From: an uncultured Actinomycetota bacterium | Lineage (GTDB): Bacteria; Actinomycetota; Actinomycetes; JAHEKZ01 | Length of the DNA stretch: 64,000 bases | Assembly (NCBI GenBank): GCA_963829525.1 | Contig: CAWHIJ010000003.1 | Coordinates: 2,587,211 to 2,651,210 of the forward strand | Direction of reading: 5' to 3' | In this document: piece by piece, positions 1-64,000 of the stretch | Layout of the letters: each line of letters starts with the position of its first letter | How positions within the stretch are numbered: the first letter of the stretch is position 1 | Program-made: the position numbers and the translations under genes | Notes under the pieces: generated by a model | Database searches by the model: none | Told to the model about the DNA's origin: nothing | What the model saw: the letters and a program-made list of their open reading frames with translations, nothing else

Positions 1-132
1 GGAGGTGGACGTCTTGGCTCATGGTCGGCGTCCCACCCTACGGGGGTTGTGCGGATGGGCAGCGGCCGCGGTGCCATCGCCGGGATCAACGCAGACCGGT
101 CTGGTGCGTCGGGTCGAGGCGTCCGGATCAGG

Positions 133-390
133 CTAGACGGCTTCCTTCTTCAGCCGACGACGCTCTCGCTCGGACAGCCCGCCCCAGATCCCGAACCGCT
201 CGTCGTGCGCCAGCGCGTACTCCAGGCAGTCGCCCCGCACGTCGCAGCCAAGGCAGACCTTCTTCGCCTCGCGGGTCGACCCGCCCTTCTCCGGGAAGAA
301 GGCCTCCGGGTCGGTCTGCGCGCAGAGCGCTCGCTCCTGCCACCACAGCTCAGGATCTTGCTCTTCCATCAGACTGATGGCCTCGGTCAC
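133..390 (-). CDS. WhiB-family (Wbl) 4Fe-4S transcription factor, 85 aa
   Basis: Four-Cys pattern C-x~29-C-x2-C-x5-C plus a C-terminal G[IV]WGG...RR motif typical of Wbl proteins. Sits next to an F420 (fbi) locus, as whiB2 does in mycobacteria. Confidence 0.85.
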   Translation of the reverse strand: MTEAISLMEEQDPELWWQERALCAQTDPEAFFPEKGGSTREAKKVCLGCDVRGDCLEYALAHDERFGIWGGLSERERRRLKKEAV

Positions 391-451
391 CGTTCCTCCT
401 CGACCCTACGGGTGTCGTCCGGCCACGGGCCGGTCGAACGACATGCGTGGA

Positions 452-481
452 ATTACATGGGTGTCGTTGCCCTCCTGTCAA
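452..481 (-). promoter_or_regulatory. Candidate sigma-A-type promoter for the whiB-like gene (TTGACA-N18-TGTAAT on the minus strand)
   Basis: The reverse complement of 476..481 is TTGACA and of 452..457 is TGTAAT, spaced 18 nt apart, about 60 nt upstream of the whiB start at 390. Confidence 0.3.
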
Positions 482-570
482 CACTTTCTCTGCTAATCGT
501 TCCCCCGACGCGGCACCGAACGTGACCGCTTGATCACCGACGGCATCCCTTCAGCTGGTGTTTCCGCAGG

Positions 571-3168
571 TCAGCGCGCCGCTAACGGCGCGGGGAGCAC
601 CCCTCCAGTGCGGATGGCCCTTTCGGACCTTTCTTTTGGGACCTGACCGTAGGTCGTGGTCCGCTGCCGCGCCGGGCGTCCGACATCGGCAGCCCAGGCA
701 ACCAGTTCGGACACCGCTGTGGCCGAGCCGTGAGAGCTCCCGGCCATCCGGCTGATGGTCTCCTCCATGAGCGTCCCGCCGAGGTCGTCGACTCCGGCAC
801 CGAGCATGGTCTGGACACCGGTCGCGCCGAGCTTGACCCACGAGACCTGAATGTGGTCGATCCGACCGTGCAGCAGCAGCCGGGCCACCGCATGCACGGC
901 CCTCGTCTCCGCAGCGGTCGGGCCCGCGCGGCCGATCCCGGCGAGGTAGAGCGGCGCTGACTGGTGGACGAACGGCAGCGGCACGAACTCGGTGAAGCCA
1001 CCGACCCCCCTCGTCTTGGCCTTGTCCTGCACAGCCGCGAGCACCCGGAGATGCGTGAGCCAGTGGTCGGGACGATCGACGTGGCCGTACATCATCGTGC
1101 TGCTGGTGGGCAGCCCCAGCCGGTGCGCGGACTCGACCACCTCGACCCAGGTCGCGGTCGGCAGCTTGCCCTTGGTCAGCACCCAGCGCACGTCGTCGTC
1201 GAGGATCTCCGCGGCGGTGCCGGGAAGTGACCCAAGACCGGCCTCCTGCAGCGCCGCCAAGAACTCCGGGATCGACGTCCCGGCATGAGCTGCCCCCGTT
1301 GCCACCTCCATCGGGCTGAACGCGTGGACGTGCATCTCCGGGAGCGCTGCCTTGATGGCGCGGACCAGGTCGAAGTAGTGCGACGCCGGGATCTGCGGGT
1401 CGATGCCGCCCTGCATGCAGACCTCGGTGGCGCCGAGCTCCCAAGCCTCCTCTGCCCGCGTCGCGACTTCGTCGATGGAGAGCGAGTACGCGTCGGCATC
1501 GGAGCGACGCTGGGCGAAAGCGCAGAACCGGCAGCCGGTGTAGCAGACGTTGGTGAAGTTGATGTTGCGGTTGACGACGTAGGTGACCTCGTCGCCGACC
1601 ACGTCGCGACGCAGGTCGTCGGCGATAGCAGCCACGGCGTCGAGGTCGGCATCCTCGGCCGCCAGGATCGCCAGCGCTAGTCGTTCGTTCTCGGGATGGA
1701 GCAGCGCGGCCGGATCAGTCTCGGCAACGCGGAGCGCGTCCCGGACGTCGGCGGCCATCCGGCTCGCGGCCGGGGAGCTCGCGGCCGGGGAGCTCGCGGC
1801 CACCGCATCCCACGAACCGAAGGCGTCGTCGAAGTCGCTGCGCACCGCCTGACCTGCGCCCTTCGATGTCGATGCTGGCGTGCAGGTCGACGCGCCCCAA
1901 GTCATCCAGTCGATCCGGCTCCTGCCAGGGCAGCCCGCTCGGCCGAACCCCTTCTCGGGCGAGGCCGCCGTCGTCGGCGAGCGCGTCGACGTGCGGCTGC
2001 ACACGGGGGTCGAGCCAAGGCTCACCGCGCTGCGCGTAGGAAGGATGGACGGTGAGCCGCTCGCGCAGCACGAACCCCGGCCTCGCCGTCTGGTGAGCCA
2101 GGACCTGCAGGTGCGGCCAGGGCCGCTCCGGGTTGACGTGGTCGGGAGTCAGCGGGCTGACCCCTCCCCAGTCGTCGACCCCGGCAGCGAGCAGCCTCGG
2201 CAGCACATCGAGGTCGGAGAGGTTGGGCGGCACCTGGACCCGCATGGACGGGCCGAGCACCACCCGCGCGACCGCGACCGTCGCGAGGTAGTCGTCGGCT
2301 CCCGCATCAGCGGCGCTGGCCATCGCGGTGCCGGGCTTGGCCCGGAAGTTCTGGACGATGACCTCCTGCACGTGGCCATGGCGCGATGAGCCGACCGCAT
2401 GGCGAGCAGCGACTCAGCGCGCTCGACGAGCGTCTCGCCGATCCCGACCAGCACCCCGGTGGTGAACGGGACCGACAGCCGGCCGGCGTCCTCGAGCACC
2501 CTGAGCCGCACCGCAGGCTCCTTGTCGGGCGACCCGTGGTGCGGCGCCCCGGGCTCAGACCACAGCCGGTTGCTGGTCGTCTCGAGCATCAGACCCATCG
2601 ACGGCGCGACCGGCTTGAGGCGAAGGAGCTCGTCCCACGTCATGACGCCAGGGTTCAGGTGCGGCAGCAGCCCGGTCTCCTCGAGCACCAGAACCGCCAT
2701 CGCGCGGACGTAGTCCAGGGTGGTGTCGTAGCCGGCTTCGTCGAGCCAGGCACGTGCCTGGGGCCAGCGCTCCTCCGGGCGGTCGCCCAGGGTGAACAGC
2801 GCCTCCTTGCACTCGTCAGCGGCCCCGCTGCGCGCGATCGCCAGCACCTCGTCGGGCGACAGGTACGGCGCAGGCAGCTCCCTGGGGGCAGCGGCGAACG
2901 TGCAGTAGTGGCACCGGTCTCGGCAGAGCCGGGTCAGTGGGATGAAGACCTTGCGCGAGTACGTGATGACTCCGGGGCGTCCAGCATCTGCGAGCCCGCG
3001 GTCGCGCAGATTCGACGCCACGCGCATCAGGGCATCGAGCTCGGAACCTCGGGCTGCCATGAGCGCGGCAGCCTCCTGCGCATCAAGCTCCTTGCCCTGT
3101 TCGGCTCGACGGAGCGCCCGGCCGGTCTCTGTCGCAGTCGGCCAATGTTCGGACTTTGGGGGAGGCAT
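571..3168 (-). CDS. fbiC: FbiC (FO synthase, CofG+CofH fusion; radical SAM) with the reading frame interrupted twice; pseudogene or indel errors
   Basis: The CofG domain (CxxxCxYC; [15 protein letters not shown] motif) lies in frames 2149..3168 and 1715..2371. The CofH domain ([24 protein letters not shown]) lies in 571..2025. Frame switches fall near ~2378 and ~1845, and the net shift is zero. Confidence 0.8.
1763..1802. repeat. 15-bp tandem repeat (gctcgcggccgggga, ~2.7 copies) encoding AASSP repeats in the FbiC inter-domain linker
   Basis: Direct inspection: copies at 1763-1777 and 1778-1792, with a partial third copy. Confidence 0.8.
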
Positions 3169-3285
3169 CTGCCGAGAGTACGTCAGCGTTCGGTAAGGAC
3201 CTCGTCATCGCTTTGCCCTCGGATCACCGGCCGCCCCTGCCTAGCGTCGGGGTGCCCACTTGAAATCCTCGTTCTAAGGAATCCC

Positions 3286-3702
3286 ATGAACATGTCCCAG
3301 ATCGCGGCCGCAGCTGCCGCGATGGTTCTGACCGCTGCCCCACTGGCGGTCGCGTTGCCTGCCCAGGCAGACAGCAGCAACCCCCAAGGTGCCAACTTCG
3401 GAAAGCTCTACTACGACGGGTCCGTTGTCCGAACCGTTGCCACCCCGACGAGCCAGCCTGGACAAGGCGTTGACGCGATCTACCCAGTCACCGACGGAGT
3501 CCCCGGGCAGCTGGCCGTGACCTCGGCCGCACCCGGCGACAACTACCACGGTGGCCGCTGGGCCGTGAACGTCGTCAGCTGGAACACGTCGCCTTACCTA
3601 CTGACCTCTGATGAGGCAGTACTGGAGGCAGCCGAGGCCGGCCACGTGACTATCACCCGGATGCCAGTCGCAGACTTCGTCTGCCCGGTCGCCGGTCGCT
3701 GA
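3286..3702 (+). CDS. Small secreted protein of unknown function (138 aa, signal peptide)
   Basis: Begins MNMSQIAAAAAAMVLTAAPLAVALPAQA, which has the form of a signal peptide. AAGGA ribosome-binding site 8 nt upstream. The larger listed ORF 2386..3702 is antisense to fbiC in its upstream part. Confidence 0.6.
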   Translation: MNMSQIAAAAAAMVLTAAPLAVALPAQADSSNPQGANFGKLYYDGSVVRTVATPTSQPGQGVDAIYPVTDGVPGQLAVTSAAPGDNYHGGRWAVNVVSWNTSPYLLTSDEAVLEAAEAGHVTITRMPVADFVCPVAGR

Positions 3703-3715
3703 CCGCGGAGGAGGG

Positions 3716-4510
3716 GTGCTCACGGCCATGCACACGTACGCTGGCGCCGTGAGCACCCCCTCGGACTCGACCTTGCCGTCGATTCCGGCGCCCGTTGCTT
3801 CCCCAGCAACGGTGCTCGTGGTCGATGACGACCACACTGTGGCCGAGGTGGTGGTCACGTATCTCGATCGAGCCGGCCTGCGGGCCGTCCACGTCAGCGA
3901 CGGTGGGTCGGCGTTGTCGGCCTTCGAGGCGGAGTCTCCTGACCTGGTGGTGCTCGACCTCATGCTGCCCGACCTCGACGGGCTCGAAGTCTGCCGACGA
4001 CTACGTGCAACATCGGACGTTCCCGTCATCATGCTCACCGCACTCGGTGGCGAGGTTGACCGTGTCCTAGGGCTCGAGGTGGGTGCCGACGACTACGTGA
4101 CCAAGCCGTTCAGTCCACGCGAGCTCGTGTTACGCGTGCAGTCGGTGCTGCGCCGCTCGGTGAAGGAATCCGGCGGTCCGGCGGCACCTCTCCACGATCT
4201 GGTGTTGCGCGACGGCGACCTCGTACTCGACACCAGGGCGCACACCGCCAGGCGCGGCGGAGAGACGCTCCCCCTGACGGGCCGCGAATTCGACCTTCTC
4301 GCGTTCCTTCTGTCCAACCCGGGGCGCGCATTCACCAGAGCTGAGCTGATGGAGCAGGTCTGGGGCTGGTCGTTCGGCGACCAGTCGACGGTAACCGTGC
4401 ACGTCAGGAGGCTTCGCGAGAAGATCGAGCCGGTTCCCACCACTCCCACCCGGCTGATGACCGTGTGGGGCGTCGGCTACCGCTGGGATCACGTCAAGGG
4501 AGCTCTGTGA
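3716..4510 (+). CDS. OmpR-family two-component response regulator
   Basis: REC domain (VLVVDDD...[10 protein letters not shown]...TALG...ADDYVTKPF) followed by a winged-helix output domain ([12 protein letters not shown]...GVGYRW). Start uncertain (3716 or 3728). Confidence 0.85.
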
Positions 4511-5523
4511 AGCCCTGGGCTGCGGTCGCCGTCACGGCCATCGCCAGCAGCGCCGTCGTCGGCGCGATCGGGCTCCTCCTCCTGCACCTGCTGGGACGCC
4601 GGTCGGCTCGTACACTCGCATGGCTGGCGCCGGTCACCGCGGTGCTCGCCGTGGTGGTGGGGGTAGTGGCCACCGCGCGGCGGATGTTCCTTTCCTCACA
4701 CGATCTGGGCGTCGTGCTCGTGGTGTGTGGCGCGGCCGGGGTGGTGGCGGTGGGCATCGGGCTCCTCCTGGCACGGCGAGTCGACCAGATCGAGCAGCAC
4801 GCTCGCGAACTTGCTGAGGAGCAGGCGCGGGCGGAGGAGGCCGAGCGGACCCGACGTGAGCTTGTTGCGTGGGTGTCGCATGACCTGCGCACTCCGTTGG
4901 CTGGTATGCGGGCCATGACCGAGGCCCTCGAGGATGGCCTGGCGCCGGACCCCGAGCGCTACCATCGACAGCTGCGTACCGAGGTAGAACGACTCACCAA
5001 CATGGTCGACGACCTGTTCGAGCTGTCGCGCATCAACGCCGGAGCTCTACGCCTGGTGCCCGAACAGATCTCACTCAGCGACGTCGTTGGCGATGTCATC
5101 GCCGCCGCCGCTCCGCTCGCAGTTGCTCGAGGCGTCTCCATCGAGGCGGTGGCGTCGCCGCAGAGTCCCGACACGATCACCGCCGACGAGCGCGAGCTAC
5201 GTCGGGCGATAGCCAACCTGGTCTCCAACGCCGTCCGTCACACCCCCCACGACAGCAAGGTGCACGTGGCTGCGTCTGTTATCGGCGGAACGGCGTCGGT
5301 CACGGTGACCGACGCTTGCGGGGGAATCCCCGACGCCGACCTCGCGCGGGTCTTCGAAGCCGGCTATCGAGGTGACCAGGCCCGCACACCGGATCCGGAC
5401 GGTGGTGCCGGGCTCGGGCTGGCGATCGTTCAGGGAATCGTCAACGCACATGGCGGCGAAGTCGACGTACGGAACGTCAGCGGTGGGTGCCGCTTCACGG
5501 TGCGGATCGCGGCGTCCAGCTGA
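4507..5523 (+). CDS. Sensor histidine kinase, intramembrane-sensing type (two TM helices, very short extracellular loop)
   Basis: H-box [10 protein letters not shown] and HATPase_c N/G boxes ([20 protein letters not shown]). The GTG start overlaps the regulator stop as GTGA. Confidence 0.85.
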
Positions 5524-6358
5524 TCGTCACGACGTCGCGGTGGTAGCCGGGGTCGATGTCGGCCAGCGCCGCGGCAACGTCCGGTTCACGGTCGGCGGGC
5601 AGACAGAGCCGCTGTGCCACCAGCTCGGCCCGCTGTTCGAGTGATTCGCTGTCCGAGCCGTCCGCGGCGACCCTGTCCCCGACATTGGCCCAGTACTCGG
5701 CGCGCAGGTCAGCGACATCCATGGCGCTCAAGATCTCCACGAGGTCCCCCGCGATCGGAGCCACGGGTCTTTCCAGGTCGTGGAACATCTTCCAGAGCGG
5801 GTTCATCCACGACAGCGGGTGGTGCGGCGGCAGTTCGAGAACGACTCGGCGCTTGGCCTTGGCGTCGAGCGCCGCCAGGAAGGGCACGATGTCGGCCACG
5901 TTGTACACGACGTGATGTACCACCACGACGTCATGCTCGGCTACCTCCGCAGCTACCTCAGGCCATGTCCCGAGCACTTCGTCGTGCTCAACTCCGGCCG
6001 CAGCTGCACGCTCGGCGAACGCCTCCAACATGGGGGCCTTGCCGTCGACGGCGGTCATCGACGTGGCCCAGGGTGCCAGCGGAAGAGAGGCTGCCCCCGC
6101 ACCGGCGCCGACATCGAGCACCGAGCCCGGGTCGGACCGGAGTACTTCGGCGGCCCGCTCGAACGAGATACCGCCTGGATCACTAACTGCTCGATCAGCA
6201 CGGCCAGAAAACCGCGCGACGGGAAGCATCCAAGGATCGCGCGTTGCGGCGCCGGCGATGTGCGGCGGGATGGTCCACCCCGCCAACGCTTCCGTCCAGC
6301 GCTGGGCCATGGCCGAAAGATCTGCGGGTCTGCTCACTGACAAGATGCTGCCATGCAT
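5495..6358 (-). CDS. Class I SAM-dependent methyltransferase
   Basis: Motif [10 protein letters not shown] and a Methyltransf_11/25-like fold. The upstream part of the longer ORF is antisense to fbiA, so the start is placed at the ATG at 6358 (or a downstream MAQRW). Confidence 0.7.
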
Positions 6359-7336
6359 ATCGTCGCATTGGCAGGGGGCATCGGCGGGGCTCGCTTTCTG
6401 CGGGGCCTCCGTCAACATCTGGCGGTCCGCGACGACGAGTTGGCGGGCGCCGACATCACCGTGATCGGCAACACCGCCGACGACATCACCTTGTTCGGCC
6501 TGCGGGTCTGCCCCGACCTCGACACCGTGATGTACACCCTGGGCGGGGGCATCCACGAGGAGCAGGGGTGGGGGCGGGCCGAAGAAACGTTCTCCGTCAG
6601 TGCAGAGCTGGCGGCGTACGAGGTGCCGCCCGACTGGTTCACCCTCGGCGACCGCGACATCGCCACCCACATCGTGCGCACGCAGATGCTGCGCGCCGGC
6701 TGGTCGCTGACCGATGTCACGGCCGCCCTGTGTTCGCGTTGGCAGCCCGGGGTGCGGCTGCTTCCGATGAGTGACGATCCCGTCGAGACGCATGTCGTCG
6801 TTCTCGACGACAGCGGAACACGTGAGGCTCTGCACTTCCAGGAGTGGTGGGTACGTGAGCAGGCCAAGCGCCCCGCCCAGGAGTTCGTCTACCTCGGTGC
6901 GGCTGAAGCGAAGCCAACTGTTGCGGTGCTCGACGCACTCCGCGACGCCGACGTGGTGCTGCTACCACCGTCGAATCCCGTCGTCAGCATCGGCGCGATC
7001 CTGCAGGTCGACGGCATCGCCGATGCGCTGCGGGGCGTGGCGGCATCTGTTGTCGGAGTCTCGCCGATCATCGCGGGAGCGCCGGTTCGAGGGATGGCCG
7101 ACGCATGCCTGTCCGCCATCGGCGTCGAGACCTCGTCAGCGGCGGTGGCCGCTCACTACGGCGCGCGCATCGCAGGTGGGCTGCTAGACGGTTGGCTCGT
7201 CGCCGACGAAGATGCGTCGGCGCCCGCCCCGGCTGGAGTCGTCCAACGGTCCCGGCCGCTTCTGATGACCGCGATTGAGGACGCTGCGGCGATTGCTGGT
7301 GCTGCGCTCGACCTCGCCATCGACTTACGTCGTTGA
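6353..7336 (+). CDS. fbiA: 2-phospho-L-lactate transferase (CofD/FbiA), F420 biosynthesis
   Basis: N-terminal [19 protein letters not shown] plus the CofD motifs IGNTADD and DTVMYTLGG. Confidence 0.9.
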   Translation: MHIVALAGGIGGARFLRGLRQHLAVRDDELAGADITVIGNTADDITLFGLRVCPDLDTVMYTLGGGIHEEQGWGRAEETFSVSAELAAYEVPPDWFTLGDRDIATHIVRTQMLRAGWSLTDVTAALCSRWQPGVRLLPMSDDPVETHVVVLDDSGTREALHFQEWWVREQAKRPAQEFVYLGAAEAKPTVAVLDALRDADVVLLPPSNPVVSIGAILQVDGIADALRGVAASVVGVSPIIAGAPVRGMADACLSAIGVETSSAAVAAHYGARIAGGLLDGWLVADEDASAPAPAGVVQRSRPLLMTAIEDAAAIAGAALDLAIDLRR

Positions 7337-8640
7337 GCCGCATGGCGTCGCTGGGTCACGGGGGTAGCTTCCACGTCGTCGCGCTCGAGCGGATGCCGGA
7401 GATCACCGCGGGCCACGACCTCGCGAGGTCCATCCTCTCGGCTCAACCAGGACTGCAGGACGGCGACATCGTGGTGGTGTCGAGCAAGGTGGTGAGCAAG
7501 GCAGAGGGACGCGTCGTCACTGGTGTCACGCGCGACGAGGTTATCTCCGGCGAAATCGTGCGAGTCGTCGCAGAGCGCGACGGTCTCACGATCGTCGAGA
7601 CGCGCCACGGCCTTGTGCTAGCAGCAGCTGGCGTCGACGCGAGCAACGTCGCAGAGGGGTCGTTGGTGCTGCTGCCCGAGGACGCTGACGCCTCTGCGCG
7701 GGCACTGCGCTCGGCGCTGCAAGTGGCGGCCGGTTGCACGCTGGGGGTCATCGTCACCGATACCGCGGGACGTCCGTGGCGGCTCGGCCAGACCGACATC
7801 GCGATCGGCGCAGCCGGCGTCACCCCGCTGCAGGATCTCCGCGGCACGTCAGACATGCAAGGCCGGATGCTGGAGGTCACAGTGCCAGCCGTCGCCGATG
7901 AGATCGCCGCTGCTGCCGAGCTCGTGATGGGCAAGGCAGCGGGAACTCCGGTCGCAGTCGTCCGGGGGCTCGGTCAGTTCGTGCAGGAGTCCGACGGTCC
8001 AGGCGCGCGAGCCATTGTTCGACCGCGCGACGAGGACCTGTTCTCGCATGGCTCGCGCGATGTGGTGCGTTCGCGGCGAACCGTACGCGCCTTCACCGAT
8101 GCTCCAGTGCCGCGTGATGTCATCACCGCTGCTGTTGCTGATGCCATCACCGCGCCGGCCCCGCACCACTCAGCGCCCTGGCGGTTCGTCCTCGTATCCG
8201 ACGACCGCCGAACAGGACTGCTCGACGCCATGGCTGACCAGTGGCGGGATGACCTGCGCGTAGATGGAGTCGATGAGGCGTCCATCGAGGGCCGCATCGC
8301 CAGGGGCGATCTCCTGCGAGCGGCACCGTCGCTTGTGGTCCCGTGTCTCGTCGACGATGGCTCGGCGGTGTATGCCGATGACCGGCGCTCCACCGCCGAG
8401 CATGTGATGTTCCTGCTCGCCATGGGCGCGGGGATCGAGAACTTTCTCGTGTCGTTGGCGGTTCAAGGTGTGGGGTCGGCATGGGTCTCGTCAACGATCT
8501 TCTGTCCTGACGTCGCGTGCGCTGCGCTCGACCTTCCTGCCGGCTGGCAACCCATGGGTGCGATTGCCGTGGGGTATGCGGCAGGGGCGCCGACCCCTCG
8601 CGCGCCACGTGATCCTGGCGACTTCGTCGTGGAGAGATAG
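7333..8640 (+). CDS. fbiB: F420-0:gamma-glutamyl ligase (CofE) fused to a C-terminal nitroreductase-like domain (FbiB)
   Basis: N-terminal CofE domain and C-terminal NADH-oxidase/nitroreductase fold. ATGA overlap with the fbiA stop. Same two-domain architecture as mycobacterial FbiB. Confidence 0.9.
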   Translation: MSRMASLGHGGSFHVVALERMPEITAGHDLARSILSAQPGLQDGDIVVVSSKVVSKAEGRVVTGVTRDEVISGEIVRVVAERDGLTIVETRHGLVLAAAGVDASNVAEGSLVLLPEDADASARALRSALQVAAGCTLGVIVTDTAGRPWRLGQTDIAIGAAGVTPLQDLRGTSDMQGRMLEVTVPAVADEIAAAAELVMGKAAGTPVAVVRGLGQFVQESDGPGARAIVRPRDEDLFSHGSRDVVRSRRTVRAFTDAPVPRDVITAAVADAITAPAPHHSAPWRFVLVSDDRRTGLLDAMADQWRDDLRVDGVDEASIEGRIARGDLLRAAPSLVVPCLVDDGSAVYADDRRSTAEHVMFLLAMGAGIENFLVSLAVQGVGSAWVSSTIFCPDVACAALDLPAGWQPMGAIAVGYAAGAPTPRAPRDPGDFVVER

Positions 8641-8822
8641 GCGTTCTGCACAGCTACGGAAGACTCCGCACGGAAGTTGTCAGACGCTTGGTCTAGCGTA
8701 GGTATTGGTCGATTCGATCCAGGATAACGGCGCAGCCGAGTAGTGCGGGTGAGTTGCGCAGATGAGTAGCGGCGATGGCGACCACCGTCCGTTGATTCCG
8801 CACTCACGCCGCGAGGTCGTCG

Positions 8823-10283
8823 TTGTCCCTGTCACCGCTGCCACCGCCTGTTGACCGGTCCGGGTCATTCGGATCGGCGAACGGCGCAGTGTCGTCGAAC
8901 GGCGCAGTGTCGTCGAACGGCGCAGTGTCGTCGAACGGCGCAGTGTCGTCGAACGGCGCAGTGTCGGCCGTTCTGGCAGAAGCCGTCGCCGCCGCGGTCG
9001 GCGTTGACCCGCACGCGCTGACCGCCACCGAACGCAAGTCCCGCCTGACCGAGCTGCGCGCCGCGATCGACGCCCTCGAGGTCGCCTTCGACACCATCGT
9101 GGCCGCTGCCGACACCGCTGGAGACGGCCAGCTTCTCGATGGGGCCACCTCCACCGGGGCGTGGCTCCGACACACCCTGCACCTGACACCCCGCGACGCA
9201 GCCAGCCACGTCCGCACCGCCCGGATGCTCGGCCATGGCCGGGCGCCTGCAGGTCCGGCAGCTGCAGCGGTGCTGGCCGGAACCATCAGCTACTCCCACC
9301 TTCAAGCGATCACCAGCACTCTCGCCGACCTGACCGACCACCCCGGTCTTCCCCTCAGCGCACATACCCAGGCGGTGGAGTTGATGGTCGACCTCGCCAC
9401 CCAGGTCGACCCATCCGGCCTGCGAGCCGCCGCGCGGCACCTGCGCTACGTCCTGGACCCCGACCGCGGCAAAGCCGACCACGACCGACAGACCCAGGCC
9501 CGCCGCGCCTCCCTCGCCCCACTCCTCGACGGCACCTGGCGCCTGGAGATGCTCACCACCGCCGAAGGCGGTGCCCTGCTGAGCCAGCTGCTGGCCGCCA
9601 CCGGCGCACCCACCAGCGCGGACGACGCACGCACCCCGGCCCAACGCCGTCACGACGCGCTGATCGACGCCCTCCAAGCCGCGGCACAGTCCGACCAGCT
9701 CCCCGTCGCGAACGGGCTCAGCCCCCGAATCCTCATCACCGCGCCACCGCAGGCTTTCCTCCCCACAAACACCCGCAACCAGGCCCACGGCAACGACAAC
9801 GACCCGCTCGGCAGCGGCACAAGCATCACCGGTCCTAACACCCTTCGGTGGCGCCCAGCCCGCTTCGCCGACGGCACTCCGGTCCCGGGACCGCTCTTCG
9901 ACCACCTCGCCTGCAACCCCACCTTGACCCGCATCCTGCAAGAACCCGCCGGCGCCGTCCTCGACGTCGGTCGCGACCACCGGTTCTTCACCGGCGCCCA
10001 ACGCACCGCCCTCTGGGCCCGCGACCGCGGCTGCCGCTTTCCCGGTTGCACTGCCCCCTGGACCCACGCTCACCACATCACCGGCTGGAAAGACGGCGGT
10101 ACCACTGACCTCGCCAACGGCCTCCTCCTATGTGGCCACCACCACCGCGCCGTTCACGACGGCAACTGGGCCATCACCGCAGGTGCAGAAGGCGCCAACG
10201 GCACCATCACCTTCACCCACCCGCAACGAATCACGACCCACCACAGCCCCATCCCCCCACCTGACCCCCTCGCGATCGAGTAA
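8823..10283 (+). CDS. DUF222 (13E12-repeat family) protein with a C-terminal HNH endonuclease motif
   Basis: C-terminal HHITGWKDGGTTDLANGLLLCGHHHRAVH is an HNH nuclease motif. The central region resembles mycobacterial REP13E12 proteins. The N-terminus carries NGAVSS x5. Start uncertain (TTG at 8823). Confidence 0.8.
   Translation: MSLSPLPPPVDRSGSFGSANGAVSSNGAVSSNGAVSSNGAVSSNGAVSAVLAEAVAAAVGVDPHALTATERKSRLTELRAAIDALEVAFDTIVAAADTAGDGQLLDGATSTGAWLRHTLHLTPRDAASHVRTARMLGHGRAPAGPAAAAVLAGTISYSHLQAITSTLADLTDHPGLPLSAHTQAVELMVDLATQVDPSGLRAAARHLRYVLDPDRGKADHDRQTQARRASLAPLLDGTWRLEMLTTAEGGALLSQLLAATGAPTSADDARTPAQRRHDALIDALQAAAQSDQLPVANGLSPRILITAPPQAFLPTNTRNQAHGNDNDPLGSGTSITGPNTLRWRPARFADGTPVPGPLFDHLACNPTLTRILQEPAGAVLDVGRDHRFFTGAQRTALWARDRGCRFPGCTAPWTHAHHITGWKDGGTTDLANGLLLCGHHHRAVHDGNWAITAGAEGANGTITFTHPQRITTHHSPIPPPDPLAIE
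8878..8967. repeat. 18-bp perfect tandem repeat x5 (cgaacggcgcagtgtcgt) inside the DUF222 gene
   Basis: Direct inspection. The fifth copy differs at its last base. Confidence 0.95.
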
Positions 10284-10378
10284 CGACAGTTCGTTCCTCC
10301 GGACGATTCGCTCGGCGCACACGAGGGGGAACCCGGCTCACCTGAAACCGCAACCGCGCCTGAGCCCCCGCCCCGCAA

Positions 10379-11308
10379 CTACCACCGGCGATGCTGCGGC
10401 ACCGGCATCCGCGGCCCGCGCCTCGGCGCACCCACACCCGCCAGTTCCATCAACCGCTGCACCCTGTATCGATGACCGGCATAGGGCTCGAGCACTTCCG
10501 CCAGCCGCGCATCATCGCCCCGCTCGCCGGTCAGCCACCAGCAGATGTCCTTCGCCACGTGGTAGTCGCCGAATGACACCGCATCGGCGTCACCGTGCGC
10601 GCGCTGTCGTACCTCCGCCGATGTCCAGACACCCACTCCAGGCAGCGCTCGAAGCACTCGATCAGCCCCGGTGCCGGAAAGGTCAGCTGTTCGTTCGATG
10701 GCAGCGGCTGCCGATGCGACGACACGCAAGGTGCGGACGCGGTGGGGAGTGACTCCAGCTCGATGGAAATCCGCATCGGAGATCCGTCGCCATGCCCTCG
10801 GCGAAGGCGGCACCATCAGTCCTGTTGGCGCGGGGCCGGGTGCCGGCTCACCGAACCGTCGGACCAGCGACTGCCACGCGCGTCGTGCCTCGACGCCGGT
10901 CACCTTCTGCTCTATCACCGCAGCCATGCAGGCGTCGAAGGGACGCCGGGTTCGCGCCATCCGCCAGCCAGGCGCCCGCCGCGATGCCTCGGCGACGACC
11001 GAATGCACGGGGACAAAGCCTTCCGGCACGTCGCCGGCACCCAGCAGCACTGGGACGCCGCCCAACAACCACTGCGCACCCGGTCCCCAGGACGTTGCCT
11101 CCACACAACCGTCGGATGGCCGCGCCACAAGTCGCAGGGTTCCCGGCCCATCTGGCGTCGACGTGGCCCACCAAGCCACCGGCGTGAAGTTTCCGGCCAC
11201 TCGTTCGAACCGGAACGTTCGATACCGCGGCCCGCGGCTCAGCGGACCAAGGATGGCCACGAGGTCGACCGGGAAGCCGGGCTTCCACTTCCGCTCAGCC
11301 ACGAACAC
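10379..11308 (-). CDS. DNA-3-methyladenine glycosylase II (AlkA-like, HhH-GPD family)
   Basis: AlkA_N-like N-terminus and the HhH-GPD motif LPGVGVWTSAEV...D at the C-terminus. Confidence 0.75.
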   Translation of the reverse strand: MFVAERKWKPGFPVDLVAILGPLSRGPRYRTFRFERVAGNFTPVAWWATSTPDGPGTLRLVARPSDGCVEATSWGPGAQWLLGGVPVLLGAGDVPEGFVPVHSVVAEASRRAPGWRMARTRRPFDACMAAVIEQKVTGVEARRAWQSLVRRFGEPAPGPAPTGLMVPPSPRAWRRISDADFHRAGVTPHRVRTLRVVASAAAAIERTADLSGTGADRVLRALPGVGVWTSAEVRQRAHGDADAVSFGDYHVAKDICWWLTGERGDDARLAEVLEPYAGHRYRVQRLMELAGVGAPRRGPRMPVPQHRRW

Positions 11309-11324
11309 TGGGCACCGCTTCCAC

Positions 11325-12359
11325 TTACTGCGTCGCCTCCACCCTCGTCCCGGGCGCCGGGCTCGCCCCCGGCGCTAGCCGCGCGTGGTCACCCAGCACC
11401 GAGTCAACGACGACGGCTCCATCACCAACGATCGCCTCCGACCCGATCGCACTTCGCGTCACGGTCGCACCGGCGCCGATCACCGCACCAGGCATCACGA
11501 TCGACGCATCGATCACAGCACCCGACCCGATGTGGACGCCGGCGCCGATCGACGACCCGCCGAACACCTGAACATCTGTGGGGGGACGGTCGGCGTCACC
11601 GAACCAGGCCTGCCCGTGCGGCACCATGAGCGCCGCCGACGGAGCTACTCCGAGCACGACGTCGGCCGAACAGCGCACAAGCGCCTCCGGCGTTCCGACA
11701 TCGCACCAGTAAGCGGACTCCTTCCAGGCCCGCACATCGCGGCCAGACTCCAACAGACTCGGAAATGTGTCGCGTTCGACCGAGACCACCTGACCCGCCG
11801 GTATCGTGTCGATGACCGAGCGACGGAACACGTAGGCACCGGCGTTGACCCAGGAGGTCACGGGGCTATCCATCTTCTCCAGGAACGCGCTCACCCGGCC
11901 CTCATCATCGGTGGGAACGCATCCGTAGGCGCGGGCGTCGTCCACTTCGACGAGATGCAGCGTTACGTCCGCATCGACCGAGCAGTGGAAGGCGACCTGC
12001 CCACCGAGGTCGTGCCCCGAGAGCACGTCACCATTGAGGATCACCACAGGATCATCAGGACGGGAGTCCAATCCGCTTGCAGCATTGCGAATTGCACCGC
12101 CCGTGCCGAGCGGAGTGTCCTCATGCAGGTAGGTCACACGCAGACCGACCGGAGACCCGTCGCCGAATGTCTCCTGGAAGATCTCCGCGCGGTAAGACGT
12201 CGCAAGCACCACGTGGTCAACGCCGGCCCGGCGCAAGGCAGCGAGCTGGTGGGCGAGGAACGGCATGCCGGCCACCGGCAGCAACGGCTTCGGCGTGGTC
12301 AGCGTGAGGGGGCGCAGCCGTATACCTTGGCCGCCGACGAGCAAGACTGCTTCGCGCAT
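11325..12359 (-). CDS. Mannose-1-phosphate guanylyltransferase (GDP-mannose pyrophosphorylase), with a C-terminal left-handed beta-helix
   Basis: N-terminal LLVGGQGIRLRPLTLTTPKPLLPVAG nucleotidyltransferase motif and a C-terminal hexapeptide-repeat region. Positional homologue of M. tuberculosis manB (Rv3264c) beside fbiB. Confidence 0.85.
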   Translation of the reverse strand: MREAVLLVGGQGIRLRPLTLTTPKPLLPVAGMPFLAHQLAALRRAGVDHVVLATSYRAEIFQETFGDGSPVGLRVTYLHEDTPLGTGGAIRNAASGLDSRPDDPVVILNGDVLSGHDLGGQVAFHCSVDADVTLHLVEVDDARAYGCVPTDDEGRVSAFLEKMDSPVTSWVNAGAYVFRRSVIDTIPAGQVVSVERDTFPSLLESGRDVRAWKESAYWCDVGTPEALVRCSADVVLGVAPSAALMVPHGQAWFGDADRPPTDVQVFGGSSIGAGVHIGSGAVIDASIVMPGAVIGAGATVTRSAIGSEAIVGDGAVVVDSVLGDHARLAPGASPAPGTRVEATQ

Positions 12360-12395
12360 GGCGTCAGCCTAGAGCGGCGTCGGCCGACCGCTAGC

Positions 12396-15161
12396 TCAGG
12401 AGTACCAGCCAACGACTCGAAGTGACACCACCGCATCAGAACGCTTGGCAGCGATGGTGATCTCCCCATCGTGTCCGATCGGAACCACCAAGAGCGTGCG
12501 CTGAGTTCCTCTCTTGTCGTACGCCAGCAGAGGCAGCGGGTCCGTGGTCGAGCCGGCCGGGAGAACAGACAGGAAACCGTCACCAGAATCGCTTCGGGCC
12601 AACGCCTGGACAAGAACCGCCGATGCCGCTCCGGGGACCCCAGTGTCTGATCCACGAACCCGCACAGACTGAGCAGTTCCGGCAGCGAGATCTGCTGACG
12701 AGCCTGCACCAAGGGCGTTGTAACTCTTCATGCTGCGGAACCTTCCGGAACGCTCACCCTGCTGCGGACGGAACCAGCCGAGCACATCTACGCGTACGTC
12801 TGACTTGCCGCTCGTTAGACGCAGCGGAAGCCGACCGTCCGCGTCAAGCTTGACCACGCTCGTCCCCGTCCGCCACGTCCCTGCTGGCGCCCGAACAACA
12901 GCGCCCAGCGAGCGGGGCGTGCCGGACGGAGCCATGCTGAGAGTTGCCGTACGGGTCGGGTTGATCAGCCCGGCACTGACCAGCACGGTGCGGATCTCGG
13001 TCGGGACTCCCTGGCGGCCGGCAATTCTTACGGTACGCGTTGTGCCGGACACCAGGCGCCCTGTCGACCAGCCAAAGCCGGTTGAGCTATCGACGAGACG
13101 TCTCGCTGAGACCGCCTTGAGTGATTGGGTGCCAACGCCCGACGACGTGTAGTAGCCGAGGAAGTCGACGTCAAGCCGGGCCAGGCTAGTAGTTGCCCCC
13201 AAGCAGATCCGTCCCGTGGCCGGTACCCGAACCGTTGCCAGTCCAGCGCTCGCTCCTGATGCCTGGTAGGTCACTGCCACCTGGTCGCGATCAGCAGCAC
13301 CGCACGGCCAGACCTGAACGCGGCCAGCGCTCCCGGCACCAGCGGCGGTGACGCGCACTGCAGCCGCGCGAGTTCCGGACGCGGGCGCGCGACCGCGCCC
13401 GAGAACGTCGACCGAGATGGTGCCACCACGACGCGAGGAGGGTGTATCGCCACGTTCGGCGATTCGCGCCGTCGTAACCGGCTGGTAATAGGAGTACGAA
13501 GACGTCGGGACGAATGTCGGGGTTGTGGTGTACGGACCCACGCCGGACCGGTAGATGGGGGCAACCCTGGCGCGATACTGCTTGCCGTTTGTCAGGCTGG
13601 AGACGCGAACGTGGCGGGCCCCGGCGTCGACGCGATACGCCGCGTCGCCCGACGACAGCGTGATCCGGTACCCCTTGACGCGGCGGCCGGAGTCAGGGGC
13701 ACCCCAGCTGACCCGAGCCGAGCGGTCGCCTCGCTCGGCACGGACGTTAGTCGCTGGTGCTGGTACGCCGCTGTCGGCGTTCGTGACCGTCCACCAGGTG
13801 CTCTTGAGGCCCGCGGCCCATCGGAAGCTGTCAGCCGAGACGCTGATGGTGCTCTTGCTGCCGACCAGCCCAACGGACAGAACTCGGCCGCCCCACTGAC
13901 CGTTCCCGTCGCGAGCGAGCACCTTGAGACTTCGCAACTTACCGATCTGCGGCCAAGCGTTCTGCACCGTGGCAGCTTTAACCGTCGTCGACCAGCTGTG
14001 CCCCCAGTTCGACTCCCCCGTGACGACCCCGTCATATGGGTCAGGCTTGGCCGTCAGGTAGGGCCGTCCGCCGGAGACCGAGTAGCCACCATTGGCGGAG
14101 CCGAACATGGCAAAGACCGGTTGGCCGGCATCGCGGAGATACTGAGTCGCGGTCGACTTCACTGCATCCACTTCAGGACCGCTCTCGGCCGAGATGGGGG
14201 CGTACACCTGGCAGGAGGTGGTGTCACAGATGTCATAGGCACGGTGGGTGGTCCGTGCGTTCAACTGCGCCACCAGCGCGTAGCTACGCGCCGCGATCGC
14301 CTGCGCCCTCAGCGCGGCACCGGTCCACGAACTCGGGACCTCCGAGGAGACTACTGACCGAAGATAGTCCTCCAGAAGTAGCCGGTTCATGGCAAGGACC
14401 GACGAGGACCCTCGGGCGATCTCGAGGTATCCGCGATAGACACGAGTGTTTCCGTCGGCGGACTCAACGGCGACGCGGCTCTTGCCAACGGCAGAACTGG
14501 TCTGCCACCTGACCGATCCACTCATCCCACCCTTGACCTTGACTACCTTGGCTGACGAGACTGCCAAGACCTCCAGTCCCGCACTTCCCCTGACGACGCG
14601 GAAGGCACTGACTGGCTCACCTCCAGCCCTTCCGGGCAGGGCAACGGAGCCACCCTTGTATATGAGGGAGAGCCCCTTCCGAGGAGGAACCACCACACCG
14701 GTGCCTTGGGGGGTACTGCCCACAACACCGGAAAGCCCCACAGTGATCTGTCGGGTTGCTGCGCCTTCGACGAGCCTCGTGCCCGGGTAGTAGAACTTCA
14801 CAATCTCGCGATAGCTCTTGCCAAGGCGCCCCATGCCCTCGGCGCCGAACTGCGACATGCCGATGCCGTGGCCGTACCCGAGTCCGGAGAGCCGGAAGGT
14901 GCCGCTGCCCGGCACGGCGTAGCTTTCGACTGCGCCAGCTGCACGGGCGCTCGTGGCCATGACCGCAATAGATCCAGCCACCAGAGCCGCAACCAGCACC
15001 GACACCAGGGCCGCTGCCAGAGCCGCCTCGGGGGCGCCGACGAAAGCCGCTCCCCGCATAGGGATCCCGACGCGCAGCAGAGCAGGATTTCGGTTTGTCT
15101 CACGCGTCACACCCGTCACAGACAGGTGTCTCGGCAGTTGTTCGGGCGAACCTGAGTTCAC
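12396..15161 (-). CDS. Secreted SpoIID/LytB-domain protein with an FN3 domain and three ~100-aa C-terminal repeat modules (921 aa)
   Basis: GYGHGIGMSQFGAEGMG and YRGYLEI motifs of the SpoIID/LytB amidase-enhancer domain. Signal/TM segment at the N-terminus. Repeats each end in VDV(L/x)GW(F/Y). Confidence 0.8.
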   Translation of the reverse strand: MNSGSPEQLPRHLSVTGVTRETNRNPALLRVGIPMRGAAFVGAPEAALAAALVSVLVAALVAGSIAVMATSARAAGAVESYAVPGSGTFRLSGLGYGHGIGMSQFGAEGMGRLGKSYREIVKFYYPGTRLVEGAATRQITVGLSGVVGSTPQGTGVVVPPRKGLSLIYKGGSVALPGRAGGEPVSAFRVVRGSAGLEVLAVSSAKVVKVKGGMSGSVRWQTSSAVGKSRVAVESADGNTRVYRGYLEIARGSSSVLAMNRLLLEDYLRSVVSSEVPSSWTGAALRAQAIAARSYALVAQLNARTTHRAYDICDTTSCQVYAPISAESGPEVDAVKSTATQYLRDAGQPVFAMFGSANGGYSVSGGRPYLTAKPDPYDGVVTGESNWGHSWSTTVKAATVQNAWPQIGKLRSLKVLARDGNGQWGGRVLSVGLVGSKSTISVSADSFRWAAGLKSTWWTVTNADSGVPAPATNVRAERGDRSARVSWGAPDSGRRVKGYRITLSSGDAAYRVDAGARHVRVSSLTNGKQYRARVAPIYRSGVGPYTTTPTFVPTSSYSYYQPVTTARIAERGDTPSSRRGGTISVDVLGRGRAPASGTRAAAVRVTAAGAGSAGRVQVWPCGAADRDQVAVTYQASGASAGLATVRVPATGRICLGATTSLARLDVDFLGYYTSSGVGTQSLKAVSARRLVDSSTGFGWSTGRLVSGTTRTVRIAGRQGVPTEIRTVLVSAGLINPTRTATLSMAPSGTPRSLGAVVRAPAGTWRTGTSVVKLDADGRLPLRLTSGKSDVRVDVLGWFRPQQGERSGRFRSMKSYNALGAGSSADLAAGTAQSVRVRGSDTGVPGAASAVLVQALARSDSGDGFLSVLPAGSTTDPLPLLAYDKRGTQRTLLVVPIGHDGEITIAAKRSDAVVSLRVVGWYS

Positions 15162-15179
15162 CCGGCCTGACCTGCAGCT

Positions 15180-17900
15180 TTATCGAATCCAGCCGACGAT
15201 GCTCAGATTTGCCGTCAGACGGGAATCCTCCGACCGGACCCGCAAGTCGCCACCTGCGCCCAGACGCATCACCGCCAGCGTCTCCCGGGCTTGCCTCGAT
15301 GGCACGATCAGGTCTGCCGAGGTCGGCACTCTGGCGCCTCGGGGCCAGAGCTTCAACCGGCCGGCATCGTTGTTCGAGGATCCGGTGAGCTGGACCACCA
15401 CGGCGGACGCATCGGTCGGAACTCCAGCGTGTCCACCCACGCGGACGGTCGTCGCCTCACCCTTGCCGAGCGCAGCGCCACCTCCAAGCAGCGACCTCGG
15501 CACCACCGGATGGACGTCGCTTGAGTCACCGGCAGCGACGTACCCGGCCACGTCCAAAGAAACCGGACCGGATCTGTCGGAGGCAACGCGGATGCTGCCG
15601 TTGCTGCCAAGCGGCACAATCACTTGGGACACGCTGCTGTTCCCACTTGCTCGTCTCCACGTCGGAGTTGCCGTCTGCGCACCATCTGCAGCCCAGGCCC
15701 AGACTGCACCCACCCGGGAGCTGCTGCTTCTGCGGATCGCAAGAACGACAGCGCGCGCATTGGCCGGTACCCCTGCGCGACCGGCGACGTCGACGCTGAC
15801 CGGTGAACTGCTCAGCGACAACGGACTTGCACCGGCGAGCGCTCTGCGGCGCAGGGGCGTCAGCGATCCCCCCGCTCCGTCGGTGCTCACGTAGCCCACA
15901 ACGGAGGCCTTGAGGGCAACCGCGCCACTCTGGTTGTGGAATCGGATGCCGCCCCCCGGCCCGACGCGGACCATGGCAAACCCACGTGCCGTCGAGCCAG
16001 TCCCCAGTGAGAGGACCCGCGCACCGGTCCCGTTCACCGTGTCAGGACTCACCGACACCCGCGTCCCGGTACTGGCACAGGCAGCCTCGACCGAGATTGC
16101 CACCGCCGAGACACCACTCTTCGGAACGCCCGCCCGCCCGAGCACCTGTACATCGAGCTTGCGGTCCGGCCCGAGAAGGAGCCGATCGGAAATCCCGGTT
16201 CCAGCCGTCGTTGCGAGCAAGGTGCGCGCGCGCTGGGGGACGTAAGCGCCGGCGGGAACCTTGTCCAGTGATGTTGCGGTTGGCGCAGCCGATCGACCAC
16301 CGACTCCGACCAGCACCGATCGTTGGAAGGGCCAGGCCCTGCTGCCGTTGCCGCTGCTCGTCAGCGTAAGTCGATATCGGCCAGGCGCTGCCTGGCTGCC
16401 GTTGTCAGTGCCCCCGCGCCAGGCAGCCTTGATCGGGGTGCCCGCAGCGGCTTCCCCGGTGAGACGTCGTACGACCGCTCCCGTGCAGTAGTCGCGCACC
16501 GTCAGGGTCCAGCTCTGCTGCTGCAGAACGCCGGCTCGCACCACGACGTTTACGTCTTCACCCATCGGCACCGACTCCTCTGAGATCGTCGGCTCCACGA
16601 GGCTCGCGCCCATGTCGCCAGCAGCGAGCCGGCGGATCGTCGGGAGTCGTTGGTACAGGTTGTCACCAGGACAGGCGGTCAGCTGTGAGTCGCGATGACC
16701 GGAAATGACCCTGAAACGCACTTTGCGACCGGGTGCGTACTTCGACGAACCCACCTCAGCAGTCAACCTCTTGCGGCCGAATGGATCGCGGTGATACCTC
16801 GAGAGGCGGTAGGCCAAGACCTCGGCGATCCCTCGCACCATCGCGTCCGACGCCGGTGCCGTCTGGAAGTTTCCCATCGCGACCACCGCGACCGTGTCGG
16901 TGTTGAAGCCACCCGATGCCGCAGAGCGCACCGGCTTGGTGATGCTCCCTGCGCGCCCCTCGTAGATGGTGCCGTACTTGTCAACGAGGAAGTTGTATCC
17001 CATGTCGGCGTAGTCGAGGGTGTTGACGTAGTAGCTGTAAAGCCCCCGCACCACCGCTGGGCTTTCGCTACGCGTGTAGTTGTTGCTGCCTGCGGTGTGG
17101 TGGACGAAAGCCACCTTGAACGTGTTGCTGTTCTCCAGATGCTTGTCCCGCAGCGACTCGTCGGCACCCCACTCAGCCCGGGTGACAATCGGCGGCTTGT
17201 TGGTCGAAGCCGCCGCGCTCGACCCGCTCCATGGCTCGGTGATCGCAGCGTCGGCATCCGATGTTCCCGGTTCGATCAGGTCAGCCCGCACATCCGCGGG
17301 GGCAGCGTCACCAACAGCGTCTATCCGCACTTGGAACCCATCGGAGTCACCCGCCCAGTAAGGGACGGTTCCAAAACGACCGTTCGGCGAGGGTTCGGTT
17401 CCGCCGTCCACCATCGTCTGTAGCTCGAACCAGTCGGTCCAATGACTGTCGGTGCGCGTGCGAGCGGTCACCAGAACCGCACCATCCTTGCTCGGTCCCG
17501 CGCCGGTCCACGTGACGCCGACCATGCGGTAGTCCGCTGTCGCGATCGGCTCGGTGAGCAGCACCGGAGGCCGGTCGGCCACGCGAGCGGCGGTGGACAC
17601 CGAGGATCGACCAACCTGACGCCACATCGACGCGAGCTCGTTTGGTGCCGGAGCCGAACGCAGGGCTTGGACATCAACCCCAGCCAGCGGCAACTGTTGA
17701 ACCTGAGGTGCCACCGGGTGCGGGGCATGCCGAGACGCAGTGAAGGTCGGCGCCACCACGGCGGTGGGGACGACGAGGACGATGGCGAACAGCGCGCTCG
17801 CGGGTGCCGGACGGGGAAAACGCACAGAGAGCCTCTCCGGGGGAAGTCGGTGGTCCGATGGGAAGGCGAACCTTCCTGGTGCCATCGGCCGGATTTGCAC
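15180..17900 (-). CDS. Secreted N-acetylmuramoyl-L-alanine amidase (Amidase_2/PGRP domain) with four C-terminal repeat modules (906 aa)
   Basis: Amidase_2 motifs AFVHHTAG...YNFLVDKYGTIYEGRAG...SGHRD...CPG. The C-terminal ~100-aa repeats are paralogous to those of the adjacent SpoIID protein. Confidence 0.8.
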   Translation of the reverse strand: MQIRPMAPGRFAFPSDHRLPPERLSVRFPRPAPASALFAIVLVVPTAVVAPTFTASRHAPHPVAPQVQQLPLAGVDVQALRSAPAPNELASMWRQVGRSSVSTAARVADRPPVLLTEPIATADYRMVGVTWTGAGPSKDGAVLVTARTRTDSHWTDWFELQTMVDGGTEPSPNGRFGTVPYWAGDSDGFQVRIDAVGDAAPADVRADLIEPGTSDADAAITEPWSGSSAAASTNKPPIVTRAEWGADESLRDKHLENSNTFKVAFVHHTAGSNNYTRSESPAVVRGLYSYYVNTLDYADMGYNFLVDKYGTIYEGRAGSITKPVRSAASGGFNTDTVAVVAMGNFQTAPASDAMVRGIAEVLAYRLSRYHRDPFGRKRLTAEVGSSKYAPGRKVRFRVISGHRDSQLTACPGDNLYQRLPTIRRLAAGDMGASLVEPTISEESVPMGEDVNVVVRAGVLQQQSWTLTVRDYCTGAVVRRLTGEAAAGTPIKAAWRGGTDNGSQAAPGRYRLTLTSSGNGSRAWPFQRSVLVGVGGRSAAPTATSLDKVPAGAYVPQRARTLLATTAGTGISDRLLLGPDRKLDVQVLGRAGVPKSGVSAVAISVEAACASTGTRVSVSPDTVNGTGARVLSLGTGSTARGFAMVRVGPGGGIRFHNQSGAVALKASVVGYVSTDGAGGSLTPLRRRALAGASPLSLSSSPVSVDVAGRAGVPANARAVVLAIRRSSSSRVGAVWAWAADGAQTATPTWRRASGNSSVSQVIVPLGSNGSIRVASDRSGPVSLDVAGYVAAGDSSDVHPVVPRSLLGGGAALGKGEATTVRVGGHAGVPTDASAVVVQLTGSSNNDAGRLKLWPRGARVPTSADLIVPSRQARETLAVMRLGAGGDLRVRSEDSRLTANLSIVGWIR

Positions 17901-17932
17901 CCGGCTGGAGATGAGTCCCTACCCTAACTCTG

Positions 17933-18679
17933 GTGACCTCGACTTCAGAGCATCTACGCCGCGCGTTGGCCGCCGATCCCTCCGGACCCCGCCTGACCTA
18001 CTACGACGACGCCACTGGGGAACGAGTGGAGCTCTCCACCACCACGCTCGCCAACTGGGTGGCCAAGACGGCCAACCTGCTGGTGCTGGAGTGCGGGGTC
18101 GGTCCAGAATCGGAGATCTCCCTCCACCTGCCCCGCCATTGGACGACAGCGGTGTGGGTACTTGCCGCCGACGCCACCGGTGCCAGGGTCACCCACGAAC
18201 CCGGCTTCGCATCACCCAGCGGATCGGTCGACGTAGCTGTGGTGAGCCCCGATCACGTCGACGACCCACCGGACGCCGAAGAGGTCTTCGCCGTCTCCCT
18301 AGCGCCGCTCGCTGCGCCGTTCACCAGGCCGCTGCCTCCGCTCGTACGGGACTACAGCATCGAGGTCCGGGCAATGCCGGACCAGGTCAGTGATGCAGTC
18401 GGCCCGCCGGGACCCCTTGGCGCGCTTGCCGAGGAGCAAGCGGCGACCCAAAGTCTGGAGCCGACCGACCGAGTTGCCGCGCTCGGCGACCTGGTGGGTC
18501 TGGATTGTCTTGTCAGCCAGTGGCTCGCGCCGCTCGCCGTTGGAGCCAGTGTGATTTGGGTGCGGAACCCAGAACCTGAGCTGTGCGTCCGACGATGGGC
18601 GACCGAACGGGTGACGGCAGTCTCTGGCACGCTGCCGAACGGGGTACCACTGCCTGAGTCGATTCGGCTGTTGGCCTGA
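17933..18679 (+). CDS. TIGR03089-family conserved actinobacterial protein
   Basis: LTYYDDATGERVELSTTTLANWVAKTANLL matches the mycobacterial Rv3268 family, which typically sits beside an LCP gene. Confidence 0.75.
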   Translation: MTSTSEHLRRALAADPSGPRLTYYDDATGERVELSTTTLANWVAKTANLLVLECGVGPESEISLHLPRHWTTAVWVLAADATGARVTHEPGFASPSGSVDVAVVSPDHVDDPPDAEEVFAVSLAPLAAPFTRPLPPLVRDYSIEVRAMPDQVSDAVGPPGPLGALAEEQAATQSLEPTDRVAALGDLVGLDCLVSQWLAPLAVGASVIWVRNPEPELCVRRWATERVTAVSGTLPNGVPLPESIRLLA

Positions 18680-18724
18680 TCAGTCCGTATTCTGCTCTGC
18701 GACCACTACACAACGAAGGACCCG

Positions 18725-20182
18725 ATGACCCACAGCGCCCCTGCCGACGAAGCGGCAACCGACGCACCGGCAGGTCATCTGAGGCTGCGCCGTACGCTGA
18801 AGTGGCTCGCGATCGTCGTTACTTTGCTACTGCTTGCCGGCGGAGTAACTGGCTTCTACCTCTACCAGAGGCTCCAGGGGAACATCGGGGTCGGCGACTA
18901 CCTCAATGACAACTTTCTCGGCACCGAGCGCCCCACTAAGCAGGCTACCCAGGCACCCGACGAGAAAGAACCACTCAACATTCTCGTGATGGGCTCAGAC
19001 ACCCGCGCTGGTCAGGGGAAAGGCTACGGCGATCCGTCCACGATCACCGGGGCCAGGTCAGATACCACCTTGCTCGTCCACCTTCCCGCTGACCGTGAGA
19101 GCGCCCTGGTCGTCAGCATCCCCCGCGACACCATCGTTGACGTGCCCTCCTGCAAGACCGATACAGGTACATCCTCGCCGTACACCGATCGCTTCAACTC
19201 CGCGTTCTCCATCGGTGGTCCCGGCTGCACGATCAAGACGGTCGAGCAGAACACCGGGGTCTTCATCGACCACTTCGTGATCGTCGACTTTTCCGGGTTC
19301 AACGACATCGTCGATGCACTCGGGGGAGTCGACGTCTGCCTGCCCTACGCTGTGGTTGAGCCTAAGAGCAAGCTCAACCTTCCGGCCGGGGTCAGCACCG
19401 TCACCGGCGATCAGGCACTGGCGTTTGTGCGAGTGCGTGCCATCGGCACGGGAAGTGACATCGACCGCATCGATCGTCAGCAAGCCTTCCTGTCATCGTT
19501 GATCGAAAAGGCACGCAGCTCCGGCACGCTCCTGAACCCAGTCAAGCTTGTCCGGTTCCTGGAGGCGGCCACCAAGTCGCTCACCACCGACCCGGAGTTG
19601 GCCAACCTCAACCGGATGCGCCAACTTGCTCAAGAGGTGCGCGGGATTCCCCCCAAGGACATCACCTTCTTGACCACACCGTGGTTGGTGAATCCGGCTG
19701 ACCCCAACACCGTCATCTGGAACACCGACAAGACCGATCCCCTCTGGAAAGCCATCTCCACCGACCAGCCGTACCCTCCGGAACCTCCAGATCCAACGGT
19801 CATCGACGGTGAGCCCCTCGCTGTCGCCCCGGAGTCGATCGATGTCCGGGTCCTCAACGGGACCGGCAAGGACGGGGCCGCCACAGCGGCCGCTGCCAAG
19901 CTCAGCAAGCAGGGATTCAACGTCGTCGGTGTCGGTGACGCCGAGAGCACTGACTTCCTTTCCACAGTCGTTCGCTTCGACGTCGCTGGTGAACAGTCGG
20001 CCAGGACTGTGGCGGCATCACTGAGTGACGCAACCCGCGTGCGGCAACCCGGTCTTGGCTCCACCATCGAGGTTGTCGTCGGCGAGGACTGGCCGGGGGT
20101 CAGCCCTGTGGTCGTCAAGGAACCTCGTACGAACGACGGCGTCCGGAACGCCAGCGACAACATCTGCAACGTCCCCGGCTGA
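18725..20182 (+). CDS. LytR-CpsA-Psr (LCP) family cell-wall glycopolymer ligase with a LytR_C domain
   Basis: N-terminal TM segment, LCP catalytic core (NILVMGSDTR...SDTTLLVHL...SIPRD) and a C-terminal LytR_C domain. Confidence 0.85.
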   Translation: MTHSAPADEAATDAPAGHLRLRRTLKWLAIVVTLLLLAGGVTGFYLYQRLQGNIGVGDYLNDNFLGTERPTKQATQAPDEKEPLNILVMGSDTRAGQGKGYGDPSTITGARSDTTLLVHLPADRESALVVSIPRDTIVDVPSCKTDTGTSSPYTDRFNSAFSIGGPGCTIKTVEQNTGVFIDHFVIVDFSGFNDIVDALGGVDVCLPYAVVEPKSKLNLPAGVSTVTGDQALAFVRVRAIGTGSDIDRIDRQQAFLSSLIEKARSSGTLLNPVKLVRFLEAATKSLTTDPELANLNRMRQLAQEVRGIPPKDITFLTTPWLVNPADPNTVIWNTDKTDPLWKAISTDQPYPPEPPDPTVIDGEPLAVAPESIDVRVLNGTGKDGAATAAAAKLSKQGFNVVGVGDAESTDFLSTVVRFDVAGEQSARTVAASLSDATRVRQPGLGSTIEVVVGEDWPGVSPVVVKEPRTNDGVRNASDNICNVPG

Positions 20183-20188
20183 CACAAA

Positions 20189-20211
20189 GCACGTCCTAAC
20201 TAACGACGTGC
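20189..20211. terminator. Perfect 7-bp stem-loop (gcacgtc-N9-gacgtgc) between convergent genes; possible bidirectional terminator
   Basis: Direct inspection. No U-tract follows. Confidence 0.3.
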
Positions 20212-20300
20212 GCGCACACCCTGCTCGCGCTCAGCGAACCGACCCGAGCATTCGGCAAAGCGAGCCAGCGGGCCGGGGTCGAGAGCGACAAGAACGACGG

Positions 20301-21332
20301 TCACGGTCGGCCCTCAGGACTCCCGGCGACCTCAGCGCCCTCGACGACCTCAGGACTCCCGGCGACCTCAGCGCCCTCGACGACCTCAGGACTCCCGGCA
20401 ACCTCAGGTGATTTCGGCGGGACGGAGAGCCCATCACCGTCGTCATCGTCCAGGTAGTCTTCGTTCAGCGGCACAACGCCACTGGCAGCGAGCCGCCTGG
20501 CCTCCCTGCTTCGCCGTCTGCGCTCTCGCCGGGCCTTCTTGCGCTCGCCCTTCCATCCGGGATGACCTTCTATCTCCCGGTCGGCGTTGTACTGCTGGAG
20601 CACCTCACCGATATCACCGTCGGCCTGGACCCGGCCCCGACGGAGATAGATCCCGCGCGTGCACAGCCGCTGCAGCTGTCGATCGCTGTGCGAGACCAGG
20701 AAGAGCGTCTTGCCTCCCGCCAGCATGGTGTCGATCCGTTCATAGGCCTTGCGCCTGAAGGAACTGTCTCCGACGGACAGCGTCTCATCGATGACGACCG
20801 TCGGCTCGTCGATCGAGGTGATCAGCGAGAAGGCCACCCGAGTCTTCATTCCGCTGGAAAGGTGCCGGAAAGGTGTGTCGACGAAGTCCCCCACTTCCGC
20901 GAAGTCGATGATGTCGTCGAACTTCGCCTCGATCTCCTCGCGGAACATCCCGTGCAGCCCACCGACGATGTGGATGTTGTCGCGAACCGTGAGGTCAGAC
21001 TTGAACCCGCCTGAGATGTTCACCAGGGGTGCAACACTGCCCACCAAGCGCACCGAGCCCTCGTCCGGGATCAGTATGCCGGCCACCAGTTTGAGCAGCG
21101 TGCTCTTTCCCTGACCATTCGCGCCGATGATTCCCACCGACTCGCCCTGCGAAATCTGGAACGAGACATTCCTGAGGGCCCAGAATTCGCTCCTCGCTTG
21201 CTCGGTGTCCTTTCGAAGCAGGTCGGAGACCCGGCGATGCCTGATCCGGTTGCGCCGAAACTTGATACCGAGGTTGCGCGCCTCGATGGCAATCGGGCCA
21301 TCGAGAGGATCACCGATCATGGGTGCGACCAC
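20301..21332 (-). CDS. ABC transporter ATP-binding protein (Wzt/TagH-like polysaccharide exporter) with an acidic repeat tail
   Basis: Walker A GANGQGKST, ABC signature LSSGM, Walker B. The C-terminal tail carries a DDDDGD stretch and PEVVEGAEVAGS repeats. Confidence 0.9.
   Translation of the reverse strand: MVAPMIGDPLDGPIAIEARNLGIKFRRNRIRHRRVSDLLRKDTEQARSEFWALRNVSFQISQGESVGIIGANGQGKSTLLKLVAGILIPDEGSVRLVGSVAPLVNISGGFKSDLTVRDNIHIVGGLHGMFREEIEAKFDDIIDFAEVGDFVDTPFRHLSSGMKTRVAFSLITSIDEPTVVIDETLSVGDSSFRRKAYERIDTMLAGGKTLFLVSHSDRQLQRLCTRGIYLRRGRVQADGDIGEVLQQYNADREIEGHPGWKGERKKARRERRRRSREARRLAASGVVPLNEDYLDDDDGDGLSVPPKSPEVAGSPEVVEGAEVAGSPEVVEGAEVAGSPEGRP
20312..20406. repeat. 36-bp tandem repeat (~2.6 copies) encoding the C-terminal tail of the Wzt-like ATPase
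   Basis: Unit cctcaggactcccggcgacctcagcgccctcgacga at 20312-20347 and 20348-20383, with a partial third copy. Confidence 0.9.
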
Positions 21333-22282
21333 TACAGCTCCTTCAAGACGCGGGGCTCGAGCCGCATGAAGAGTCGCCAGCCAAACACGAACCAGAGGAC
21401 CGCAAGGACTGCCGAAAGGCCAAGCAGCGCCAGGACATGATCTGCATTGTTCGGGAAAAAGACCGCGTGGTAAGCGTTCAAGATTCCGACCAGAGGGTTA
21501 AGCGCGTAGACGCCCATCAACCACTGCGGCCAGGTCTCGTTGCCGAAGAGCATCCAGCTGGGCCAGCTCTTCTCAGGATCACTGAGAATAGTCTCCAGGA
21601 AGGCGACGCCGTAGACCACCGGCGACAGGTAGCGATAGAGCCGCGAAAACGCCCTAACGACCCTGTGGACGTCCGGGTAAAGCGTGCAAAGCGGCGACAA
21701 GGTCATCATCAGTCCGATGTTGAACACGAACTGGACGACAAACGCCAGTGGGATAATGAGGATCCAGGCTGAGGGAACGACGTCATAGTCGGAGAAAATG
21801 AGGAAGAGTGCCATCACGGCGACTGTGATCGGCAAGGTGAAGAGAAACTCGACGAAGCGCGACCCGACGGACCTGAGGACCCACACCTCGCGAGGCAGAT
21901 TCGCCGCTGTGACCAGCTTGGCGTCACTGCCCAGCAGCCGCCCCGAGTCACCAAGCACATGGGCCGTCCACTGAAAAGGAAGGAGCCCGGTGAGCAACCA
22001 CAAGACGTAAGGCTGCTCGTCGACCGCTCCACGCCCGATGACGACTCCGAACACAAACCAGTAGACGAGGGCCAGCATCAGTGGATCGAGCAATGTCCAG
22101 GCAAACCCCAGTACGGAGTTGCTGTAACGCAGTTTCAGGTCGCGAACGATGAGAACGCGAAGGATTCGTCGGTGGATCCAGAGCGCTCGGGCCCTGGCCC
22201 GAGCCGACGGGCGGGCGTGCGGCGCGGCGAACGAGTCTGCCGGCTCGGCGGAGTCTGCCGACGTGGAAGAGGACGCAGTCAT
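21332..22282 (-). CDS. ABC-2 type transporter permease (Wzm-like)
   Basis: Six predicted TM helices and an ABC-2 fold. Overlaps the start of the ATPase gene. Confidence 0.85.
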   Translation of the reverse strand: MTASSSTSADSAEPADSFAAPHARPSARARARALWIHRRILRVLIVRDLKLRYSNSVLGFAWTLLDPLMLALVYWFVFGVVIGRGAVDEQPYVLWLLTGLLPFQWTAHVLGDSGRLLGSDAKLVTAANLPREVWVLRSVGSRFVEFLFTLPITVAVMALFLIFSDYDVVPSAWILIIPLAFVVQFVFNIGLMMTLSPLCTLYPDVHRVVRAFSRLYRYLSPVVYGVAFLETILSDPEKSWPSWMLFGNETWPQWLMGVYALNPLVGILNAYHAVFFPNNADHVLALLGLSAVLAVLWFVFGWRLFMRLEPRVLKEL

Positions 22283-22514
22283 GAGAGTCCAACACTCTAT
22301 CGCCCTAAAGGCTCAATGACTGTATCGGACCCCGTGCCGCCCGCGGCCACAGCTCGGGCAACGGCGTGCCGGTTCGAGACACAGCGCTTACTCCCCTACC
22401 CTGGAAGCACTGATGCGAGGAACCGCACCAGCCGTTTCTGCGTCCCATTGACGCTAGCCGGGCATTTACAACAAGGCACCGACGTCCGCACCCACCACTG
22501 GAGAACGAACACCG

Positions 22515-23948
22515 ATGAGCGCCGTCCTTCCCCCGGAGCTCTCCCCACGCTCGACAAGCTCGGCTGCGACGGCGTCGGGCTCTCGCCGTTGGGTGACGTG
22601 GCTCACCACTGTCCTGGCCGCTGTGGTTCTGCTCACCAGCACCGGCGGGTGGGTGATGGCCACCTATTACGACGCCAAGATCAGCCGGTTGTTCGGACTC
22701 TCCGGCCTTCTCAGCGGCGACAGCAGCGGTCCGCTCACCATTTTGATTGTCGGCTCGGACAGCCGCGAGGGACTCACCAAGGCCGAAGCACGCAAACTCA
22801 ACACAGGCACGGCCCAGAACACCGCATCTGGTCAGCGGTCCGACACGATGATGCTGTTGCACATTGCCGGTGACCGCAAGAGCGCCACCGTCGTCAGTCT
22901 GCCTCGCGACTCTTACGTCACGATCCCGGCCTACACCGATGAAGCCGGTAAGAAGCACTCGGCGAGCAAGAACAAGCTCAACGCCGCCTATGCGCTGGGC
23001 GGGGCGCCGCTCTTGATCGAGACGGTCAAGAACGAGACAGGACTCACTATCGACCACTACGTCGAGGTCGGTTTCGCCGGTGTCGTCAACATGGTCGATG
23101 CGCTGGGGGGTATTGACGTCTGTGTTCCCTCCGATGTCAGGGACTGGCGGAGCGGGTTGGACTTGCAGGCAGGGAAGACGCACGTCGACGGGCTCATGGG
23201 GCTTTCGTACGTTCGGGCCCGCTACATCGATCCGACTGCCGACCTCGGGCGCATGGAGCGGCAGCAGCGCTTCATCGGCTCGATGTTCCAGGAGGCCACA
23301 AGTGCCGGCGTCCTCCTCAACCCCGTCAAGCTCAACTCGTTCCTCGGAGCTGCGCTCGACTCGGTGACTCTCGACGAGGGCATGTCCCGCGATATGCTGC
23401 TCGAACTCGCCAGCGAGGTCGAAGGCCTGACCCCCAAGGACATTCGCTTCCTCACTGTTCCGCTCTCCGACGTCAACCTGTCAACCCCGGTCGGTAGCTC
23501 TGTCCAATGGGATCGCAAGAAGGCCAAACTGGTTTTCGACTCCATCGAGAACGACAAGCCCCTCGTCAAGGAGAAGAAGGGGCCGACCGTACAAGTGGCC
23601 CCAGCTGACATCAACGTGCAGGTACTGAACGGGAGCACTGTCGAGGGCCTCGCCTCCAGTGCCAGCGAGGATCTGGACCAGGCTGGTTACACGATCGCCC
23701 GGCCGCCCGGCAACGACGACAGCACCGACACGACTTCAACGATCATCAGGTACGACCCTCAGTGGAACATCTCGGCCAAGACGCTGCAGGCGGCCTTCCC
23801 CGCCGCAACGCTCGAGGAGGTCGCTGGACTCGGTGGAACCTTCCAGATCGTGGTTGGCACCGAGTACACCAGGCCCGCACCGGTGCGGGTCGCCCGGCAA
23901 GACACCAAACTTGACTCGCACACCGCAGCTGACGACATCTGCGGCTGA
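22515..23948 (+). CDS. Second LCP (LytR-CpsA-Psr) family protein with a LytR_C domain
   Basis: LTILIVGSDSREG...SDTMMLLHI...SLPRD catalytic core. Paralogue of the 18725..20182 gene. Confidence 0.85.
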   Translation: MSAVLPPELSPRSTSSAATASGSRRWVTWLTTVLAAVVLLTSTGGWVMATYYDAKISRLFGLSGLLSGDSSGPLTILIVGSDSREGLTKAEARKLNTGTAQNTASGQRSDTMMLLHIAGDRKSATVVSLPRDSYVTIPAYTDEAGKKHSASKNKLNAAYALGGAPLLIETVKNETGLTIDHYVEVGFAGVVNMVDALGGIDVCVPSDVRDWRSGLDLQAGKTHVDGLMGLSYVRARYIDPTADLGRMERQQRFIGSMFQEATSAGVLLNPVKLNSFLGAALDSVTLDEGMSRDMLLELASEVEGLTPKDIRFLTVPLSDVNLSTPVGSSVQWDRKKAKLVFDSIENDKPLVKEKKGPTVQVAPADINVQVLNGSTVEGLASSASEDLDQAGYTIARPPGNDDSTDTTSTIIRYDPQWNISAKTLQAAFPAATLEEVAGLGGTFQIVVGTEYTRPAPVRVARQDTKLDSHTAADDICG

Positions 23949-23969
23949 CGCACGCACCTTGCCTACGAG

Positions 23970-24467
23970 CTACCCCTGACTCGCTCGTAGCCGCTCGATC
24001 TCGTCACGGCGTGACAGCCGATGCTGCCTACGGATCTGCGCTTCGGCAAGACGCCTCCTGTCCTCCTCGCTTTCAGCAAGAACGGGAGGCACCGGGCGGG
24101 GACGCCCCTCGGCGTCGACCGCCACGAACACCAGATATGCCGACGCCACATGAACCGGTGGATCGATCTCGTTCCAGCGCTCGGATGTGACTCGGACACC
24201 TACTTCCATCGAGGTGCGTCCGGCCCAGTTCACCTGAGCGTGAGCATGGATCAGATCACCCACTCGAACCGGCCGAAGGAAGACCATCTCGTCCATCGAG
24301 ACTGTGACAGCCGGCCCTCTGCTGTGCCGACCCGCGGCGGCACCGGCAACAGAGTCGACCATGCGCATGACCACGCCACCGTGCACCGTGCCCAGCAAGT
24401 TGACGTCCACTGACGTCATGATCTGCGTCAGCGTCGTCCGTGCCGAATGTGCGGGTACTGGTTCCAT
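23970..24467 (-). CDS. Acyl-CoA thioesterase (hotdog fold)
   Basis: Hotdog-fold core GTVHGGVVMRMVDSVAGAAA...VTVSMDEMVFLRPVRVGD. Start placed at MEPVPA. The upstream part of the listed ORF appears non-coding. Confidence 0.75.
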   Translation of the reverse strand: MEPVPAHSARTTLTQIMTSVDVNLLGTVHGGVVMRMVDSVAGAAAGRHSRGPAVTVSMDEMVFLRPVRVGDLIHAHAQVNWAGRTSMEVGVRVTSERWNEIDPPVHVASAYLVFVAVDAEGRPRPVPPVLAESEEDRRRLAEAQIRRQHRLSRRDEIERLRASQG

Positions 24468-24519
24468 GGGTTCATCCAAGCACCCGTTCGATAGCCTTTG
24501 ACCGAACCTGCCCTGACGG

Positions 24520-25335
24520 ATGGGGCGGCCGAGCAGAGGAGAACGTGGCACCGCACCTCGGCATCGGAGCAGATCACCGGCCTGGAGCAGCAGCCTAGTG
24601 GCGTCGAAGCGGCTCTCTCGCTTCATACCGCCTGAGCACGGCGCCTGGGCCATGCTGATCGTGCCGTTCGCGCTTGGCACCTTCTCGGCAACACCCTCGT
24701 GGCCGTCCCTACTACTTCTCGTTGCTTGGCTAGCGGCATACCTCACCAGCTACTTTGCACTCCGGTGGTGGAAGACCCGCAAACTTTCACATCGCGGTGT
24801 GCGATTTCGGGCACCAACCGTGCTTTATGCCAGTCTGTTGGCTGTCTCAGGAGCCATCTTGCTGGTCCTCGAACCGTGGCTCGTCTTCGCTGGGATGGTC
24901 TTCCTGCCGTTCGAGTCCACGGCCGTAGCCTTGGCGATACGCGGCAAGGAGCGCTCGCTGTCAGCGGGGTTTGCCTCGGCGACCGCGGCCTGCCTGATGG
25001 CGCCAGTGGCCTACCGCCTGGCCGACGGGGACGACCAGACCCTGGCGCTCACCCTCTTCGTCGTGTCATGGCTGGCATTCACCGGCTCGGTCCTGCACGT
25101 CAAGTCGACGATTCGCGAGCGCGACGACCCGAGGTACCGAACTGCTTCGATAGCGTTCCACGCTCTGGCACTGATCGCAGCTATCTGGATCGAGCCACTC
25201 CTCGTGATTCCCTTCGGGTTCCTGCTCGTGCGCGCCGTGGTCGTTCCCCGCCATGGCTGGCGCCCCGCGCAGATCGGCGCCGTGGAGATCGCCGGCTCAC
25301 TGTTGGTTCTCGCGGTACCGCTCGTTGCTTCGTGA
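24520..25335 (+). CDS. Integral membrane protein (multi-TM, unknown function)
   Basis: About 6-7 hydrophobic helices. Start uncertain (GTG near 24595 is possible). Confidence 0.55.
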   Translation: MGRPSRGERGTAPRHRSRSPAWSSSLVASKRLSRFIPPEHGAWAMLIVPFALGTFSATPSWPSLLLLVAWLAAYLTSYFALRWWKTRKLSHRGVRFRAPTVLYASLLAVSGAILLVLEPWLVFAGMVFLPFESTAVALAIRGKERSLSAGFASATAACLMAPVAYRLADGDDQTLALTLFVVSWLAFTGSVLHVKSTIRERDDPRYRTASIAFHALALIAAIWIEPLLVIPFGFLLVRAVVVPRHGWRPAQIGAVEIAGSLLVLAVPLVAS

Positions 25336-25350
25336 CGGCGCTCAGCGAGA

Positions 25351-25896
25351 TCAGGCGGAGAAGCCAACCTCGCCCGACCGACGTCTACGGAGCGCCTCAC
25401 CCTTGCCCGACGACTCCTCGGCCATGTGCTGCTGGAATGCCACCATCTTGGCGCGAAGCTCAGCGTCGGTCACGCCGAGGATCCGTACGGCGAGCAGTCC
25501 GGCATTGCGTGCGTTTCCGATGGCAACGGTGGCGACGGGAACCCCCGTTGGCATCTGCACGATCGACAGCAGCGAGTCGATGCCGTCCAGTCGGGGGAGC
25601 GGAACGGGAACACCGATCACCGGGAGAGGCGTTGCCGCCGCCAGCATGCCCGGGAGGTGCGCTGCGCCTCCGGCTCCGGCAATGATCACCTGGCACCCAC
25701 GGCCGGCCGCCGAACGACCGAACTCGAGCATGTCGAAGGGTGTGCGGTGCGCTGAGACGACATCAACCTCGTAACCGACTCCGAACTCGTCGAGTACGTC
25801 GGCAGCGGCCTCCATCACCGGCCAGTCAGAGTCACTGCCCATCACAAGGCTGACAGGCGGGCTCACTGCGGGGCTAGTACTACTCATCGATGTCAC
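25351..25896 (-). CDS. purE: N5-carboxyaminoimidazole ribonucleotide mutase
   Basis: GSDSDWPVM...[10 protein letters not shown] motifs. Confidence 0.9.
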
Positions 25897-27082
25897 CTCT
25901 CAGGTACGCCACGGCATGCCGAGTGCGTTCGAGCAAATCGGTCAGGTCGTCTGGGCTGCTTCCTGTTGCCGTGACATGCCCCACCTTGCGGCCCGGCTTG
26001 ACGACCTTGCCGTACATGTGGAACTTAAGGGCCGGATCACGGGCCATGCAGTGCAAGAACGCGGGGTACAGGTCGCTCAGGTCTCCACCCAGCAGGTTCA
26101 CCATCACGGTCAGCGGTGCTGACGCGGAGGGGTCGCCAAGCGGCAGATCGAGCACCGCGCGCAGGTGGTTCTCGAACTGGCTGGTCACAGCACCATCGAT
26201 GCCCCAGTGTCCGGAGTTGTGCGGCCGCATGGCCAGCTCGTTGACGAGCACTCCCTGGGGGGTGTCGAACAGCTCAACTGCCATGACTCCGACAACACCG
26301 AGCTCACCGGCGATCCGCAAGGCAGCCTCCTGGGCGGCCACCGCATGAGCCTCCTCCAGTCCAGGCGCCGGGGCGTACACCTCGTGGCAGATGCCGCCGC
26401 GCTGCACGGTCTCAACGACGGGATAGGCCACCGCCTGACCACTCGGGCTCCTGGCCACCATCGCCGAAAGTTCCCGGGTGTAAGGCACCAGCTCTTCAGC
26501 GATGAATCCCGGTACCTGATCGTGTGAGAGCACTTCGGCGGCTTCATGCTCGTTGTTGACCATCCAGACGCCCTTGCCGTCATACCCACCACGAGTCGCC
26601 TTGAGGACGAGCGGGAAGGACGTGAGCTCGGCAAAGGAGCGGACATCTGCGGCCGAGGCCACCCGGCACCAGAGGGGAAGCGGTGACCGCATCTGGGCCA
26701 ACCGCTCCCGCATCAGGCCCTTGTCCTGGGCAAAGACCAGTGCCTCTGGACCGGGTCGCACGGGCACACCGTCGGCAGCCAGAGCATGCAGATGATCGGT
26801 TGGAACATGCTCGTGGTCGAAGGTGACGACCTCGCAGCCACGAGCGAAACGGCGCAACGTGTCAAGATCCCGGTAGTCACCGATCACCGTGTCAGGAATC
26901 ACCTGGGCCGCGCTGTCCGATGGCGAGTCGGCCAGCAGGCGAAGCCGCACGCCAAGCCCGACGGCTGGCTGCTGCATCATCCGGGCGAGCTGACCACCTC
27001 CCACAACGCCAACCACGGGGAAATCGGCGGGGCCCATCTCAGCCGTCTCGGCTGACGAGGCTGCGGGCGTTCGGTCACTCAC
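25880..27082 (-). CDS. purK: N5-carboxyaminoimidazole ribonucleotide synthase
   Basis: ATP-grasp fold with [14 protein letters not shown] at the N-terminus. GTG start overlaps the nadC 3' end. Confidence 0.9.
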
Positions 27083-28004
27083 CTGATGACCCTACCGATG
27101 GGTTCACGACACGCAGCACGTCGAGGCCGAGGTCGAGTACCGGCGCGGAGTGCGTCAACGCCCCAACCGCTACGAAGTCGACTCCGGTAGCGGCAACTGC
27201 AGACGCTCTGTCGAGCGTCAACCCTCCGGAGGCCTCGAACTGAACGAGCCGCCCGGACGAGCGTCCAAGCGCGACGCAGTGGCGCATCTGATCGATGGTC
27301 ATGTTGTCGAGAAGGATCAGTTCGGCGCCGGCCGCGATGGCCGCGCCGACCTGCGCGGCACTGTCACACTCCACCTCGAGCAGAACCGACGGCGCGCGCG
27401 CTCGCACCGCGGCGACGGCAGCGCCGACGCCACCCGCTGCTGCAACGTGATTGTCCTTGATGAGGGCAGCATCGCCTAGCCCCATGCGGTGGTTGAGGCC
27501 GCCGCCACACCGGACCGCGTACTTTTCGAGCACCCGCAGGCCAGGGGTGGTCTTTCGGGTGTCACGGACGCGGGCCGGTGCCACCTGGGCCGCCCACGCC
27601 GCGGTGACCGTCGCCACCCCGGAGAGATGACCGAGGAAGTTCAGAGCGGTTCGCTCGGCGGTCAGCAGACCTCGCGTTGGTGCTTCGAGCCTCAAGGCGT
27701 TGTCACCGGGACTCAGCACCGTGCCGTCGTCCTGGTGGTCGAGGAGGCCCCACTGTCCGGCCCCCATGACGAGGTCGAAGGTCACGAGCACCACCGGCAA
27801 CCCGGCGAGGACTCCCATCTTGCGGGCGGCCACGGCAGCCACCACGCGCTGGTCGGCAGGAACCGTTGCTGTCGTTGTGACGTCAGGACCATAGGCGAGG
27901 TCTTCTTCCAACGCGATCTTCACCTGAGAAACCACATGGCTCACCTGCAGCCCGGCACTCTCGACCATCGAGACCGAATCCGGACTCAGCTCTTCGTACC
28001 TCAC
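27075..28004 (-). CDS. nadC: Nicotinate-nucleotide pyrophosphorylase (quinolinate phosphoribosyltransferase)
   Basis: QPRTase fold. GTGA start/stop overlap with nadB. Confidence 0.9.
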   Translation of the reverse strand: MRYEELSPDSVSMVESAGLQVSHVVSQVKIALEEDLAYGPDVTTTATVPADQRVVAAVAARKMGVLAGLPVVLVTFDLVMGAGQWGLLDHQDDGTVLSPGDNALRLEAPTRGLLTAERTALNFLGHLSGVATVTAAWAAQVAPARVRDTRKTTPGLRVLEKYAVRCGGGLNHRMGLGDAALIKDNHVAAAGGVGAAVAAVRARAPSVLLEVECDSAAQVGAAIAAGAELILLDNMTIDQMRHCVALGRSSGRLVQFEASGGLTLDRASAVAATGVDFVAVGALTHSAPVLDLGLDVLRVVNPSVGSSGE

Positions 28005-29677
28005 GATCGTTCACCGCCTGCGGGCTCGTACCCCACGGCTTCATACGTGGTCGTGACGGTTGACCCATCCCAACGCTGCACGATGCGCTTGCGCCACTCC
28101 TCACGTGGCTCGGCGAAGTCGAGCCTGCGATGGCTGCCCCGACTTTCCTCGCGCTGCTGCGCCGCGTGCACGATCAGCTCGGAGACAGCGAGGAGGTTGG
28201 TGGCCTCAATCTGAGCGAGGGATGTGATGGAGGACGACGGGCTCGGCGTGCGCAGGTGATCGGACGCTGCCTGCAGACCGTCTCCGTCGCGCAATGGGCC
28301 AGCCCATCTGCTCATGGCAAGCGCGACGTCGCTGCGGACACTGGCGTCCACCACCGCAAGCCAAACTTCCCCGAGCACCGGAGGCCCGCTCTCGGGCACC
28401 TGCTGGGCAAGAGCACCAGCGACCATATGGCCGGCCACCAAGCCCTCGGTCACGCCGTTGGAGGCTAGACGGTTGGCCCCATGCACGCCTGTGGCGGCTA
28501 CCTCACCGACGGCGAAGAGGCCCGGTACAGATGTGACGCCGTCCAGTCGAGCCCGAACACCGCCGCAGGCAAAGTGCGCAGCTGGCGCGACCGGGATCGG
28601 CTCGCTGACCGGGTCAATTCCGGCCTCCCGGCAGCGCGCCACGATCGTCGGAAAACGTTCGGCCATCGCCGGACCGATCGACGTGGCATCGAGGAATACA
28701 TGGTCGCCGATTCCCCCGGGAGCCTCTCGGAGACGCAGCGCAATGGCGGTGGCAACGACGTCACGCGGTGCGAGGTCTCCGAGTGGGTGCACTCCATTCA
28801 TCACCGAGCGACCGGCGCCGTCTACCAAAGTCGCCCCTTCGCCGCGCACGGCCTCGGACACCAACAGCTGTTGCCCACTGGACCGCGGCTGCCAGAAGGC
28901 CGTCGGATGGAACTGCACAAACTCCACGTCGGCCACCGCCGCGCCAGCCCGCCAGGCCAGAGCAAGCCCGTCACCTGTCGACTGCGCGGGGTTGGTGGTT
29001 ACTGCATAGGCCTGGCCCAGCCCCCCGGTCGCGACAACGACGGCCGACGTGCGAATCAAAGTGATGCCTTCGATCCCACCTGCGTCATCGACGTGCGCGA
29101 CCAGCACGCCCGCAACACGCCCCCGATCGTCGTGGAGCACGTCAAGGGCAATGCTCCGCTCCGTCACCACCACGCCTGCGGCCCGCATCGAGCTATCCAA
29201 GGTGCGTTGCACCTCGGCACCGGTGGCATCGCCTCCCGCGTGCACGATCCGGCTGCGGCGGTGGCCGCCTTCCCGAGCGAGTGCGAGGCGGCCACCGAGG
29301 TCGCGGTCGAACTCTGCACCGAGGTCGATCAGGGTTTGGACGGCCTCCGGCGCCTGCCGTACCAACTGCTCAACGACCGCGCGATCCGAAAGGCCGGCTC
29401 CTGCAGTCAGAGTGTCGGCAATGTGCTCATCCCATGAGTCATCGGTGGCATCGAGCACAGCAGCCAGTCCACCCTGGGCCCACGTGGTCGAACCCGCACC
29501 AAGGCCAGACTTGGTAACCACCAGCACATCACGCCCCGCGCGGGCGGCGCCCAGGGCAGCAGTGGCGCCAGCTGCGCCGGAGCCGATCACCACCACCTCA
29601 GCGCTCGACTCGAGGGTGGGGCTGGCCGGCAGGCGGGGCAGGGGCCTCCACGCCGACGGCGCCTGCTGATGGGTCAC
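28001..29677 (-). CDS. nadB: L-aspartate oxidase
   Basis: FAD-binding [10 protein letters not shown] and a succinate-dehydrogenase/fumarate-reductase flavoprotein fold. Start placed at the GTG at 29677, which forms a GTGA overlap with the nadA stop. The longer listed ORF runs into nadA. Confidence 0.85.
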
Positions 29678-30684
29678 GCGGGAACCGGGGCGCCGCCGAG
29701 CTCGACCATTCGTTCGACAGCGCGTCGGGCACGCACAGCGACGTCCGGGGCGATGGTGACCTCGTACACGTTCTCGCGCAGTGTTCGCAGCAACTTCTCC
29801 GGGGTAATCATCTTCATGTAGCGACACTCGGCCTTCGGATTCACCGCAAGGAAGTTAGCCAAGGGATTGGCCTTGCGCAGCTGGTGCAGCATCCCAGTCT
29901 CGGTCGCCACCAGCACGGTTTCCGAACCCAGCTGCTTGGCCTTGGTGAGCATGCCCCCGGTCGACAGGATGTGGGTGCGATCCGCCGGTACTACGCCCTC
30001 ACCGGCCAGGTAGAGCGCCGACGTTGCGCACCCGCACTCGGGGTGGATCAACAACTCAGCACCAGGATGCTCTTCGATGCCTCGCGCAAGGTTGTCGCCG
30101 CTGATCGCTGCATGGACGTGGCACTCACCCATCCAGATCCGCAGGTTGGTACGCCCTGTCTCGCGCTGCACGTGGGCACCGAGGAACTGATCAGGCAAGA
30201 ACAGAATCTCGCGATCGGCCGGGATCGAGTTGACGACGTCGACAGCATTCGACGACGTGCAGCAGATGTCAGTCTCAGCCTTCACCGCGGCCGACGTGTT
30301 GACGTATGACACGACAACGGCACCGGGGTGTTCGGCCTTCCACTCACGAAGCTGCTCGGCAGTGATGGTGTCGGCAAGTGAACAACCAGCATTGACATCG
30401 GGGATGAGCACAGTCCGGTCCGGCGCGAGCAGCTTGGCCGACTCTGCCATGAAGTGGACGCCACACAGCACGATCGTCGACGCGGTGCTCGCCGCAGCGA
30501 GGCGCGCCAACTGCAATGAGTCGCCCACATGGTGGGCAACCTCTTGGATCTCCGGCACCTGGTAGTTGTGGGCCAGGATGAGCGCGTCCCGCTCGGAGGC
30601 AAGGCGGCGCACCTCCTCGGCGTAAGCCGGGTCGACAGCTGGCGTGCCAGCCACGCCGCACCTCCGTCGCGTAGGGACCCCCAT
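29674..30684 (-). CDS. nadA: Quinolinate synthase
   Basis: NadA family with conserved cysteines and the HNYQ motif. Confidence 0.9.
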
Positions 30685-30712
30685 GGGGCCCTGGTACCGT
30701 GAGACTGCCCGA

Positions 30713-30737
30713 GGTTATTGACTATTAGTCCATAACC
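30713..30737. promoter_or_regulatory. 25-bp near-perfect palindrome GGTTATtGACTA-T-TAGTCcATAACC; candidate NrtR operator
   Basis: Direct inspection: 12-bp arms with a single mismatch, centred in the 92-nt nadA/nrtR divergent intergenic region. Confidence 0.45.
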
Positions 30738-30776
30738 CGTACACCTCACGCTACCACGCCTCCCGGAGGTCCGGCA

Positions 30777-31523
30777 TTGTCGCCCAGCCCTCACCGCTCG
30801 GCCGCCAAGACCGCGCCAGCAGCAACGACAGCCCCGGCCGTCGACCACGAGGTCCTCGCCGTCGTTCTGCAGGTGGCCGACGCTGCTCTGCACGTCCTGC
30901 TCTGGCAGCACGATCGCGGACCGGCCGCCGGGTCGTGGGCCCTTCCTGGCGGCCCGCTGATGGTCGACGAGACCCTGGGTCAGTCCGTCGCCAGACAACT
31001 GGCCCAGAAGGTCGATGTCCGGCATCTGGCGCACCTGGAACAGCTGGAGACCCGCAGCGATCTCGATCGGGACCCACGCGATCGAGTATTGGCGACGGCC
31101 TACCTCGGGCTGGTGCCAGCCGACGAGCGGTCGATCCTGCCAGCCGATACCCGCTGGCACGAGGTCAACGCGCTCCCTGTCATGGCGTTCGACCACGCCT
31201 CGATCACCTCCAGTGGTGTACGCCGGCTTCGAGCCAAGCTCAGCTACACCAACCTTGGCTTCGCGCTGGCTCCTGCCGTCTTCACCGCCTCCGAGCTGCA
31301 GACGGTGTACCAGGCAGCGCTGGGACACGAGGTCTCAGCTACCAACCTCAAACGCATCCTTCTGCGTCGTGAGCAGATCGCGGCAACCGGAGAACGCACC
31401 TCACCCGGTCGCTCGGGGGGACGTCCGGCCGCCGAGTACCGATTCCGAACCCGTCACATCGAGGTGACAGACCAGTTCGCTGTGCTTCGTCCTCCCGAGC
31501 CACCGCGTACCCTCTCGGGGTAA
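30777..31523 (+). CDS. nrtR: NrtR-family regulator (degenerate Nudix domain plus C-terminal winged-helix), predicted NAD-biosynthesis repressor
   Basis: The Nudix box lacks the catalytic REx2EE glutamates. The C-terminal region matches the NrtR DNA-binding domain. Divergent from nadABC. Confidence 0.8.
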   Translation: MSPSPHRSAAKTAPAATTAPAVDHEVLAVVLQVADAALHVLLWQHDRGPAAGSWALPGGPLMVDETLGQSVARQLAQKVDVRHLAHLEQLETRSDLDRDPRDRVLATAYLGLVPADERSILPADTRWHEVNALPVMAFDHASITSSGVRRLRAKLSYTNLGFALAPAVFTASELQTVYQAALGHEVSATNLKRILLRREQIAATGERTSPGRSGGRPAAEYRFRTRHIEVTDQFAVLRPPEPPRTLSG

Positions 31524-32053
31524 TGACGACGCCAGCGGCCGGGGACGGCAACGCCAATCGAGGGCTTGCGCAGCGACTGCGGCGCGGGACGGGAGAGCTT
31601 TCGCGATTCGGTGTCGTCGGTATCGGCGCCTTCGTCATCGACGTCGGACTCTTCAACCTCCTGGTGCACGTCGGCGACCCTGGCCTCCTGGCCGATAAGC
31701 CACTGACCGCGAAAACGATCGCGGCGGTGGTCGCGACGGTCTTCGCGTACCAGGTCAACCGAGAGTGGACGTGGAAGGACAGAGGCCGCCGAGGTTTCTG
31801 GCGCGAGTACTCGCTCTATTTCCTGTTCAATGCGATCGGGCTCGTCATCACCTTGCTGCCGCTCGCTGTGTCGCGCTACCTCCTCAATCTCGACTCAGCC
31901 ATCTCGGACAACATCTCCGCCAACGTGATCGGCGTCGGCCTCGGGACGCTCTTCCGCTTCTGGTCGTACCGCCGCTGGGTCTTCCCTGCCATTGAGGAAG
32001 AACCGAAAGTGCGCGGGCCGACGGCTCACCAAGGCGAGCCTGCCACCGACTGA
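31523..32053 (+). CDS. GtrA-family membrane protein (polysaccharide-synthesis/flippase-associated)
   Basis: GtrA signature with four TM segments and RFWSYRRWVF at the C-terminus. Confidence 0.75.
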   Translation: MTTPAAGDGNANRGLAQRLRRGTGELSRFGVVGIGAFVIDVGLFNLLVHVGDPGLLADKPLTAKTIAAVVATVFAYQVNREWTWKDRGRRGFWREYSLYFLFNAIGLVITLLPLAVSRYLLNLDSAISDNISANVIGVGLGTLFRFWSYRRWVFPAIEEEPKVRGPTAHQGEPATD

Positions 32054-33206
32054 GACTGCCGCGTCCTGCGCAGCGGCCAGCCCAAGCCCGGTGCCTCCGG
32101 CACCGCTGACGTCTCGCTCGAACACATCGGCGGCGATCGCGTCCGGGACACCGGGGCCCTCGTCGAAGACCTCGATCCACGTCGTGCCATTGGGCCGGTG
32201 CGCCTCAACCGTCGTCACCCCACTGCCGTGGAGAAGGCTGTTCTCGATCAACGCAGCCATCACCTGGCCGACCGGACCTGGATCGACTGTCGGTGGGTGT
32301 CGGCAGGTCGATCCGCGCCTCTAGGCTGCGCGCCGCAGCCTCGAAAGCCGGTTTCCACTCCTGCATCTGCTGATCGAGTACCTGGCGGAGCGGTTCCTTG
32401 GGTCGCTTTGACTCTGGCGATCTTCTGTCGAGCAACAACTCGTCGACCACTCCGGCGAGCCGCTCCACCTGGTCGAGGGCTGCCTGTGCCTCCACCCTGA
32501 CATCGACATCGTCGGGCCATGCAGCGAGCTCTTCCAGGCGCAACGACAGCGCGGTCAGAGGCGTCTTGAGCTGGTGCGAGGCATCGATTGTCATCCTTCG
32601 CTCCTCGGCAAGCAGCGCTGCGATCCGCAGGACTGATGCATCCATCGAGTCAGCCAGTCGGTCGAGCTCGGTGATGCCGTAGTGCTCGTTGGAAGGCCGC
32701 AGGTCGCCGGAGCTGAGCCGCTCAGCGTGAGCGGCTAGTCCTTCGATCGGAATGGTGAGCCGACGCGAGGTGCGAAGAGCGAGGACCGTCGCTATCAATG
32801 CCAGTACCAGCCCTATCCCGACTATGACGACGCTGGCGTTCAAGTGGTTGCGTGAAAGCGTTCCGGTCGTGTCGATGAGTCGCAGTGTGCCTACCCCGCC
32901 GATGACTTCCTCAGCCACAGGGCCGCTTGTCGAGTTGCTTCCGACCACCAGCTCGGCGCCATCTGTTGTCGTGAACTCGATCCGGTGCCCTGCAGGCAGG
33001 ATGCCCTCCAGCACCTCAGTCGTCACCGCACCGCCAGCATGGAACTGAGTGTGGATCTTCAGCGCCAAATCATCGGCCTGGGCCTCGACCTGTTGCTGGG
33101 AGTTCGCGGCAGTTCCGACCCAGTCACCCCAGAACATCGCTGTCGTCATCAGCACGATCATTGCCAGGCTGACGCCCAGCGTCGTCTGCAGGATCTTTCG
33201 GCGCAC
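31892..33206 (-). CDS. Sensor histidine kinase with an apparent single-base frameshift near 32290
   Basis: HAMP plus H-box SHQLKTPLTAL in frame 32205..33206. The N/G boxes (VMAALIENSLLHG, GGTGLGLAAA) lie in frame 31895..32263. Cognate regulator gene directly upstream. Confidence 0.7.
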
Positions 33207-33208
33207 CG

Positions 33209-33877
33209 TCAGTCCTCCTCGAAGCGGAAACCGACACCGCGGATGGTGGCGATGTACCGGGCTGAAGAAACGCCATCGCCGAGCGCCCGCCGAAGCCAGG
33301 ACACGTGCATGTCAACAGTCTTCGTGGAGCCGACCCAAGATGTCTGCCACACCTGCCGCATCAGCTCGTCGCGGCTCACAACATCACCCTTGCGGCGCAT
33401 CAGGAATACCAGCAGGTCGAACTGGCGCTGCGAGAGCTCGACTTCCCGTTCTCCTTGCCACACCTGTCTGGCCCCGAGGTCAACGGTCAGATCCTGCCCG
33501 CGGAGCGTCTCAGACTCCCCCTGCCCTCGACGAAGGAGCGCGCGGATCCGAGCCATCAGCTCAGCGGTGCGGAAGGGTTTGGCCACATAGTCGTCGGCAC
33601 CGGCGTCCAGGCCGACAACGGCATCGATCTCCGACGCCCGCGCGGTCAGCACCAAGACCGGCACGGGAGAGCCCTCCGCCCTCAGGGTCCGACAGACCTC
33701 AAGGCCGTCCATGCCCGGCAATCCGAGGTCCAGCACGACAAGGTCACTCCCCCTTGCACCGCGAAGGGCGGCCACGCCATCTGCGGCGATCTGAACCTCG
33801 TAGCCCTGCCGCCTCAGTGCGCGAGAAAGTGGCACGCTGATCGCGACATCATCTTCTGCCAGCAGGACGACGGTCAC
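33209..33877 (-). CDS. OmpR-family two-component response regulator
   Basis: REC domain plus a Trans_reg_C winged-helix domain (TVDMHVSWLRRAL...RGVGFRF). Confidence 0.85.
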   Translation of the reverse strand: MTVVLLAEDDVAISVPLSRALRRQGYEVQIAADGVAALRGARGSDLVVLDLGLPGMDGLEVCRTLRAEGSPVPVLVLTARASEIDAVVGLDAGADDYVAKPFRTAELMARIRALLRRGQGESETLRGQDLTVDLGARQVWQGEREVELSQRQFDLLVFLMRRKGDVVSRDELMRQVWQTSWVGSTKTVDMHVSWLRRALGDGVSSARYIATIRGVGFRFEED

Positions 33878-33917
33878 CAGGTGATCGTAGGTGTTGAGGC
33901 TTCGTTCGCTGCGCCCA

Positions 33918-34424
33918 TTAGTCGCCTTCCTGGCGCCGCCGCAGGTCGTCCTCCTCGTGCAGCCGGAAGATCTCGCGCTGAATCAGCTCGACGTCGGGAA
34001 CCGCAGCGATGAGCAGGCGGCCCGTCTCACCGGCGGACTCGACGATGAGATCGCCGCACCCGAGCATTCGGTCGATGACGCCGTAGCTGAAATGAACGTC
34101 GTTGACGCGTGCGAGCGGCATGTCCCGCCCTTGCCGCGCGACAATCCCCGAACGGATGATGACTCGCCGATTGGTGATCACGTACTGCGATGTCGCCCAT
34201 TGGATGACCGGCTTGATGACCCAAACCACCAACGCCACAAGGGCAGCACCCAGCAGAACCCACCAGGCCCAGTCCCATCCGCTCGGGACGTTTGCTGCAA
34301 GAAAGGAGGTGGCGAAGACAAGGAGGACCAGCGCCACAGCGGGAAAGAAGAGGATGCGCCAGTGGGGACGCATGTCGTAGACCACGGTCTCGCCTGCGGT
34401 CAACAACTTCGCGGGGTATGCCAT
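33918..34424 (-). CDS. Membrane protein with a bacterial PH (bPH_2/YdbS-like) domain
   Basis: Two TM helices followed by a PH-like domain (RRVIIRSGIVARQGRDMPLARV). Start placed at MAYPAKLL. Confidence 0.6.
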   Translation of the reverse strand: MAYPAKLLTAGETVVYDMRPHWRILFFPAVALVLLVFATSFLAANVPSGWDWAWWVLLGAALVALVVWVIKPVIQWATSQYVITNRRVIIRSGIVARQGRDMPLARVNDVHFSYGVIDRMLGCGDLIVESAGETGRLLIAAVPDVELIQREIFRLHEEDDLRRRQEGD

Positions 34425-34487
34425 AGATGCATGGTGACAGAGCCCGTCAGGTGGCGCAGCATGCTCGGGCAACAACGACCCCAGGGA

Positions 34488-35306
34488 TCAGTTTGCCTCG
34501 TGGCGGAGGTGGACCACGTCTGCGGCAGCAACAACGTGCTCGCGCCCTTGCGCCTGAACCACGAGACCACCGCCGGCGTCAATCCGCGTTGCCCTTCCCT
34601 CCAGCTGGCCTCCGTCAGGCAGATGCAGGCGTACATCTTGACCGAGTGTGCTCGAGTAGCGCGTGTAGGCCGTGACAAGTCGGCCGTCGTCAGCGGCCCA
34701 CCGGAGGTACCACGACTCCCACGCCGCTAGCACGCCCACGAGCAGGGCAGGTCGGTCGACCCTGCCACCTTCCATCCGCACCGACGTGGCGGTGTCAGCC
34801 GGCATCTCATCGGCCACCTGATCGACGTTGATCCCCCAACCAGCAACGATCGCGCTGCCACCCGGAGCAGGGACAACCTCGCAGAGCACGCCCGCGATCT
34901 TGCGGTGGCCCGCCAACACGTCGTTCGGCCATTTGACCGTCGCCGATACCCCGAGCTGTCCCAGTGCGTCGACGACTGCCAGCGCAGTGAGCAGCGGAAC
35001 CCATCCCCAACGTGCGGGCTCGACGGATGGCCGGACGAGAACGCTCACCATGACCGATGTGTACTGCGGCGCCGACCAACTGCGTTCGTGCCGACCGCGC
35101 CCCGCTGTCTGCTCCTCAGCAACGAGAACGGTGCCGCTGGCTCCCCCAGCGCTGGCCAGCTGAACGAGCGTCACATTGCTCGACTCGACCGAGTCGGCCA
35201 CCTCCAATGACGTCCAGAGGCCCCCAGGGGTGACCACCTGCCCCGACAGAGCCTGGGCATTCAGTGGCGTACGCGGGGCGGAGGAATGAGACGTCGAGTC
35301 GGACAT
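34488..35306 (-). CDS. birA: Biotin--[acetyl-CoA-carboxylase] ligase, group I (no DNA-binding domain)
   Basis: BPL catalytic motif GRGRHERSWSAP. Conserved position next to accD5, as in mycobacteria. Confidence 0.85.
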   Translation of the reverse strand: MSDSTSHSSAPRTPLNAQALSGQVVTPGGLWTSLEVADSVESSNVTLVQLASAGGASGTVLVAEEQTAGRGRHERSWSAPQYTSVMVSVLVRPSVEPARWGWVPLLTALAVVDALGQLGVSATVKWPNDVLAGHRKIAGVLCEVVPAPGGSAIVAGWGINVDQVADEMPADTATSVRMEGGRVDRPALLVGVLAAWESWYLRWAADDGRLVTAYTRYSSTLGQDVRLHLPDGGQLEGRATRIDAGGGLVVQAQGREHVVAAADVVHLRHEAN

Positions 35307-35352
35307 CGGTCCACCGTACTGAGGTCAGATCAGCCACGAAGGTGTGAGAACC

Positions 35353-37005
35353 TCAGCGCACCGAACCAGCCTCCAACGCAGCCAGCGCCATGAGGGCTCG
35401 AAGCGACAGCTCGTAGTCCGCCATCGGTGCACTCATCGCGTCCCCGATGATCTCCAGCAACCAGCCCTCACCGTCAGGGTCGGTGATGCCGGCCATCAAC
35501 AGCGTTGTGGCTCCAATGCCATCCAGCATCGCCAGCTCTGCAGGATCGGTATCGGGATCGCCAGCATGGAGTGCAACCACACGACCGTCGAGCGCAAAGG
35601 CGGTCTGCGGGTAGTCGGTAAGCCTGTACTCGTTGCCCACATCAGAGGTGAGTTCCTCGCCAGGTCGTGATGGGTCACGGTGGATGGCGTGCCGGACGGT
35701 GCGGACAACACCCCTCTCCAGGTCAGCCCGCGAGATCCACCATCCCAACGGATGACACTGCTCAGCCACCTCCTCGGCCACAAGGATCAACCGATCCTCG
35801 ACCCCTCGGTCGCGAGCATCATCCAGCGCGGACATGCCGCCACGAAGCAACCGCGCGGTATCGGAGAGGTCGCGACCGCGGAACATCCGGCGGTCAGCTG
35901 CGGCAATGGGAGCCTGGCCAGCCTGATGGGCTGCGACCCCGGCCGGCAACCCTCGCCCTGCGACGATCGGGACCGTCGCTCGACTTCGCTTGGCCCGGTA
36001 CTGCGCCGCATCAGCAAGACGAAAGAGACGGCCCGCGGTACCGACTTCGCCGACGTCGTCATCAGTCGATGCGACACCACACGACACACCCTCAAGGGGA
36101 GAACGCAGCACCAGACGGCAAAGCTCGTGGGCCGCCTCCACAACTAGGTCAGCTGAGACATCGGAGACCACGATGCAGAACTCGTCGCCGCCGAGCCTCG
36201 CAGCCACTGCCCCCGGCAAAGACGAAGCTGCCGAGCCGAGCATCCCCGCGAAGCGAATGAGGGCCCGATCTCCTGCATCGTGGCCCTGCTCGTCGTTGAT
36301 CCGCTTCAGACCATTGAGGTCACACACGATCAGGCTCACCGACGCCTGATCCGACCGGTGCCGGCTCATCGCGATGTCCAGGTTCTCGTCGACGGCACGG
36401 CGGTTGCCGATTCCGGTAAGCGGATCTGTGTGCGCCATCCGGTCGACGTTGTCGAGATGGTCGGCGGTCGCCAGAGCGGCACCGATCTGCGCTGCCACGA
36501 CTAGGGCGAGGTCAATGTCGGCCTCATCGAAACACGGTTGGTCTGCGGTGCGAGACAGGAAGAGCTCGCCCCAGATCCGACCGTCCATCGGAATGGGAGC
36601 GCCAACGCTGCAGTGTTTGTCGAGGTCGCGCAGAAGTTGGACGTCGGCGTCGTCTGGGTCACCGTCATCGAGGTTCGTTGCCCACCCGGTCAGCTGGTCA
36701 GCGAGCACCTGGAGGTGCACGTAGGTATCAGCGGAGTAGATCTCGTCGACTGGATCGGATACCTCTCTAGGCCCAAGTAGTCCGTCGTTGAGGAGGACGC
36801 GCACCTGACCAAGCTCGGCGTCCCAGCGCGAGATCGAGACCGATGCCGCACCCAGGGCCTCGCGCGCGGAACCGGCAGCTTGTCTGAGAAGGTCAGCCTC
36901 ACTCCCCGCCCACGCAGCCCTGGCGATCTCGGCGAGCGCACCAAGACGCGTCGCGACATTCTCGCGACGCGCGGTCTCAAGGCGTGGCTCATGGCCGACC
37001 GTCAT
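35353..37005 (-). CDS. GAF-GGDEF-(conserved C-terminal domain) diguanylate cyclase, paralogue 1
   Basis: N-terminal GAF domain. GGDEF domain with an intact RLGGDEF A-site and no RxxD I-site. C-terminal ~200-aa conserved domain. Start placed at MTVGHEP, with a GGAAGGAGGGG ribosome-binding site 6 nt upstream. Confidence 0.85.
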   Translation of the reverse strand: MTVGHEPRLETARRENVATRLGALAEIARAAWAGSEADLLRQAAGSAREALGAASVSISRWDAELGQVRVLLNDGLLGPREVSDPVDEIYSADTYVHLQVLADQLTGWATNLDDGDPDDADVQLLRDLDKHCSVGAPIPMDGRIWGELFLSRTADQPCFDEADIDLALVVAAQIGAALATADHLDNVDRMAHTDPLTGIGNRRAVDENLDIAMSRHRSDQASVSLIVCDLNGLKRINDEQGHDAGDRALIRFAGMLGSAASSLPGAVAARLGGDEFCIVVSDVSADLVVEAAHELCRLVLRSPLEGVSCGVASTDDDVGEVGTAGRLFRLADAAQYRAKRSRATVPIVAGRGLPAGVAAHQAGQAPIAAADRRMFRGRDLSDTARLLRGGMSALDDARDRGVEDRLILVAEEVAEQCHPLGWWISRADLERGVVRTVRHAIHRDPSRPGEELTSDVGNEYRLTDYPQTAFALDGRVVALHAGDPDTDPAELAMLDGIGATTLLMAGITDPDGEGWLLEIIGDAMSAPMADYELSLRALMALAALEAGSVR

Positions 37006-37142
37006 CAAACCCCTCCTTCCCAGTTCTATCGGCCCCCTTGGCAGCCACCCTTGAGAAGGAATCAGGACCGAGTTGATCATTTCGAGGTCCCGCCGGAACA
37101 GCGGGAAGGGCAATCTGTCCGCGAGCCCTGGCGCGAGGTGGG

Positions 37143-38849
37143 CTAGGGACGGCTCAGCGCGGCAGCGACGAGCACGCGCAGCAGCGTGACCAGGTCACGC
37201 TCTGGACCACTCAAGGTGTCTGTGTAGACCTCGACGAGCCAACGGTCGCCTCTGTCGTCCTGCCCGCCAGCCCCCACCACAGCGACAGCCACGAGATCAT
37301 CGAGGATCGCCAGCTCAGCAGCGTCCGCCCCCGGATCGTCGGCGCGCACCGTGAATGCACCGCCACGGAGTGCCTGCTGGGTCGAGGGGTATTCAGAGAT
37401 CAGGAAGCGCGAGCCAACCTCGTCGGCAAGTTCTTCTTGAGTGAGGCCTGGAAGCGCACGGTATATGGCGTACTCCACCGTGACGACTTCGTGCTCACCG
37501 GCCAGCATGTGCGAGAGCCACCAACCGACGGCGTCCAGGTGATGACTCACCAGGTCGGCGACCAGTCCGAGCCGCACTCGGGCCGGTTGTTCGGCCGCGT
37601 CGTCCAAGGCCCGCAGTGCGGCATCCAGAAGCTGGAGCGGCTCAGGGTGCTGAGCTCCCCGGCGTAGACGTCGTTCCTGAGACGAGACGGAGGCCTCAGC
37701 CGCCAAGGACGTTGAAGCCTCGACGGGAAGCGGCCTTCCGGCGACGACCGGGCGACGTGACCCAGTGCGTTTGGCCCGGTACTGGGCGGCGTCCGCCAGC
37801 CGGAATAGTCGTTTGTCATGGTCGACCGTCCCAGCTGCGTCGCCGGTGCTCGCCACCCCCACCGCCGCGCCGTGAGGCAACTCACGCCAGACCCGGGAGC
37901 ACACTTCCTCGGCGAAGACGACCAGCTCGTCCGGTGCGCGGCCAGCCACGACAACTGCGAACTCATCGCCGCCGAGCCGAGCCACGACAGCTTCGGGGAG
38001 CAGCTGGAGCGCAACTTCGAAGAGTATCGAGGCCATGTCCCGCAGCACTCGATCGCCGGCCTCGTGGCCGTGATGGTCGTTGACGTCTTTCAAGCCGTTG
38101 ATGTCGCACACGATGAGCCCGACTGCGGTGCCTTGTGAACGGTAGCCCTGCATCGCAGCCTGGAACCACTCATCGATCGCCAGGCGGTTTGCCAGGCCGG
38201 TCAGCGTGTCGGTATGCGCGAGCGTCTCAGCCCTGCCTAAGTGCTCAGAGGTCGCGATCGCCGCACCCACCTGCGCGGCAACAGCTACCGCGAAGTCAAC
38301 GTCATCGGGCCCGTACGGAGGCTGGTCGACCGAGCGCGTCACGAAGAGTTCGCCCCACACGCGTCCGTCGAGCGGAATCGGCGCGACGACGGCGCTGCCT
38401 TTGCCGAGCCGACGCACGAGATCGCCATATGACCCGGTCTCCTCGCTGCCGGCGGTGAAGGCCTGCTGCTGTTCCAGCAACGGGATGACGGGGGCGTAGT
38501 CCGACACGACGTAGAACTCACCTTCGGGGTCGAGCACCTCTCCTGGCCCAAGGTCGCCGTCGTTGAGGACACAGCGCAGCCGGGTGTGCTCGGGCTCCCA
38601 GATGCTCAACGAGACCGAAACCCCGTCCAGCGCGGCCATGGCGGCCAGCGAGATCCGGCGAAGGAGATCCTCACCTGCGGTGGTGGTCGCCACCCTTGCG
38701 ACATCAGCGAGGCCCCTGAAGCGTGTGCCGACGACCGACGGCGCGGGTGGCGCGTCAGATCCCCGAATCACACTGGTCTCGATGGTGTTCCCTCCTCCAC
38801 ACACATCGGGGGACGAGAGACCGACCTTGAGCGTCCCGATACCGATCAA
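37143..38849 (-). CDS. GAF-GGDEF-(conserved C-terminal domain) diguanylate cyclase, paralogue 2
   Basis: Same architecture and motifs (ARLGGDEFAVVV, RLADAAQYRAKR). Start uncertain (TTG at 38849, or GTG near 38771). Confidence 0.85.
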   Translation of the reverse strand: MIGIGTLKVGLSSPDVCGGGNTIETSVIRGSDAPPAPSVVGTRFRGLADVARVATTTAGEDLLRRISLAAMAALDGVSVSLSIWEPEHTRLRCVLNDGDLGPGEVLDPEGEFYVVSDYAPVIPLLEQQQAFTAGSEETGSYGDLVRRLGKGSAVVAPIPLDGRVWGELFVTRSVDQPPYGPDDVDFAVAVAAQVGAAIATSEHLGRAETLAHTDTLTGLANRLAIDEWFQAAMQGYRSQGTAVGLIVCDINGLKDVNDHHGHEAGDRVLRDMASILFEVALQLLPEAVVARLGGDEFAVVVAGRAPDELVVFAEEVCSRVWRELPHGAAVGVASTGDAAGTVDHDKRLFRLADAAQYRAKRTGSRRPVVAGRPLPVEASTSLAAEASVSSQERRLRRGAQHPEPLQLLDAALRALDDAAEQPARVRLGLVADLVSHHLDAVGWWLSHMLAGEHEVVTVEYAIYRALPGLTQEELADEVGSRFLISEYPSTQQALRGGAFTVRADDPGADAAELAILDDLVAVAVVGAGGQDDRGDRWLVEVYTDTLSGPERDLVTLLRVLVAAALSRP

Positions 38850-38885
38850 CGATGGGTCATGACCGACGAGTCACGGGACGGCGAG

Positions 38886-40550
38886 TCACGAGGCGACGAG
38901 GGGGTGCAGGGCAGCCAGCACCAGCAGCCGCATCACCCCGGCCATCTCTTGGCCCTGAGTGCTCAGGTCATCGAGAAAGACCTCAACCAGCCAGCCGTCA
39001 CCGTGCTCATCTGTCCCGCCTGCCGCGACGACGGCCGTCGCCTTGAGCCCGTCCAGAATGGCAACCTCTGCCGGGTCAGCCGTGGAGTCATTGGCAGCCA
39101 CGGCGTAAGAACCACCGCCGAGGGCGAACCGAGTCTGCGGGTAAGAGTCCACTTCGAAAGATCCGCTCAGCTCATCGCGCAGCTCGTCCGCTGCTATCTC
39201 CGATGGGCGTCGGTACAGGGAGAAGTCGACCGTGCGCACCGTGCCCGATGTGCTGCCCTTGAGCGATAGCCACCAGCCGACCCCATCGACGTGATGGGTG
39301 ACGAGGTCGGCGACGAGTCCCAGCCGGAACCTTGTGGTTTCGTCAGGCGCCTGATCGAGCGCACGCAGCACGGCATCGGTCAGGTGCCCAAGGGTCGACT
39401 CGTCACGGCCACGGAACATTCGGCGGTCGGGAGCCGCACTCTCGTCGGTATCGCTCAGTGAAACCGATTGGTCCGCCGGAAGCGGCCGACCAGCGACGAC
39501 CGGTACCCGTGATCTGATCCGCTTGGCCCGGTACTGGGCGGCGTCGGCCAGACGCAGCAGCCTGGCGGGGAGCTCGATCGCGCCAACGGCGTCTGTGGCC
39601 ACCACCACTCCACAGGCAAGCCCGTGAGGGAGCAGCTCCCACCCCTGCCGGCACGCCTCTTCAGCACCGTCGATCAGCTGGGCGGTGTCGGGGCCGCTCA
39701 CCGCGACGCAGAACTCGTCACCGCCCAGGCGAGCCACCAGCGAGTCGTCGAAGGGATGAGCAACTTCTGTCAAGATCTGTGCCAGCTGACGAAGCACCCG
39801 ATCGCCGGCATCGTGCCCCTGGTCGTCATTGATCCGTTTGAGCCCATTGAGGTCAACCACCGCAAGTCCAAGTGGCACCTGGCGGTCGCGCCACTTCACG
39901 ATGGCCTGATCAAGCCACTGATCCAGAGCTCGCCGGTTTGCCAACCCTGTCATCGAGTCGGTCTGCGCCAGAGCCTCGACTCGGTTTGCGTGGTCGACAC
40001 TCTCCATTGCGGCACTCACCTGGGCAGCAACAGCTGACACCCAGTCGAGATCGGACATCGTGAAGGACTCTCGCGAGTGATCACGCGAGACGAAGAGCTC
40101 ACCCCACCACTGACCGCCGTACAGCAGCGGCACACTGACGCAGCTCTTCTTCCGTAGCAGCTCGAGGTACTCCCGGTCGTCGGTGGCGATGGTTGGGTCC
40201 TCCAAGCTGAGGACCGCACCCAGCAGGCCCTCAGCCATGCCGGCGAGCCAGGTGCTCTGGTCAGCCTCGTAAACCTCGTCCTCCGGCTCTTCTTCTTCCC
40301 ACTCGACGAGATCACCGACGTTGAGGAGGACGCGTAGCACCTGACGCTCTGGATCCCAGACCCCCAAGGAAGCCGCATCGGCCTCACAGGCGCGGCAGGC
40401 CGCCAGCATGATCTGCTTGGTCGCCAGAGCCTTCGGGAGCCCCACCCCAGCACGGCCCACATCACTCAGAGCGCGCAGACGTGCCTCACTGCGCTCGCGC
40501 GCGCGAAGCGTCGCGGCGAGCGTTGATTCCCCACCCTCAGGTTCCGCCAT
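38886..40550 (-). CDS. GAF-GGDEF-(conserved C-terminal domain) diguanylate cyclase, paralogue 3
   Basis: Same architecture. Start placed at MAEPEGG, with an AAGGGGGAG ribosome-binding site 8 nt upstream. The longer listed ORF would overlap accD5. Confidence 0.85.
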   Translation of the reverse strand: MAEPEGGESTLAATLRARERSEARLRALSDVGRAGVGLPKALATKQIMLAACRACEADAASLGVWDPERQVLRVLLNVGDLVEWEEEEPEDEVYEADQSTWLAGMAEGLLGAVLSLEDPTIATDDREYLELLRKKSCVSVPLLYGGQWWGELFVSRDHSRESFTMSDLDWVSAVAAQVSAAMESVDHANRVEALAQTDSMTGLANRRALDQWLDQAIVKWRDRQVPLGLAVVDLNGLKRINDDQGHDAGDRVLRQLAQILTEVAHPFDDSLVARLGGDEFCVAVSGPDTAQLIDGAEEACRQGWELLPHGLACGVVVATDAVGAIELPARLLRLADAAQYRAKRIRSRVPVVAGRPLPADQSVSLSDTDESAAPDRRMFRGRDESTLGHLTDAVLRALDQAPDETTRFRLGLVADLVTHHVDGVGWWLSLKGSTSGTVRTVDFSLYRRPSEIAADELRDELSGSFEVDSYPQTRFALGGGSYAVAANDSTADPAEVAILDGLKATAVVAAGGTDEHGDGWLVEVFLDDLSTQGQEMAGVMRLLVLAALHPLVAS

Positions 40551-40681
40551 CGGCCCATTCTCCCCCTTGATCTTCGGCGCAGCGAGCCTTCTGCTGAACC
40601 GTGTCTCGACCGGGTAACCCCCTTGAGGCCCCCCGTCGCTACGCTGACCGCCACCTGTAGAACTCATCTCGCGAGCTCGGA

Positions 40682-42316
40682 GTGGGCATGGCTGCAAATC
40701 CCAGTGACTCTCCGTCCGGCCAGCCGGCTGCGACAACCGGCGTTGACCTGCACACGACAGCCGGCAAGCTCGCCCAGCTGCGCCACAAGCTCGATGAGGC
40801 CGTTCACGCCGGCTCAGCACGTGCGGTTGAAGCCCAGCACAAGCGCGGGAAACTCACTGCCAGGGAACGGGTGGAGACCTTCCTGGACCCAGGCTCATTT
40901 GTCGAGTTCGACGAGCTCGCCCGTCACCGGTCGCACAACTTCGGGATGCAGGAGAAACGTCCCTACGGTGACGGGGTCGTGACCGGTTCGGGCACCGTGG
41001 ACGGACGACAGGTTTTTGTCTTCGCCCAGGACTTCACCGTGTTCGGAGGATCGCTCGGTGAGGTCTTCGGCGAGAAGATCGTCAAGGTCATGGACATGGC
41101 GCTCAAGACAGGAGCTCCCGTCGTCGGGATGAACGACTCAGGTGGTGCTCGCATCCAGGAGGGTGTGACCTCGCTGGCCATGTACGGCGAGATCTTCTAC
41201 CGCAACGTGCAGGCGTCCGGGGTGATCCCTCAGATCTCGCTGGTCATGGGCCCATGCGCCGGAGGCGCGGTCTACTCACCTGCCATCACCGACTTCATCA
41301 TCATGGTCGACAAGACGTCGCACATGTTCATCACCGGACCTGAGGTCATCAAGACCGTGACCGGAGAGGACGTGGAGTTCGAAGAGCTCGGTGGCGCCAA
41401 GTCACACCAGGCCAAGAGCGGTGTCGCCCACTTCATGGCGGCCAGCGAGCAAGAGGCGCTCGAGCTCACCCAGCAGCTCCTCTCGTTCTTACCCAGCAAC
41501 AACCTCGATGAGCCCCCCGCCTTTGCCGTCGACGTCGTCGATGACGTCACCGACGATGACCTGGCCCTTGACACGTTGATCCCCGACTCGGCCAATCACC
41601 CCTATGACATGCACAAGGTCATCGAGACGATTGTCGACGACGGTGACTTCCTCGAGGTGCAGCCACTCTTCGCGCCGAACATGCTGATCGGATTCGGCCG
41701 CGTCGAGGGTCGGTCGCTCGGCGTCGTGGCCAACCAGCCGATGCAGTTCGCGGGAACCCTGGATATCGACGCATCCGAGAAGGCCGCCCGGTTCGTCCGC
41801 ACCTGCGATGCGTTCAACATCCCGGTGCTGACGCTGGTTGATGTCCCGGGCTTCTTGCCCGGAACCGACCAGGAGTGGGGCGGCATCATCAGACGCGGTG
41901 CCAAGCTGATCTACGCCTACGCCGAGGCCACAGTTCCGTTGGTCACGGTGATCACCCGCAAGGCCTACGGCGGGGCGTACGACGTCATGGGGTCCAAGCA
42001 CCTCGGCGCCGACATCAACCTGGCCTGGCCGACCGGTCAGATCGCCGTCATGGGTGCACAGGGAGCGGTCAACATCTTGCACCGCAAGGAGATCTCGGCG
42101 GCCACCGAGCGCGGAGAACTGGACGCGACCCGCGCCGACCTGATCGAGAGCTATGAGGACACCCTGCTCAATCCCTACCTGGCAGCCGAGCGTGGCTACA
42201 TCGACGCCGTCATCGAACCCTCTGCGACTCGGGTCCAGGTGATGCGTGCCCTCCGAATGCTGCGCACCAAGCGAGCCAACCGGCCGCCGAAGAAGCACGG
42301 GAACATCCCACTGTGA
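40682..42316 (+). CDS. accD5: Acyl-CoA (propionyl-CoA) carboxylase carboxyltransferase beta subunit
   Basis: Carboxyl-transferase domain similar to PccB/AccD5. Followed by a small epsilon subunit gene, as in mycobacteria. Confidence 0.9.
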
Positions 42317-42555
42317 GCGGGTCAGAGGGGCAGCCGGACAACATCGCCAGGCGTCCTCGGCTGCGAGTCGTGTCTGGAGACCCGACGCCAGACGAGCTCG
42401 CTGCCCTGCTGATCGTTCTTGCCGCCCGCACCCCCGGTGACGACGCCCGCTCCGCGGCTCCCAAGCGGTCCCTTTGGGCCGCGCGCTCTCGACAGGTGCG
42501 ACCATCGTTGGGAGCCGGGCCAAGCGCCTGGCGGGCATCGACGCTACCCAGATGA
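42313..42555 (+). CDS. Acyl-CoA carboxylase epsilon subunit (AccE5-like)
   Basis: 80 aa. GTGA overlap with the accD5 stop. Conserved position and size. Confidence 0.6.
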
Positions 42556-43241
42556 GGTTCGTGCTCGCCTCGGCATCGCCGGCCAGGCTGGGGCTCCTGC
42601 AGGCTGCTGGCGTCGAGCCGGAGGTCGTCGTGAGTGGCGTGGACGAGGACGCCGCCCTCGGACCTCCGGGTGAGCTCGCCCTCGTTCTGGCCGAGCACAA
42701 GGCTCGCGCCGTCGCCGACCGGCTCGCGCTCGAGGTCCACGACGCCAATTCCGGTCCGACACTGGTGCTCGGCTGCGACTCCGTCCTGGAGCGAGCTGGC
42801 GTCGCCTACGGGAAGCCGGTTGACGCGTCGGACGCCGCCGCACGTTGGCGGGAAATGCGTGGTCAGGAGGGCGTGCTGCACACCGGGCACTGCCTGATAG
42901 CGCTCGGCCACGGGAGTTCGGGCCACGGGAGTTCGGGCCACGGGAGTTCGGGCCACAGCGGTTCAGAACACGGGGGCGCTGACCACCGCAGCATCAGCGC
43001 CTTGGCATCGGCGACAGTCCGCTTCGGTTCCCCGAGTGACGCCGAGATCGAGGCCTACGTGGCCACCGGGGAACCGCTCCGCGTCGCCGGTGGATTCACC
43101 CTCGACCGGCTCGGCGGCTGGTTCGTGGACGGAATCGACGGCGACCCTGGCACCGTCCTCGGCCTCTCCCTGCCGCTGCTCCGGCGGCTGCTGGCCGATC
43201 TAGGTGTCGAGGTCCCTTCACTGTGGGCCCGCTCTCTCTGA
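42552..43241 (+). CDS. maf: Maf-family nucleoside-triphosphate pyrophosphatase, with an internal GHGSS low-complexity insertion
   Basis: Maf N-terminal motif [16 protein letters not shown] overlap with the accE5 stop. Confidence 0.8.
42906..42950. repeat. 15-bp tandem repeat x3 (ggccacgggagttcg) inside maf, encoding GHGSS x3
   Basis: Direct inspection. A partial fourth copy follows. Confidence 0.85.
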
Positions 43242-43368
43242 CGGGTGCGATGTCAACCCCATCCCGGTCAGCGTCAGGCACGCAGCACCCATCCATCCAC
43301 AGGGGACCAGTCCCGGCCCTAGACTGCGCCGGAACCGTCAGTCGTGAGGTTTCCCGCAAGGAGTCGCA

Positions 43369-45129
43369 GTGCGCAAGGTCTTGATCGCCAACCGTGGCGA
43401 GATCGCTGTTCGGGTCGCACGTGCCTGTCGCGACGCCGGACTCACATCGGTGGCGATCTACGCCGACTCCGACCGCGACGCCCCACACGTGAGGGCAGCG
43501 GACGAGGCGTACGCCCTGGAGGGTGACACGCCAGCGGCGAGCTACCTCGACATGAGCAAGGTGCTTGGTGTCGCAGCGCGCGCGGGCGCTGACGCCGTAC
43601 ACCCCGGATACGGGTTCCTGTCCGAGAACGCCGACTTCGCCCAAGCAGTCATGGACGCCGGACTTACCTGGATCGGCCCACCGCCTGCCGCGATCAGGGC
43701 GCTGGGCGACAAGGTGCAGGCGCGGCACATCGCACAGGCGGTCGACGCTCCGCAGGTCGCCGGTACGGCCGATCCGGTGAGCGGGGCCGACGAAGTCGTT
43801 GCTTTCGCCAAGGAGCACGGCCTCCCCATTGCGATCAAGGCCGCTTTCGGCGGCGGCGGCCGAGGGCTCAAGGTCGCCAAGACGCTCGACGAGATCCCCG
43901 AGCTCTACGACTCCGCTGTTCGCGAGGCCGTCACCGCGTTCGGTCGGGGAGAGTGCTTCGTCGAGCGCTACCTCGACCGACCCAGGCACGTCGAGACGCA
44001 GTGTCTTGCAGACCAGCACGGCAACGTCGTTGTCGTCTCGACCCGCGACTGCTCCCTTCAGCGCCGTCACCAGAAGCTCGTCGAGGAGGCGCCGGCGCCG
44101 TTTCTTTCCCCTGAGCAGAACGCGCAGATCTACCGTGCTTCAAAGGCAATCCTGCTCAAGGCCGGCTATGTGGGAGCCGGCACGTGCGAGTTCCTCGTTG
44201 GGCAGGACGGAACCATCTCCTTCCTCGAGGTGAACACTCGCCTGCAGGTCGAGCACCCGGTCACCGAAGAGGTCACCGGCATCGACCTCGTCCGCGAGAT
44301 GTTCCGCATCGCCGATGGCGAGGAACTCGGCTACAACGACCCGGCCATCCGCGGTCACTCCTTCGAGTTCCGGATCAACGGCGAAGATCCCGGCCGCGGT
44401 TTCCTGCCAGCGCCGGGTCCGGTGACGGTTTGGAGACCACCCTCAGGACCTGGCGTCCGGCTCGATGCCGGAGTCGAGCAGGGGTCGGTCATCGGGCAGA
44501 ACTTCGACTCATTGCTCGCCAAACTCGTCGTGACAGGCGCTACCCGCCAGCAGGCGGTCGAGCGCTCGCGACGCGCACTTGCCGAGTTCGAGGTCGACGG
44601 CATGGCCACCGCACTGCCCTTCCACCGTGCCGTCATGCACGACCCGGACTTCGCGCCCGACGAGCCCGAGCAGCCGTTCGCCGTCCACACCCGTTGGATC
44701 GAGACCGAGTTCGAAAACAAGATCGAGCCATTCACCGGCGGTGGCGATACGCCGGAGTCAGCCGACCGCGAGACGGTGACCGTCGAGGTCGGTGGCAAGC
44801 GGCTCGAGGTGACGCTGCCGGCCGGTCTCGCCCTGGGCAGCAGCGCCCCTGCATCGACCGGCAGAGCGGCACCACGTCGGTCGACCAAGCGCGGCGCTGG
44901 GGCAGCGGCGTCCGGCGCCGACCTAGCCAGCCCGATGCAGGGAACCATCGTCAAGATCGCCGTCGAAGAAGGCCAGCGGGTGGAGGCCGGCGAACTCGTC
45001 GTCGTCCTGGAGGCGATGAAGATGGAGCAGCCGCTCAACGCGCACAAGGCCGGGACAATCACCGGGCTCGCCGCCGAGATCGGGCAGACGCTCGCCGCCG
45101 GCGCGATCATCTGCATGATCGCCGACTAG
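43369..45129 (+). CDS. accA3: Acyl-CoA carboxylase alpha subunit (biotin carboxylase plus biotin carboxyl-carrier domain)
   Basis: Biotin-carboxylase N-terminus [12 protein letters not shown] and a C-terminal EAMKM biotinylation motif. GTG start with an AAGGAG ribosome-binding site. Confidence 0.9.
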
Positions 45130-45150
45130 CTGGCGGGTCAAGGAGGTTTC

Positions 45151-45759
45151 ATGGGCGTCGACTGGCCGGAACTGACGGTCGACCAGCTCGACTGGCACTG
45201 GAACTACCAGCTGCGACCGCGTCTCGCTGGCCTGAGCGATCACGAGTACCACTGGGAGCCGGTCCCCGACTGCTGGCGCATCTGTCCAGCCGAGGCGTCG
45301 ACATCGGTTCCACTCTGGGGCAGCGGACCGTTCCGCATGGAGCAGGCGGAGGGCGACCCCGATCCGGCGCCGGTCACGACCATCGCCTGGCGCATCGCCC
45401 ACATCATCGTCGAGGTCTTCGGCGAACGGGTGCACTCGCATTTTGGCGGGCCAGCAGTGACGCTCGACGACTTCGCATTCGCCGGGACGGCTGAGGAGGC
45501 GCTCGCGCAGCTCGATGCTGCTCATACCGCCTGGTCTGAGGGTTCCCGCGCCCTCGGCGCCGAAGGAATGGCGCGTCCCTGCGGACCCGCCGAGGGGCCT
45601 TTTGCCGCAATGCCGTTGGCCGGTCTGGTGCTGCACATCAACCGCGAAGTCATTCACCACGGTGCCGAGATCGCCCTGCTGCGTGACCTGTACCTGCACC
45701 AGCCAAACCAGCCCTCCCCGACAGGATCGACACCTGGCGTGCGTCCGAAGGGATCCTGA
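45151..45759 (+). CDS. DinB/YfiT-like (DinB_2 superfamily) putative metal-dependent hydrolase
   Basis: Conserved His residues in a four-helix bundle pattern. Weak family assignment. Confidence 0.55.
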   Translation: MGVDWPELTVDQLDWHWNYQLRPRLAGLSDHEYHWEPVPDCWRICPAEASTSVPLWGSGPFRMEQAEGDPDPAPVTTIAWRIAHIIVEVFGERVHSHFGGPAVTLDDFAFAGTAEEALAQLDAAHTAWSEGSRALGAEGMARPCGPAEGPFAAMPLAGLVLHINREVIHHGAEIALLRDLYLHQPNQPSPTGSTPGVRPKGS

Positions 45760-46136
45760 TGGCCGTCCAGCTCAACCACACCATCGTGTCGGTCCGCGAC
45801 AAGCAGAAGTCCGCCAGCTTCGTCAGCGACCTGCTCGGCCTCCGATCCCCGACGACCTACGGGCCATTTCTCGTTGTCGATGTCGACAACGGTGTGTCGT
45901 TGGACTTCTACGAGGTGCAGGACGCCATCCATCCGCAGCACTACGCGTTTCTGGTGAGCGAGAGCGAGTTCGACGAGATCTTTGGACGCATTCGTCAACG
46001 CGATCTGCCCTACTGGGCCGATCCCGGGCAGGAGCGACTCGGCGAGATCAACACCAACGATGGAGGACGCGGGCTCTACTGGGAGGAACCGAGCGGGCAT
46101 CTGCTTGAGATCATCACCCGACCGTATGGTGGCTGA
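45759..46136 (+). CDS. VOC (glyoxalase/bleomycin-resistance) family protein
   Basis: 125 aa with a beta-alpha-beta-beta-beta VOC fold pattern. Confidence 0.7.
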   Translation: MAVQLNHTIVSVRDKQKSASFVSDLLGLRSPTTYGPFLVVDVDNGVSLDFYEVQDAIHPQHYAFLVSESEFDEIFGRIRQRDLPYWADPGQERLGEINTNDGGRGLYWEEPSGHLLEIITRPYGG

Positions 46137-46574
46137 GTGCGAGTGCGACAGGCTGTGCTGGCCGACCTACCGGAGATGGCAGCCACCGACGGGGCCTTGA
46201 CCCAAGGTTCGCCGCGCTGGGACGAGGTTCAGGACCTCTTGGCCGGGGGTCGGTGCCTGCTCGGTGAGGTGCTGAGTGGCGAGACTCCATCGGTGGTTGG
46301 CTACGTCGCAGTCGCTCCGCACCACTTCTTCGGACGTGACTTCATCGCGTTGCTCGTTGTCGCAGATGCATGGCGCAGGCGTGGAGTCGGAAGGCAACTC
46401 CTCAACGCTGCAACCCGCCTGGCAACGACAGACGTCGTGTTCACCTCTACCAACGAGTCCAATCAACCCATGCTGGCGCTGCTCAGCCACGAGCATTGGT
46501 TGGTCAGCGGAACTCTCAACGGCCTGGACGACGGTGACCCTGAGATCGTGTTCTACCGTCGAGCCAGATCATGA
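46137..46574 (+). CDS. GNAT-family N-acetyltransferase
   Basis: Acetyl-CoA-binding motif RRRGVGRQLL. Confidence 0.75.
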   Translation: MRVRQAVLADLPEMAATDGALTQGSPRWDEVQDLLAGGRCLLGEVLSGETPSVVGYVAVAPHHFFGRDFIALLVVADAWRRRGVGRQLLNAATRLATTDVVFTSTNESNQPMLALLSHEHWLVSGTLNGLDDGDPEIVFYRRARS

Positions 46575-47419
46575 CTGACGAGACCCGCGATGTACCCGCC
46601 CACGTTCGGGCCTCCGGTTCAAAGCGCCGGGTCCACAGGGTCCAACTCGAGACCGGGGTCTCCCTCGCATATGTGGAACACGGCGACCCATCGGGCCCCA
46701 CTCTCCTTCTGCTACATGCCTTTGGCGAGTCGCTGCGCTGTTTCGATCGTCTAACCCCGTTGCTGCCTGAAACTCTTCGCGTGTTGGCGATCGACCAGCG
46801 TGGCCACGGCCAGGCTGATAGGCCGGTACACGGATACGACCTCGAGTCGTTGGCGGTCGACATCGTGGCGTTCATGGACGCGGTCGGTTTGTCGTCTGTC
46901 GTGCTGGTGGGTTCCTCCAGTGGCGGATACGTGGCCCAGCAGGTGGCCGTGCAGATCCCCTCAAGGGTTTCGAGGCTCGTTCTCATCGGATCGCCGCGCA
47001 GCCTGCGAGGCAGGCCGGAATTCTCCGACGAGGTGGACTTGCTCACCGACCCCATCGACCCGGACTGGGCCAGAGCTTTTCTCAGTTCCATTCCGCTCTG
47101 CCATGACGTGCCGGACTGGTACCTCGAGGACCGGGTTCGCGATGCGGTTCTCATTCCGGCCGACGTGTGGCGGGCAAGCCTCGCTGGTCTGACCACCTCG
47201 CCGGCACCAACCGACGCAGGGGCGATCTCGACTCCGACACTGATTCTCTGGGGCGACCACGACGGGCTACTGACGCTAGAAGACCAGAAGACTCTAACGA
47301 CCAAGATCCCGGGATCGCGGTTCGTCGTGTACGAGGATGTCGGCCACCTCGTTCTTTGGGAACAGCCCGAGCGAGTCGCCCGCGATATCACCATCTTCCT
47401 CCGGGGGCTGCGGGCCTAA
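46571..47419 (+). CDS. Alpha/beta-fold hydrolase
   Basis: HAFG oxyanion motif and the GSSSGG nucleophile elbow. ATGA overlap with the GNAT stop. Confidence 0.8.
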   Translation: MTDETRDVPAHVRASGSKRRVHRVQLETGVSLAYVEHGDPSGPTLLLLHAFGESLRCFDRLTPLLPETLRVLAIDQRGHGQADRPVHGYDLESLAVDIVAFMDAVGLSSVVLVGSSSGGYVAQQVAVQIPSRVSRLVLIGSPRSLRGRPEFSDEVDLLTDPIDPDWARAFLSSIPLCHDVPDWYLEDRVRDAVLIPADVWRASLAGLTTSPAPTDAGAISTPTLILWGDHDGLLTLEDQKTLTTKIPGSRFVVYEDVGHLVLWEQPERVARDITIFLRGLRA

Positions 47420-47442
47420 TGCCTCTGTCAGAGCCACGCGCC

Positions 47443-47465
47443 CAGACACACACTGGGCGTGTCTG
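47443..47465. terminator. Hairpin (cagacac-N9-gtgtctg) just downstream of the hydrolase stop
   Basis: Direct inspection. No U-tract follows. Confidence 0.25.
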
Positions 47466-47571
47466 CTGACCGATGGGAAGAGGGACGGTGAGTTCTCGTG
47501 CCACGCCCAAGGCGACCGCACCCAGGCGTTCCAGTCCGACTTTCAACCGCCGACCCCACGAGAGGATCACC

Positions 47572-48009
47572 ATGACCTCGCCAACCGCCTTTGAACCTGC
47601 CCCGGTGAATGTGAGGATCAAGCTCTCCGCGCTGTGGACGTCCATGATGCTCGTCTTCGCGTACGTCGACCTCTTCAGCCTCTATCGGCCCGACGTCCGA
47701 GCCGACATCGAGGCGGGCCAGATCAGTGGGTTCACCGTCGACCGAACGTTCCTCCTGCTGACAACTGCCTACGTCGTCATCCCCAGCGTCATGGTGTTCG
47801 GCGCTCTGGTCCTAAGACCCCAGATCAACCGCATCGCAAACCTCGTGCTGAGCGTTGTCTATGCCCTCACCATCATCGGTGGTGCGATGGGCGAATGGAG
47901 TTACTACGTCTTTGGCAGCGGGATCGAGGTCGCGCTGCTCGCGGGCATCGCCTACTACGCCTGGACCTGGCCGCGGGAGTCCCGACCCCTGGCGGGCGCC
48001 GAAAGCTGA
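47572..48009 (+). CDS. Small membrane protein (four TM helices, unknown function)
   Basis: Hydrophobic segments. Start placed at MTSPTAF. Confidence 0.5.
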   Translation: MTSPTAFEPAPVNVRIKLSALWTSMMLVFAYVDLFSLYRPDVRADIEAGQISGFTVDRTFLLLTTAYVVIPSVMVFGALVLRPQINRIANLVLSVVYALTIIGGAMGEWSYYVFGSGIEVALLAGIAYYAWTWPRESRPLAGAES

Positions 48010-48057
48010 AATGTAATGCCACCTAGGGCCAGCTTGCGCGTCGATCGCCGTCCATCG

Positions 48058-49323
48058 CTACAGCCGGTCCCCCACCTCGTCGGCCGCCCGCACACCTGAT
48101 CGCAGCGCGCCCTCCATCAACCCGGCCCAGTCACCCGCCGTATGTTCCCCCGCAAAGTGCAGCGCGCCAACCGCCCGCTGCATTACCTCGTCGTCCTCGG
48201 GACGCCAGTCGGTCGTGACCGCACTGTACGCCTCACGGGAGAAGGGTTCGTCGGCCCACGTCGTGACAACGGCCCGTTCGACATCAAGCGGCAGGTCGTC
48301 GCGCAAGGACGCCGCCCGCTCGGCCCAGGTGCGCGGACCAGCTTCGACCTGAAGCGCGTCCAGGGCCGGGCCAGACCCGGAGAAGCAGTGCAGCATCGGC
48401 TGGACGGATCCGCTGATGTCAGTTGCTGTCCATGTCCAGAATCGTTCGGGGACACTCTGCACTGCCGACCACGGCACGTCCCTTGAGCCCGGGCGAAAGG
48501 GAATGTGCAGCTTGGCCGCCTGCCCTACTCCCGCGCGCGTCCATGCCTCCGACTTCCACTGTGGGAGGGGTGGGTCGAAGGACATTTCCCGTGTCACGGC
48601 CATAGGGGTCGCCACAACGGCCGCCTCAGCGTCGAGCTCACCACTTTCAGTGAATACACGCACGGTGTGCTCGCTCCACTCCATCCGGTGCACAACCTCA
48701 CCGAGGCGTAGTGCATCGCCGAGCCGCTCGGCGAGCTCATTGGCCACCAGCTGGTTGCCCCCTGAGACCCGGAACGAGGGCTTGGGCTCGAAGGCAACCG
48801 TCACGTCGGCGGCGGCCGCCGCCCCTAGCCGCTCGACCGGACAGGCATTGGTCACCTCGATGCGCGAGCGAAAAGCTTCCAGTGCATCCGGATCGATCCG
48901 CGACGCCACCTCGTCGAGGATCTTGGACAGAGCCGTGCCCGGTACCGCCGTCGAAGCCGCCTGCGCGATGACCGCAGCGGCGGCAGCGACGTCGTCATGG
49001 GTAGCACTCACACCGCGGGGCTCACGCACGTAGTACGACATCCCCATTGGCGCCAGAGCGAGTCCGCACTGGTCCATGACCTGCCGCATCACGTCGTAGC
49101 CGGCCAACACGAACTCTGCACCCCGCTCGATGACCGTCCGAGGGTCGCCAGGTACCAGCTCCTCGGACCACACGCGACCCCCGACCCGGTCCCGCGCCTC
49201 CAAGACAACGACCTCGTGTCCGGCCTGGCGCATCCGCCAGGCCGCCATCAACCCTGCAAAGCCTGCCCCCACGACCACAACGCGCACGACGGTTCCCCAA
49301 TCCGATAGCAGCTGGTTCGACAT
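48058..49323 (-). CDS. Flavin-containing amine oxidase family protein
   Basis: FAD-binding motif VVVVGAGFAGL...VLEARDRVGGR. Confidence 0.8.
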   Translation of the reverse strand: MSNQLLSDWGTVVRVVVVGAGFAGLMAAWRMRQAGHEVVVLEARDRVGGRVWSEELVPGDPRTVIERGAEFVLAGYDVMRQVMDQCGLALAPMGMSYYVREPRGVSATHDDVAAAAAVIAQAASTAVPGTALSKILDEVASRIDPDALEAFRSRIEVTNACPVERLGAAAAADVTVAFEPKPSFRVSGGNQLVANELAERLGDALRLGEVVHRMEWSEHTVRVFTESGELDAEAAVVATPMAVTREMSFDPPLPQWKSEAWTRAGVGQAAKLHIPFRPGSRDVPWSAVQSVPERFWTWTATDISGSVQPMLHCFSGSGPALDALQVEAGPRTWAERAASLRDDLPLDVERAVVTTWADEPFSREAYSAVTTDWRPEDDEVMQRAVGALHFAGEHTAGDWAGLMEGALRSGVRAADEVGDRL

Positions 49324-49345
49324 TCTGGTCTGTCAGAGTGAAGCC

Positions 49346-50812
49346 ATGACGAAGCCACTCCCATCGGCCCCGCTGTTCACCTCCGCAGAACTTCCCGAGC
49401 GGGCTCTCTCAGCGGCCGAACAGGTCGATCATCTACTGGGCAAGCGCGGTGAGGTCGACCATCGGGGCCCCGAGCTGAACACCATGATCGAGCTCAACCC
49501 TGATGCGATGGAAACCGCCATGGAGCGCGATGCCGAGGCACGCGACGGAGTCGCCCGTGGACCACTCCATGGTCTCGCCATGGCTGTCAAGGACAACATC
49601 GATACCGCAGACGCGATGCTCACCACTGCGGGATCGCTGGCCCTCACCGAAACTCGTCCAAGCCAGGACGCAGCGCTGGTTGCGAGGCTGCGCGACGCCG
49701 GCCTCGTCGTGCTGGGCAAGGCCAACATGAGTGAGTGGGCCAACATGCGGTCGCCGCACTCGAGCAGTGGCTGGAGCGCCAGGGGCGGACTCACGCGCAA
49801 CCCCTGGGACCCGATGCGCAGCGCCGGCGGGTCCTCGTCAGGTTCGGCGGCGGCTATCTCAGCGGGCGTCGTCCCACTCGCCATCGGCACCGAGACCGAC
49901 GGGTCGATCATCTGCCCCGCCAGCTACAACGGTGTTGTGGGCATCAAGCCGACGGTCGGTCTGCTGCCGACCGACGGCATCATCCCGATCTCGCACAGCC
50001 AGGACACGCCGGGACCGATCGCTCGATCCGTGCGGCTCGTTGCGTCGTTGCTCGACGCGATGGCCGGCACTGATCACTTCCTCGCTGGATGCGACAACGT
50101 GAAACTCGGTGGCGTGCGTGTCGGCGTCGTGCGCGACCACTTCGGTGCACACGCTGCAGCCGACGGCGTCACCGAAACCGCGGTCTCGCTTCTGGCTGCG
50201 GCAGGAGCGACCGTCGTCGACGGCGTACCGGCAGTCTCTTTTCCCGACCCGCCGAGTGAAGACGACGACGAGTACCTGAAGGTGCTTCTCTTCGAGCTTC
50301 AGCACGATCTCACCGCGTACCTGGCCGGCCGTCCGCCTGGGGGCCCACGAACGCTCGCCGAGATCGTCACCTTCAACCGCGCCAACGCCGACACCGAGCT
50401 GCAGTGGTTCGGGCAGGAATATCTCGAGCGCGCGGCCGAGCTCCCCGGCCTCGACGCAGCCGAGTACCGAGCTGCCCGAGCCAACACGCTGCGAGCGGCT
50501 CGTAAGGACGGCCTGGACGCCTCTTTCGGCAACCACGACGTTGACGTCCTGGTGGCGCCGGCCTTCCCGCCCGCCGCGATGAACGACCTCGTTCTTGGTG
50601 ACCCGGCCGGTCCGGGCGGCGACTGCACCACCGCCCCTGCCATCGCGGGCTACCCGATCATGAGTGTGCCGATCGGTTTCGTTCACGGGCTCCCTGTTGG
50701 GCTGGCAATCACTGGTCCGGCCAACAGCGAGGCACTTCTCCTCCGCGTCGCACGCACACTGGAAACGAGACTTGGACTGCTCGACGACGGCGCGCTGGTT
50801 CCGCCGCTGTGA
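49346..50812 (+). CDS. Amidase (amidase-signature family)
   Basis: [10 protein letters not shown] and a Ser-cisSer-Lys signature region. Start placed at MTKPLP. Confidence 0.85.
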
Positions 50813-50818
50813 CCTCGT

Positions 50819-52200
50819 CTAGCTGCGCAGGTGCAGCTGACGGGCAGCCTCAGACACCGAACCCGACAAGGAGGGGTAGATCGTGAAGGCGTCGGCCACT
50901 TGGTCGACGTTCAATCCAAGACGCACCGCGAGCGACACCGGGTAGATCAGCTCGCTGGCGCGCGGCGCCACCACGACTCCCCCGATGACGATCCCGGTAC
51001 CAACGCGACAGAAGAGCTTGACGAACCCGTCGTGGAACTCTTGCATCTTCGCTCTGGCGTTGGTGGCCAGCGGCAGCTTCACCTGCGCCGCGTTCACCTC
51101 GCCGCTGTCGATCTGTCGTTGGGTGACACCAACGGTCGCAATCTCGGGGTCGGTGAAAACGTTGCTGGAAACGACTGACAGGTCCAGTGGTTGGACGGCC
51201 TCGCCGAGCGCGTGTTTCATGGCAATCCGACCCTGCATGGCGGCTACCGACGCAAGCATCAGCACGCCGGTGCAGTCGCCGGCCGCGTAGACGCCGCGGG
51301 CATTGGTACGAGAGACGCGGTCAATCTTGATGAAGCCTGCGTCATCCACATCGACCCCGGACTCCTTGAGCCCGATCCCATCGGTGTTCGGCCGCGATCC
51401 CACCGCCATCAGCACGTGCGTCCCTGTCACCGTGCGGCCATCCTTCAGCTCGACCGCCACGCCGTCCTCGGTACGAGACGCCGCCACAGCTCTCGACTCC
51501 GACAGCACTCTCATTCCTCGCCGCGCAAACACCTCTTCGAGAACCAACGCCGCGTCGGCGTCCTCGCCGGGCAGCACCCGGTCGCGGGATGAAACCAGCG
51601 TCACCTGCGAGCCAAGCGCCTGGTAGGCACCGGCGAACTCCGCTCCCGTGACACCCGAGCCGACCACGATCAACTCGGCGGGAAGCTCACTGAGGTCGTA
51701 GAGCTGGGTCCAGCTCAGGATTCGCTCTCCATCGGGCCGCGCGGACTCGAGCTCGCGCGGATGGGCGCCAGTGGCGACCAGGATCGCATCAGCCGGCAAC
51801 ACCTCCGCGCCGCCGGCAGTGAGCTCCGCGACGACCCGATTGGGCCCGTCCAACCGCCCCACCCCACGCACCACGCGCACGCCATCAGCTTCGAGGTGCG
51901 CCTCGACGTCTGCCGACTGAGCGGTCGCCAACGATTTCAGCCGGCTGTTGACGACCGCGAGATCGACGCCAACTTCGCCGTCAAAGCGGACGCCCAAGGC
52001 TCGGGAGTCGTTCACCTCGTCCATCACATCGGCGACCGTGATGAGGGCCTTGCTCGGGACGACGTCGGTCAGCACCGCCGACCCACCAAGTCCGTCGCGG
52101 TCGACCAGTGTGACCTCGGCTCCCACCTGAGCAGCCACCAGCGCTGCCTCGTAGCCTCCGGGGCCGCCGCCGATGATCACCATTTTCGCCACGGCCGACA
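50819..52200 (-). CDS. FAD-dependent pyridine-nucleotide-disulfide oxidoreductase, class I (Lpd-like, NAD(P)H dehydrogenase-type)
   Basis: VIIGGGPGGY FAD motif and an NAD-binding GxGxxG. No clear redox-active CxxxxC, so it resembles M. tuberculosis LpdA-type enzymes. Confidence 0.75.
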
Positions 52201-52253
52201 TTCTGGCGCACAGATCACCAGAACCGTCCGGCGCGGCCCCTACGCTCATCGCC

Positions 52254-52703
52254 ATGGCCCTCTACGCCGCCTATGGCAGCAACATGGATCCGCGGCAGAT
52301 GGCCGATCGTGCACCCCATTCCCCGCTGGCTGGAACCGGCTGGCTCGACGGGTGGAGGTTGACGTTCGGCGGCGAGGACCTCGGCTGGGAAGGCGCCCTC
52401 GCCACCGTCGTCGAAGAGGCCGGATCGCAGGTATTCACCGTCCTCTACGACCTGACAGAGCTCGACGAGCACGCCCTTGACGCCTGGGAGGGGGCCCTCG
52501 GCATTTACGACAAGATCCGGGTCAGGATCTCGACCTTGGACGGCGACAAGCTCGCATGGCTCTACGTGCTCAACGCCTACGAGGGCGGCCTGCCGTCGGC
52601 ACGCTACCTGGGGATCATGGCCGACGCGGCCGAGAACGCTGGCGCCCCTGACGACTACGTCCGCGACCTTCGGACGAGGACCTGCCGCAACATCGGGCCA
52701 TGA
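52254..52703 (+). CDS. Gamma-glutamylcyclotransferase (AIG2-like) family protein
   Basis: YGSNM N-terminal motif. Start placed at MALYAAYGSNM. Confidence 0.7.
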   Translation: MALYAAYGSNMDPRQMADRAPHSPLAGTGWLDGWRLTFGGEDLGWEGALATVVEEAGSQVFTVLYDLTELDEHALDAWEGALGIYDKIRVRISTLDGDKLAWLYVLNAYEGGLPSARYLGIMADAAENAGAPDDYVRDLRTRTCRNIGP

Positions 52704-52755
52704 TGGGGGACGATTCGGACTCAACCTCCCGCCAGTTTCGCCCGATAGGCACACC

Positions 52756-53193
52756 ATGGGAGTTGCACCGCGTGACGACGTCCGCATCATCAGGCCAGCC
52801 GCCATCCTCGACGAGCGGGCAGCTAATCGCGTCCTCGACGAGCTCAAGCGCCTCGACATCGGTGCTGGCGGCGTCTGGAACGCCACCTCATCGCTGTGGC
52901 AACGCTACGACACGCCCTGGGATGGAGTGGGCGGGCTCCGTGGTAACGCGCGTTTGCTCGGATCCATCGCTGTCATGTACGACGCTCCCAACCGCCACCA
53001 GATCACCATCTACAAGGTGACGGTGACGCCCTTCGGTCTCGAGAGCAACTGGAGTGTGGAGTCCCTCGTCGACGATGCGCTGACCTGGGCCGGACTTACC
53101 CTCGCCACCTGCCCAAGGGCCGAGCTCGGCGACCCTCCCCGTCGTGACCCGTTCAAGTCGGCCGGCATGGTCGGCGCTCCGCCCAAGGCCTAG
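52756..53193 (+). CDS. Hypothetical protein (~145 aa)
   Basis: Coding-like composition in frame 52477..53193 from the MGVAPRDD start. No recognisable family. Confidence 0.4.
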   Translation: MGVAPRDDVRIIRPAAILDERAANRVLDELKRLDIGAGGVWNATSSLWQRYDTPWDGVGGLRGNARLLGSIAVMYDAPNRHQITIYKVTVTPFGLESNWSVESLVDDALTWAGLTLATCPRAELGDPPRRDPFKSAGMVGAPPKA

Positions 53194-53226
53194 AGCTCAC
53201 ATGCCGCCGGTGTACTTCCGGTGGAA

Positions 53227-54477
53227 CTAGCGGCGCGCCTGCGAGAGATCGAGCAGCGCAACAGCAGCGAGCATGCGAACTCCCACATCGATAGCGCGCT
53301 CATCGACGTCGAAGGTTCCCTGATGCAGGTCTCCTCCACCCAGTGTCCCCGGCACCTGGACCCCCAACCGGAAAAGCGCCCCGGGAGCATGCGGTAGGTA
53401 CCACGCGAAATCCTCGCCGCCCAGACTCTGCTCAACGGTCTCGACGCAACCCTCACCCAGCAGCGACCTGGCAACTGTCTCGATGAGTCGGACCGACGCT
53501 GCGTCGTTGATCACCGGAGGAACCCCACGCGTGTAGTCGACACTCACGTCGACCCCATAGGCCACTGCGACATCTCGGACAGCCCGGGACACGACTTCTT
53601 CGGCGTTCTCCCACACCAACGCATCCAACGAGCGCACAGTTCCGGCAATTTCACCGTTCTGGGGGATCGCATTGGCCGCGCCCCCAGCGCGAACCGTCCC
53701 CCAAACGACCGAGAGCCCGGCCCTAGGGTCCACACGACGCGACAGGATCGAGGGGACATCGGTGACGATCTTGGCCAAGGCGTAGACCAGGTCGCCGGTG
53801 AGGTGGGGGCGCGCGGTGTGGCCACCATCGCTGTTCAAGACCACCCGGAGGTGGTCGCTGCTCCCCGTGATCGGCCCGATGCGGACGCCGATGCCACCCA
53901 TGTCCTGACGTGGATCGCAGTGCAGAGCCAGGATCCGGTCGACCCCGTCCAGCACCCCTGCCTCGATGACGTCGAGGGCACCCCCCGGCATCGACTCTTC
54001 CGCCGGCTGGAAGATCAGCCGCACCCGTCCCTTGAACTCGCGACGGTTGGCCAGCTCGGCCAGGACAACCCCAACGCCGATCAGGACCGCCGCGTGGACG
54101 TCGTGCCCGCAGGCGTGACAGACGCCAGGTACCGTCGACCGGTAGGAGAGCCCGGCCTTCTCGTCATCGATCGGCAACGCGTCGATGTCGGCGCGGAGCG
54201 CCACGGTGCGGGGGCCATGGCCGATGTCGCAGACCACCCCGGAACCACCAGGAAGCACGCTCGGTGACAGCCCGGCAGCGGCAAGGCGGTCATGAATGAT
54301 CGTGGTGGTGCGCACCTCCTGGCGACCGAGCTCTGGGTGGGCGTGAAGATCGCGACGGATCTCGATCAGCTCATCGGAAATCTTGGCCACCAGATCGGTG
54401 AGCTCGCCACCGAGGTGGTCGAGGTCGAGCTCCTGGTCTGCCACGGGGTCGAGGCTAGACGGTCCGGTAGCCCTCAT
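53227..54477 (-). CDS. M20-family amidohydrolase (hippurate hydrolase / N-acyl-amino-acid amidohydrolase-like)
   Basis: Metal-binding HACGHD motif and an M20D dimerisation domain. Confidence 0.85.
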   Translation of the reverse strand: MRATGPSSLDPVADQELDLDHLGGELTDLVAKISDELIEIRRDLHAHPELGRQEVRTTTIIHDRLAAAGLSPSVLPGGSGVVCDIGHGPRTVALRADIDALPIDDEKAGLSYRSTVPGVCHACGHDVHAAVLIGVGVVLAELANRREFKGRVRLIFQPAEESMPGGALDVIEAGVLDGVDRILALHCDPRQDMGGIGVRIGPITGSSDHLRVVLNSDGGHTARPHLTGDLVYALAKIVTDVPSILSRRVDPRAGLSVVWGTVRAGGAANAIPQNGEIAGTVRSLDALVWENAEEVVSRAVRDVAVAYGVDVSVDYTRGVPPVINDAASVRLIETVARSLLGEGCVETVEQSLGGEDFAWYLPHAPGALFRLGVQVPGTLGGGDLHQGTFDVDERAIDVGVRMLAAVALLDLSQARR

Positions 54478-54494
54478 GGCCTACTTCGCCCTCA

Positions 54495-56210
54495 TCAGAA
54501 TGAGTCAACCGGCTGGTAAACGCCCCAGACCGCACGGAGCGCGTCACTTACCTCGCCGACAGTGGCCCTGGCACGCAGCGCCTCGCGCATCGGGTAGAGC
54601 ACGTTGGCCTCCCCCGACGCGGCAGCGGTGACCTCACTCAACCAGCGGTCGACCGCTGCCTGGTCCCGGTCAGCGCGCAGCTGATTCAGCCGTGCTCTTT
54701 GGTCGGCCTCGATCGTCGGGTCGACGCGGAGAGGCTCGTACGGTTCCTCGGTGTCGATCGCGAATCGGTTGACACCGACCACGACCCGCTCGCCATCGTC
54801 GATCTGAAGTGCGACGGCGTAGGCGCTCCGCTCGATCTCACCCTTCTGAAAGCCCCTTTCGATCGCGGCAACTGATCCGCCGAGCCGCTCCACACGCTCC
54901 ATCAGGTCGACAGCTGCCGCCTCGACCTCATCGGTCAGCGACTCAACGACGTACGATCCGGCGAAGGGGTCGACCGTGCTGGTGACGTCGGTTTCGTAGG
55001 CCAACACCTGCTGGGTTCGTAACGCCAGACGCGCGGCCTTCTCACTCGGCAGGGCCAGCGCCTCATCGAAGCTGTTGGTGTGCAGCGACTGCGTCCCACC
55101 GAGAACTGCTGCAAGCCCCTGCACGGCAACGCGTACGAGGTTGACCTCAGGCTGCTGCGCCGTCAACTGGACTCCAGCGGTCTGGGTGTGGAATCGCAGC
55201 ATCATCGACTTCGGGTTGGTCGCGCCGAACTCCTCGCGCATGATCTGGGCCCAGAGGCGTCGCGCGGCTCGGAACTTGGCCACCTCTTCGAGGATCGTCG
55301 TCCGGGATACGAAGAAGAAGGCCAGGCGAGGAGCGAAGTCGTCGACGTGCTGCCCCGTTGCGATCGCTGCACGTACGTACTCGACGCCGTTGGCGAGGGT
55401 GAACGCGATCTCCTGCGCGGGCGTAGCCCCCGCCTCAGCCATGTGGTAGCCAGAGATCGAGATGGTGTTCCACTGCGGAAGCTCCGCTTGGCAGTACTGG
55501 AAGATGTCGGTGATCAAGCGCAAGGACGCCGCGGGCGGGTAGATGTAGGTGCCGCGCGCAATGTACTCCTTGAGCACATCGTTCTGGATCGTGCCGCCAA
55601 GCTTGGTGGCGTCAACGCCCTGCTCCTCGGCAACCAGTTGGTACAGCAACAGCAGAACCGCGGCTGGTGCGTTGATGGTCATCGACGTGGTCACCTGGTC
55701 GAGCGGGATCTTGTCGAAGAGCACCCGCATGTCGTCGATCGAATCAATCGCGACACCGACCTTGCCGACCTCACCAGAGGCGACGGGATGATCAGAGTCG
55801 TACCCCATCTGGGTGGGAAGGTCGAAGGCGACCGACAGCCCAGTCGTGCCAGCTGCAAGCAACTGGTGGTACCGCTCGTTCGACTCCGCGGCCGTGCCGA
55901 ACCCGGCGTACTGACGCATCGTCCACGGCCGGCCCGTGTACATGCTCGGGTAGACACCACGGGTGAAGGGGAACTGCCCGGGAGCACCAAGCCGCTCGGC
56001 GGGATCCCAGGCAGCCAGAGTGTCTGGACCGTAGACCGGTTGGATCGCGAACCCCGACTCCGACTGTCGTGCCTCGCTCACTGCCGACTCCTGAGTGCCG
56101 CTGGTGTGCCACCCCGGTCCGGGTGCGCCCGGGTGCCAGCGTAGCGACCCGATCGACGAACGACCGCTGGGCTCAGAGGGGGAAACCGAATCGGCGCACC
56201 GCGTCTGCAT
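54495..56210 (-). CDS. Methylmalonyl-CoA mutase family protein, catalytic (substrate-binding) domain only; no B12-binding domain
   Basis: Strong similarity to the MCM alpha N-terminal TIM barrel ([26 protein letters not shown]). Ends at about 570 aa without the flavodoxin-like B12 domain. The upstream part of the listed ORF is antisense to mprA. Confidence 0.85.
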
Positions 56211-56390
56211 TCGGATCGAAGCCCTGCTCATCGGGAGGTGACTTTGGCACTGATTCGACCATGTCGTCGGGGCTGATGGGGTCCGGCAGGCGGCCGAACC
56301 GACGACGCCCTTCTTCGCGGGCCGGATCCTCGTCATCTGCGCGCTCAGCCATGAGATCACGGTACGCCCCGGGTGAGGAGAGTGCAGACT

Positions 56391-57089
56391 GTGCGCGTGC
56401 GCATCCTCATCGCCGACGACGACCCGGCCGTTCGTGAGTCGCTCCGCCGATCCCTGTCGTTCAACGGATACGAGGTCTCGCTCGCCTCTGACGGCAACGA
56501 GGCCCTGGCCGCCGCCGGCGACCCGGCCCCCGACCTCGTGCTGCTCGACGTGAACATGCCGGGGATCGACGGTCTGGAGGTGTGCCGACGCATCCGGGCG
56601 TCTGGCAACGACATCCCTGTCCTCATCCTGACGGCACGGGTCGAGGTTGGCGACCGCGTCCTGGGTCTGGACGCAGGCGCCGATGACTACCTGCCGAAAC
56701 CGTTCGCCCTCGAAGAGCTCCTGGCGCGCATCCGGGCCCTCCTTCGCCGGGCTCGGACGACCACGGCCGGCGAGCAGGCTGATGAGTCGCTCACCTTCAC
56801 TGATCTCACCATCGACCCTGCAACACGAACCGTGCAACGCGGGGAGCGGACGATCAGTCTCACCCGCACCGAGTTCGAGCTGCTCTGGGTGCTCATGCAG
56901 CGACCCCGACGTGTCCTGTCCCGCGAGCTCATCCTTGACGAGGTGTGGGGGTACGACTTCCCGACCTCGGCGAACTCACTGGAGGTGTACGTCGGCTACC
57001 TGCGCCGCAAGACCGAGGCCGAGGGCGAACCACGCCTGATCCATACCGTGCGTGGCGTTGGCTACGTCCTTCGTGAGGGAGAAGCGTGA
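56391..57089 (+). CDS. mprA: OmpR-family response regulator (MprA-like)
   Basis: REC plus winged-helix domains. The mprA-mprB-pepD gene order is conserved. Start at the GTG at 56391 (alternatively 56373 or 56397). Confidence 0.85.
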
Positions 57090-58450
57090 CAGCGACCTCC
57101 GGCAGGGCAAAGCGCCGTCTCTCACTCCGCGCGCGCATTGCCGCCCTTGCTGCGGCGGCCGTGGCGATTGCAGTCGCGGTGACGACGCTCGGGATCTACC
57201 TCACCGTCCGCGCCCAGCTCTACGACCAGCTCGACAACGACCTGATCGCACGGGCACAGGCGGTGTACCGCGCCGCACCGAACCCAGAACAGATTGTCGT
57301 TCTGCCTGACGACGCGTTGGGGGACGCCAGAATCGCCGCGGTGACCGCCGACCGGCGCGCCTACCCGACCAAGAGCGGTGAGGTTCCGCCCCTGGGCGAC
57401 CCAGAAGTCGCGGTAGCAGCTGGAGAATCGCCCGAGTCGGTACGGACCGCGACCGAGGACGGCGAGAGCTACCGGGTGGTCGCCATACCGGCTGGGCCGG
57501 GAGTTGCTTTGGTCTTCGCCGCCTCGACCGACAGCGTCGACGAGACGTTGACCTACATCGGTTTCGTCTCACTGGTCGTCGGCCTGCTCGGCGTGGCCGC
57601 CGCTGCAACCGCTGGCTACGGCGTGGCACGCGCCGGCCTGGCACCGCTGCGCTCACTGACCGCGGCCACCGAACGCGTCGCGACGACGATGGACCTCACC
57701 CCCATCGAGTCGGTGCGCAACGACGAGATTGGGCGTCTCGCATCCAGTTTCAATGTGATGCTTGCCTCCCTGGCCGCGGCGCGTGAGCGTGAGCGCCAGC
57801 TCGTCGCCGATGCAGGGCACGAGCTGCGCACACCACTGACGTCCCTGCGCACCAACCTCGATCTCCTGGCGCAGGAAGGGGCATCGGGGCGATCGATCGA
57901 CCCGGACGACAGGTCAGCGCTGCTGACCGACGTCCGTGGGCAGATCGGCGAGCTCGGTCACCTGGTTGACGATCTCGTTCAGCTATCCCGTGGGGTTGAG
58001 CCGAGCAGCGCATGGGAGCCACTGGACCTCGCGGTCGTCGTGGCCGACGCCTTGGCTCGCGTACGACGACGAGCGCGTGACCTCAGCTTCGAGGTGGCGC
58101 TGACACCCTGGTGGGTGAACGGCGACGCCCCAGCGCTCAGCCGCGCCGTGACCAACTTGTTGGACAACGCTGTCAAGTGGAGCCCACCCGACGCCACGGT
58201 CATCGTCCAGCTTCACGAAGGAGTCCTGAGCGTCGCGGACAGCGGTCCCGGCATCACCCCGGAGGACCGTCCGCACATCTTCGACCGGTTCTACCGGGCC
58301 GACGGTGCCCGGTCCCAGCCGGGATCGGGTCTGGGGCTCGCGATCGTCGCCCAGGCCATCGCACAACACGGGGGCACGATCAGTGTCGGGGAGTCGCCGA
58401 CCGGCGGAGCGCGCTTCGATGTAGCGATCCCAGGGGCGTCGAAGTCTTAG
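57086..58450 (+). CDS. mprB: Sensor histidine kinase (MprB-like)
   Basis: Two TM helices, HAMP, H-box [11 protein letters not shown], HATPase_c. GTGA overlap with the mprA stop. Confidence 0.85.
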
Positions 58451-58457
58451 GTGGCCC

Positions 58458-59759
58458 ATGGTCTTCTCTCAGGCACCTCTCAGGCGGGTGCCCCAGCATG
58501 GATCCATGACCGACACCCACCCCACAGTCCCCCTGCCCAATGAGCCCGAGAGCGGCGCGCCGACCGATCCAGCCGACGCTGCGCCGTACACCGCGCCCAC
58601 AACAACCGTCCCCTTGCCGCCCCAGAACCTCTGGGCCCCACCTGCCCCCCAGGGCCCGCCCGCCAAGGCGGACCGGCGCCGCAGCGGTATCGGGGTCGTG
58701 CTCGTCACCAGTCTGCTTGCCGGTGCCCTCGGTGCCGGGCTCGGAGCCGGTGCCGTCATCGCTACGGACGACAACACCACGACGCCGACCACCACAACGG
58801 CCGGTGAGGTGGGGGGCGTCTCCACCACGACATTGCCCACCGGCAGTGTCGCCCGAGTCGCCGATATGGTCCTGCCCAGCGTTGTCTCCATCCAGTTCTC
58901 CGGCGCCCAGGGGGCCGGTTCTGGATCTGGAATCATCATTGACCAGTCTGGCCTGATCCTCACCAACAACCACGTCGTCGAAGGGGCGGCCGACGGCGGC
59001 TCGCTCAGCGTCGCGTTCCAGGACGGGACGTCGACCTCTGCGGAGATCGTCGGGCGTGACCCCAGTGCCGACATCGCGGTGATCCGCGTCGACGGAGTCG
59101 ACAACCTGCAGGCCGTCAAGCTCGGTTCCTCCGCGGACCTTCAGGTCGGCGAGACGGTTGTGGCGATCGGCTCGCCACTCGGGCTCAGCGGTACCGTCAC
59201 CACCGGAATCGTCAGCGCCAAGAACCGCCCAGTTCTTCCAGGAAGCGCCGCTGGTGACGAGTCGGTGCTCAACGCGATCCAGACCGACGCAGCCATCAAC
59301 CCCGGAAACTCCGGTGGCGCACTGGTGAACCTCAAGGGCGAGCTGGTCGGCGTGAACTCGGCGATCGCAACACTCGGGGCCTCCTCCGGAGCCCAGTCCG
59401 GCAGCATCGGGCTCGGCTTCGCGATTCCCATCGACCAGGCCAAGTGGATCTCTGACCAACTGATCGAAAACGGGTCAGCGCAGCACGCCCGCCTCGGAGT
59501 CTCGGTCGAGGCAGCTACCGGTGAGGTGCGCGGCGCAACGGTCAAGACCGTTGAGCCTGGAAGCACCGCCGACGACATCGGCCTCGAGGTCGGCGACGTC
59601 ATCACCGGTTTCGACACCCAAGCGATTGACTCCGCCGACTCGCTGGTCGCAGCTGTGCGCTCCGCCGAGCCGGGCACCACGGTGACCATCACCGTAGTTC
59701 GCGGTGGCGACACCAAGACCATGGACGCCACCCTTGTCGCGGACACGACGACCAGCTGA
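58458..59759 (+). CDS. pepD: HtrA/PepD-like trypsin-family serine protease with a PDZ domain
   Basis: Catalytic His (TNNHVV), Asp and Ser (GNSGGAL) motifs plus a C-terminal PDZ domain. Proline- and threonine-rich N-terminus with a TM segment. Confidence 0.85.
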   Translation: MVFSQAPLRRVPQHGSMTDTHPTVPLPNEPESGAPTDPADAAPYTAPTTTVPLPPQNLWAPPAPQGPPAKADRRRSGIGVVLVTSLLAGALGAGLGAGAVIATDDNTTTPTTTTAGEVGGVSTTTLPTGSVARVADMVLPSVVSIQFSGAQGAGSGSGIIIDQSGLILTNNHVVEGAADGGSLSVAFQDGTSTSAEIVGRDPSADIAVIRVDGVDNLQAVKLGSSADLQVGETVVAIGSPLGLSGTVTTGIVSAKNRPVLPGSAAGDESVLNAIQTDAAINPGNSGGALVNLKGELVGVNSAIATLGASSGAQSGSIGLGFAIPIDQAKWISDQLIENGSAQHARLGVSVEAATGEVRGATVKTVEPGSTADDIGLEVGDVITGFDTQAIDSADSLVAAVRSAEPGTTVTITVVRGGDTKTMDATLVADTTTS

Positions 59760-59863
59760 CCAGCTACCCCTTCCCCCGACTCCGGCCCGGGGCGGTCGCC
59801 TCCTCCCTCGACGGCGACCGCTCCGGGCTCGGACTGTCCGTGGGTGCCTCTACGCTCACGGAC

Positions 59864-60505
59864 ATGACGACGATCTGGCTGATCCGCCATGGTGAGGCAC
59901 ACGTCAACCAGCCCAATCCCGACGGCACCTATTCGCTCATCGATCGGCAGGGGCTGACCAAACGCGGCGTCGAGCAGGCCACGCTGCTTCGCGACCGCCT
60001 TGTTCGCGAAGACGTGAGGCCCGATGTCGTCATCACCAGCAGCTTTCCCCGGGCGCACCAGACCGCTTGCATCGTCGGCGAAGGGCTCGGCGTCGACCTG
60101 CAAGTTAGTCATGAGATCCAAGAGTGGCGACCGGGTGACGACGCCGAAGTGATCCCGATGGGCGAAGCCCTCGGGTCATGGAACAGGATCCTGGCCGGCC
60201 ACGACCACGATGTCCGGATCACCCCAGCATCGGAGTCCCACAACGAGTTTCTGTCGCGCGCTGACCGAGCCTTGGTCCAGATCGCTGACGACCACGCCGA
60301 CCGCACGGTGTTGGTCTTCACCCACGGCGGGATCATCGGCCGGTCGTTCGTGACCTTCCTCGACCTTCCCCCGCAACGTTCGTTGATAGGGATTCGCAGT
60401 CTGCACACGTCGATCACCGAGTGGCGCCGCACGGTCGAACTCGACCAGCCGACCTGGCAGCTCAACCGCTACAACGATGTCGCCCATCTCGATGCGACAC
60501 GCTGA
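59864..60505 (+). CDS. Histidine phosphatase family protein (phosphoglycerate mutase-like)
   Basis: RHGE catalytic motif in LIRHGEA. Start placed at MTTIWLIRHGE. Confidence 0.7.
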   Translation: MTTIWLIRHGEAHVNQPNPDGTYSLIDRQGLTKRGVEQATLLRDRLVREDVRPDVVITSSFPRAHQTACIVGEGLGVDLQVSHEIQEWRPGDDAEVIPMGEALGSWNRILAGHDHDVRITPASESHNEFLSRADRALVQIADDHADRTVLVFTHGGIIGRSFVTFLDLPPQRSLIGIRSLHTSITEWRRTVELDQPTWQLNRYNDVAHLDATR

Positions 60506-60512
60506 GGCCCGA

Positions 60513-61920
60513 TCAGCTGGAGGGCATGCCCTTCTGCACCTGGTCCCAGGCGTACTCGACGGCTTCGCCGAGGATGTCGACGATGGTGCCGAGGAGCTTC
60601 TGGTCGGCGATCAGTGGTGGAGAGATCTGGACAACGGGGTCGCCACGATCGTCGAGCCGGCAGAGTAATCCGTCTTCGTACAACCGAGCCGACAGGACGC
60701 GGCGTAGCAACCAGTCGGCCTCCTCGCCCTCGAAGGTCTGCTTGGTGTCGCGGTCCTTGACCATCTCCAGAGCCCAAAAGTGCCCGAGGCCGCGCACGTC
60801 ACCGACCAGGGGGATGCGGCGCAGCTCGTTGAGCCGCTTGTCGAGGTATGCCTCGTTGGTGCGCACGTTCTCGACGACACCTTCGCGGTCGTAGATGTCG
60901 ATGACCTTCAACCCGATCGCTGCCGATACCGGGTGCCCGCTGTAGGTGGTGCCGTGGTTGTAGAAGGCCTTGCCGGTGACGAATGGTTCGGCGACCCGGT
61001 CATGGACGATCACGCCGCCGAGCGGAGCCATTCCGGCCGTCGCACCCTTGGCGAAGACGATGAAGTCGGGTTCGATGTCGTAGCGGATTGACCCGAACCA
61101 CTCACCGGTCCTCCCGAACCCCGTGATGACCTCGTCCGCGCACAGCAGCGCACCGTACTTGTCAGCCAGTGCCCGAAGACCCTGCCAGTACCCCGGAGGA
61201 GGCGTGAAGCAGCCACCGGCGTTCTGCACCGGCTCAGCGATGATGAGCGCCACCTCGTCAGGGCCGGCATCGATGATCGCCTGCTCCATCTCTTCGAGCA
61301 GCGCCTGGGTGAACGCCACGGGATCGTCGCCCTTCGGGTGGCGGTAGGCATTGGTCTCACTGACGTGGGTGACGTCGATCGGCAACGGCTTGAACGGCTC
61401 GCGGCAGAACTCGATGCCGGTGAACGAGAGCGCCCCGAGGCTCGTGCCGTGGTAGGCGGTGTTGCGGGCGATCGCCTTGGTGCGTTGCGGCTGACCGTTG
61501 GCCTGGTGCCAGTTGCGCACCATCTTCCACATCGACTCGTTGGCTTCACCACCACCGGTGGTGAAGTAGACCCGGTTGAGCCCTTCCGGCGCGAGGTTGG
61601 CGATCCGCTCGGCAAGCTCGGCCGCCCTAGGGTGGGCTACGTACCACGTGGAGGTGTATGCCAGCTCCTCCATCTGTGCTTTGGCCACCGCACCGATCTC
61701 TGCGCCGTAGGCGTGGCCCAGGTTGGCGCAGTACAAACCGGACAGTCCGTCGATGAACCGGCGCCCATGGACGTCGATCAGCTCGCAGCCATCGCCCTTG
61801 ACGAAGACCGGGAATCTCAGCGTCCTTGTAGTTGCCCATGTCGGTGAAGTTGAGCAACAGGTGGTCGCGCACCTGCTGCTGCACTACGGCAGCGTCGACC
61901 GGCTGACCTGGACCTGACAT
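60513..61920 (-). CDS. Class III (omega) aminotransferase with an apparent frameshift near 61810
   Basis: PLP-fold motifs in 60513..61736. The N-terminal ~40 aa (VRDHLLLNFTDMGNYKDAEIP) lie in overlapping frame 61627..61920. Reading VFVKGDGCELIDVHGRR across the junction restores a typical N-terminus. Confidence 0.8.
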
Positions 61921-62029
61921 GACTCCTGCAATTCTGATCGCGCTGACGGCGATCTGGTTGACCGTTGGCTGACTGTTCAGTCAGGATACCCCCGCAGATG
62001 TTCCCGGTATCTCACCACACCACACCACA

Positions 62030-63233
62030 TTGAGGAATCCCGTGACCAACGTCGAGTCAGCCCCGGCTGGCCTGTCCCCCGCTGCCCTCGAGCTGCAGGA
62101 GCGCGCCAGGCGCTACGTCGACGAGGTGCTCATCCCGCTGGAGCAGAAGGCCGAGCTGGCCGGCGGCCCCTTGCCTGCTGACGACGTGCAGCGCATCCGG
62201 CAGACGGCCCTCGAACAGGGCATGGCTGGCGGCCTGCACGCCCCCGAGCACGGCGGCCAGGGCTGGACGACCACCGAGTGGCTGCTGGTCGAGGAGCAGT
62301 TCGGCCGTAACACCAACGGCATCAGCTGGTACATGCCAACGGCCTACAACGTCTGGCGGTCGGCCAGCCCGTCATTGATCGACCGCTGGCTCCGGCCGGC
62401 GCTCAAGGGCGAGCTGCACGACGCCTACGCGGTGACCGAGGCCGAGGCCGGGTCCGACCCGTCCGGTATCTCGACGGTGGCCCATCGCAGCGACGACGGC
62501 GGCTACGTCATCAACGGCGAGAAGTGGTTCGTCACCTATGGGTCGGTTGCGGCCGTCATCGTCGTCATGGCCAACGTCATCGACGGTGACGACCGGCTGC
62601 CCACGCTGTTCGCGGTGCCGGCGGACGCCCCAGGGGTCTCGATCGTCGACGACCCACCCTTCACCCACGCCTACCCGCACGGGCACCCGACGATGCTCTT
62701 CACCGATGTCAAGGTCAGCGCTGACGACGTGATCGGTGGGGTCGGCCAGGGCGACGACCTGCAGCGCATGTGGTTCACCGAGGAGCGGATCGGCATCGCG
62801 GTCCGCTGCATCGGCGCCATGCAGCGGCTCATCACCGAGACAACCGCAGTGGGCCATCAACCGCGAGCAGGGCGGAGCTCGCCTCATCGACCACCAGGGT
62901 GTTTCGTTCCCGCTCGCCGACTCCGCGGCCGATGCCGCCGCAGGTCGGCTCATGGTCTACGACGTTGCGCGCCTCAAGGAGTCCGGCGCCGATCCCAAGC
63001 TCATCCACGGCAAGGCGTCGATGGCCAAGCTCTTCTGCTCAGAGGCGGCCAACCGGTGCGCCGACCGGTCAGTGCAGATCTTCGGCGGCCGCGGATACAT
63101 GCGCACCAATGTCGCCGAGCGCTTCTGGCGAGAGCTGAGGGTCGACCGCATCTGGGAGGGCACCAGCGAGATCCAGCGACTGATCGTTGCTCGGAGTCTT
63201 GAGCGGCGCGGCGTCGACGCCATGCTCGGCTAG
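62030..63233 (+). CDS. Acyl-CoA dehydrogenase with an apparent frameshift near 62848
   Basis: ACAD N-terminal and middle domains in 62030..~62847. The C-terminal domain (GGRGYMRTNVAERFWRELRVDRIWEGTSEIQRL) lies in frame 62736..63233. Confidence 0.8.
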
Positions 63234-63243
63234 GCGTCAACCT

Positions 63244-64000
63244 ATGCAGCTCGACCGGCTCTTCCGGCCTGCCTCTATCGCCGTCGTCGGCGCTACCGAC
63301 CGACCCGGGTCGTACGGCAACGCGGCGGTCAGCAACCTGCTTGCGGCAGGCTTCACCGGACGGCTGGTGGGCGTCCACCCGACCCGCACCCGGGTGCACG
63401 GCGTTGCCTGCGTCCCCACCTTGGAGGCCCTGGGGAACGCGGTGGACGCGGTCGTCATCGCAACCCCTGCCGACACGGTCCCCAAGTTGCTGAACACCGC
63501 AGGGGCACTCGGCTGTGGCGGAGCCATCGTCTTCGCCGCGGAGTTCGCCGAGACCGGCCGCACCGACCGTCAAGACGCCCTAGTCGCTGCGGCAACGCGC
63601 CACGACCTGCCCGTGATCGGCCCCAACGCGAACGGCATCGTCTCCGTCGCCAGTAGGGCCCCGATGTGGGGTGACAACGTCAGCGTTGGAACCGGCGGCA
63701 GCGTTGCGCTCATCACCCAGAGCGGCAACCTCGGCGTCGTCGCACTGGCTAGCCGCCGCGGCATCGCGTGGCACACCGTCGTCAGCGTGGGCAACAGTGC
63801 GGTCGTCGACGCAGCCGACGCGCTCAGCTACCTGGCCGGCGCTGACGGTGTCCGCTCAGTTGCGCTCTACCTCGAGGGTGACGGCGACGGCGCCAAGTGG
63901 GCGAACGCCTTTGCCCGGTGCGCCGAGCGCGACATCCGCATCGCGGTACTGAAGGCCGGGAGAAGTGCGGCAGGTGCGGCAGCCGGGGGCGCGCACACCG
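63244..64000 (+). CDS. CoA-binding domain protein (NDP-forming acyl-CoA synthetase / acetate--CoA ligase-like), 5' partial at the window end
   Basis: Open frame from the ATG at 63244 to the window end. N-terminal LFRPASIAVVGATDRPGSYG CoA-binding motif typical of ADP-forming acyl-CoA synthetases. Confidence 0.7.
   Translation, partial: MQLDRLFRPASIAVVGATDRPGSYGNAAVSNLLAAGFTGRLVGVHPTRTRVHGVACVPTLEALGNAVDAVVIATPADTVPKLLNTAGALGCGGAIVFAAEFAETGRTDRQDALVAAATRHDLPVIGPNANGIVSVASRAPMWGDNVSVGTGGSVALITQSGNLGVVALASRRGIAWHTVVSVGNSAVVDAADALSYLAGADGVRSVALYLEGDGDGAKWANAFARCAERDIRIAVLKAGRSAAGAAAGGAHT

Follow-up and report, generated by a model that had tools for sequence, protein, structure and literature searches.

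A putative denude-and-cut amidase–SpoIID pair with an undescribed C-terminal module in an uncultured actinomycete

The SpoIID protein of Clostridioides difficile digests peptidoglycan only once an amidase has removed its stem peptides (PMC6221140). Outside sporulation, a SpoIID protein of Waddlia chondrophila degrades amidase-denuded glycan together with AmiA at the division septum, and its authors proposed a general septal remodelling role for SpoIID proteins (PMC6635528). Accumulation of the mycobacterial cell-wall amidase Ami3 is toxic (PMC12735335, PMC3987819). The CWB2 and SLH anchors of secreted proteins require three repeats each, and their ligands are LCP-attached wall polymers (PMC4973711).

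Here we compare these systems with a locus in a 64,000-nucleotide window, the whole stretch of DNA that was analyzed, from an uncultured Actinomycetota bacterium (GCA_963829525.1, contig CAWHIJ010000003.1, positions 2,587,211-2,651,210 of the forward strand). Two neighboring genes, A and B, encode a SpoIID-type protein and an amidase (Table 1). We think it fairly probable that they form a conserved 'denude-and-cut' peptidoglycan-degrading pair in the core genome of an actinomycete with relatives among Ca. Nanopelagicales-type MAGs. The enzymatic logic of the pair is known; the new part is an undescribed domain family at the C termini of both proteins.

Table 1. Positions in the window of genes A and B, their domains and the adjoining genes
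Feature	Position	Strand	Basis or remark
Gene A: SpoIID/LytB-type lytic transglycosylase, fn3, C-terminal jelly-roll triplet; predicted exported	12396..15161	(-)	ORF, Pfam, NCBIfam
A, N-terminal hydrophobic segment, residues ~35-75, then TSARAAG	14937..15059	(-)	Kyte-Doolittle maximum 2.5 at residue 50
A, SpoIID/LytB catalytic domain, residues 88-463	13773..14900	(-)	TIGR02669; alignments to 4rwr, 5i1t
A, fibronectin type III spacer, residues 469-546	13524..13757	(-)	Pfam fn3, 34.1 bits, cutoff 25
A, predicted jelly-roll triplet, modules 556-672, 680-799, 807-921	12399..13496	(-)	alignment A1, profile matches, AlphaFold2
Gene B: Rv3811_N/Amidase_2 N-acetylmuramoyl-L-alanine amidase, C-terminal jelly-roll triplet; predicted secreted	15180..17900	(-)	ORF, Pfam, orthologs with PF01510 + PF27503
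B, predicted signal peptide, residues ~26-57: MRFPRP, hydrophobic core, TFTASRHA	17730..17825	(-)	Kyte-Doolittle heuristic
B, N-terminal domain, residues ~100-230, contains YRMVGVTW; probably Rv3811_N (PF27503)	17211..17603	(-)	boundaries inferred
B, Amidase_2/PGRP catalytic domain, residues 261-413	16662..17120	(-)	Pfam
B, Ig-like spacer (FlgD_ig-like), residues 463-517	16350..16514	(-)	Pfam, 24.7 bits, just under cutoff 27
B, predicted jelly-roll triplet, modules 552-672, 677-789, 795-906	15183..16247	(-)	alignment A1, three significant profile matches
manB: Rv3264c-type mannose-1-phosphate guanylyltransferase (ManB)	11325..12359	(-)	NF052502; 36 nt downstream of gene A, co-directional
10379 gene: 309 aa, no family assigned	10379..11308	(-)	co-directional, 16 nt after manB
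TIGR03089-family gene	17933-18679	(+)	divergent from gene B; NCBIfam TIGR03089, 211 bits
LCP glycopolymer transferase gene	18725-20182	(+)	divergent from gene B; TIGR00350, 158 bits

Two predicted wall enzymes at a conserved locus

The longest open reading frame of gene A encodes 921 amino acids, and that of gene B 906; the source genome annotation starts A at M35 (887 aa; P0001, 100% identical) and B at V26 (881 aa; P0413). The two genes lie on the same strand, as an earlier, sequence-only reading of this DNA had stated. The 18-nt gap that it gave between them holds only for the longest open reading frames, and the annotated starts place them 120 nt apart. They are presumably co-transcribed.

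The assignment of A as a SpoIID/LytB protein with an fn3 domain stands, with all three family matches above their cutoffs: 80.8 bits for PF08486 (SpoIID; Pfam cutoff 23), 170 bits for TIGR02669 (NCBIfam cutoff 83.3) and the fn3 match listed in Table 1. Its score against the sporulation-specific equivalog TIGR02870 is 100 bits, below the cutoff of 234.75. In C. difficile SpoIID, the catalytic glutamate is E101 and the zinc site consists of H134, C140, H145 and C146 (PMC6221140). Protein A has its catalytic glutamate at E274 within VVSSEVP, aligned to VVASEM in 4rwr and VLAGEM in 5i1t, and it keeps three of the four zinc ligands (H306, C312 and C317), with S316 at the position of H145. The zinc site is not universal among SpoIID proteins, since B. 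anthracis SpoIID lacks the zinc-site cysteines in the same alignment.

The canonical SpoIID order, with a C-terminal GxGHGxGMSQxGA motif, is not found in A. The motif instead precedes the core (residues 226-463); it occupies residues 93-130, and this segment aligns to the C-terminal residues 280-317 of 4rwr, while residues 226-377 align to 32-198 in the 4rwr/5i1t alignments; the domain is therefore circularly permuted with respect to Bacillus SpoIID and the characterised enzymes. Two fusion homologs, P0058 and P0089, have the same permuted order, and among orthologs the SpoIID domain ranks with the most conserved regions (68% identity). Because of the permutation and the substitution of H145 by S316, the activity of A cannot be assumed. 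By analogy with characterised SpoIID proteins, A is most likely a lytic transglycosylase, predicted to cut amidase-denuded glycan strands.

Protein B is a predicted Amidase_2/PGRP amidase, as previously proposed (48.2 bits for PF01510, Pfam cutoff 26; E down to 1e-15 against PGRP structures), and its catalytic residues are intact. Alignment to PGRP structures identifies the zinc ligands H268 (HHTAG), H402 (GHRD) and C410 (TACPG) and the catalytic tyrosine Y302 (GYNFLV); a cysteine, C410, occupies the position where the non-catalytic human PGRP-S has a serine. According to the structure alignments, the catalytic motifs of both A and B are intact and not degenerate. The domain ahead of Amidase_2 is probably Rv3811_N, an assignment made via the precomputed annotation of orthologs and not by direct scoring of B: PF27503 is annotated in P0270 (96% identical to B) and in essentially all B orthologs, and it precedes Amidase_2 both in these and in the fusion proteins. 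The FlgD_ig domain is also called in B orthologs and fusions.

The expectation that both proteins are exported agrees with their hydropathy profiles, as each has a single hydrophobic segment, at its N terminus. These segments were located by a Kyte-Doolittle heuristic and not by a dedicated predictor; the maximum in B is 2.2 at residue 32 (19-residue window), and the segment in A could be a signal peptide or a signal anchor.

The surroundings of the pair are conserved. The manB gene (445.9 bits for NF052502, cutoff 440) keeps its position in loci L001-L007 and L010, and the 10379 gene, which has no match in Pfam and NCBIfam searches, is syntenic with 72-83% identity in L001-L007 and 53% in L010. 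On the gene B side, the TIGR03089-family and LCP transferase genes keep their positions in L002, L003, L005-L007 and L010 and are accompanied by a TagH/Wzt-type ABC ATPase gene (glycopolymer ABC exporter). The genes purK and nadB/nadC are among the core genes surrounding the locus, and a DUF222/HNH gene lies ~2 kb from the pair. A GC check of the window found no anomaly at the locus, and there are no phage structural genes nearby.

In seven related MAG loci, A and B remain adjacent and keep their flanking synteny (66-76% identity), and the order ABC, LCP, TIGR03089, amidase, SpoIID, manB and 10379-type gene is found wherever the contig is long enough. Synteny persists in relatives whose identity is as low as 34-44%. 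A more distant relative has, in the orthologous slot, a single 1361-aa fusion protein, P0058, that corresponds to B(60-529)+A(79-921) and is ordered Rv3811_N, Amidase_2, FlgD_ig, SpoIID, fn3 and a single triplet; it is flanked by TIGR03089/LCP orthologs on one side and by manB and 10379-gene orthologs on the other. At least 23 other SpoIID+Amidase_2 fusions are found among the 240 homologs listed. The adjacency in seven loci and the fusion at the orthologous locus bear out the earlier suggestion of a dedicated two-enzyme unit, and the shared triplet and the fusion in relatives indicate that A and B most likely act as a team. One fusion homolog, P0105, lacks the triplet and sits beside a weak holin-like gene.

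The C-terminal module and its triplets

The C-terminal halves of A and B were said to share a repeated paralogous module, and they do: A449-919 and B456-904 are homologous (BLASTP E=1.5e-28), with significant shifted-register alignments as well, as expected for repeats. The copy number had been given as three in A and four in B. With a module profile, each protein yields three significant copies and no more (i-E 1e-36 to 1e-40; elsewhere i-E >5), so that the count for A holds and the count for B becomes three. The candidate fourth module of B was rejected, as the segment ahead of its triplet is the Ig-like FlgD_ig domain. Both proteins have the same layout, a catalytic domain followed by an Ig-like spacer (fn3 in A, FlgD_ig in B) and three ~115-aa modules; neither contains a sortase motif, and both end exactly at the last module.

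The boundary motifs attributed to these modules fit them poorly. The start, R-L-(L/V)-D-(T/S)-R, is present in none of the six local modules, the nearest being RRLVDSS in module 2 of A, and only the G-(W/Y) of the end motif VDV-G(W/Y)(F/V) is kept in all six. The pattern RLLDTR…VDVxGYF is a consensus of the wider family (seen in P0121, alignment A4) that is weakly kept here. The local modules keep 13-18 of 30 family-signature positions, compared with a family mean of 25.3, and they are without most of the family's conserved polar residues (DTR, NVT, SNLN). If these residues form the ligand site, then binding by the local modules may be altered or lost. Among orthologs, the modules are 50-62% identical, comparable to the Ig-like spacers.

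The profile search detected 22,086 representative proteins (clusters) at E<=1e-3 and 13,194 at E<=1e-10. Exactly three modules are present in 129 of the 151 proteins examined and six in another 8, joined by linkers of ~4-5 aa, and across the family modules 1, 2 and 3 showed no differences tied to their position. When searched against Pfam at E<=10, the six local modules gave noise matches only, and no family was common to more than four (Pfam) or three (NCBIfam) of 65 canonical module-bearing proteins. Fragments made up of modules alone carry no precomputed annotation in Pfam, the modules do not match PDB sequences, and there is no sequence-profile match to SLH, CWB2, CW_binding_1, LysM, SH3b, PG_binding_1, LGFP or GW. 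The ~115-aa module is an undescribed, very widespread domain family that is absent from curated libraries, and it lies outside the wall-binding families described in Pfam and NCBIfam.

AlphaFold2 models residues 552-921 of A as a compact three-jelly-roll unit (pLDDT 94.5, pTM 0.92) and a single module as an 8-stranded sandwich (pLDDT 94.9). The structural neighbours of the triplet model include a single-chain TNF-family trimer, the STIV triple jelly roll, picornavirus P1 and a BclA-CTD protein (TMq 0.54), and against solved jelly-roll trimers Foldseek gives it low TM-scores (<=0.24). A single module matches 9h38, the F-BclA CTD, with a TM of 0.47-0.52 (E ~6e-3); similar scores are obtained for viral coat proteins and CBMs, and CBM-type jelly-rolls (CBM36, 22, 16, 29, 70) score about equal to assembly domains. 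As modeled, the module is a generic jelly-roll to which no specific superfamily can be assigned, and three modules probably pack into one compact, pseudo-threefold unit.

The description of these C-terminal halves as a wall-targeting repeat scaffold is hypothetical. The predicted structure is a closed compact unit, not an extended scaffold, and the module is combined with many unrelated secreted enzymes and domains, including proteases (subtilases), esterases and RCC1 propellers. In homologous enzymes with the same layout, however, the place of the triplet is taken by other modules: by 3xCWB2 in homologs of both A and B (P0114, P0358, P0372, P0380), by 3xLGFP in P0092 and by PG_binding_1 in P0077. 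These replacements make the triplet a candidate wall anchor for A and B. Because its partner domains are so diverse, the triplet could also serve oligomerisation, protein–protein contact or stability.

Proposed mechanism and its alternatives

In the mechanism that we propose, the exported zinc amidase B (Rv3811_N + Amidase_2) would strip stem peptides from MurNAc, and the exported SpoIID-type lytic transglycosylase A would then cleave the resulting peptide-free glycan strands. This order is inferred by analogy with SpoIIP/SpoIID and AmiA/SpoIID. The term 'amidase activator', previously applied to A, is imprecise, as SpoIID is a lytic transglycosylase acting after the amidase (PMC6221140, PMC6635528); because it cuts only after stem-peptide removal, the dependence runs from the amidase to SpoIID. 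The triplet of each enzyme, behind its Ig-like spacer, would pack into one compact unit, probably pseudo-threefold. The triplets would most likely hold A and B non-covalently on the same envelope component, with peptidoglycan or an LCP-attached wall glycopolymer as candidate ligands, and consequently the amidase and glycan-cutting activities would occur at the same sites. A broader proposal, which we consider possible but doubtful, is that the module, whose family comprises at least 13,000 clusters (50% identity), functions only as a single-chain jelly-roll pseudo-trimer and thereby forms a third 'three-repeat' wall-polymer anchor of independent origin, after SLH and CWB2. Such an anchor would display many secreted enzymes of Actinomycetota, including the vegetative denude-and-cut pair, whether split or fused.

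The triplet might alternatively be a generic structural or oligomerisation unit, a pseudo-trimeric 'knob' like those of BclA and C1q, that is found on both enzymes by way of a fused ancestor. Its role would then be in protein–protein contacts, surface-layer assembly or the protease resistance of many secreted actinobacterial proteins. The best single-domain matches, including the BclA CTD (TM ~0.5), endospore appendage subunits and viral coats, are assembly domains, but CBM-type jelly-rolls score about as high. The module's partners are extremely diverse, many without an obvious wall substrate (RCC1 propellers, subtilases, esterases), and the local modules have been maintained despite losing most of the conserved polar residues; yet in homologs the triplet's place in the architecture is filled by genuine wall-binding modules (3xCWB2, 3xLGFP, PG_binding_1). 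P0058 has a single triplet for both enzymes, whereas the retention of one by either gene, whether they arose by a split or preceded a fusion, suggests that both enzymes need it when on their own. We regard this alternative to anchoring as rather unlikely.

That A and B are independent neighboring autolysins, or that A is a non-catalytic regulator or activator of the amidase, is more improbable still. The permuted SpoIID domain and the one substituted zinc ligand could mean changed or lost activity, and the operon is putative. SpoIID of B. subtilis reportedly enhances SpoIIP activity, a finding ascribed to Morlot et al. in 2010. On the other hand, the catalytic glutamate and its surrounding motifs are kept within a domain of 68% identity among orthologs, and repeated independent SpoIID/Amidase_2 fusions, one of them at the orthologous locus, strongly argue for a functional link. 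The characterised SpoIID proteins are also enzymes that act on denuded glycan (PMC6221140, PMC6635528). It is highly improbable that the pair is a lysis cassette of a phage or mobile element, endolysin-like with a host-specific binding domain, and not a housekeeping system. Phages often carry Amidase_2 domains and jelly-roll receptor-binding domains, many BFVD matches are tail-fibre or minor tail proteins, and both the DUF222/HNH gene and the holin-like neighbor of P0105 would fit such an origin. Against it, export signals are predicted at both N termini, the setting is one of core genes (manB, LCP, TIGR03089, purK, nadB/nadC) with synteny extending to relatives at 34-44% identity, and neither a GC anomaly nor nearby phage structural genes are found.

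Significance and relation to known systems

The denude-and-cut pair would be a compact, naturally fused-or-split case of the amidase-then-SpoIID mechanism outside sporulation, and with it the general part proposed for SpoIID proteins in vegetative wall turnover could be put to a direct test in Actinomycetota. It also links the mycobacterial Rv3811_N + Amidase_2 architecture of Ami3 to a partner enzyme class. The module belongs to a large family for which Pfam and NCBIfam in their current releases have no model, which leaves ~350 residues unannotated in each of thousands of secreted actinobacterial proteins. If the triplet is a wall-polymer anchor, it would explain the surface retention of many actinobacterial exoenzymes and provide a new targeting tag.

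The SpoIID–SpoIIP (DMP) system of Bacillus and Clostridioides follows the same logic, in which an amidase and then a SpoIID transglycosylase act while the enzymes are kept together (PMC6221140). In our locus, the amidase is of the Amidase_2/PGRP type with Rv3811_N, not SpoIIP, the SpoIID domain is circularly permuted, and the conserved neighborhood has no SpoIIM-like gene and no sporulation context. Co-localisation would use identical triplets, or fusion in relatives, and not a membrane scaffold. Membership of the pair in the SpoIIDMP engulfment machine was rejected on the amidase type, the lack of a SpoIIM-like gene and the TIGR02870 score below cutoff. The Waddlia SpoIID/AmiA pair comes from another phylum with a different envelope; its genes are not reported to be adjacent or fused, and it has no shared targeting module of the kind proposed for A and B. 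Waddlia AmiA is an Amidase_3-type enzyme.

Mycobacterial Ami3 (Rv3811 / MSMEG_6406), compared by the N-terminal half of B, has the same Rv3811_N + Amidase_2 architecture, to which B adds an Ig-like domain and the triplet, together with a SpoIID-type partner. At the level of fold, the module resembles the jelly-rolls of TNF/C1q/BclA trimers, being 8-stranded with a best TM of ~0.5 to the BclA C-terminal domain, and the triplet model matches single-chain and polyprotein three-jelly-roll proteins, including viral capsid proteins. The likeness to the TNF/C1q/BclA and viral jelly-rolls is one of fold only (TM <=0.54, 8-15% identity), and unlike in the trimers, the three jelly-rolls of the triplet lie in one chain with 4-5-residue linkers. 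The SLH and CWB2 anchors have no sequence relationship to the triplet; they consist of ~55-aa helical (SLH) or ~90-aa (CWB2) repeats, whereas the module has ~115 aa and, in the models, the fold of an 8-stranded jelly-roll, and its repeats lack the position-specific divergence of CWB2. Like the triplet, however, SLH and CWB2 consist of three tandem repeats at the ends of diverse secreted enzymes; these repeats act as one pseudo-trimeric unit, as proposed for the triplet, and bind secondary wall polymers attached by LCP proteins (PMC4973711). The A/B locus adjoins genes for an LCP transferase and for a glycopolymer exporter of the ABC type.

Catalytic domains of the gene pair

Genes A and B are co-directional neighbours that encode a SpoIID/LytB protein with an fn3 domain (A) and an Rv3811_N/Amidase_2 amidase (B). 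The 18-nt gap between them described in the sequence-only reading holds for the longest ORFs, but the starts called in the source genome, M35 in A (887 aa; P0001, 100% identical) and V26 in B (881 aa; P0413), give a gap of 120 nt. Starting at V26 gives B a textbook signal peptide. Both proteins have only one N-terminal hydrophobic segment and terminate precisely at their last repeat module. Sortase anchoring was ruled out, an LPXTG-like motif being absent near both C-termini.

Coordinates of the gene pair, its surroundings and related loci
Feature	Sequence	Position	Strand	Details
Gene A	window	12396–15161	minus	longest ORF, 921 aa
SpoIID/LytB domain of A	window	13773–14900	minus	residues 88–463
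Gene B	window	15180–17900	minus	longest ORF, 906 aa
manB	window	11325–12359	minus	GDP-mannose synthesis
10379 gene	window	10379–11308	minus	309 aa, 16 nt downstream of manB
DUF222/HNH endonuclease ORF	window	8823–10283	plus	
18-bp tandem repeat	window	8874–8966		5.2 copies, 98% matches
TagH/Wzt-type ABC ATPase gene	window	20301–21332	minus	
36-bp tandem repeat	window	20312–20408		2.7 copies, 98% matches
P0058	L010	10001–14086		1361 aa
Second LCP paralog	L010	4414–5880		
Second LCP paralog	L002, L003, L005–L007	about 500–3400		
P0105 with next gene	L011	8001–11211		P0105, 921 aa

In profile searches, A matched SpoIID (PF08486, 80.8 bits), fn3 and the SpoIID/LytB domain model TIGR02669 (170 bits; cutoff 83.3), while its score against the sporulation-specific SpoIID equivalog model was below cutoff. 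E274, within VVSSEVP, aligns with the motif carrying the catalytic glutamate in solved SpoIIDs; the catalytic role of the C. difficile glutamate, E101, is documented (PMC6221140). Of the four zinc ligands known from C. difficile, A keeps three (H306, C312 and C317); S316 stands at the position of the fourth. Residues 226–377 align to residues 32–198 of B. anthracis SpoIID (4rwr), and the GYGHGIGMSQFGA…YYPG segment (residues 93–130), upstream of the domain core, aligns to C-terminal residues 280–317. Because the GYGHGIGMSQFGA motif precedes the core yet aligns to the C-terminus of the B. anthracis protein, these alignments indicate that the domain in A is circularly permuted relative to Bacillus/Clostridioides SpoIID and TIGR02669. 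The same permuted order is found in the fusion homologs P0058 and P0089.

B matched Amidase_2 at 48.2 bits, and its match to the Ig-like domain FlgD_ig was slightly under cutoff. Its active-site residues are H268 (HHTAG), Y302 (GYNFLV), and H402 and C410 (GHRD…TACPG), which from their identity correspond to an active-amidase configuration, since the non-catalytic PGRP-S has a serine where B has a cysteine. The orthologs of B carry PF27503, named Rv3811_N, so that the N-terminal half of B is built like mycobacterial Ami3 (Rv3811). M. tuberculosis has two Amidase_2 amidases, of which Ami3 is one (PMC3987819). In M. smegmatis, accumulated Ami3 is toxic, and the protein is reportedly stabilised through Pmt-dependent O-mannosylation (PMC12735335). 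The Ami3-like B lies two genes away from manB.

SpoIID enzymes are lytic transglycosylases that digest peptidoglycan only once an amidase has made peptide-free strands (PMC6221140). A non-sporulation SpoIID from Waddlia works likewise with AmiA; the study puts forward vegetative remodelling as a general SpoIID function (PMC6635528). By analogy with these SpoIID systems, B would denude the glycan strands and A would then cut them. The label of ‘amidase activator’ earlier given to A misstates this relationship, because SpoIID enzymes need prior amidase action and cut strands already denuded (PMC6221140, PMC6635528).

Synteny and fusion of the two enzymes

The closest genomes are MAGs of uncultured Actinomycetes and Ca. 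Nanopelagicales. Across seven loci with 66–76% identity, the order ABC ATPase, LCP, TIGR03089, amidase, SpoIID, ManB and 10379-type gene is kept wherever the contig reaches. Stronger evidence that A and B form a unit comes from a more distant relative, whose single protein P0058 is arranged as Rv3811_N–Amidase_2–FlgD_ig–SpoIID–fn3–triplet, where the triplet denotes the three tandem modules that also close A and B. P0058 corresponds to B(60–529) joined to A(79–921), and is flanked by LCP/TIGR03089 orthologs on one side and ManB/10379-gene orthologs on the other. From its domain content and flanks, P0058 occupies the A/B-orthologous locus and records a fusion or a fission of genes there, either fission with duplication of the triplet or fusion with its loss. 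SpoIID+Amidase_2 fusions also account for 18 of 120 homologs listed in one search and 5 of 120 in another; some are without the triplet and located elsewhere in the genome. The proposal that A and B act as a two-enzyme unit is thus well supported by conserved adjacency, by fusion at the orthologous locus and by the frequency of such fusions.

Other P0058-like polypeptides of ~1360 aa, with an Ami3-like amidase, SpoIID, fn3 and one triplet, are P0059–P0062, P0335, P0340, P0345 and P0351. The triplet-less P0105 is arranged as Rv3811_N–Amidase_2–fn3–SpoIID in an unrelated context, and the small gene directly after it has a weak Phage_holin_4_2 match. No terminator-like sites were seen between B, A, manB and the 10379 gene, in a scan whose promoter and terminator counts equalled those of shuffled sequence and which is uninformative for this organism.

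Downstream of the pair, ManB scores over the curated cutoff as an Rv3264c-type mannose-1-phosphate guanylyltransferase; TIGR03089 and LCP lie upstream. Both sides are consistent with the earlier comparison to the mycobacterial manB region, whose gene order we take to be manB–wbbL1–rmlD–LCP. Elsewhere the window carries housekeeping genes (purK, nadC, nadB), and no compositional anomaly was seen across it. This speaks against a mobile or prophage origin, and synteny and composition led us to reject a prophage for the A/B locus.

The 10379 gene has no match in Pfam or NCBIfam, and its position is kept in all related loci (53–83% identity). By eye, its ‘LPGVGVWTSAEV’ stretch is helix-hairpin-helix-like and reminiscent of AlkA-type glycosylases. 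The DUF222/HNH ORF, homologs of which border the cluster in L002, L005 and L006, has an N-terminal (SSNGAV)n stretch encoded by the near-perfect 18-bp tandem repeat; at the 3′ end of the ABC ATPase gene, the 36-bp repeat specifies a tail of repeated PEVAGSPEVVEGAEVAGS units. Beyond this ATPase, six related loci carry a further, more diverged LCP paralog (about 37–42% identity to the window LCP), adjoined in L010 by two Stealth-family (CR1–CR4) genes.

The repeat module and its family

A449–919 and B456–904 are homologous (E=1.5e-28) and also align in shifted registers. We delineated six modules of about 112–123 aa in the two proteins, with pairwise identities of 22–27%. Scanned across the 64-kb window, the six-module profile is significant at three places in A, at three in B and nowhere else. 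The count is therefore 3+3 and not the 3+4 first proposed: the three in A stand, and a fourth in B is ruled out, the segment before its three matches being FlgD_ig-like. The RLLDTR … VDVxGYF motif attributed to these modules belongs to the wider family as its consensus and is plain to see in, for example, P0121. The local modules match the family signature at just 13–18 of 30 positions (family mean 25.3, 5th percentile 16) and lack most conserved polar residues. Between orthologs, module identity (50–62%) resembles that of the Ig-like spacers (56%) and is lower than that of the catalytic domains (68% and 77%), indicating that the modules are maintained, yet under weaker constraint. Across proteins, modules 1, 2 and 3 showed no conservation specific to their place in the triplet (0.34 versus 0.33 by chance).

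The six modules matched no Pfam family, and no Pfam or NCBIfam family is common to 65 canonical module-bearing proteins. C-terminal and module-only fragments are named ‘hypothetical protein’ and lack precomputed Pfam annotation; when the module alignment served as query in a word-indexed homolog search, all 23 sequences obtained were short fragments, also lacking annotation. The module profile has no sequence relative in the PDB, where short nanobody-framework matches to one strand-like stretch were treated as chance, and a literature search for the ‘LLDTR’ motif found nothing relevant. PF27503 was rejected as the module's family; it is Rv3811_N, found beside Amidase_2 even in triplet-less 500-aa proteins and fusions. 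An exhaustive search with the module profile matched 22,086 representative proteins at E<=1e-3, a number that falls to 13,194 when the threshold is set at E<=1e-10. Among 151 proteins counted (149 of the representative-search matches plus A and B), exactly three modules occur in 129 and six in 8, joined by linkers of 4–5 residues.

In AlphaFold2 models, one module forms an 8-stranded sandwich (pLDDT 94.9), and the triplet of A folds into a single compact all-beta unit (pLDDT 94.5, pTM 0.92). Foldseek gave only fold-level matches to the single module, namely the BclA C-terminal domain (TM ~0.5), small-virus coat proteins and several CBMs. With the triplet, the fold-level matches were three-jelly-roll assemblies, including a single-chain TNF-family trimer, the STIV triple jelly roll, picornavirus P1 polyproteins and a C1q-domain phage protein, as well as a giant-virus BclA-CTD protein (TMq 0.54). 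We infer from the models that the three modules may adopt a pseudo-threefold arrangement.

Role of the triplet

The domains that occur with the triplet are extracellular and varied, both enzymes and propellers (RCC1, subtilase, CHAP, Amidase_2, esterases and glycosidase-like domains). The most telling clue to its role is architectural substitution: in Amidase_2–FlgD_ig–X homologs of B and SpoIID–fn3–X homologs of A, X is 3xCWB2, 3xLGFP or PG_binding_1. Wall targeting is thus plausible, and we favour a reading in which the triplet would anchor A and B non-covalently to the wall or a wall polymer, co-localising both enzymes. The main rival holds that the triplet is structural or oligomerising rather than anchoring; a caveat on the anchoring reading is that the polar signature is degenerate in the local modules. 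Anchoring is favoured because wall-binding modules replace the triplet in homologs, because CWB2 and SLH offer a three-repeat precedent, and because of the LCP, exporter and ManB neighbours.

CWB2 and SLH anchors require three repeats, and their ligands are LCP-attached secondary wall polymers (PMC4973711). The gene-pair locus has ManB on one side and, on the other, an LCP transferase and a TagH/Wzt-type exporter ATPase. The enzymatic logic of amidase, then SpoIID, is known; what is new here is the pairing and fusion of an Rv3811_N/Amidase_2 amidase with a permuted SpoIID, together with the uncatalogued jelly-roll triplet.

Follow-up and report, generated by a model that had tools for sequence, protein, structure and literature searches.

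An nrtR-nadABC module beside purKE in one clade of uncultured Actinomycetes, with a probable promoter of purK nested in the end of nadC

The systems closest to the locus described here are the mycobacterial nrtR/nadABC module and the purK-purE pair of M. smegmatis (MSMEG_1819-1820), whose first gene is presumed to be purK from its position and its length. A case with different genes is recA-recX of M. tuberculosis, reportedly described by Forse and colleagues in 2011, where the genes overlap and a promoter inside the upstream gene is said to provide the downstream gene with extra expression, as may also happen here. In the mycobacterial module (MSMEG_3198, Rv1593c) nrtR lies divergently to nadABC genes with overlapping junctions (PMC6800001, PMC2330246), and the order nrtR<#>nadA-nadB-nadC is given by Rodionov et al. 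2008 for their Actinobacteria-1b group, with Mycobacterium and Nocardia as examples (PMC2330246). The M. smegmatis NrtR, with the Nudix box GX5EX7RQUXEKXDU, was shown by experiment to have no hydrolase activity, yet ADP-ribose releases the protein from DNA; deletion of nrtR in this organism shifts nadABC expression just 2- to 6-fold (PMC6800001). M. tuberculosis has overlapping promoters for nadA and nrtR, and its nrtR gene, Rv1593c, is leaderless (Cortes 2013 supplement). An NrtR regulon that touches a nucleotide-synthesis gene has been described in S. oneidensis, where an operator stands directly before the PRPP synthetase gene of prs-nadV, this prs being a dedicated second copy (PMC2330246).

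For the M. smegmatis pair, a transcription start has been mapped on the first codon of MSMEG_1819 and a second one 283 nt upstream; the divergent neighbour MSMEG_1817 is also leaderless, and MSMEG_1819-1820 has been called an operon (PMC6448022 supplement). A leaderless purK is not universal in the class, since in S. coelicolor (SCO3060) the recorded transcription start precedes the annotated start codon by 157 nt and in M. tuberculosis (Rv3276c) one precedes it by 219 nt, none being recorded at the annotated start of either gene. In M. tuberculosis, TANNNT is found 7-12 bp upstream of 73% of transcription starts, often with CGN before it (PMC3898074).

The locus studied here lies in a window of 64 kb, the whole stretch of DNA that was analysed, and shows the known nrtR<>nadABC system in a new gene order. 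On the minus strand nadA, nadB, nadC, purK and purE follow one another with overlapping stop and start codons, as read from the sequence (Table 1); unlike in the mycobacterial module, purKE comes directly after nadC and a gtrA-like gene after nrtR. The products of all five open reading frames exceed curated NCBIfam equivalog cut-offs and the Pfam matches are concordant. These matches and the direct reading of the junctions confirm the contiguous, co-directional run, the overlaps at all four junctions and the divergent nrtR upstream of nadA that the initial annotation had reported. The last two genes encode an N5-CAIR synthase of the ATP-grasp type (PurK) and then a mutase (PurE), and not a LarB-type or class II protein; PurE scores 32 bits with the LarB model, below the cut-off of 175, and its translation contains SAHRTP and GGAAHLPG, motifs of class I PurE.

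Table 1. Positions of genes, junctions and candidate regulatory elements in the window
Feature	Position	Strand	Details
nadA, quinolinate synthase	29674..30654	-	NF006878, 374 bits (cut-off 294); longest ORF from ATG 30684
nadB, L-aspartate oxidase	28001..29677	-	NF005867, 643 bits (cut-off 639)
nadC, quinolinate phosphoribosyltransferase	27075..28004	-	TIGR00078, 294 bits (cut-off 198), residues 28-295 matched
purK, N5-CAIR synthase	25880..27082	-	NF004680, 564 bits (cut-off 327); model position 8 aligns with residue 12
purE, class I N5-CAIR mutase	25351..25887	-	TIGR01162, 209 bits (cut-off 150)
nrtR, Nudix-related transcriptional repressor	30777..31523	+	TTG start, GGAGG at 30765..30769
gtrA-like membrane protein gene	31508..32053	+	ATG 31523; Pfam GtrA_DPMS_TM
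nadA stop/nadB start	29677..29674	-	GTGA overlap
nadB stop/nadC start	28004..28001	-	GTGA overlap
nadC stop/purK start	TGA 27077..27075; GTG 27082..27080	-	8-nt overlap
purK stop/purE start	TAG 25882..25880	-	overlap of 17 nt with GTG 25896, of 8 nt with ATG 25887
Predicted purK promoter, -10 box TCGGTAGGGTC	27088..27098	-	TAGGGT 27094..27089, CGG before
Putative NrtR operator	30713..30737		GGTTATTGACTA-T-TAGTCCATAACC, core GTTATTGA-N7-TCCATAAC
Predicted nadA promoter, extended -10 TGGTAGCGT	30748..30756	-	conserved intergenic block; arm of inverted repeat I1
Predicted nrtR promoter, extended -10 TGGTACCGT	30692..30700	+	conserved block CACGGTAsCAGGG; other arm of I1

The regulator has the Nudix and winged-helix build of mycobacterial NrtR. 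Against Pfam gathering scores of 21.1 and 27, its N-terminal NUDIX domain reaches 29.9 bits and its C-terminal NrtR_WHD domain 41.6 bits, and both domains are covered in the matches to AraR (PDB 5bs6, E=5e-24) and to S. oneidensis NrtR (3gz5, E=3e-17). With 92.6 bits on the NCBIfam NtrR equivalog model, whose cut-off is 400, it is a member of the family and not that equivalog. The Nudix box reads G-X5-E-X7-RQLAQKVDV, so that all three REUXEE glutamates are replaced (RQLAQK), which bears out the lack of catalytic glutamates noted in the initial annotation; it is almost identical to the M. smegmatis box, the shared pattern being RQ-U-X-(E/Q)K-X-D (PMC6800001). The Shine-Dalgarno sequence and start of nrtR are conserved among relatives, giving this gene a leader that the leaderless Rv1593c does not have. 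The spacer between nrtR and nadA contains a palindrome of 25 bp, a 12+12 inverted repeat with 92% complementarity, which is the only match in the 64 kb (0 expected) and is conserved in five relatives; operators of the NrtR family are palindromic, some 21-23 bp long and located in the promoter region of the target, a description that the spacer palindrome fits. The family core GT-N7-AC (PMC2330246) has no literal copy in it. Read on the nadA strand, GTTATGGA-N7-TCAATAAC, the putative operator has the 8-N7-8 layout of the mycobacterial motif GTTTTCGA-N7-TCGAAAAC (PMC6800001), and 6 of the 8 half-site positions match this motif while 2 differ. The predicted -10 element of nrtR mirrors that of nadA across the operator, which would give overlapping divergent promoters like those of the mycobacterial module; transcription of nadA would start at about 30740-30742, putting the operator at about +5 to +29. 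By homology, nadABC would be regulated as in mycobacteria: the catalytically dead NrtR would bind GTTAT(G/T)GA-N7-TC(A/C)ATAAC just downstream of two face-to-face extended -10 promoters and repress nadABC and its own gene until released by ADP-ribose or an NAD-related ligand.

The arrangement is no accident of a single genome: the same gene order with tight junctions was found in 15 loci of uncultured Actinomycetes with PurK at least 71% identical, 11 from species-level genomes and 4 from metagenome contigs. The order gtrA<-nrtR<- ->nadA-nadB-nadC-purK-purE is present in every one of the 11 genome loci whose PurK is 76% identical or more. Outside this group, purK-purE stands without nad genes in L009 (PurK 72% identical) and in about 58 more distant loci, among them loci of Streptacidiphilus, Jiangellaceae, Nocardioides and Cryobacterium, most with a divergent gtrA, and loci of Actinoplanes and Planktophila, at which a search for gtrA gave no match. 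Among the sampled nadC loci, purK lies downstream of nadC solely where NadC is at least 63% identical. It is absent from that position in dozens of loci where NadC is at most 61% identical and the sequence extends 1.5 kb or more beyond nadC, and most loci at this level of identity with enough upstream sequence show nrtR<>nadABC. The synteny survey that the initial annotation had proposed finds the order in relatives, limited to one clade, and shows purKE in outgroups with no nad genes close by, in line with its remark that the two sets lie far apart in M. tuberculosis. With no independent recurrence of the nadC-purK adjacency among about 70 purK and 76 nadC loci outside the clade, the comparison fits an adjacency that arose once, in one clade.

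The two gene sets might have been joined because their co-expression is useful. Both pathways use PRPP, and NadC releases CO2 where PurK/PurE fix bicarbonate or CO2. It speaks for the same idea that the order has persisted as the NadC proteins drifted apart to about 63% identity, and that there is a precedent for NrtR control of a PRPP gene in the Shewanella prs-nadV operon (PMC2330246). In that operon the operator precedes prs directly; the purKE pair studied here lacks a separate one. Such an adaptive origin nevertheless appears quite improbable, given a single origin in one clade, the presence of an acyl-CoA dehydrogenase gene at this place in the sister lineage L009, and a search of one literature library that yielded nothing on such a NAD-purine link. 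On its other side the insertion likewise fused nrtR to an unrelated gene, the gtrA-like one, which argues for a positional accident. The fusion of nad and pur genes as a regulatory design, implied in the initial annotation, is not supported. The start codon of the gtrA-like gene overlaps the nrtR stop by 1 nt and TACCCT stands at 31508..31513 in the nrtR tail; at gtrA the clade conserves CG-TACYCT-N6-GTG, and the Jiangellaceae outgroup has TACCCT-N6-GTG. The gtrA-like gene would be the second of the two old neighbours between which the module landed. The M. smegmatis MSMEG_1817<>MSMEG_1819-1820 locus, where no nad module separates the divergent genes, is of the ancestral gtrA-like<>purK-purE type, with the same pair and a divergent membrane-protein neighbour, and its transcription starts on start codons match the TANNNT-N6-GTG geometry seen here at purK and gtrA.

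A sequence of this kind, a CGN-TANNNT type box, lies in front of purK, with TAGGGT at -12 to -7 relative to the GTG, which in all relatives is the sole in-frame start after the upstream stop. TCGGTAGGGTC-N5-GTG is kept in 16 of 16 clade sequences, which share phylogeny and hence are not 16 independent observations. T-12, A-11, G-10 and T-7 are invariant in the 15 start-anchored clade sequences, against a background rate of 0.25% for TANNNT at that position, and the TA of the box falls on the third position of the rare codons gtA, ctA or atA. No Shine-Dalgarno sequence was found at purK, where the spacer catcag varies among relatives and contains no GGAGG; a TANNNT ending 6-7 nt before a start without Shine-Dalgarno is the arrangement expected of a leaderless actinobacterial gene (PMC3898074). 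The nadC/purK junction varies within the clade, from the 8-nt overlap to one of 4 nt in L007 and to spacers of 10 nt in L074 and 43 nt in L008. The box is present in L007 and survives in L074 and L008, where nadC ends earlier by those distances, L074 carrying the same motif with 7 nt between it and the start. CGN-TANNNT-N6/7-GTG also precedes purK in outgroups without nad genes. A simple sigma-70 scan, which demands a -35 element like that of E. coli and so carries no information for this group, predicted no promoter in the whole region.

These observations bear on the proposal of a single translationally coupled operon of five genes, transcribed only from the nadA promoter, in which NrtR would gate N5-CAIR and NAD synthesis together. 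It draws on the overlaps at all four junctions, where a sequence scan found no room for a terminator, no terminator signal and no stable structure between the genes, on an order kept in 15 related loci, and on the one NrtR box, upstream of nadA. Since purK has no Shine-Dalgarno sequence, its translation from a long transcript would depend on termination-reinitiation, which an 8-nt overlap would allow. The box stands, however, at exactly the leaderless distance from the purK start, it is kept where the overlap has been lost (in L008 without any Shine-Dalgarno sequence) and the same type of motif occurs in nad-free genomes. The start of the presumed M. smegmatis purK is leaderless as well, and purKE is needed whatever the NAD status, so that strict gating would be expected to starve NAD-replete cells of purines. 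We consider the single operon unlikely. Comparative sequence points instead to an internal purK promoter, the feature that the initial annotation itself had named as speaking against its operon model, and its idea that NrtR gates purKE finds no support in a locus with this conserved -10-type box.

It is also conceivable that TCGGTAGGGTC is no promoter but a reinitiation signal, a coding constraint of the NadC tail or the site of an unknown purine regulator. In most members it lies within coding sequence, its internal AGG or GGG could pair weakly with the anti-Shine-Dalgarno, and spacer positions -6, -4 and -3 are fairly conserved too. What is invariant, however, is the T, A and T of TANNNT and not the purines; the variants TAGAGT, TAGGAT and TAGGCT keep TANNNT and weaken any Shine-Dalgarno; the motif is intergenic in L008; and outgroups share CGN-TA-NNN-T only, which suits a -10 box and not a specific regulator site. 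There is thus little likelihood of such a role. Because purK keeps an ancestral CGN-TANNNT box and has no Shine-Dalgarno sequence, purKE is probably also transcribed alone, as a leaderless mRNA, from a promoter within the nadC tail that does not depend on NrtR.

The reading that we favour, with a probability of roughly 60%, is a one-off insertion of nrtR<>nadABC beside purKE, after which purK kept its own promoter and NrtR does not gate purKE. In the ancestor of the clade a standard nrtR<>nadA-nadB-nadC module would have entered the short divergent promoter region between gtrA and purK-purE. The nadC and nrtR frames would then have been extended through the old purK and gtrA core promoters and start codons, leaving overlaps of 8 nt at purK and 1-4 nt at gtrA that resemble translational coupling. 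NadC of the clade has a C-terminal tail of 13 residues, encoded across the -10 box and the start codon of purK, whereas in the outgroups 52 of 72 NadC chains stop 0-4 residues past position 296. As there is no terminator, polymerase from the nadA promoter would likely continue into purKE, which would also be made as a leaderless mRNA from the ancestral box, and NrtR would add at most a modest NAD-responsive increment. A stronger version, in which a constitutive leaderless purKE mRNA is nested with NrtR-controlled read-through that measurably raises N5-CAIR capacity and the GtrA-like protein at low NAD or high ADP-ribose, is possible but doubtful; it would be a real though accidental regulatory wire from NAD homeostasis to purine synthesis in this clade. 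The consequence of the insertion for NAD or purine physiology is probably small. The locus would rather be a case of a regulated module landing in a divergent promoter region and fusing with both neighbours, whose core promoters survive within new coding tails. In high-GC Actinobacteria a stop/start overlap is no proof of a translationally coupled operon with a single promoter, since the final codons of the preceding gene may conceal a leaderless promoter.

Synonymous constraint is in excess only at the gene junctions of the locus. Part of the conservation of TCGGTAGGGTC could stem from constraint on the protein, at the residues S-[VLI]-G-S of the NadC tail. The 4-nt overlap of nadA and nadB is kept in seven relatives. 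The start of nadA is more likely GTG 30654, preceded by a conserved GGAGG 6 nt upstream, than that of the initial annotation, and the stretch from ATG 30684 to GTG 30654 shows large indels among relatives. At the other end of the run, an overlap of purK and purE had been given as about 17 nt; the overlap exists, and its length is more likely 8 nt (ATGAGTAG), counted from ATG 25887. This codon, with a GAGAGG Shine-Dalgarno sequence 8 nt upstream, is invariant in 11 relatives, the alternative GTG 25896 being missing from L005 and L008.

Five consecutive ORFs occupy the minus strand of the window at 25351..30684, and every one scores above the curated threshold of its NCBIfam equivalog model; the Pfam assignments concur. 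PurE was also considered as a LarB-like, NAD-related carboxylase and rejected (LarB 32 bits, cut-off 175, versus 209 bits for purE); purKE is a regular class I pair. The tight five-gene array described in the initial annotation is confirmed by the junctions read in the sequence and by the model scores, with minor corrections to the starts. The nadA gene most likely begins at GTG 30654, since a conserved GGAGG precedes this codon and the stretch between ATG 30684 and the GTG has large indels in relatives. For nadB, whose longest ORF reaches 150 nt upstream into nadA (GTG 29827; window 28001..29827), both the relatives and the alignment to the NadB model favour the start in the GTGA at 29677. 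The most likely purE start is ATG 25887, because the ATG and its GAGAGG Shine-Dalgarno are invariant in relatives and the upstream GTG is missing in two of them; the purK/purE overlap, claimed to be about 17 nt, is present, and from this ATG 8 nt is its more likely length. Only 15 nt lie between the ends of purE and of the convergent YwiC-like gene (24520..25335, plus strand), and neither gene has a recognisable terminator there (window 25335..25351).

Genes, gene junctions and putative operator of the nad-pur region (window positions)
Feature	Description	Position	Strand	Sequence or support
NadA	quinolinate synthase		minus	NCBIfam equivalog above cut-off
NadB	L-aspartate oxidase		minus	NCBIfam equivalog above cut-off
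NadC	quinolinate phosphoribosyltransferase		minus	NCBIfam equivalog above cut-off
PurK	N5-CAIR synthase		minus	NCBIfam equivalog above cut-off
PurE	N5-CAIR mutase		minus	NCBIfam equivalog above cut-off
nadA/nadB	junction	29677..29674	minus	GTGA
nadB/nadC	junction	28004..28001	minus	GTGA
nadC/purK	junction	GTG 27082, TGA 27075	minus	8-nt overlap
purK/purE	junction		minus	overlap of 17 or 8 nt, set by choice of purE start
nrtR	ORF	30777..31523	plus	NUDIX domain and NrtR winged-helix domain
Putative NrtR operator	25-bp palindrome in nrtR/nadA spacer	30713..30737		

Both domains of the NrtR protein align with AraR and with Shewanella NrtR, proteins of known structure, and its Nudix box reads G-X5-E-X7-RQLAQKVDV, with the three glutamates of REUXEE all replaced. 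The M. smegmatis NrtR, whose box is GX5EX7RQUXEKXDU, is without ADP-ribose hydrolase activity and is freed from DNA by ADP-ribose (PMC6800001); the proposal that the protein studied here would act only as a sensor agrees with this family knowledge, its degenerate box resembling that of the inactive M. smegmatis protein. The palindrome of the nrtR/nadA spacer is conserved in relatives and unique in the 64 kb, where its chance expectation is 0. On the nadA strand the core of this putative operator is GTTATGGA-N7-TCAATAAC, which shares the 8-N7-8 layout of the mycobacterial operator GTTTTCGA-N7-TCGAAAAC and is identical to it at 6 of 8 half-site bases. No second NrtR box was found near purK or anywhere in the 64 kb (at most 3 mismatches), nor, besides that of the nrtR/nadA spacer, in the genome loci L001-L070 (at most 5 mismatches). 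The palindrome lies between two conserved mirror-image blocks (nadA strand, TGGTAGCGT; nrtR strand, TGGTACCGT), which may be extended -10 elements of face-to-face promoters, both transcripts of which would cross the operator; M. tuberculosis resembles this predicted layout in that the transcription starts mapped for nadA and nrtR overlap there (Cortes 2013 supplement). The entire spacer (window 30655..30775) is a large imperfect palindrome, seen as inverted repeats I1-I4, with the order GGAGG Shine-Dalgarno, extended -10-like block, NrtR box, extended -10-like block and GGAGG Shine-Dalgarno. This near-palindrome suggests mirror-symmetric control of nrtR and nadA. The nrtR<>nadABC unit is a regular member of the described system (PMC2330246, PMC6800001).

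The spread of the adjacency was surveyed from both of its sides. A PurK scan of one genome per species, annotated by tblastn, gave 70 loci, and the order gtrA<-nrtR<- ->nadA-nadB-nadC-purK-purE is found in 11/11 loci with PurK at least 76% identical, which are uncultured Actinomycetes MAGs, one labelled Candidatus Nanopelagicales. In L009 (PurK 72%), the next-closest locus, gtrA and purK are separated by an acyl-CoA dehydrogenase gene, and in no locus beyond it were nad genes found within 8 kb of purK-purE. A divergent gtrA-like gene stands beside purK-purE in Streptacidiphilus, Jiangellaceae, Cryobacterium and others; tblastn found no gtrA match in the Actinoplanes, Nocardioides and Planktophila purK loci. 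In the complementary scan, in which metagenome contigs were searched with NadC, four contigs belong to the clade by NadC identity of at least 63%; nadC-purK was detected by tblastn in three, and the fourth (L073) stops 463 nt past nadC, yet includes the purK start. Where NadC identity is 61% or lower, purK is absent after nadC in dozens of contigs with sufficient downstream sequence, and most of those with sufficient upstream sequence have the classic nrtR<>nadABC arrangement that Rodionov et al. (PMC2330246) give for Mycobacterium and Nocardia. The nadABC-purKE adjacency, for which a synteny survey had been proposed, does recur in related loci, restricted to one clade. The two surveys complement each other and fit a single origin of the adjacency, in which the known module would have been inserted between gtrA and purK. 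It is quite improbable that the gene order reflects metabolic coupling under selection, via PRPP or CO2, given this single origin, the symmetrical capture of the unrelated gtrA gene and the different gene in the same slot of L009. The gtrA/purK spacer seems to be a recurrent landing site. L009 represents the nearest lineage lacking the nad insertion, and its acyl-CoA dehydrogenase gene (6800..7963) stops about 40 nt short of purK. L008, the most divergent clade member, has about 1.2 kb (2399..3639) between gtrA and nrtR, where a further gene may have been inserted.

All clade members share, at the nadC/purK junction, TCGGTAGGGTC followed by five variable bases and the start codon; T -12, A -11, G -10 and T -7 are invariant in 15/15 start-aligned clade sequences, and in the sixteenth (contig L074) the box is the same and the spacer is 7 nt. 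As background, TANNNT occupies the equivalent position before 0.25% of the ATG/GTG triplets in the window. No Shine-Dalgarno was found at the purK start in the clade sequences, and a reading of the motif as a translational signal or regulator site is very doubtful in view of which positions are invariant. The TA of the box sits at the third position of the nadC codons gtA, ctA or atA, which are rare in such a GC-rich genome, and this points to a constraint acting on nucleotides rather than protein. The nadC/purK overlap is not a conserved feature: 43 nt of non-coding sequence separate the two genes in L008, nadC of L074 ends at the TAG of the motif and leaves 10 nt before purK, and in L007 the overlap is 4 nt; the motif and its distance to the purK start are retained in all three. 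Judged by sequence, this candidate promoter has the geometry of actinobacterial leaderless genes; 73% of M. tuberculosis transcription starts have TANNNT 7-12 bp upstream, and CGN often stands in front of it (PMC3898074). The same arrangement is seen at outgroup purK genes without the nad module, in Streptacidiphilus (CGATATCCT-N6-GTG), Nocardioides (CGATAGCCT-N6-GTG), a Nocardioidaceae MAG (TAGGGT-N7-GTG) and Actinoplanes (CGCTAGGCT-N9-ATG). From its position and length, MSMEG_1819 is presumed to be the purK of M. smegmatis. A transcription start lies on its first base, as it does for the divergent neighbour MSMEG_1817, and MSMEG_1819-1820 is called an operon (Martini et al., PMC6448022); literature search found no paper on MSMEG_1819. 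It seems that purK keeps its own promoter.

The reading we prefer, with a probability of about 0.6, is that NrtR would repress nadABC and its own gene via the operator, as in mycobacteria, that transcription from the nadA promoter would continue into purKE, and that purKE would also be transcribed from an ancestral leaderless promoter lying inside the nadC tail; purKE would in that case be modulated, not gated, by NrtR. Read-through is expected because nothing appears to stop transcription: the consensus scan for intrinsic terminators found no obvious one between nadC and purK or after purE, and the RNA fold of the nadC/purK junction is not unusual (z = -0.25). The same scan returned no sigma-70 match, that consensus being uninformative for actinobacterial promoters, and Rfam at permissive thresholds gave no riboswitch or leader RNA at 23-34 kb, only a chance snoRNA match (E=0.64). 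A synonymous-site scan of the five genes, corrected for amino-acid-specific codon bias, detected excess constraint only at the gene junctions and no other internal element; NadC codons 229-243 were rejected as a promoter when their raw conservation peak fell to 1.2-1.25x expectation after correction. Since nrtR deletion in M. smegmatis has a modest effect, of 2- to 6-fold (PMC6800001), the modulation of purKE is suggested to be small. The strict single operon of the initial annotation, with purKE gated by NrtR, is unlikely, and the gating is not borne out: the leaderless-type box at purK is conserved, and is kept in the spacer variants of the nadC/purK junction and in outgroups, and it would be physiologically costly to make an essential step of purine synthesis depend on NAD status. 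Against the nested promoter count the relatedness of the clade sequences, which are not independent observations, and the published start tables of S. coelicolor and M. tuberculosis, which record purK starts 157 nt (S. coelicolor) and 219 nt (M. tuberculosis) upstream of the annotated start codon. Of the three species whose tables were consulted, only M. smegmatis shows a leaderless start, at its presumed purK. No relevant paper tying NrtR or nadC to purK was found in the literature searched. In the L005 MAG, nadA (~5175..5200) and nadB (~6522..6553) have one frameshift each, with nadC, purK and purE intact; an assembly error or incipient loss of de novo NAD synthesis could account for this, and the frameshifts, if real, would exclude a dependence of purKE on a functional nad operon in L005.

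The gtrA side of the insertion, as read from the sequence, mirrors the purK side. The overlap between nrtR and the gtrA-like gene is 1 nt in the window (TAATG) and 4 nt in L001 (GTGA), whose GTGATGA context is also found in L003, L004, L010, L053 and L061; in these six loci and in the window (31500..31530) the nrtR tail holds a conserved CG-TACYCT-N6-GTG, and TACCCT-N6-GTG precedes gtrA in the Jiangellaceae outgroup. At the other end, clade NadC proteins carry a 13-residue tail past the point where 52/72 outgroup NadC proteins end within 0-4 residues, an extension that fits a NadC frame having run on through former promoter DNA. The novelty here lies in the gene order and in two ancestral leaderless promoters apparently nested within the coding tails of inserted genes; the locus offers a neat example of evolution and warns against taking overlaps as proof of coupling, and it reveals no surprising regulatory principle. 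GTA replaces the GTG of the nrtR-tail motif in the window, and a transcription start at that position would leave a 3-nt leader before ATG 31523.

Follow-up and report, generated by a model that had tools for sequence, protein, structure and literature searches.

The window analysed here, a 64,000-nt stretch of an uncultured Actinomycetota genome, includes a conserved housekeeping block (purK, nadABC, birA, accD5, maf and accA3) in which the interval between birA and accD5 is filled by three minus-strand open reading frames of about 550 amino acids each, as an initial annotation of this DNA had described. At one end lies birA, encoding a biotin-protein ligase (34488–35306, minus strand; Pfam BPL_LplA_LipB and BPL_C, and NCBIfam TIGR00121 above its cutoff), and at the other an accD5/pccB-type acyl-CoA carboxylase carboxyltransferase gene (40682–42316, plus strand; Pfam Carboxyl_trans, E 1e-203), which is divergent from its neighbor in the array and whose product is 72–90% identical to its syntenic counterpart at every related locus. 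The three genes, designated DGC1 (35353–37005; 550 aa from an ATG at 37005), DGC2 (37143–38783; about 546 aa, start uncertain) and DGC3 (38886–40550; 554 aa), encode GAF-GGDEF-GAF diguanylate cyclases. On the 3' side of birA, also on the minus strand, are genes for a bPH_2 protein (33918–34475; Pfam), and for a response regulator (33209–33877) and a histidine kinase (32205–33206), both named from their ORF translations. The GC content of the array matches that of its flanks, and the possibility that it is a foreign island was therefore rejected.

Each gene had been credited with a ribosome-binding site of its own. This is the case for DGC1 (GGAAGGAGG, 7 nt 5' of the ATG at 37005) and DGC3 (AAGGGGGAG, 9 nt 5' of the ATG at 40550), whereas in DGC2 the RBS-like sequence GGAGGAGGG precedes a conserved ATC instead of ATG, GTG or TTG. 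Candidate starts for DGC2 are this ATC (38783), a GTG at 38804, which was picked by the gene caller on a Logan contig, and a TTG at 38849; DNA alignment with two relatives (L001 and L004) revealed a frame-breaking indel 5' of the RBS and an ATC retained 6–7 nt past it. The modal length among close homologues of DGC1 is 550 aa, and a protein identical to DGC1 was called on an independent Logan contig (L081). An alternative DGC3 start at ATG 40667 gives a protein of 593 aa, which is the Logan gene caller's version. Of the spacers of 30–137 nt reported initially, the longest stands (137 nt between DGC2 and DGC1), while the others measure 46 nt between DGC1 and birA and approximately 102 nt between DGC3 and DGC2, or 36–81 nt with other starts. 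A promoter and terminator scan found nothing beyond shuffle expectation and predicted no terminator between DGC1 and birA, and an Rfam scan of positions 34000–43500 (E ≤ 1) detected no riboswitch or leader RNA, with one sRNA match below threshold (21.6 bits against a cutoff of 44).

Pfam identified a GAF and a GGDEF domain in each protein, as predicted (PF00990 E values of 1.9e-29, 3.4e-26 and 1.4e-26 for DGC1, DGC2 and DGC3), and TIGR00254 scored 87–93 bits against a cutoff of 37.4. In DGC1, the N-terminal GAF (36472–36894; aa 38–178 of 550; PF01590, E 4.7e-8) was modeled by AlphaFold2 as a confident alpha/beta fold, and the catalytic domain spans 35980–36435 (aa 191–342), with the GGDEF motif at 36178–36192. 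This motif is intact in all three copies and in all homologues examined. Alignment of DGC1 with WspR showed conservation of the DxLTGLxNRR, D..K..ND..GH.AGD, GGDEF and AK motifs, and alignment with WspR and DgcB showed that the substrate- and metal-binding residues (equivalents of PleD D327, N335, D344 and K442/R446) are kept in all three copies, with D..K..ND..GH.AGD and YRAKR conserved, in columns that are invariant in a family alignment (A2). From these motifs, and from birA-linked Streptomyces proteins that are 44–48% identical to the window proteins over GAF-GGDEF, all three are predicted to be active cyclases. The inhibitory RxxD site is missing, as first noted, from the nine residues preceding GGDEF in DGC1, DGC2 and DGC3 (LPGAVAARL, LPEAVVARL and FDDSLVARL); the I-site position, five residues before GGDEF, reads LPGA, LPEA and FDDS, respectively, and the RSSD of WspR aligns to the LPGA of DGC1. 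The site was likewise found in none of 210 family members (0/118 and 0/92 in two sets of homologues). The GGDEF domain is the most conserved between copies (48–54% pairwise identity, a little below the 50–60% first estimated), compared to 34–43% for the N-terminal GAF and 38–48% for the C-terminal domain. In the full-length AlphaFold2 model three domains are predicted with confidence and the linker is disordered, nearly the whole chain being confidently folded except for the N-terminus and linker. The maximum 19-residue hydropathy is borderline at 1.6–1.7, and on the model the proteins are probably soluble and cytoplasmic.

Metagenomes can mis-assemble tandem paralogues, and an array of this kind could in principle be an assembly artefact or the product of a very recent duplication of one gene. 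We assign this practically no probability, since it is refuted by the divergence of the copies (40–43% overall protein identity, with even the best DNA stretches only 60–84% alike), by the same gene order in independent assemblies (a Logan contig and related MAGs), and by the separate orthologues that each copy has in related genomes. DNA comparison of the copies also gave no sign of recent gene conversion. The array is old, as was originally proposed. Values of dN/dS were 0.04–0.19 for all three copies, and are approximate because dS exceeded 1 in most comparisons; they indicate that purifying selection acts on all three.

Behind the catalytic domain, the last 180 or so residues of each protein have no Pfam match, GAF sequence profiles included, yet are conserved among the three. 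The C-terminal region of about 170 aa (35374–35862 in DGC1, minus strand; aa 382–544) adopts a GAF fold in the predicted structure, and the conserved C-terminal domain that had been noted in each protein is a second, cryptic GAF, recognised by its fold and not by Pfam. The hhalign comparison with the N-terminal GAF of the same protein gave a weak match (E 0.078), and the second GAF may or may not derive from an internal duplication. The family alignment contained no invariant cysteine in the second GAF, which makes fRMsr-type cysteine catalysis or covalent bilin attachment by this domain unlikely. The proteins thus run from an N-terminal GAF through a long helix to GGDEF, an arginine-rich flexible linker with the motif (D/E)RRxxRGR, and the second GAF; in the collection of papers searched, no mention of a GAF-GGDEF-GAF or GGDEF-GAF architecture was found.

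The arginine motif reads DRRMFRGR in DGC1 (35872–35895) and DGC3 (39405–39428) and ERRLRRGA in DGC2 (37653–37676), all on the minus strand and taken from the translations. R372, R373 and R376 (DGC1 numbering) are invariant in alignments of 43 and 42 sequences, and [DE]RRxxR was found in 118/118 and 88/92 homologues. AlphaFold2 gave pLDDT values below 50 across DGC1 residues 363–379, which span the motif. PilZ-type c-di-GMP receptors carry an RxxxR loop and a (D/N)xSxxG motif on a beta-barrel. The DGC motif resembles the loop only loosely, lies in a disordered linker and is followed by a GAF fold with no PilZ barrel, and a PilZ-type receptor was rejected on these grounds. Any role for the motif would be a guess from its conservation and this loose likeness.

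We compared the synteny of 80 loci or genomes. The mycobacterial order used as a reference in the initial annotation proved to be the wrong frame, as the syntenic relatives, at 74–93% amino acid identity, are uncultured Actinomycetota MAGs, some of them labelled Ca. Nanopelagicales. Nor is the arrangement undescribed. A DGC gene of the same family, annotated generically as "sensor domain-containing diguanylate cyclase", occurs near birA and accD5/pccB in most of the 80 loci, including cdgE (SCO4931) in Streptomyces, and the presence of this linkage in Streptomyces, Kitasatospora, Streptacidiphilus, Actinospica and many MAGs indicates that the neighborhood is old. What is specific to this lineage is only where the genes lie, upstream of birA, and their triplication: arrays of two to three copies between accD5 and birA were confined to seven genomes (L001–L007), and outside these the gene is single and found downstream of birA. 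Gene order in several relatives (L023, L044, L059, L063, L006 and L007) places the ancestral DGC position between the bPH and response regulator genes. In a neighbor-joining tree, midpoint-rooted and without bootstrap support, each copy had its own orthologues, and the L006/L007 copy that follows bPH was sister to the array; the duplication order, and whether DGC2 was lost or gained, are consequently provisional. The copies are separately maintained. The claim that they are non-redundant holds only in part, since three of the seven genomes (L003, L005 and L007) have no DGC2 and another (L002) has just a remnant of it.

This genomic context bears on the idea of a functional coupling between the array and biotin and acyl-CoA carboxylation, such as co-transcription with birA, by which c-di-GMP would respond to or control the supply of lipid precursors. 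The genes run on the same strand as birA, bPH and the two genes for the response regulator and histidine kinase, with short spacers between them, and many relatives have a second carboxyltransferase paralogue immediately after the DGC gene. However, nothing in the motifs or domains of the DGC proteins points to biotin or acyl-CoA, genes in a housekeeping block can stay neighbors without a shared function, and the most constant neighbor of the gene elsewhere is the adenylate cyclase gene cya, not a carboxylase. We regard such coupling as very unlikely; we read the closeness to birA and accD5 as synteny carried over from the ancestor, which is not in itself evidence of a functional link. Tblastn of the window itself found no adenylate cyclase gene and no further GGDEF genes.

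The closest characterized relative is CdgE of Streptomyces (SCO4931, sven4602, ssfg_02707), which has the same N-terminal GAF, active-type GGDEF and lack of RxxD, carries (D/E)RRxFRGR after GGDEF, and has its gene in the chromosomal block that also contains pccB/accD5 and birA, as here. CdgE of S. ghanaensis and of S. venezuelae shows diguanylate cyclase activity in vitro, and CdgE homo-oligomerises in two-hybrid assays. The gene order at locus L080 (pccB in reverse orientation, birA, cya, a hypothetical gene, enoyl-CoA hydratase, GAF-GGDEF) agrees with the published S. coelicolor numbering (SCO4926 pccB, SCO4927 birA, SCO4928 cya, SCO4931 cdgE), in which cdgE is four genes from birA. The window proteins differ in length. 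CdgE has two domains and ends just past the arginine motif at 382–383 aa, while the window proteins, at 546–554 aa, bear the extra GAF; a search near Streptomyces cdgE found no separate gene for a detached C-terminal GAF. They differ also in position, with three copies upstream of birA and no cya in the window, compared to one gene downstream of birA and cya in Streptomyces. Full-length GAF-GGDEF-GAF homologues are present in Kitasatospora, Streptacidiphilus, Yinghuangia, Embleya, Actinospica, Actinocrinis and many MAGs, sharing the motifs and the linkage to birA and accD5, but as a single copy after cya downstream of birA and at 38–45% identity. In the tree, the Streptomyces 383-aa proteins nest with the full-length Kitasatospora and Streptacidiphilus proteins, and the window proteins group with the birA-linked Streptomyces ones. 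From architecture, length, tree position and the order of genes in further Streptomyces genomes, we infer that the window DGCs belong to the CdgE family.

More distant systems offer further comparisons. A Foldseek search with the full-length model gave Dcsbis of Pseudomonas aeruginosa (PA2771, PDB 4zmu), a soluble GAF-GGDEF diguanylate cyclase, as the best two-domain solved match (E 3.5e-15, 22% identity). Dcsbis has a canonical I-site and, unlike the window proteins, neither a C-terminal GAF nor the arginine motif. Lcd1 of Leptospira interrogans (PDB 5w10) is a cAMP-binding GAF-GGDEF protein; the window lineage has no adjacent cya. PleD and WspR have the catalytic fold and active-site residues in common with the DGCs, but use receiver-domain rather than GAF input and show RxxD product inhibition, a site absent from the CdgE family.

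Diguanylate cyclases act as dimers, and tandem paralogues could therefore heterodimerise. It is conceivable that at least one copy serves mainly as a scaffold or receptor, either through protein contacts or as a tuning heterodimer partner. In two-hybrid assays Streptomyces CdgE contacts sigma-WhiG and the phosphodiesterase RmdB, and deletion of cdgE in S. venezuelae or S. ghanaensis caused no developmental phenotype. Against this, none of DGC1-3 has lost GGDEF or any substrate- or metal-binding motif, and GGDEF is the domain best kept between the copies. We therefore consider a mainly non-catalytic copy unlikely.

The initial annotation had proposed three non-redundant, feedback-insensitive sources of c-di-GMP beside the biotin and acyl-CoA carboxylase genes, and on this reading the sensor module would be new and would have a functional link to those genes. 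The absence of RxxD throughout the family, the retention of all three copies under apparent purifying selection, and the position of birA on the same strand, 46 nt away with no predicted terminator between, are consistent with this. However, CdgE of S. ghanaensis also lacks RxxD (PMC7911125), and S. venezuelae CdgE is nonetheless inhibited in vitro by added c-di-GMP (bioRxiv 10.1101/2020.04.24.060822), so insensitivity to feedback does not follow from the missing site. Furthermore, the DGC-birA-accD5 synteny is ancient and the DGC position within it varies, DGC2 is dispensable in several relatives, and the arginine motif and extra GAF offer alternative regulatory sites. The proposal is thus decidedly unlikely.

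We consider it probable that the interval holds three paralogous CdgE-family diguanylate cyclases produced by lineage-specific tandem duplication, with the following origin and mechanism. From the observed synteny, we infer that the ancestor had one CdgE-family gene on the downstream side of birA and bPH, usually just after cya, and that in the window lineage a copy came to lie between accD5 and birA, where it duplicated. DGC1 would have split off first and DGC2 later from DGC3, and the DGC copy at the old position would have been lost along with cya. Each protein would dimerise through its GAF and helix region and convert two GTP to c-di-GMP at the intact GGDEF site, with activity set by ligand binding to GAF domains that have diverged more than the catalytic domain (34–48% identity between copies, compared to 48–54%). 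Given this divergence, each of the three copies would pass on a signal of its own, to a common c-di-GMP pool or to local ones. Despite the missing RxxD, product inhibition would be expected, because Streptomyces CdgE shows it without this site, the leading candidate for where it might act being the invariant arginine motif. A more specific proposal, which we put forward tentatively and think rather unlikely, is that a CdgE-family regulatory module after GGDEF, consisting of the (D/E)RRxxRGR linker and usually the cryptic GAF, replaces RxxD in binding c-di-GMP or a second nucleotide such as cAMP, and that its triplication here resulted in three differently gated cyclases.

The array is thus a commonplace case of paralogues multiplying within a known enzyme family, combined with an undescribed domain variant, and the proposed tie to mycobacterial biotin and lipid genes dissolves. 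The cryptic second GAF and the invariant arginine motif behind the catalytic domain are an under-described feature of the CdgE family. Streptomyces CdgE, which keeps the motif though it lacks the second GAF, is a shortened member of a broader GAF-GGDEF-GAF family, a view that may be useful for work on c-di-GMP in actinomycetes, and the conserved cya-cdgE gene pair suggests a link from cAMP to c-di-GMP. In a family without RxxD whose studied member is product-inhibited, the arginine motif provides a mutable candidate for a non-canonical feedback site.

Three open reading frames, all on the minus strand, occupy the interval between birA (34488-35306, minus strand) and accD5 (40682-42316, plus strand), and each encodes a GAF and a GGDEF domain (Pfam; GGDEF E-values of 1e-26 to 2e-29) with a TIGR00254 score exceeding the family cutoff. 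These predicted diguanylate cyclase genes, DGC1 (35353-37005), DGC2 (37143-38783) and DGC3 (38886-40550), have an identical arrangement in an independent Logan contig, confirming the tandem of same-strand GAF-GGDEF genes proposed in the initial annotation. The GGDEF motif is present in every copy, and alignment to WspR placed LPGA, LPEA and FDDS, respectively, at the position of the RSSD inhibitory site, with no RxxD in any of the three, as had also been predicted. The paralogs shared 40–43% protein identity over their full length (GGDEF 48–54%, N-terminal GAF 34–43%, C-terminal domain 38–48%), the C-terminal domain being the final ~180 residues, which can be aligned between copies and had no Pfam match. 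At the DNA level the array has a repeat period of ~1750–1780 nt, its best stretches are just 60–84% identical, and its GC content is that of the flanks.

Translation of DGC1 starts at ATG 37005, preceded by GGAAGGAGG, giving 550 aa, the modal length among its close homologues, and that of DGC3 most likely at ATG 40550, preceded by AAGGGGGAG; a gene caller had picked ATG 40667. The start codon of DGC2, a gene with a strong GGAGGAGGG, is less clear. This site lies downstream of TTG and GTG start candidates, whose frame is disrupted by a 1-nt indel just upstream of it between the window and L001, and an ATC is conserved 6–7 nt past it in the window (38757-38800) and in the related loci L001 (~100-140) and L004 (~8250-8290). 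It is plausible that DGC2 would start at this rare non-canonical AUC (ATC at 38783). With the starts so assigned, the spacers are ~102 nt and 137 nt inside the array, and 46 nt between DGC1 and birA.

A scan of relatives at one genome per species gave 578, and the window's neighboring proteins were mapped onto the best 80. Seven loci (L001-L007) have the entire block of histidine kinase, response regulator, bPH_2-domain gene, birA, cyclases, accD5, maf and accA3, L001 being the closest among the best 80 of 578 (74–93% aa identity). All seven are MAGs of uncultured Actinomycetota, Actinomycetes or Ca. Nanopelagicales and none is Mycobacterium, so the mycobacterial context suggested earlier does not apply. 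Each carries cyclases between accD5 and birA, with three copies in L004 and L006, two in L003, L005 and L007, two plus a 330-nt DGC2 remnant in L002, and at least two in L001, where the contig end interrupts. The L002 remnant (9953-10282) is flanked by intact DGC3 and DGC1 orthologues and covers residues 138-287 only, at 45% identity; it indicates that the middle copy has decayed in that genome. L006 and L007 retain an extra cyclase copy after the bPH_2-domain gene. In nearly all remaining loci of the 80, including Streptomyces, Kitasatospora, Streptacidiphilus, Yinghuangia, Embleya, Actinospica, Actinocrinis and other MAGs, there is just one homologue, encoded on the birA strand and downstream of that gene. 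The linkage of this family, that of Streptomyces CdgE, to birA and accD5 is therefore ancient, and only the position upstream of birA and the multiplication are lineage-specific. The arrangement can therefore not be called undescribed, the family being tied to birA/accD5 across most of the best 80 of 578 relatives.

The adjacency to birA and accD5 is best explained by inheritance of the gene order within a housekeeping block of purK, nadA/B/C, GtrA, birA, accD5, maf and accA3. In the window, purK precedes nadC, nadB and nadA of the quinolinate pathway (25880-30684, minus strand), and a GtrA-like gene lies at 31523-32053, all of it an ordinary housekeeping context. Its maf-like gene (42474-43241) contains a perfect 15-nt tandem repeat, GGCCACGGGAGTTCG (42906-42956, 3.4 copies), which translates to an inserted GHGSS repeat in the Maf-like protein. 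In many relatives, a second carboxyltransferase paralogue, 35–42% identical to the window AccD5, directly follows the cyclase gene (L006 11834-13339, L007 11730-13163, L017 11699-13159, L019 11622-13217, L059 11610-13127 and others), sitting between DGC1 and birA in L006 and L007; the window has lost it.

The Streptomyces homologues of DGC1-3 are GAF-GGDEF proteins of 383 aa. Gene order at L080, namely pccB/accD5 (divergent), birA, adenylate cyclase, hypothetical, enoyl-CoA hydratase and GAF-GGDEF, agrees with the published numbering of SCO4926 pccB (PMC5311964), SCO4927 birA (PMC6237366), SCO4928 cya (PMC7674942) and SCO4931 cdgE (PMC7911125). In Streptomyces, cdgE is a "soft-core" gene (PMC6205966), and two-hybrid analysis found that CdgE binds itself, RmdB and sigma-WhiG (PMC13232838). 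Cyclase activity in vitro has been demonstrated for CdgE of S. ghanaensis (PMC7911125) and of S. venezuelae, the latter being inhibited by added c-di-GMP (bioRxiv 10.1101/2020.04.24.060822). The proposal that DGC1-3 are feedback-insensitive is contradicted by CdgE, the nearest studied orthologue, which has no RxxD (PMC7911125) and yet is inhibited by its product; DGC1-3 likely keep product inhibition via a non-RxxD site.

In a midpoint-rooted neighbor-joining tree, built without support values, every window copy clustered with its own orthologues from L001-L007. DGC2 and DGC3 were sisters, joined next by DGC1, and the additional copy of L006 and L007 was sister to the entire array. The Streptomyces proteins, which lack the second GAF that DGC1-3 possess, were nested among full-length Kitasatospora and Streptacidiphilus proteins. 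Values of dN/dS between orthologues were 0.04–0.19 for all three copies, and are approximate because dS was saturated. DGC1-3 are intact, separately conserved CdgE-family members with diverged sensor domains.

The AlphaFold2 model of the C-terminal domain, predicted to fold as a cryptic second GAF, was confident (pLDDT 89.5, pTM 0.85; 42-sequence alignment). Its profile matched 713 representative clusters, mostly at the ends of ~550-aa proteins, and it lay directly behind GGDEF in 10/10 Pfam-scanned proteins of differing length. The alignment of this domain contained no invariant Cys, which speaks against covalent attachment of a bilin and against chemistry of the fRMsr type. Some GAF-GGDEF-GAF proteins have an added N-terminal phosphodiesterase domain, either HD-GYP (P0195, P0235, P0253, P0182) or EAL (P0221, P0231, P0248), and are putative bifunctional c-di-GMP enzymes of unusual domain order. 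The full-length model consisted of three confident domains, in which a long helix connects the first GAF domain with GGDEF and residues 363-379 form a disordered linker; its top multi-domain PDB matches were IsPadC, a phytochrome-linked cyclase, and Dcsbis, a GAF-GGDEF enzyme.

The disordered linker carries the motif (D/E)RRxxRGR (DRRMFRGR in DGC1 and DGC3, ERRLRRGA in DGC2), and none of its three arginines varies in either alignment. [DE]RRxxR occurs ~94 residues past GGDEF in 118/118 close and 88/92 locus-derived homologues, and RxxD in 0/210 of these combined. Because Streptomyces CdgE-type proteins, without a second GAF, terminate with this arginine motif, it would belong functionally to the GGDEF domain. 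The c-di-GMP-binding loop of PilZ domains has RxxxR spacing, which the arginine motif shares; this is a lead only, and the domain behind the motif in DGC1-3 is no PilZ barrel.

At 63 of the 80 loci, all within L008-L080 (for example L023 8876-9814, L044 3513-4358, L029 8195-9481 and L080 7005-8120), the gene immediately upstream of the CdgE-family cyclase, on the same strand, encodes a Cya-type class III adenylate cyclase. These loci represent Streptomyces, Kitasatospora, Streptacidiphilus and several MAG lineages, and such a gene is absent from L001-L007 and from the window. This adjacency hints at, without proving, a cAMP input to the CdgE family and a possible link from cAMP to c-di-GMP, of which we found no discussion in the CdgE literature examined. 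Each of DGC1-3 would dimerize and make c-di-GMP under the control of ligands in its GAF domains, and the three may integrate different inputs. The three-cyclase array is real and represents an expansion, specific to this lineage, of an already known enzyme family, with modest novelty in its undescribed GAF-GGDEF-GAF form and invariant arginine motif.

Follow-up and report, generated by a model that had tools for sequence, protein, structure and literature searches.

A strongly diverged GAF domain follows the GGDEF domain in three tandem diguanylate cyclases of an uncultured actinomycete

Catalysis by GGDEF domains requires two catalytic domains to meet as a dimer, while dimerisation, and a conformational change when a small ligand is bound, are typical of GAF domains. 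The CdgE proteins of Streptomyces (vnz22740 in S. venezuelae and CdgEgh in S. ghanaensis) combine an N-terminal GAF with an active-type GGDEF domain and are experimentally active diguanylate cyclases; the signal of their GAF is not known (PMC7911125, PMC6205966). Dcsbis (PA2771) of Pseudomonas aeruginosa is another soluble cyclase with the order GAF-GGDEF whose regulation runs through the GAF, and its I-site is described as self-blocked (PMC4937426). Other systems use more than one GAF or place it differently. In tandem-GAF cyclases and phosphodiesterases, such as CyaB2 (PDB 1ykd), two GAFs regulate one catalytic domain; both are N-terminal and adjacent, and bind cNMP through the NKFDE motif. 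In phytochrome- and cyanobacteriochrome-regulated cyclases, such as IsPadC and Cph2, the GAFs carry a bilin on a conserved cysteine and lie upstream of the GGDEF domain that they control, and in Cph2 one GAF is C-terminal to one GGDEF-EAL pair (PMC6755745). In the searchable literature, no description was found of the order GGDEF-GAF or GAF-GGDEF-GAF, and C-terminal GAFs of diguanylate cyclases were found only in the contexts of PelD and Cph2.

The window analysed here, a 64-kb stretch of DNA from an uncultured Actinomycetota bacterium, contains three neighbouring tandem cyclase genes, all of them on the minus strand, with paralogues B and C directly upstream of paralogue A. Rfam and tRNA scans of the whole window returned nothing. 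A sequence-only reading had drawn attention to positions 35353-36000, where paralogue A ends (residues ~372-586 and the stop codon), as an uncharacterised C-terminal domain common to the three proteins. The features of the locus are the following:

34488 to 35306, minus strand: birA-like biotin-protein ligase gene, directly downstream of the array (ORF; synteny)
35353 to 37113, minus strand: paralogue A, GAF-GGDEF-linker-GAF diguanylate cyclase (ORF of 586 aa)
35356 to 35865, minus strand: C-terminal divergent GAF of A, residues ~417-586 (alignment; domain HMM, E 3e-74; GAF assignment from structural and profile matches of the family)
35866 to 35979, minus strand: linker of A from GGDEF to C-terminal GAF, with PIVAGR at 35953-35970 and the Arg-rich RRMFRG at 35875-35892
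35980 to 36435, minus strand: GGDEF catalytic domain of A, residues 227-378 (Pfam PF00990, E 1.9e-29), GGDEF motif at 36178-36192, no RxxD
36472 to 36894, minus strand: N-terminal canonical GAF of A, residues 74-214 (Pfam PF01590, E 4.7e-8)
37143 to 38849, minus strand: paralogue B, GAF-GGDEF-linker-GAF diguanylate cyclase (ORF of 568 aa; full-length AlphaFold2 model, pLDDT 91.5)
37146 to 37646, minus strand: C-terminal divergent GAF of B, residues ~402-568 (AlphaFold2, pLDDT 87; Foldseek GAF matches; domain HMM, E 8e-74)
37656 to 37673, minus strand: Arg-rich linker motif RRLRRG of B (motif position; disordered in the model)
37755 to 38219, minus strand: GGDEF catalytic domain of B (Pfam, E 3.4e-26), GGDEF motif at 37959-37973, no RxxD
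38256 to 38672, minus strand: N-terminal GAF of B (Pfam PF01590 matches its C-terminal half; full set of GAF secondary structures in the model)
38886 to 40820, minus strand: paralogue C, GAF-GGDEF-linker-GAF diguanylate cyclase (ORF of 644 aa)
38889 to 39398, minus strand: C-terminal divergent GAF of C, residues ~475-644 (alignment; domain HMM, E 5e-70)
39408 to 39425, minus strand: Arg-rich linker motif RRMFRG of C (motif position)
39519 to 39968, minus strand: GGDEF catalytic domain of C (Pfam, E 1.4e-26), GGDEF motif at 39711-39725, no RxxD
40008 to 40418, minus strand: N-terminal GAF of C (Pfam PF01590, E 8.9e-10)
40682 to 42316, plus strand: acyl-CoA carboxylase beta-subunit-like (accD-like) gene, divergent from the array (ORF; synteny)

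Gene boundaries were taken from the ORF list. The start of paralogue A may lie ~20-35 codons downstream of its first possible start codon, and since the first 46 codons of paralogue C overlap the divergent accD-like ORF, its translation probably begins further in, at the ATG at 40667 or 40550. All three proteins continue for about 200 aa beyond the GGDEF domain, as the sequence-only reading had stated. According to the Pfam scan, this domain ends at residue 378 in A, 365 in B and 434 in C; only the N-terminal GAF and the GGDEF domain were recognised in each protein, and no NCBIfam model matched the tail when the full proteins were scanned. The tails can be easily aligned to each other (37-41% identity, 60 of 205 columns invariant), a similarity that is far beyond chance. 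The claim that they contain a real conserved extra domain is borne out by its profile, which gives E 1e-70 to 1e-74 on each copy and recovers 361 cluster representatives; a search of the 64-kb window with the same profile found no further copies. The motifs listed in that reading also occur in the proposed order, with small deviations. The first one is RRMFRGR in A and C and RRLRRGA in B; the second is MSALDDA in A, LRALDDA in B and LRALDQA in C; and GWW(L/I)S, (D/E/S)YP(Q/S)T, D(P/A)AE(L/V)A(I/M)LD and G(D/E)xWL(V/L)E(V/I) are present in all three proteins. The extra region is nonetheless composed of two parts, a disordered linker of ~40 aa and a domain of ~170 aa, so the figure of ~200 aa describes the tail but is too long for the folded domain.

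This domain of ~170 aa is a strongly diverged GAF, homologous to the N-terminal GAF of the same proteins, which gives the three cyclases the architecture GAF-GGDEF-linker-GAF. In the AlphaFold2 model of the B tail (mean pLDDT 87, core above 90), the secondary structure elements H-H-E-E-(H)-E-H-E-H-E-E-H follow the same order as those of the Pfam-recognised N-terminal GAF. The strongest Foldseek matches of this model in the PDB are all GAFs, with those of phytochromes and cyanobacteriochromes (6oap, 6sax and others) at the top, together with CyaB2 and PtsP (E 7e-7 to 5e-5, probability 1.0, TM 0.5-0.64); one autoinducer-binding domain, that of CepR2, stands lower in the list. The structural check returned a GAF fold, in which helices pack against a central antiparallel beta-sheet, and not a separate one. 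Comparison of profiles leads to the same assignment: hhalign aligned the tail with Pfam-recognised GAFs at probabilities of 96.1-97.6% (E 3e-9 to 4e-12) and with the N-terminal GAF of the family at 97.5% (E 5e-12), against 0.4% for the GGDEF control. Deeper alignments were decisive for this result, the initial comparison with an N-terminal GAF alignment of three sequences being too weak (probability 2%, E 0.023). Since hhalign scores are similar for the N-terminal GAFs and for unrelated GAF repeats, the C-terminal GAF may be either a duplicate of the N-terminal one or an acquired domain. In addition, P0154, a histidine kinase with multiple GAFs, contains five canonical GAF repeats that the tail HMM matches directly at E 1e-8 to 1e-11. 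These matches run through YPxT and DPxxDPAEL, and the recurrence of YPxT...AL and DPxxDPAEL in Pfam-recognised repeats corrects the view that the tail motifs are all distinct from those of GAFs, while the GAF-like impression noted at the time was right.

The silence of the databases would fit a novel family of domains whose fold has no known relatives. The Pfam GAF models PF01590, PF13185 and PF13492 do not match the tails of the three paralogues, no curated model matches 31 isolated tails of the family even at E<=10, and PDB sequence searches with profiles built from 3 and from 32 sequences gave chance-level matches only, which leaves the domain without a ligand-bound template; the GGDEF-GAF order, moreover, has no description in the literature searched. 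Against a confident model with GAF topology, profile matches to canonical GAFs with a clean negative control, and direct HMMER matches to recognised GAF repeats, such a family is nevertheless extremely improbable. The failure of the Pfam models reflects their sensitivity and does not exclude homology. The sequence-only reading had itself named such an assignment as its refutation, and by that standard its stronger claim of novelty, that of an uncharacterised kind of domain, falls: the proteins are made of known parts in an unusual arrangement, with a GAF on each side of the GGDEF domain, and this is neither a new fold nor a new signalling principle.

The arrangement differs from those of the systems described above. 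When the full-length B model is compared with known structures, Dcsbis (PDB 4zmu) comes first (Foldseek E 7.6e-16, 24% identity over 360 columns), but it has no C-terminal domain. In CyaB2 the two GAFs are adjacent, whereas here they flank the catalytic domain, and unlike the bilin-binding GAFs of IsPadC and Cph2, the tail is the last domain of the protein. The full-length B model has a pTM of only 0.64, so the placement of the C-terminal GAF relative to the GGDEF domain is not reliably predicted; in the same model, the part of the linker that surrounds the RR motif is disordered (pLDDT below 50). Regarding possible ligands, NKFDE is the signature of cNMP-binding GAFs of the PDE2/CyaB type, and the positions conserved in at least 70% of 72 family members are R, L, A, D, W, S, P, G and E, with no N, K or F among them. 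A conserved chromophore-attaching cysteine is likewise absent among the 72 members, and the domains of B and C contain no cysteine at all. If the C-terminal GAF binds a ligand, a cNMP or a bilin would be unlikely judging from these residues. The conserved polar residues (W, S, R, YPxT, DPxxDPAE, WLxE and D) may line a pocket or a surface, but the motifs could also be structural only.

For the family with the order GAF-GGDEF-GAF, an exhaustive HMMER search recovered at least 361 cluster representatives (50% identity) at E<=1e-10, and the named members belong to Actinomycetota, with Yinghuangia, Streptacidiphilus and Vallicoccus among the cultured carriers; the search overturned the picture of a tiny family given by a word-indexed protein search, whose 33 matches were nearly all fragments. 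Orthologues of paralogue A in related MAG loci are 71-94% identical to it. Across 26 orthologues, mean identity is 73.6% for the C-terminal GAF, 76.1% for the N-terminal GAF and 79.5% for the GGDEF domain, and in the B lineage the C-terminal GAF is the best-conserved domain. It is thus about as conserved as the other domains among orthologues, which indicates functional constraint. In some relatives the GAF-GGDEF-GAF module is extended by a phosphodiesterase domain, HD-GYP or EAL, and a few (P0153, P0167) carry the divergent GAF and then a canonical GAF in tandem after the GGDEF domain. The possibility that the domain also occurs on its own, raised in the sequence-only reading, found no example: among the copies checked, the C-terminal GAF always follows a GGDEF domain. 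The apparent stand-alone candidates were fragments. P0002 and P0014 come from frameshift-ridden long-read assemblies, P0009 is located at a contig end, P0078 belongs to a gene of Streptacidiphilus monticola that is split in two, of which it is the second part, and the sequences of P0094 and P0153 start inside the GGDEF domain.

The catalytic part and the linker connect the family to CdgE. The GGDEF motif is intact in all three paralogues, as it is in 66 of the 72 family members, among which D231, N239, D248 and R273 vary little or not at all; judged by the motif and by the conserved D, N, K and D residues that bind metal and substrate, the proteins are predicted to be catalytically competent diguanylate cyclases. 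The canonical I-site was scored as an RxxD that precedes GGDEF by five residues. None of the 72 members has it, the equivalent positions being LPGA in A, LPEA in B and FDDS in C; in Dcsbis, by contrast, an I-site is present. RxxD is also absent in all 90 Streptomyces CdgE-like proteins. The linker of ~40 aa bears PVVAGR and the Arg-rich (D/E)RRxFRG(R), which is the conserved C-terminal tail of the ~383-aa CdgE-type GAF-GGDEF cyclases of Streptomyces. The latter end a few residues past this motif (it is terminal in 85 of the 90), whereas the window proteins add the second GAF of ~170 aa. For instance, an S. canus protein of 382 aa, 45% identical over 337 aa to a window protein, has the terminus ERRQFRGRLP. 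Because the Arg-rich motif ends CdgE-type proteins that have no extra domain, and lies in the disordered linker here, RRMFRGR is not part of the C-terminal domain to which it had been ascribed. The RRxFR motif is found at a fixed distance from GGDEF in the three paralogues; in the family, a loose RRxxR is present in 51 of 72 members and the strict pattern in 30. The more divergent half of the family no longer has the motif but keeps the C-terminal GAF, so the two are separable.

The common GAF-GGDEF core, together with PVVAGR...(D/E)RRxFRG, indicates that the second GAF is probably an addition to an enzyme of the CdgE type, to which the disordered Arg-rich linker connects it. In 52 of the 90 CdgE-like proteins a GG stands at residue 271, in agreement with the G271/G272 numbering of CdgEgh, an active diguanylate cyclase (PMC7911125). 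That these proteins are orthologous to the named CdgE proteins is inferred from their architecture, their length and the place of GGDEF in them. Since CdgE works without the extra domain, the C-terminal GAF is not needed for catalysis. Another difference is the presence of three tandem copies in the window, unlike Streptomyces CdgE.

A regulatory or partner-binding role is the best reading of the tail. Beyond its identity as a GAF, we infer that the domain probably serves as a second allosteric or dimerisation module that would gate cyclase activity. The two GAFs would bracket the GGDEF domain and decide whether two such domains pair productively; each enzyme could thereby integrate two inputs, and the three diverged paralogues might answer different conditions. 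A less likely role, though one to be considered, is that of a ligand-free docking or scaffold domain which, instead of sensing a metabolite, would bring the cyclase to a partner for local c-di-GMP signalling, for example to a phosphodiesterase, an effector or a sigma/anti-sigma module. Two-hybrid assays are reported to show that Streptomyces CdgE interacts with RmdB, a phosphodiesterase, and with sigma-WhiG (PMC13232838), but these interactions come from a protein that has no C-terminal GAF. The fusions to HD-GYP and EAL in some relatives fit partnerships between cyclases and phosphodiesterases, as does the lack of conserved cNMP or bilin motifs fit a ligand-free domain; on the contrary, synteny across loci reveals no conserved partner gene beside the array beyond housekeeping neighbours, and YPxT and DPxxDPAEL, which are the best-conserved motifs of the tail and are common to the GAF repeats of an unrelated histidine kinase, appear to be an intrinsic property of GAFs and not a partner-specific surface.

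The linker itself suggests another explanation. Binding of c-di-GMP through flexible motifs rich in arginine is known, for instance from the RxxxR of PilZ domains, and the (D/E)RRxFRG(R) segment might by itself or together with the C-terminal GAF form a non-canonical c-di-GMP site whose feedback replaces that of RxxD. We regard this as rather improbable. It would account for the absence of RxxD in the whole set of family members and CdgE-like proteins, for the fixed spacing of the motif in A, B and C and its terminal position in most CdgE-like proteins, and for the inhibition of S. venezuelae CdgE by added c-di-GMP (bioRxiv 10.1101/2020.04.24.060822). All this is purely circumstantial. In that assay labelled GTP was present in trace amounts, and the inhibition could reflect competition for the active site; it was observed in S. 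venezuelae CdgE, while the absence of RxxD was read from the 90 Streptomyces CdgE-like proteins; and the divergent half of the family that retains the C-terminal GAF has lost the motif. An equally improbable extension is that the Arg-rich segment, clamped by the C-terminal GAF, constitutes an unrecognised allosteric nucleotide site, for c-di-GMP feedback or for another nucleotide, the paralogues being differently tuned versions of the switch. The second allosteric or dimerisation module remains the preferred reading.

The assignment makes ~200 aa of unknown sequence interpretable in at least several hundred actinobacterial cyclase clusters, and reveals a whole subfamily of GAFs that is missed by the current GAF models of Pfam and NCBIfam. 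It also defines a domain order in which the GGDEF domain has a sensor before and after it, and ties an enzyme family of uncultured actinomycetes to the experimentally tractable CdgE of Streptomyces; the Arg-rich tail and the C-terminal GAF offer a concrete handle on the feedback control of cyclases without an I-site.

The birA-like and accD-like neighbours of the array form a conserved context across loci and are not part of the domain. The syntenic birA-like gene carries the Pfam domain BPL_LplA_LipB in three loci (L001, L018 and L019), and the syntenic accD-like gene carries Carboxyl_trans in L001. A relative in Streptomycetaceae also lies near birA and accD, like the array in the window.

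The three cyclase paralogues lie in tandem on the minus strand, separated by gaps of ~30-40 bp, and show 40-43% identity in a full-length alignment:

35353-37113, minus strand: paralogue A, an open reading frame (ORF) of 586 codons, whose 3' end is 35353-36000
37143-38849, minus strand: paralogue B, an ORF of 568 aa directly upstream of A
38886-40820, minus strand: paralogue C, an ORF of 644 aa as listed, upstream of B
35875-35892 (A), 37656-37673 (B) and 39408-39425 (C), minus strand: Arg-rich (D/E)RRxFRG(R) motif

With its first 46 codons, ORF C runs into the beginning of a divergent accD-like ORF on the opposite strand (40682-40820). Translation of C probably begins at the ATG at 40667 or 40550, and for A and B, too, the first possible start is likely to be too far upstream. 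The G+C content of the window is 63-69%, and neither tRNA genes nor Rfam families at the gathering threshold were found in its whole 64 kb (1-64000).

In each paralogue Pfam recognises an N-terminal GAF (N-GAF) and a GGDEF domain, leaving the last ~200 residues without a match; NCBIfam returns generic GGDEF-type matches only. The conserved extra region that the sequence-only reading had noticed after GGDEF is real: the tails are 37-41% identical, 60 of 205 columns are invariant among A, B and C, and a search of the window with the domain profile finds exactly three copies (E 5e-70 to 3e-74). The spacing from GGDEF to PVVAGR (74 aa) and from there to RRxxRG (26 aa) is the same in all three. The motifs listed in that reading are all present in the stated order, with minor departures in B (RRLRRGA for RRMFRGR, DAAELAILD for the DPAE- form) and in A (RLILVAEEV for RLGLVADLV). 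Not all of them are distinct from GAF: the tail HMM matches, precisely through YPxT and DPxxDPAEL, canonical GAF repeats of P0154, an unrelated 1865-aa multi-GAF histidine kinase.

As judged from profiles and models, the tail is a divergent GAF domain (C-GAF) whose subfamily escapes the curated GAF HMMs; these matched 0 of 31 family tails even at E<=10. Aligned with hhalign, the tail profile reaches probabilities of 96.1-97.6% (E 3e-9 to 4e-12) against Pfam-recognised GAF domains and 97.5% (E 5e-12, 113 aligned columns) against the family's own N-GAF in 71-sequence profiles, while the GGDEF domain of the family, used as a control, gives 0.4%. Five P0154 repeats are matched (domain E down to 1e-11), the matches running through g.eY.l.dYP.T..aL ... 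DP..DpAEla. P0154 has eight GAF repeats, and the signature YPxT...DPxxDPAEL is present in five of them, which suggests that it marks a wider GAF subfamily. No solved structure related to the tail is detectable by sequence in PDB profile searches. From an alignment of 31 sequences, AlphaFold2 gives a confident model of the B tail (mean pLDDT 87, core 91-98, first ~40 residues only 55-68), and its Foldseek matches in the PDB are almost exclusively GAF domains, including all the strongest ones: cyanobacteriochrome, phytochrome, the CyaB2 tandem GAF and the PtsP GAF (E 7e-7 to 5e-5, probability 1.0, TM 0.5-0.64). The GAF-like character remarked on earlier is supported by fold matches and by the agreeing hhalign and HMM evidence. 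In the full-length B model (72 sequences, pLDDT 91.5, pTM 0.64), the secondary-structure order of the tail equals that of the N-GAF element for element, and the Arg-rich motif (residues 371-381 of the model) is disordered.

The search with the tail of P0047, a cultured family member (Streptodolium/Yinghuangia), returned ~90 GAF-GGDEF proteins from Streptomyces, ~380-390 aa long, whose similarity is confined to the first fifth of the query. For instance, a 382-aa S. canus protein shares 45% identity with B across 337 aa, spanning GAF, GGDEF, PVVAGR and ERRQFRG, and then ends. GGDEF occurs in 90/90 of these CdgE-like proteins, at residue 271 in 52/90, and in 85/90 no more than a few residues separate (D/E)RRxFRG(R) from the C-terminus. 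Residue 271 agrees with G271/G272 as published for S. ghanaensis CdgE, an experimentally active cyclase (PMC7911125), and the architecture of S. venezuelae CdgE is listed as GAF-GGDEF (PMC6205966). Because of its C-terminal position in these proteins, RRMFRGR, first taken as a motif of the domain, corresponds to the tail that CdgE-type cyclases conserve; the element that is new with respect to them is the predicted GAF of ~170 aa attached after it.

A word-indexed protein search gave only 33 matches, nearly all fragments. Exhaustive HMMER searching of cluster representatives gave 735 matches at E<=1e-3, the weakest of which may cover only the GGDEF end included in the profile, 361 at E<=1e-10 and 105 at E<=1e-30. 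The majority have a length of 500-620 aa and the architecture of A, B and C. The domain was not found alone, each apparent stand-alone copy examined being a contig-end or frameshift fragment. Among the variants, a canonical GAF is added after the divergent one, or a phosphodiesterase domain is fused N-terminally to GAF-GGDEF-GAF (HD-GYP in the family proteins P0113, P0140 and P0174; EAL in P0171 and P0172); these fusions would be composite enzymes that make and break c-di-GMP, a parallel to the CdgE-RmdB interaction reported in Streptomyces. The named carriers are Actinomycetota (Yinghuangia, Streptodolium, Streptacidiphilus, Vallicoccus), and in one-genome-per-species data 16 uncultured Actinomycetes MAGs, one labelled Nanopelagicales, carry the domain. 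In Streptacidiphilus monticola, a cultured species (locus L018, 3033-4786, 7.0-Mb contig), the homologue is called as two overlapping ORFs of 323 and 261 aa; the split falls inside the GGDEF domain and means that the gene is a frameshifted pseudogene or that the sequence contains an error.

A, B, C and 66/72 family members have preserved GGDEF together with the catalytic residues around it, and the RxxD inhibitory site (I-site) is missing in 72/72, as it is in the 90/90 Streptomyces CdgE-like proteins; by sequence, the GGDEF domain is of the active type and lacks an I-site. Catalysis by GGDEF requires the pairing of two catalytic domains, and GAF domains dimerise and pass on ligand-induced changes. 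On these grounds, the C-GAF most likely serves as an additional module for allostery or dimerisation, which together with the N-GAF would control productive GGDEF pairing. The tail shares its signature motifs with GAF repeats of a histidine kinase, which speaks for a role intrinsic to GAF domains, in ligand pocket or fold, and against a contact specific to GGDEF. The conserved C-GAF positions include neither NKFDE-type conservation nor a conserved Cys, and for this reason cNMP and bilin are unlikely ligands.

That the C-GAF is a ligand-free docking domain for local signalling appears rather unlikely; in its favour, contacts of CdgE with RmdB and sigma-WhiG have been reported (PMC13232838), and phosphodiesterase-fused variants exist in the family. 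Alone or together with the C-GAF, the Arg-rich linker could also form a non-canonical c-di-GMP site: added c-di-GMP inhibits S. venezuelae CdgE (bioRxiv 10.1101/2020.04.24.060822) although CdgE-like proteins have no RxxD, which makes the Arg-rich tail a candidate regulatory site. Against this, the more divergent members of the family have the C-GAF but not the motif, and this reading is quite improbable.

The closest relatives are Streptomyces CdgE and P. aeruginosa Dcsbis/PA2771. CdgE is alike in core and tail, as seen from the CdgE-like proteins, the architecture and the GGDEF position, but lacks the second GAF. Dcsbis/PA2771, the best full-length structural match of the B model (Foldseek E 7.6e-16), has an I-site and no C-terminal domain, whereas the family has the C-GAF and no RxxD. 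Tandem-GAF and phytochrome-type cyclases have GAF control in common with A, B and C, but neither the flanking arrangement nor the ligand motifs. The terms GGDEF-GAF and GAF-GGDEF-GAF were not found in the searchable literature. What was found is a GAF subfamily that had stayed hidden and occupies an unusual position. It is neither a new fold nor a new mechanism, and it can serve annotation as well as the design of experiments on cyclases that lack an I-site.

Orthologues are arranged in the order C-B-A in five MAG loci (L003, L005-L008), and C and A without B are found in several others (L001, L009, L011, L015). These orthologous arrays suggest that the duplications are old and have been retained. 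The neighbours in the window, an actinobacterial gene set, are:

divergently upstream of the array: accD-like carboxyltransferase, then maf and biotin carboxylase
downstream, same strand: birA, bPH_2 protein, two-component system

Among the related loci (L001-L018), those with sufficiently long flanks keep the arrangement accD-like (divergent), cyclases, birA, bPH_2, response regulator (window 34488-42316). In one locus the cyclases are placed after bPH_2, and Streptacidiphilus has accD, birA, adenylate cyclase and cyclase in succession. The tie of the CdgE-type cyclase to the biotin ligase/acyl-CoA carboxylase locus seems ancient.

Mean identity by region among 26 orthologues with >55% overall identity
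N-GAF: 76.1%
GGDEF: 79.5%
Linker: 71.2%
C-GAF: 73.6%

These C-GAF levels point to purifying selection on the domain, and in the B lineage it is the best-conserved part of the protein.
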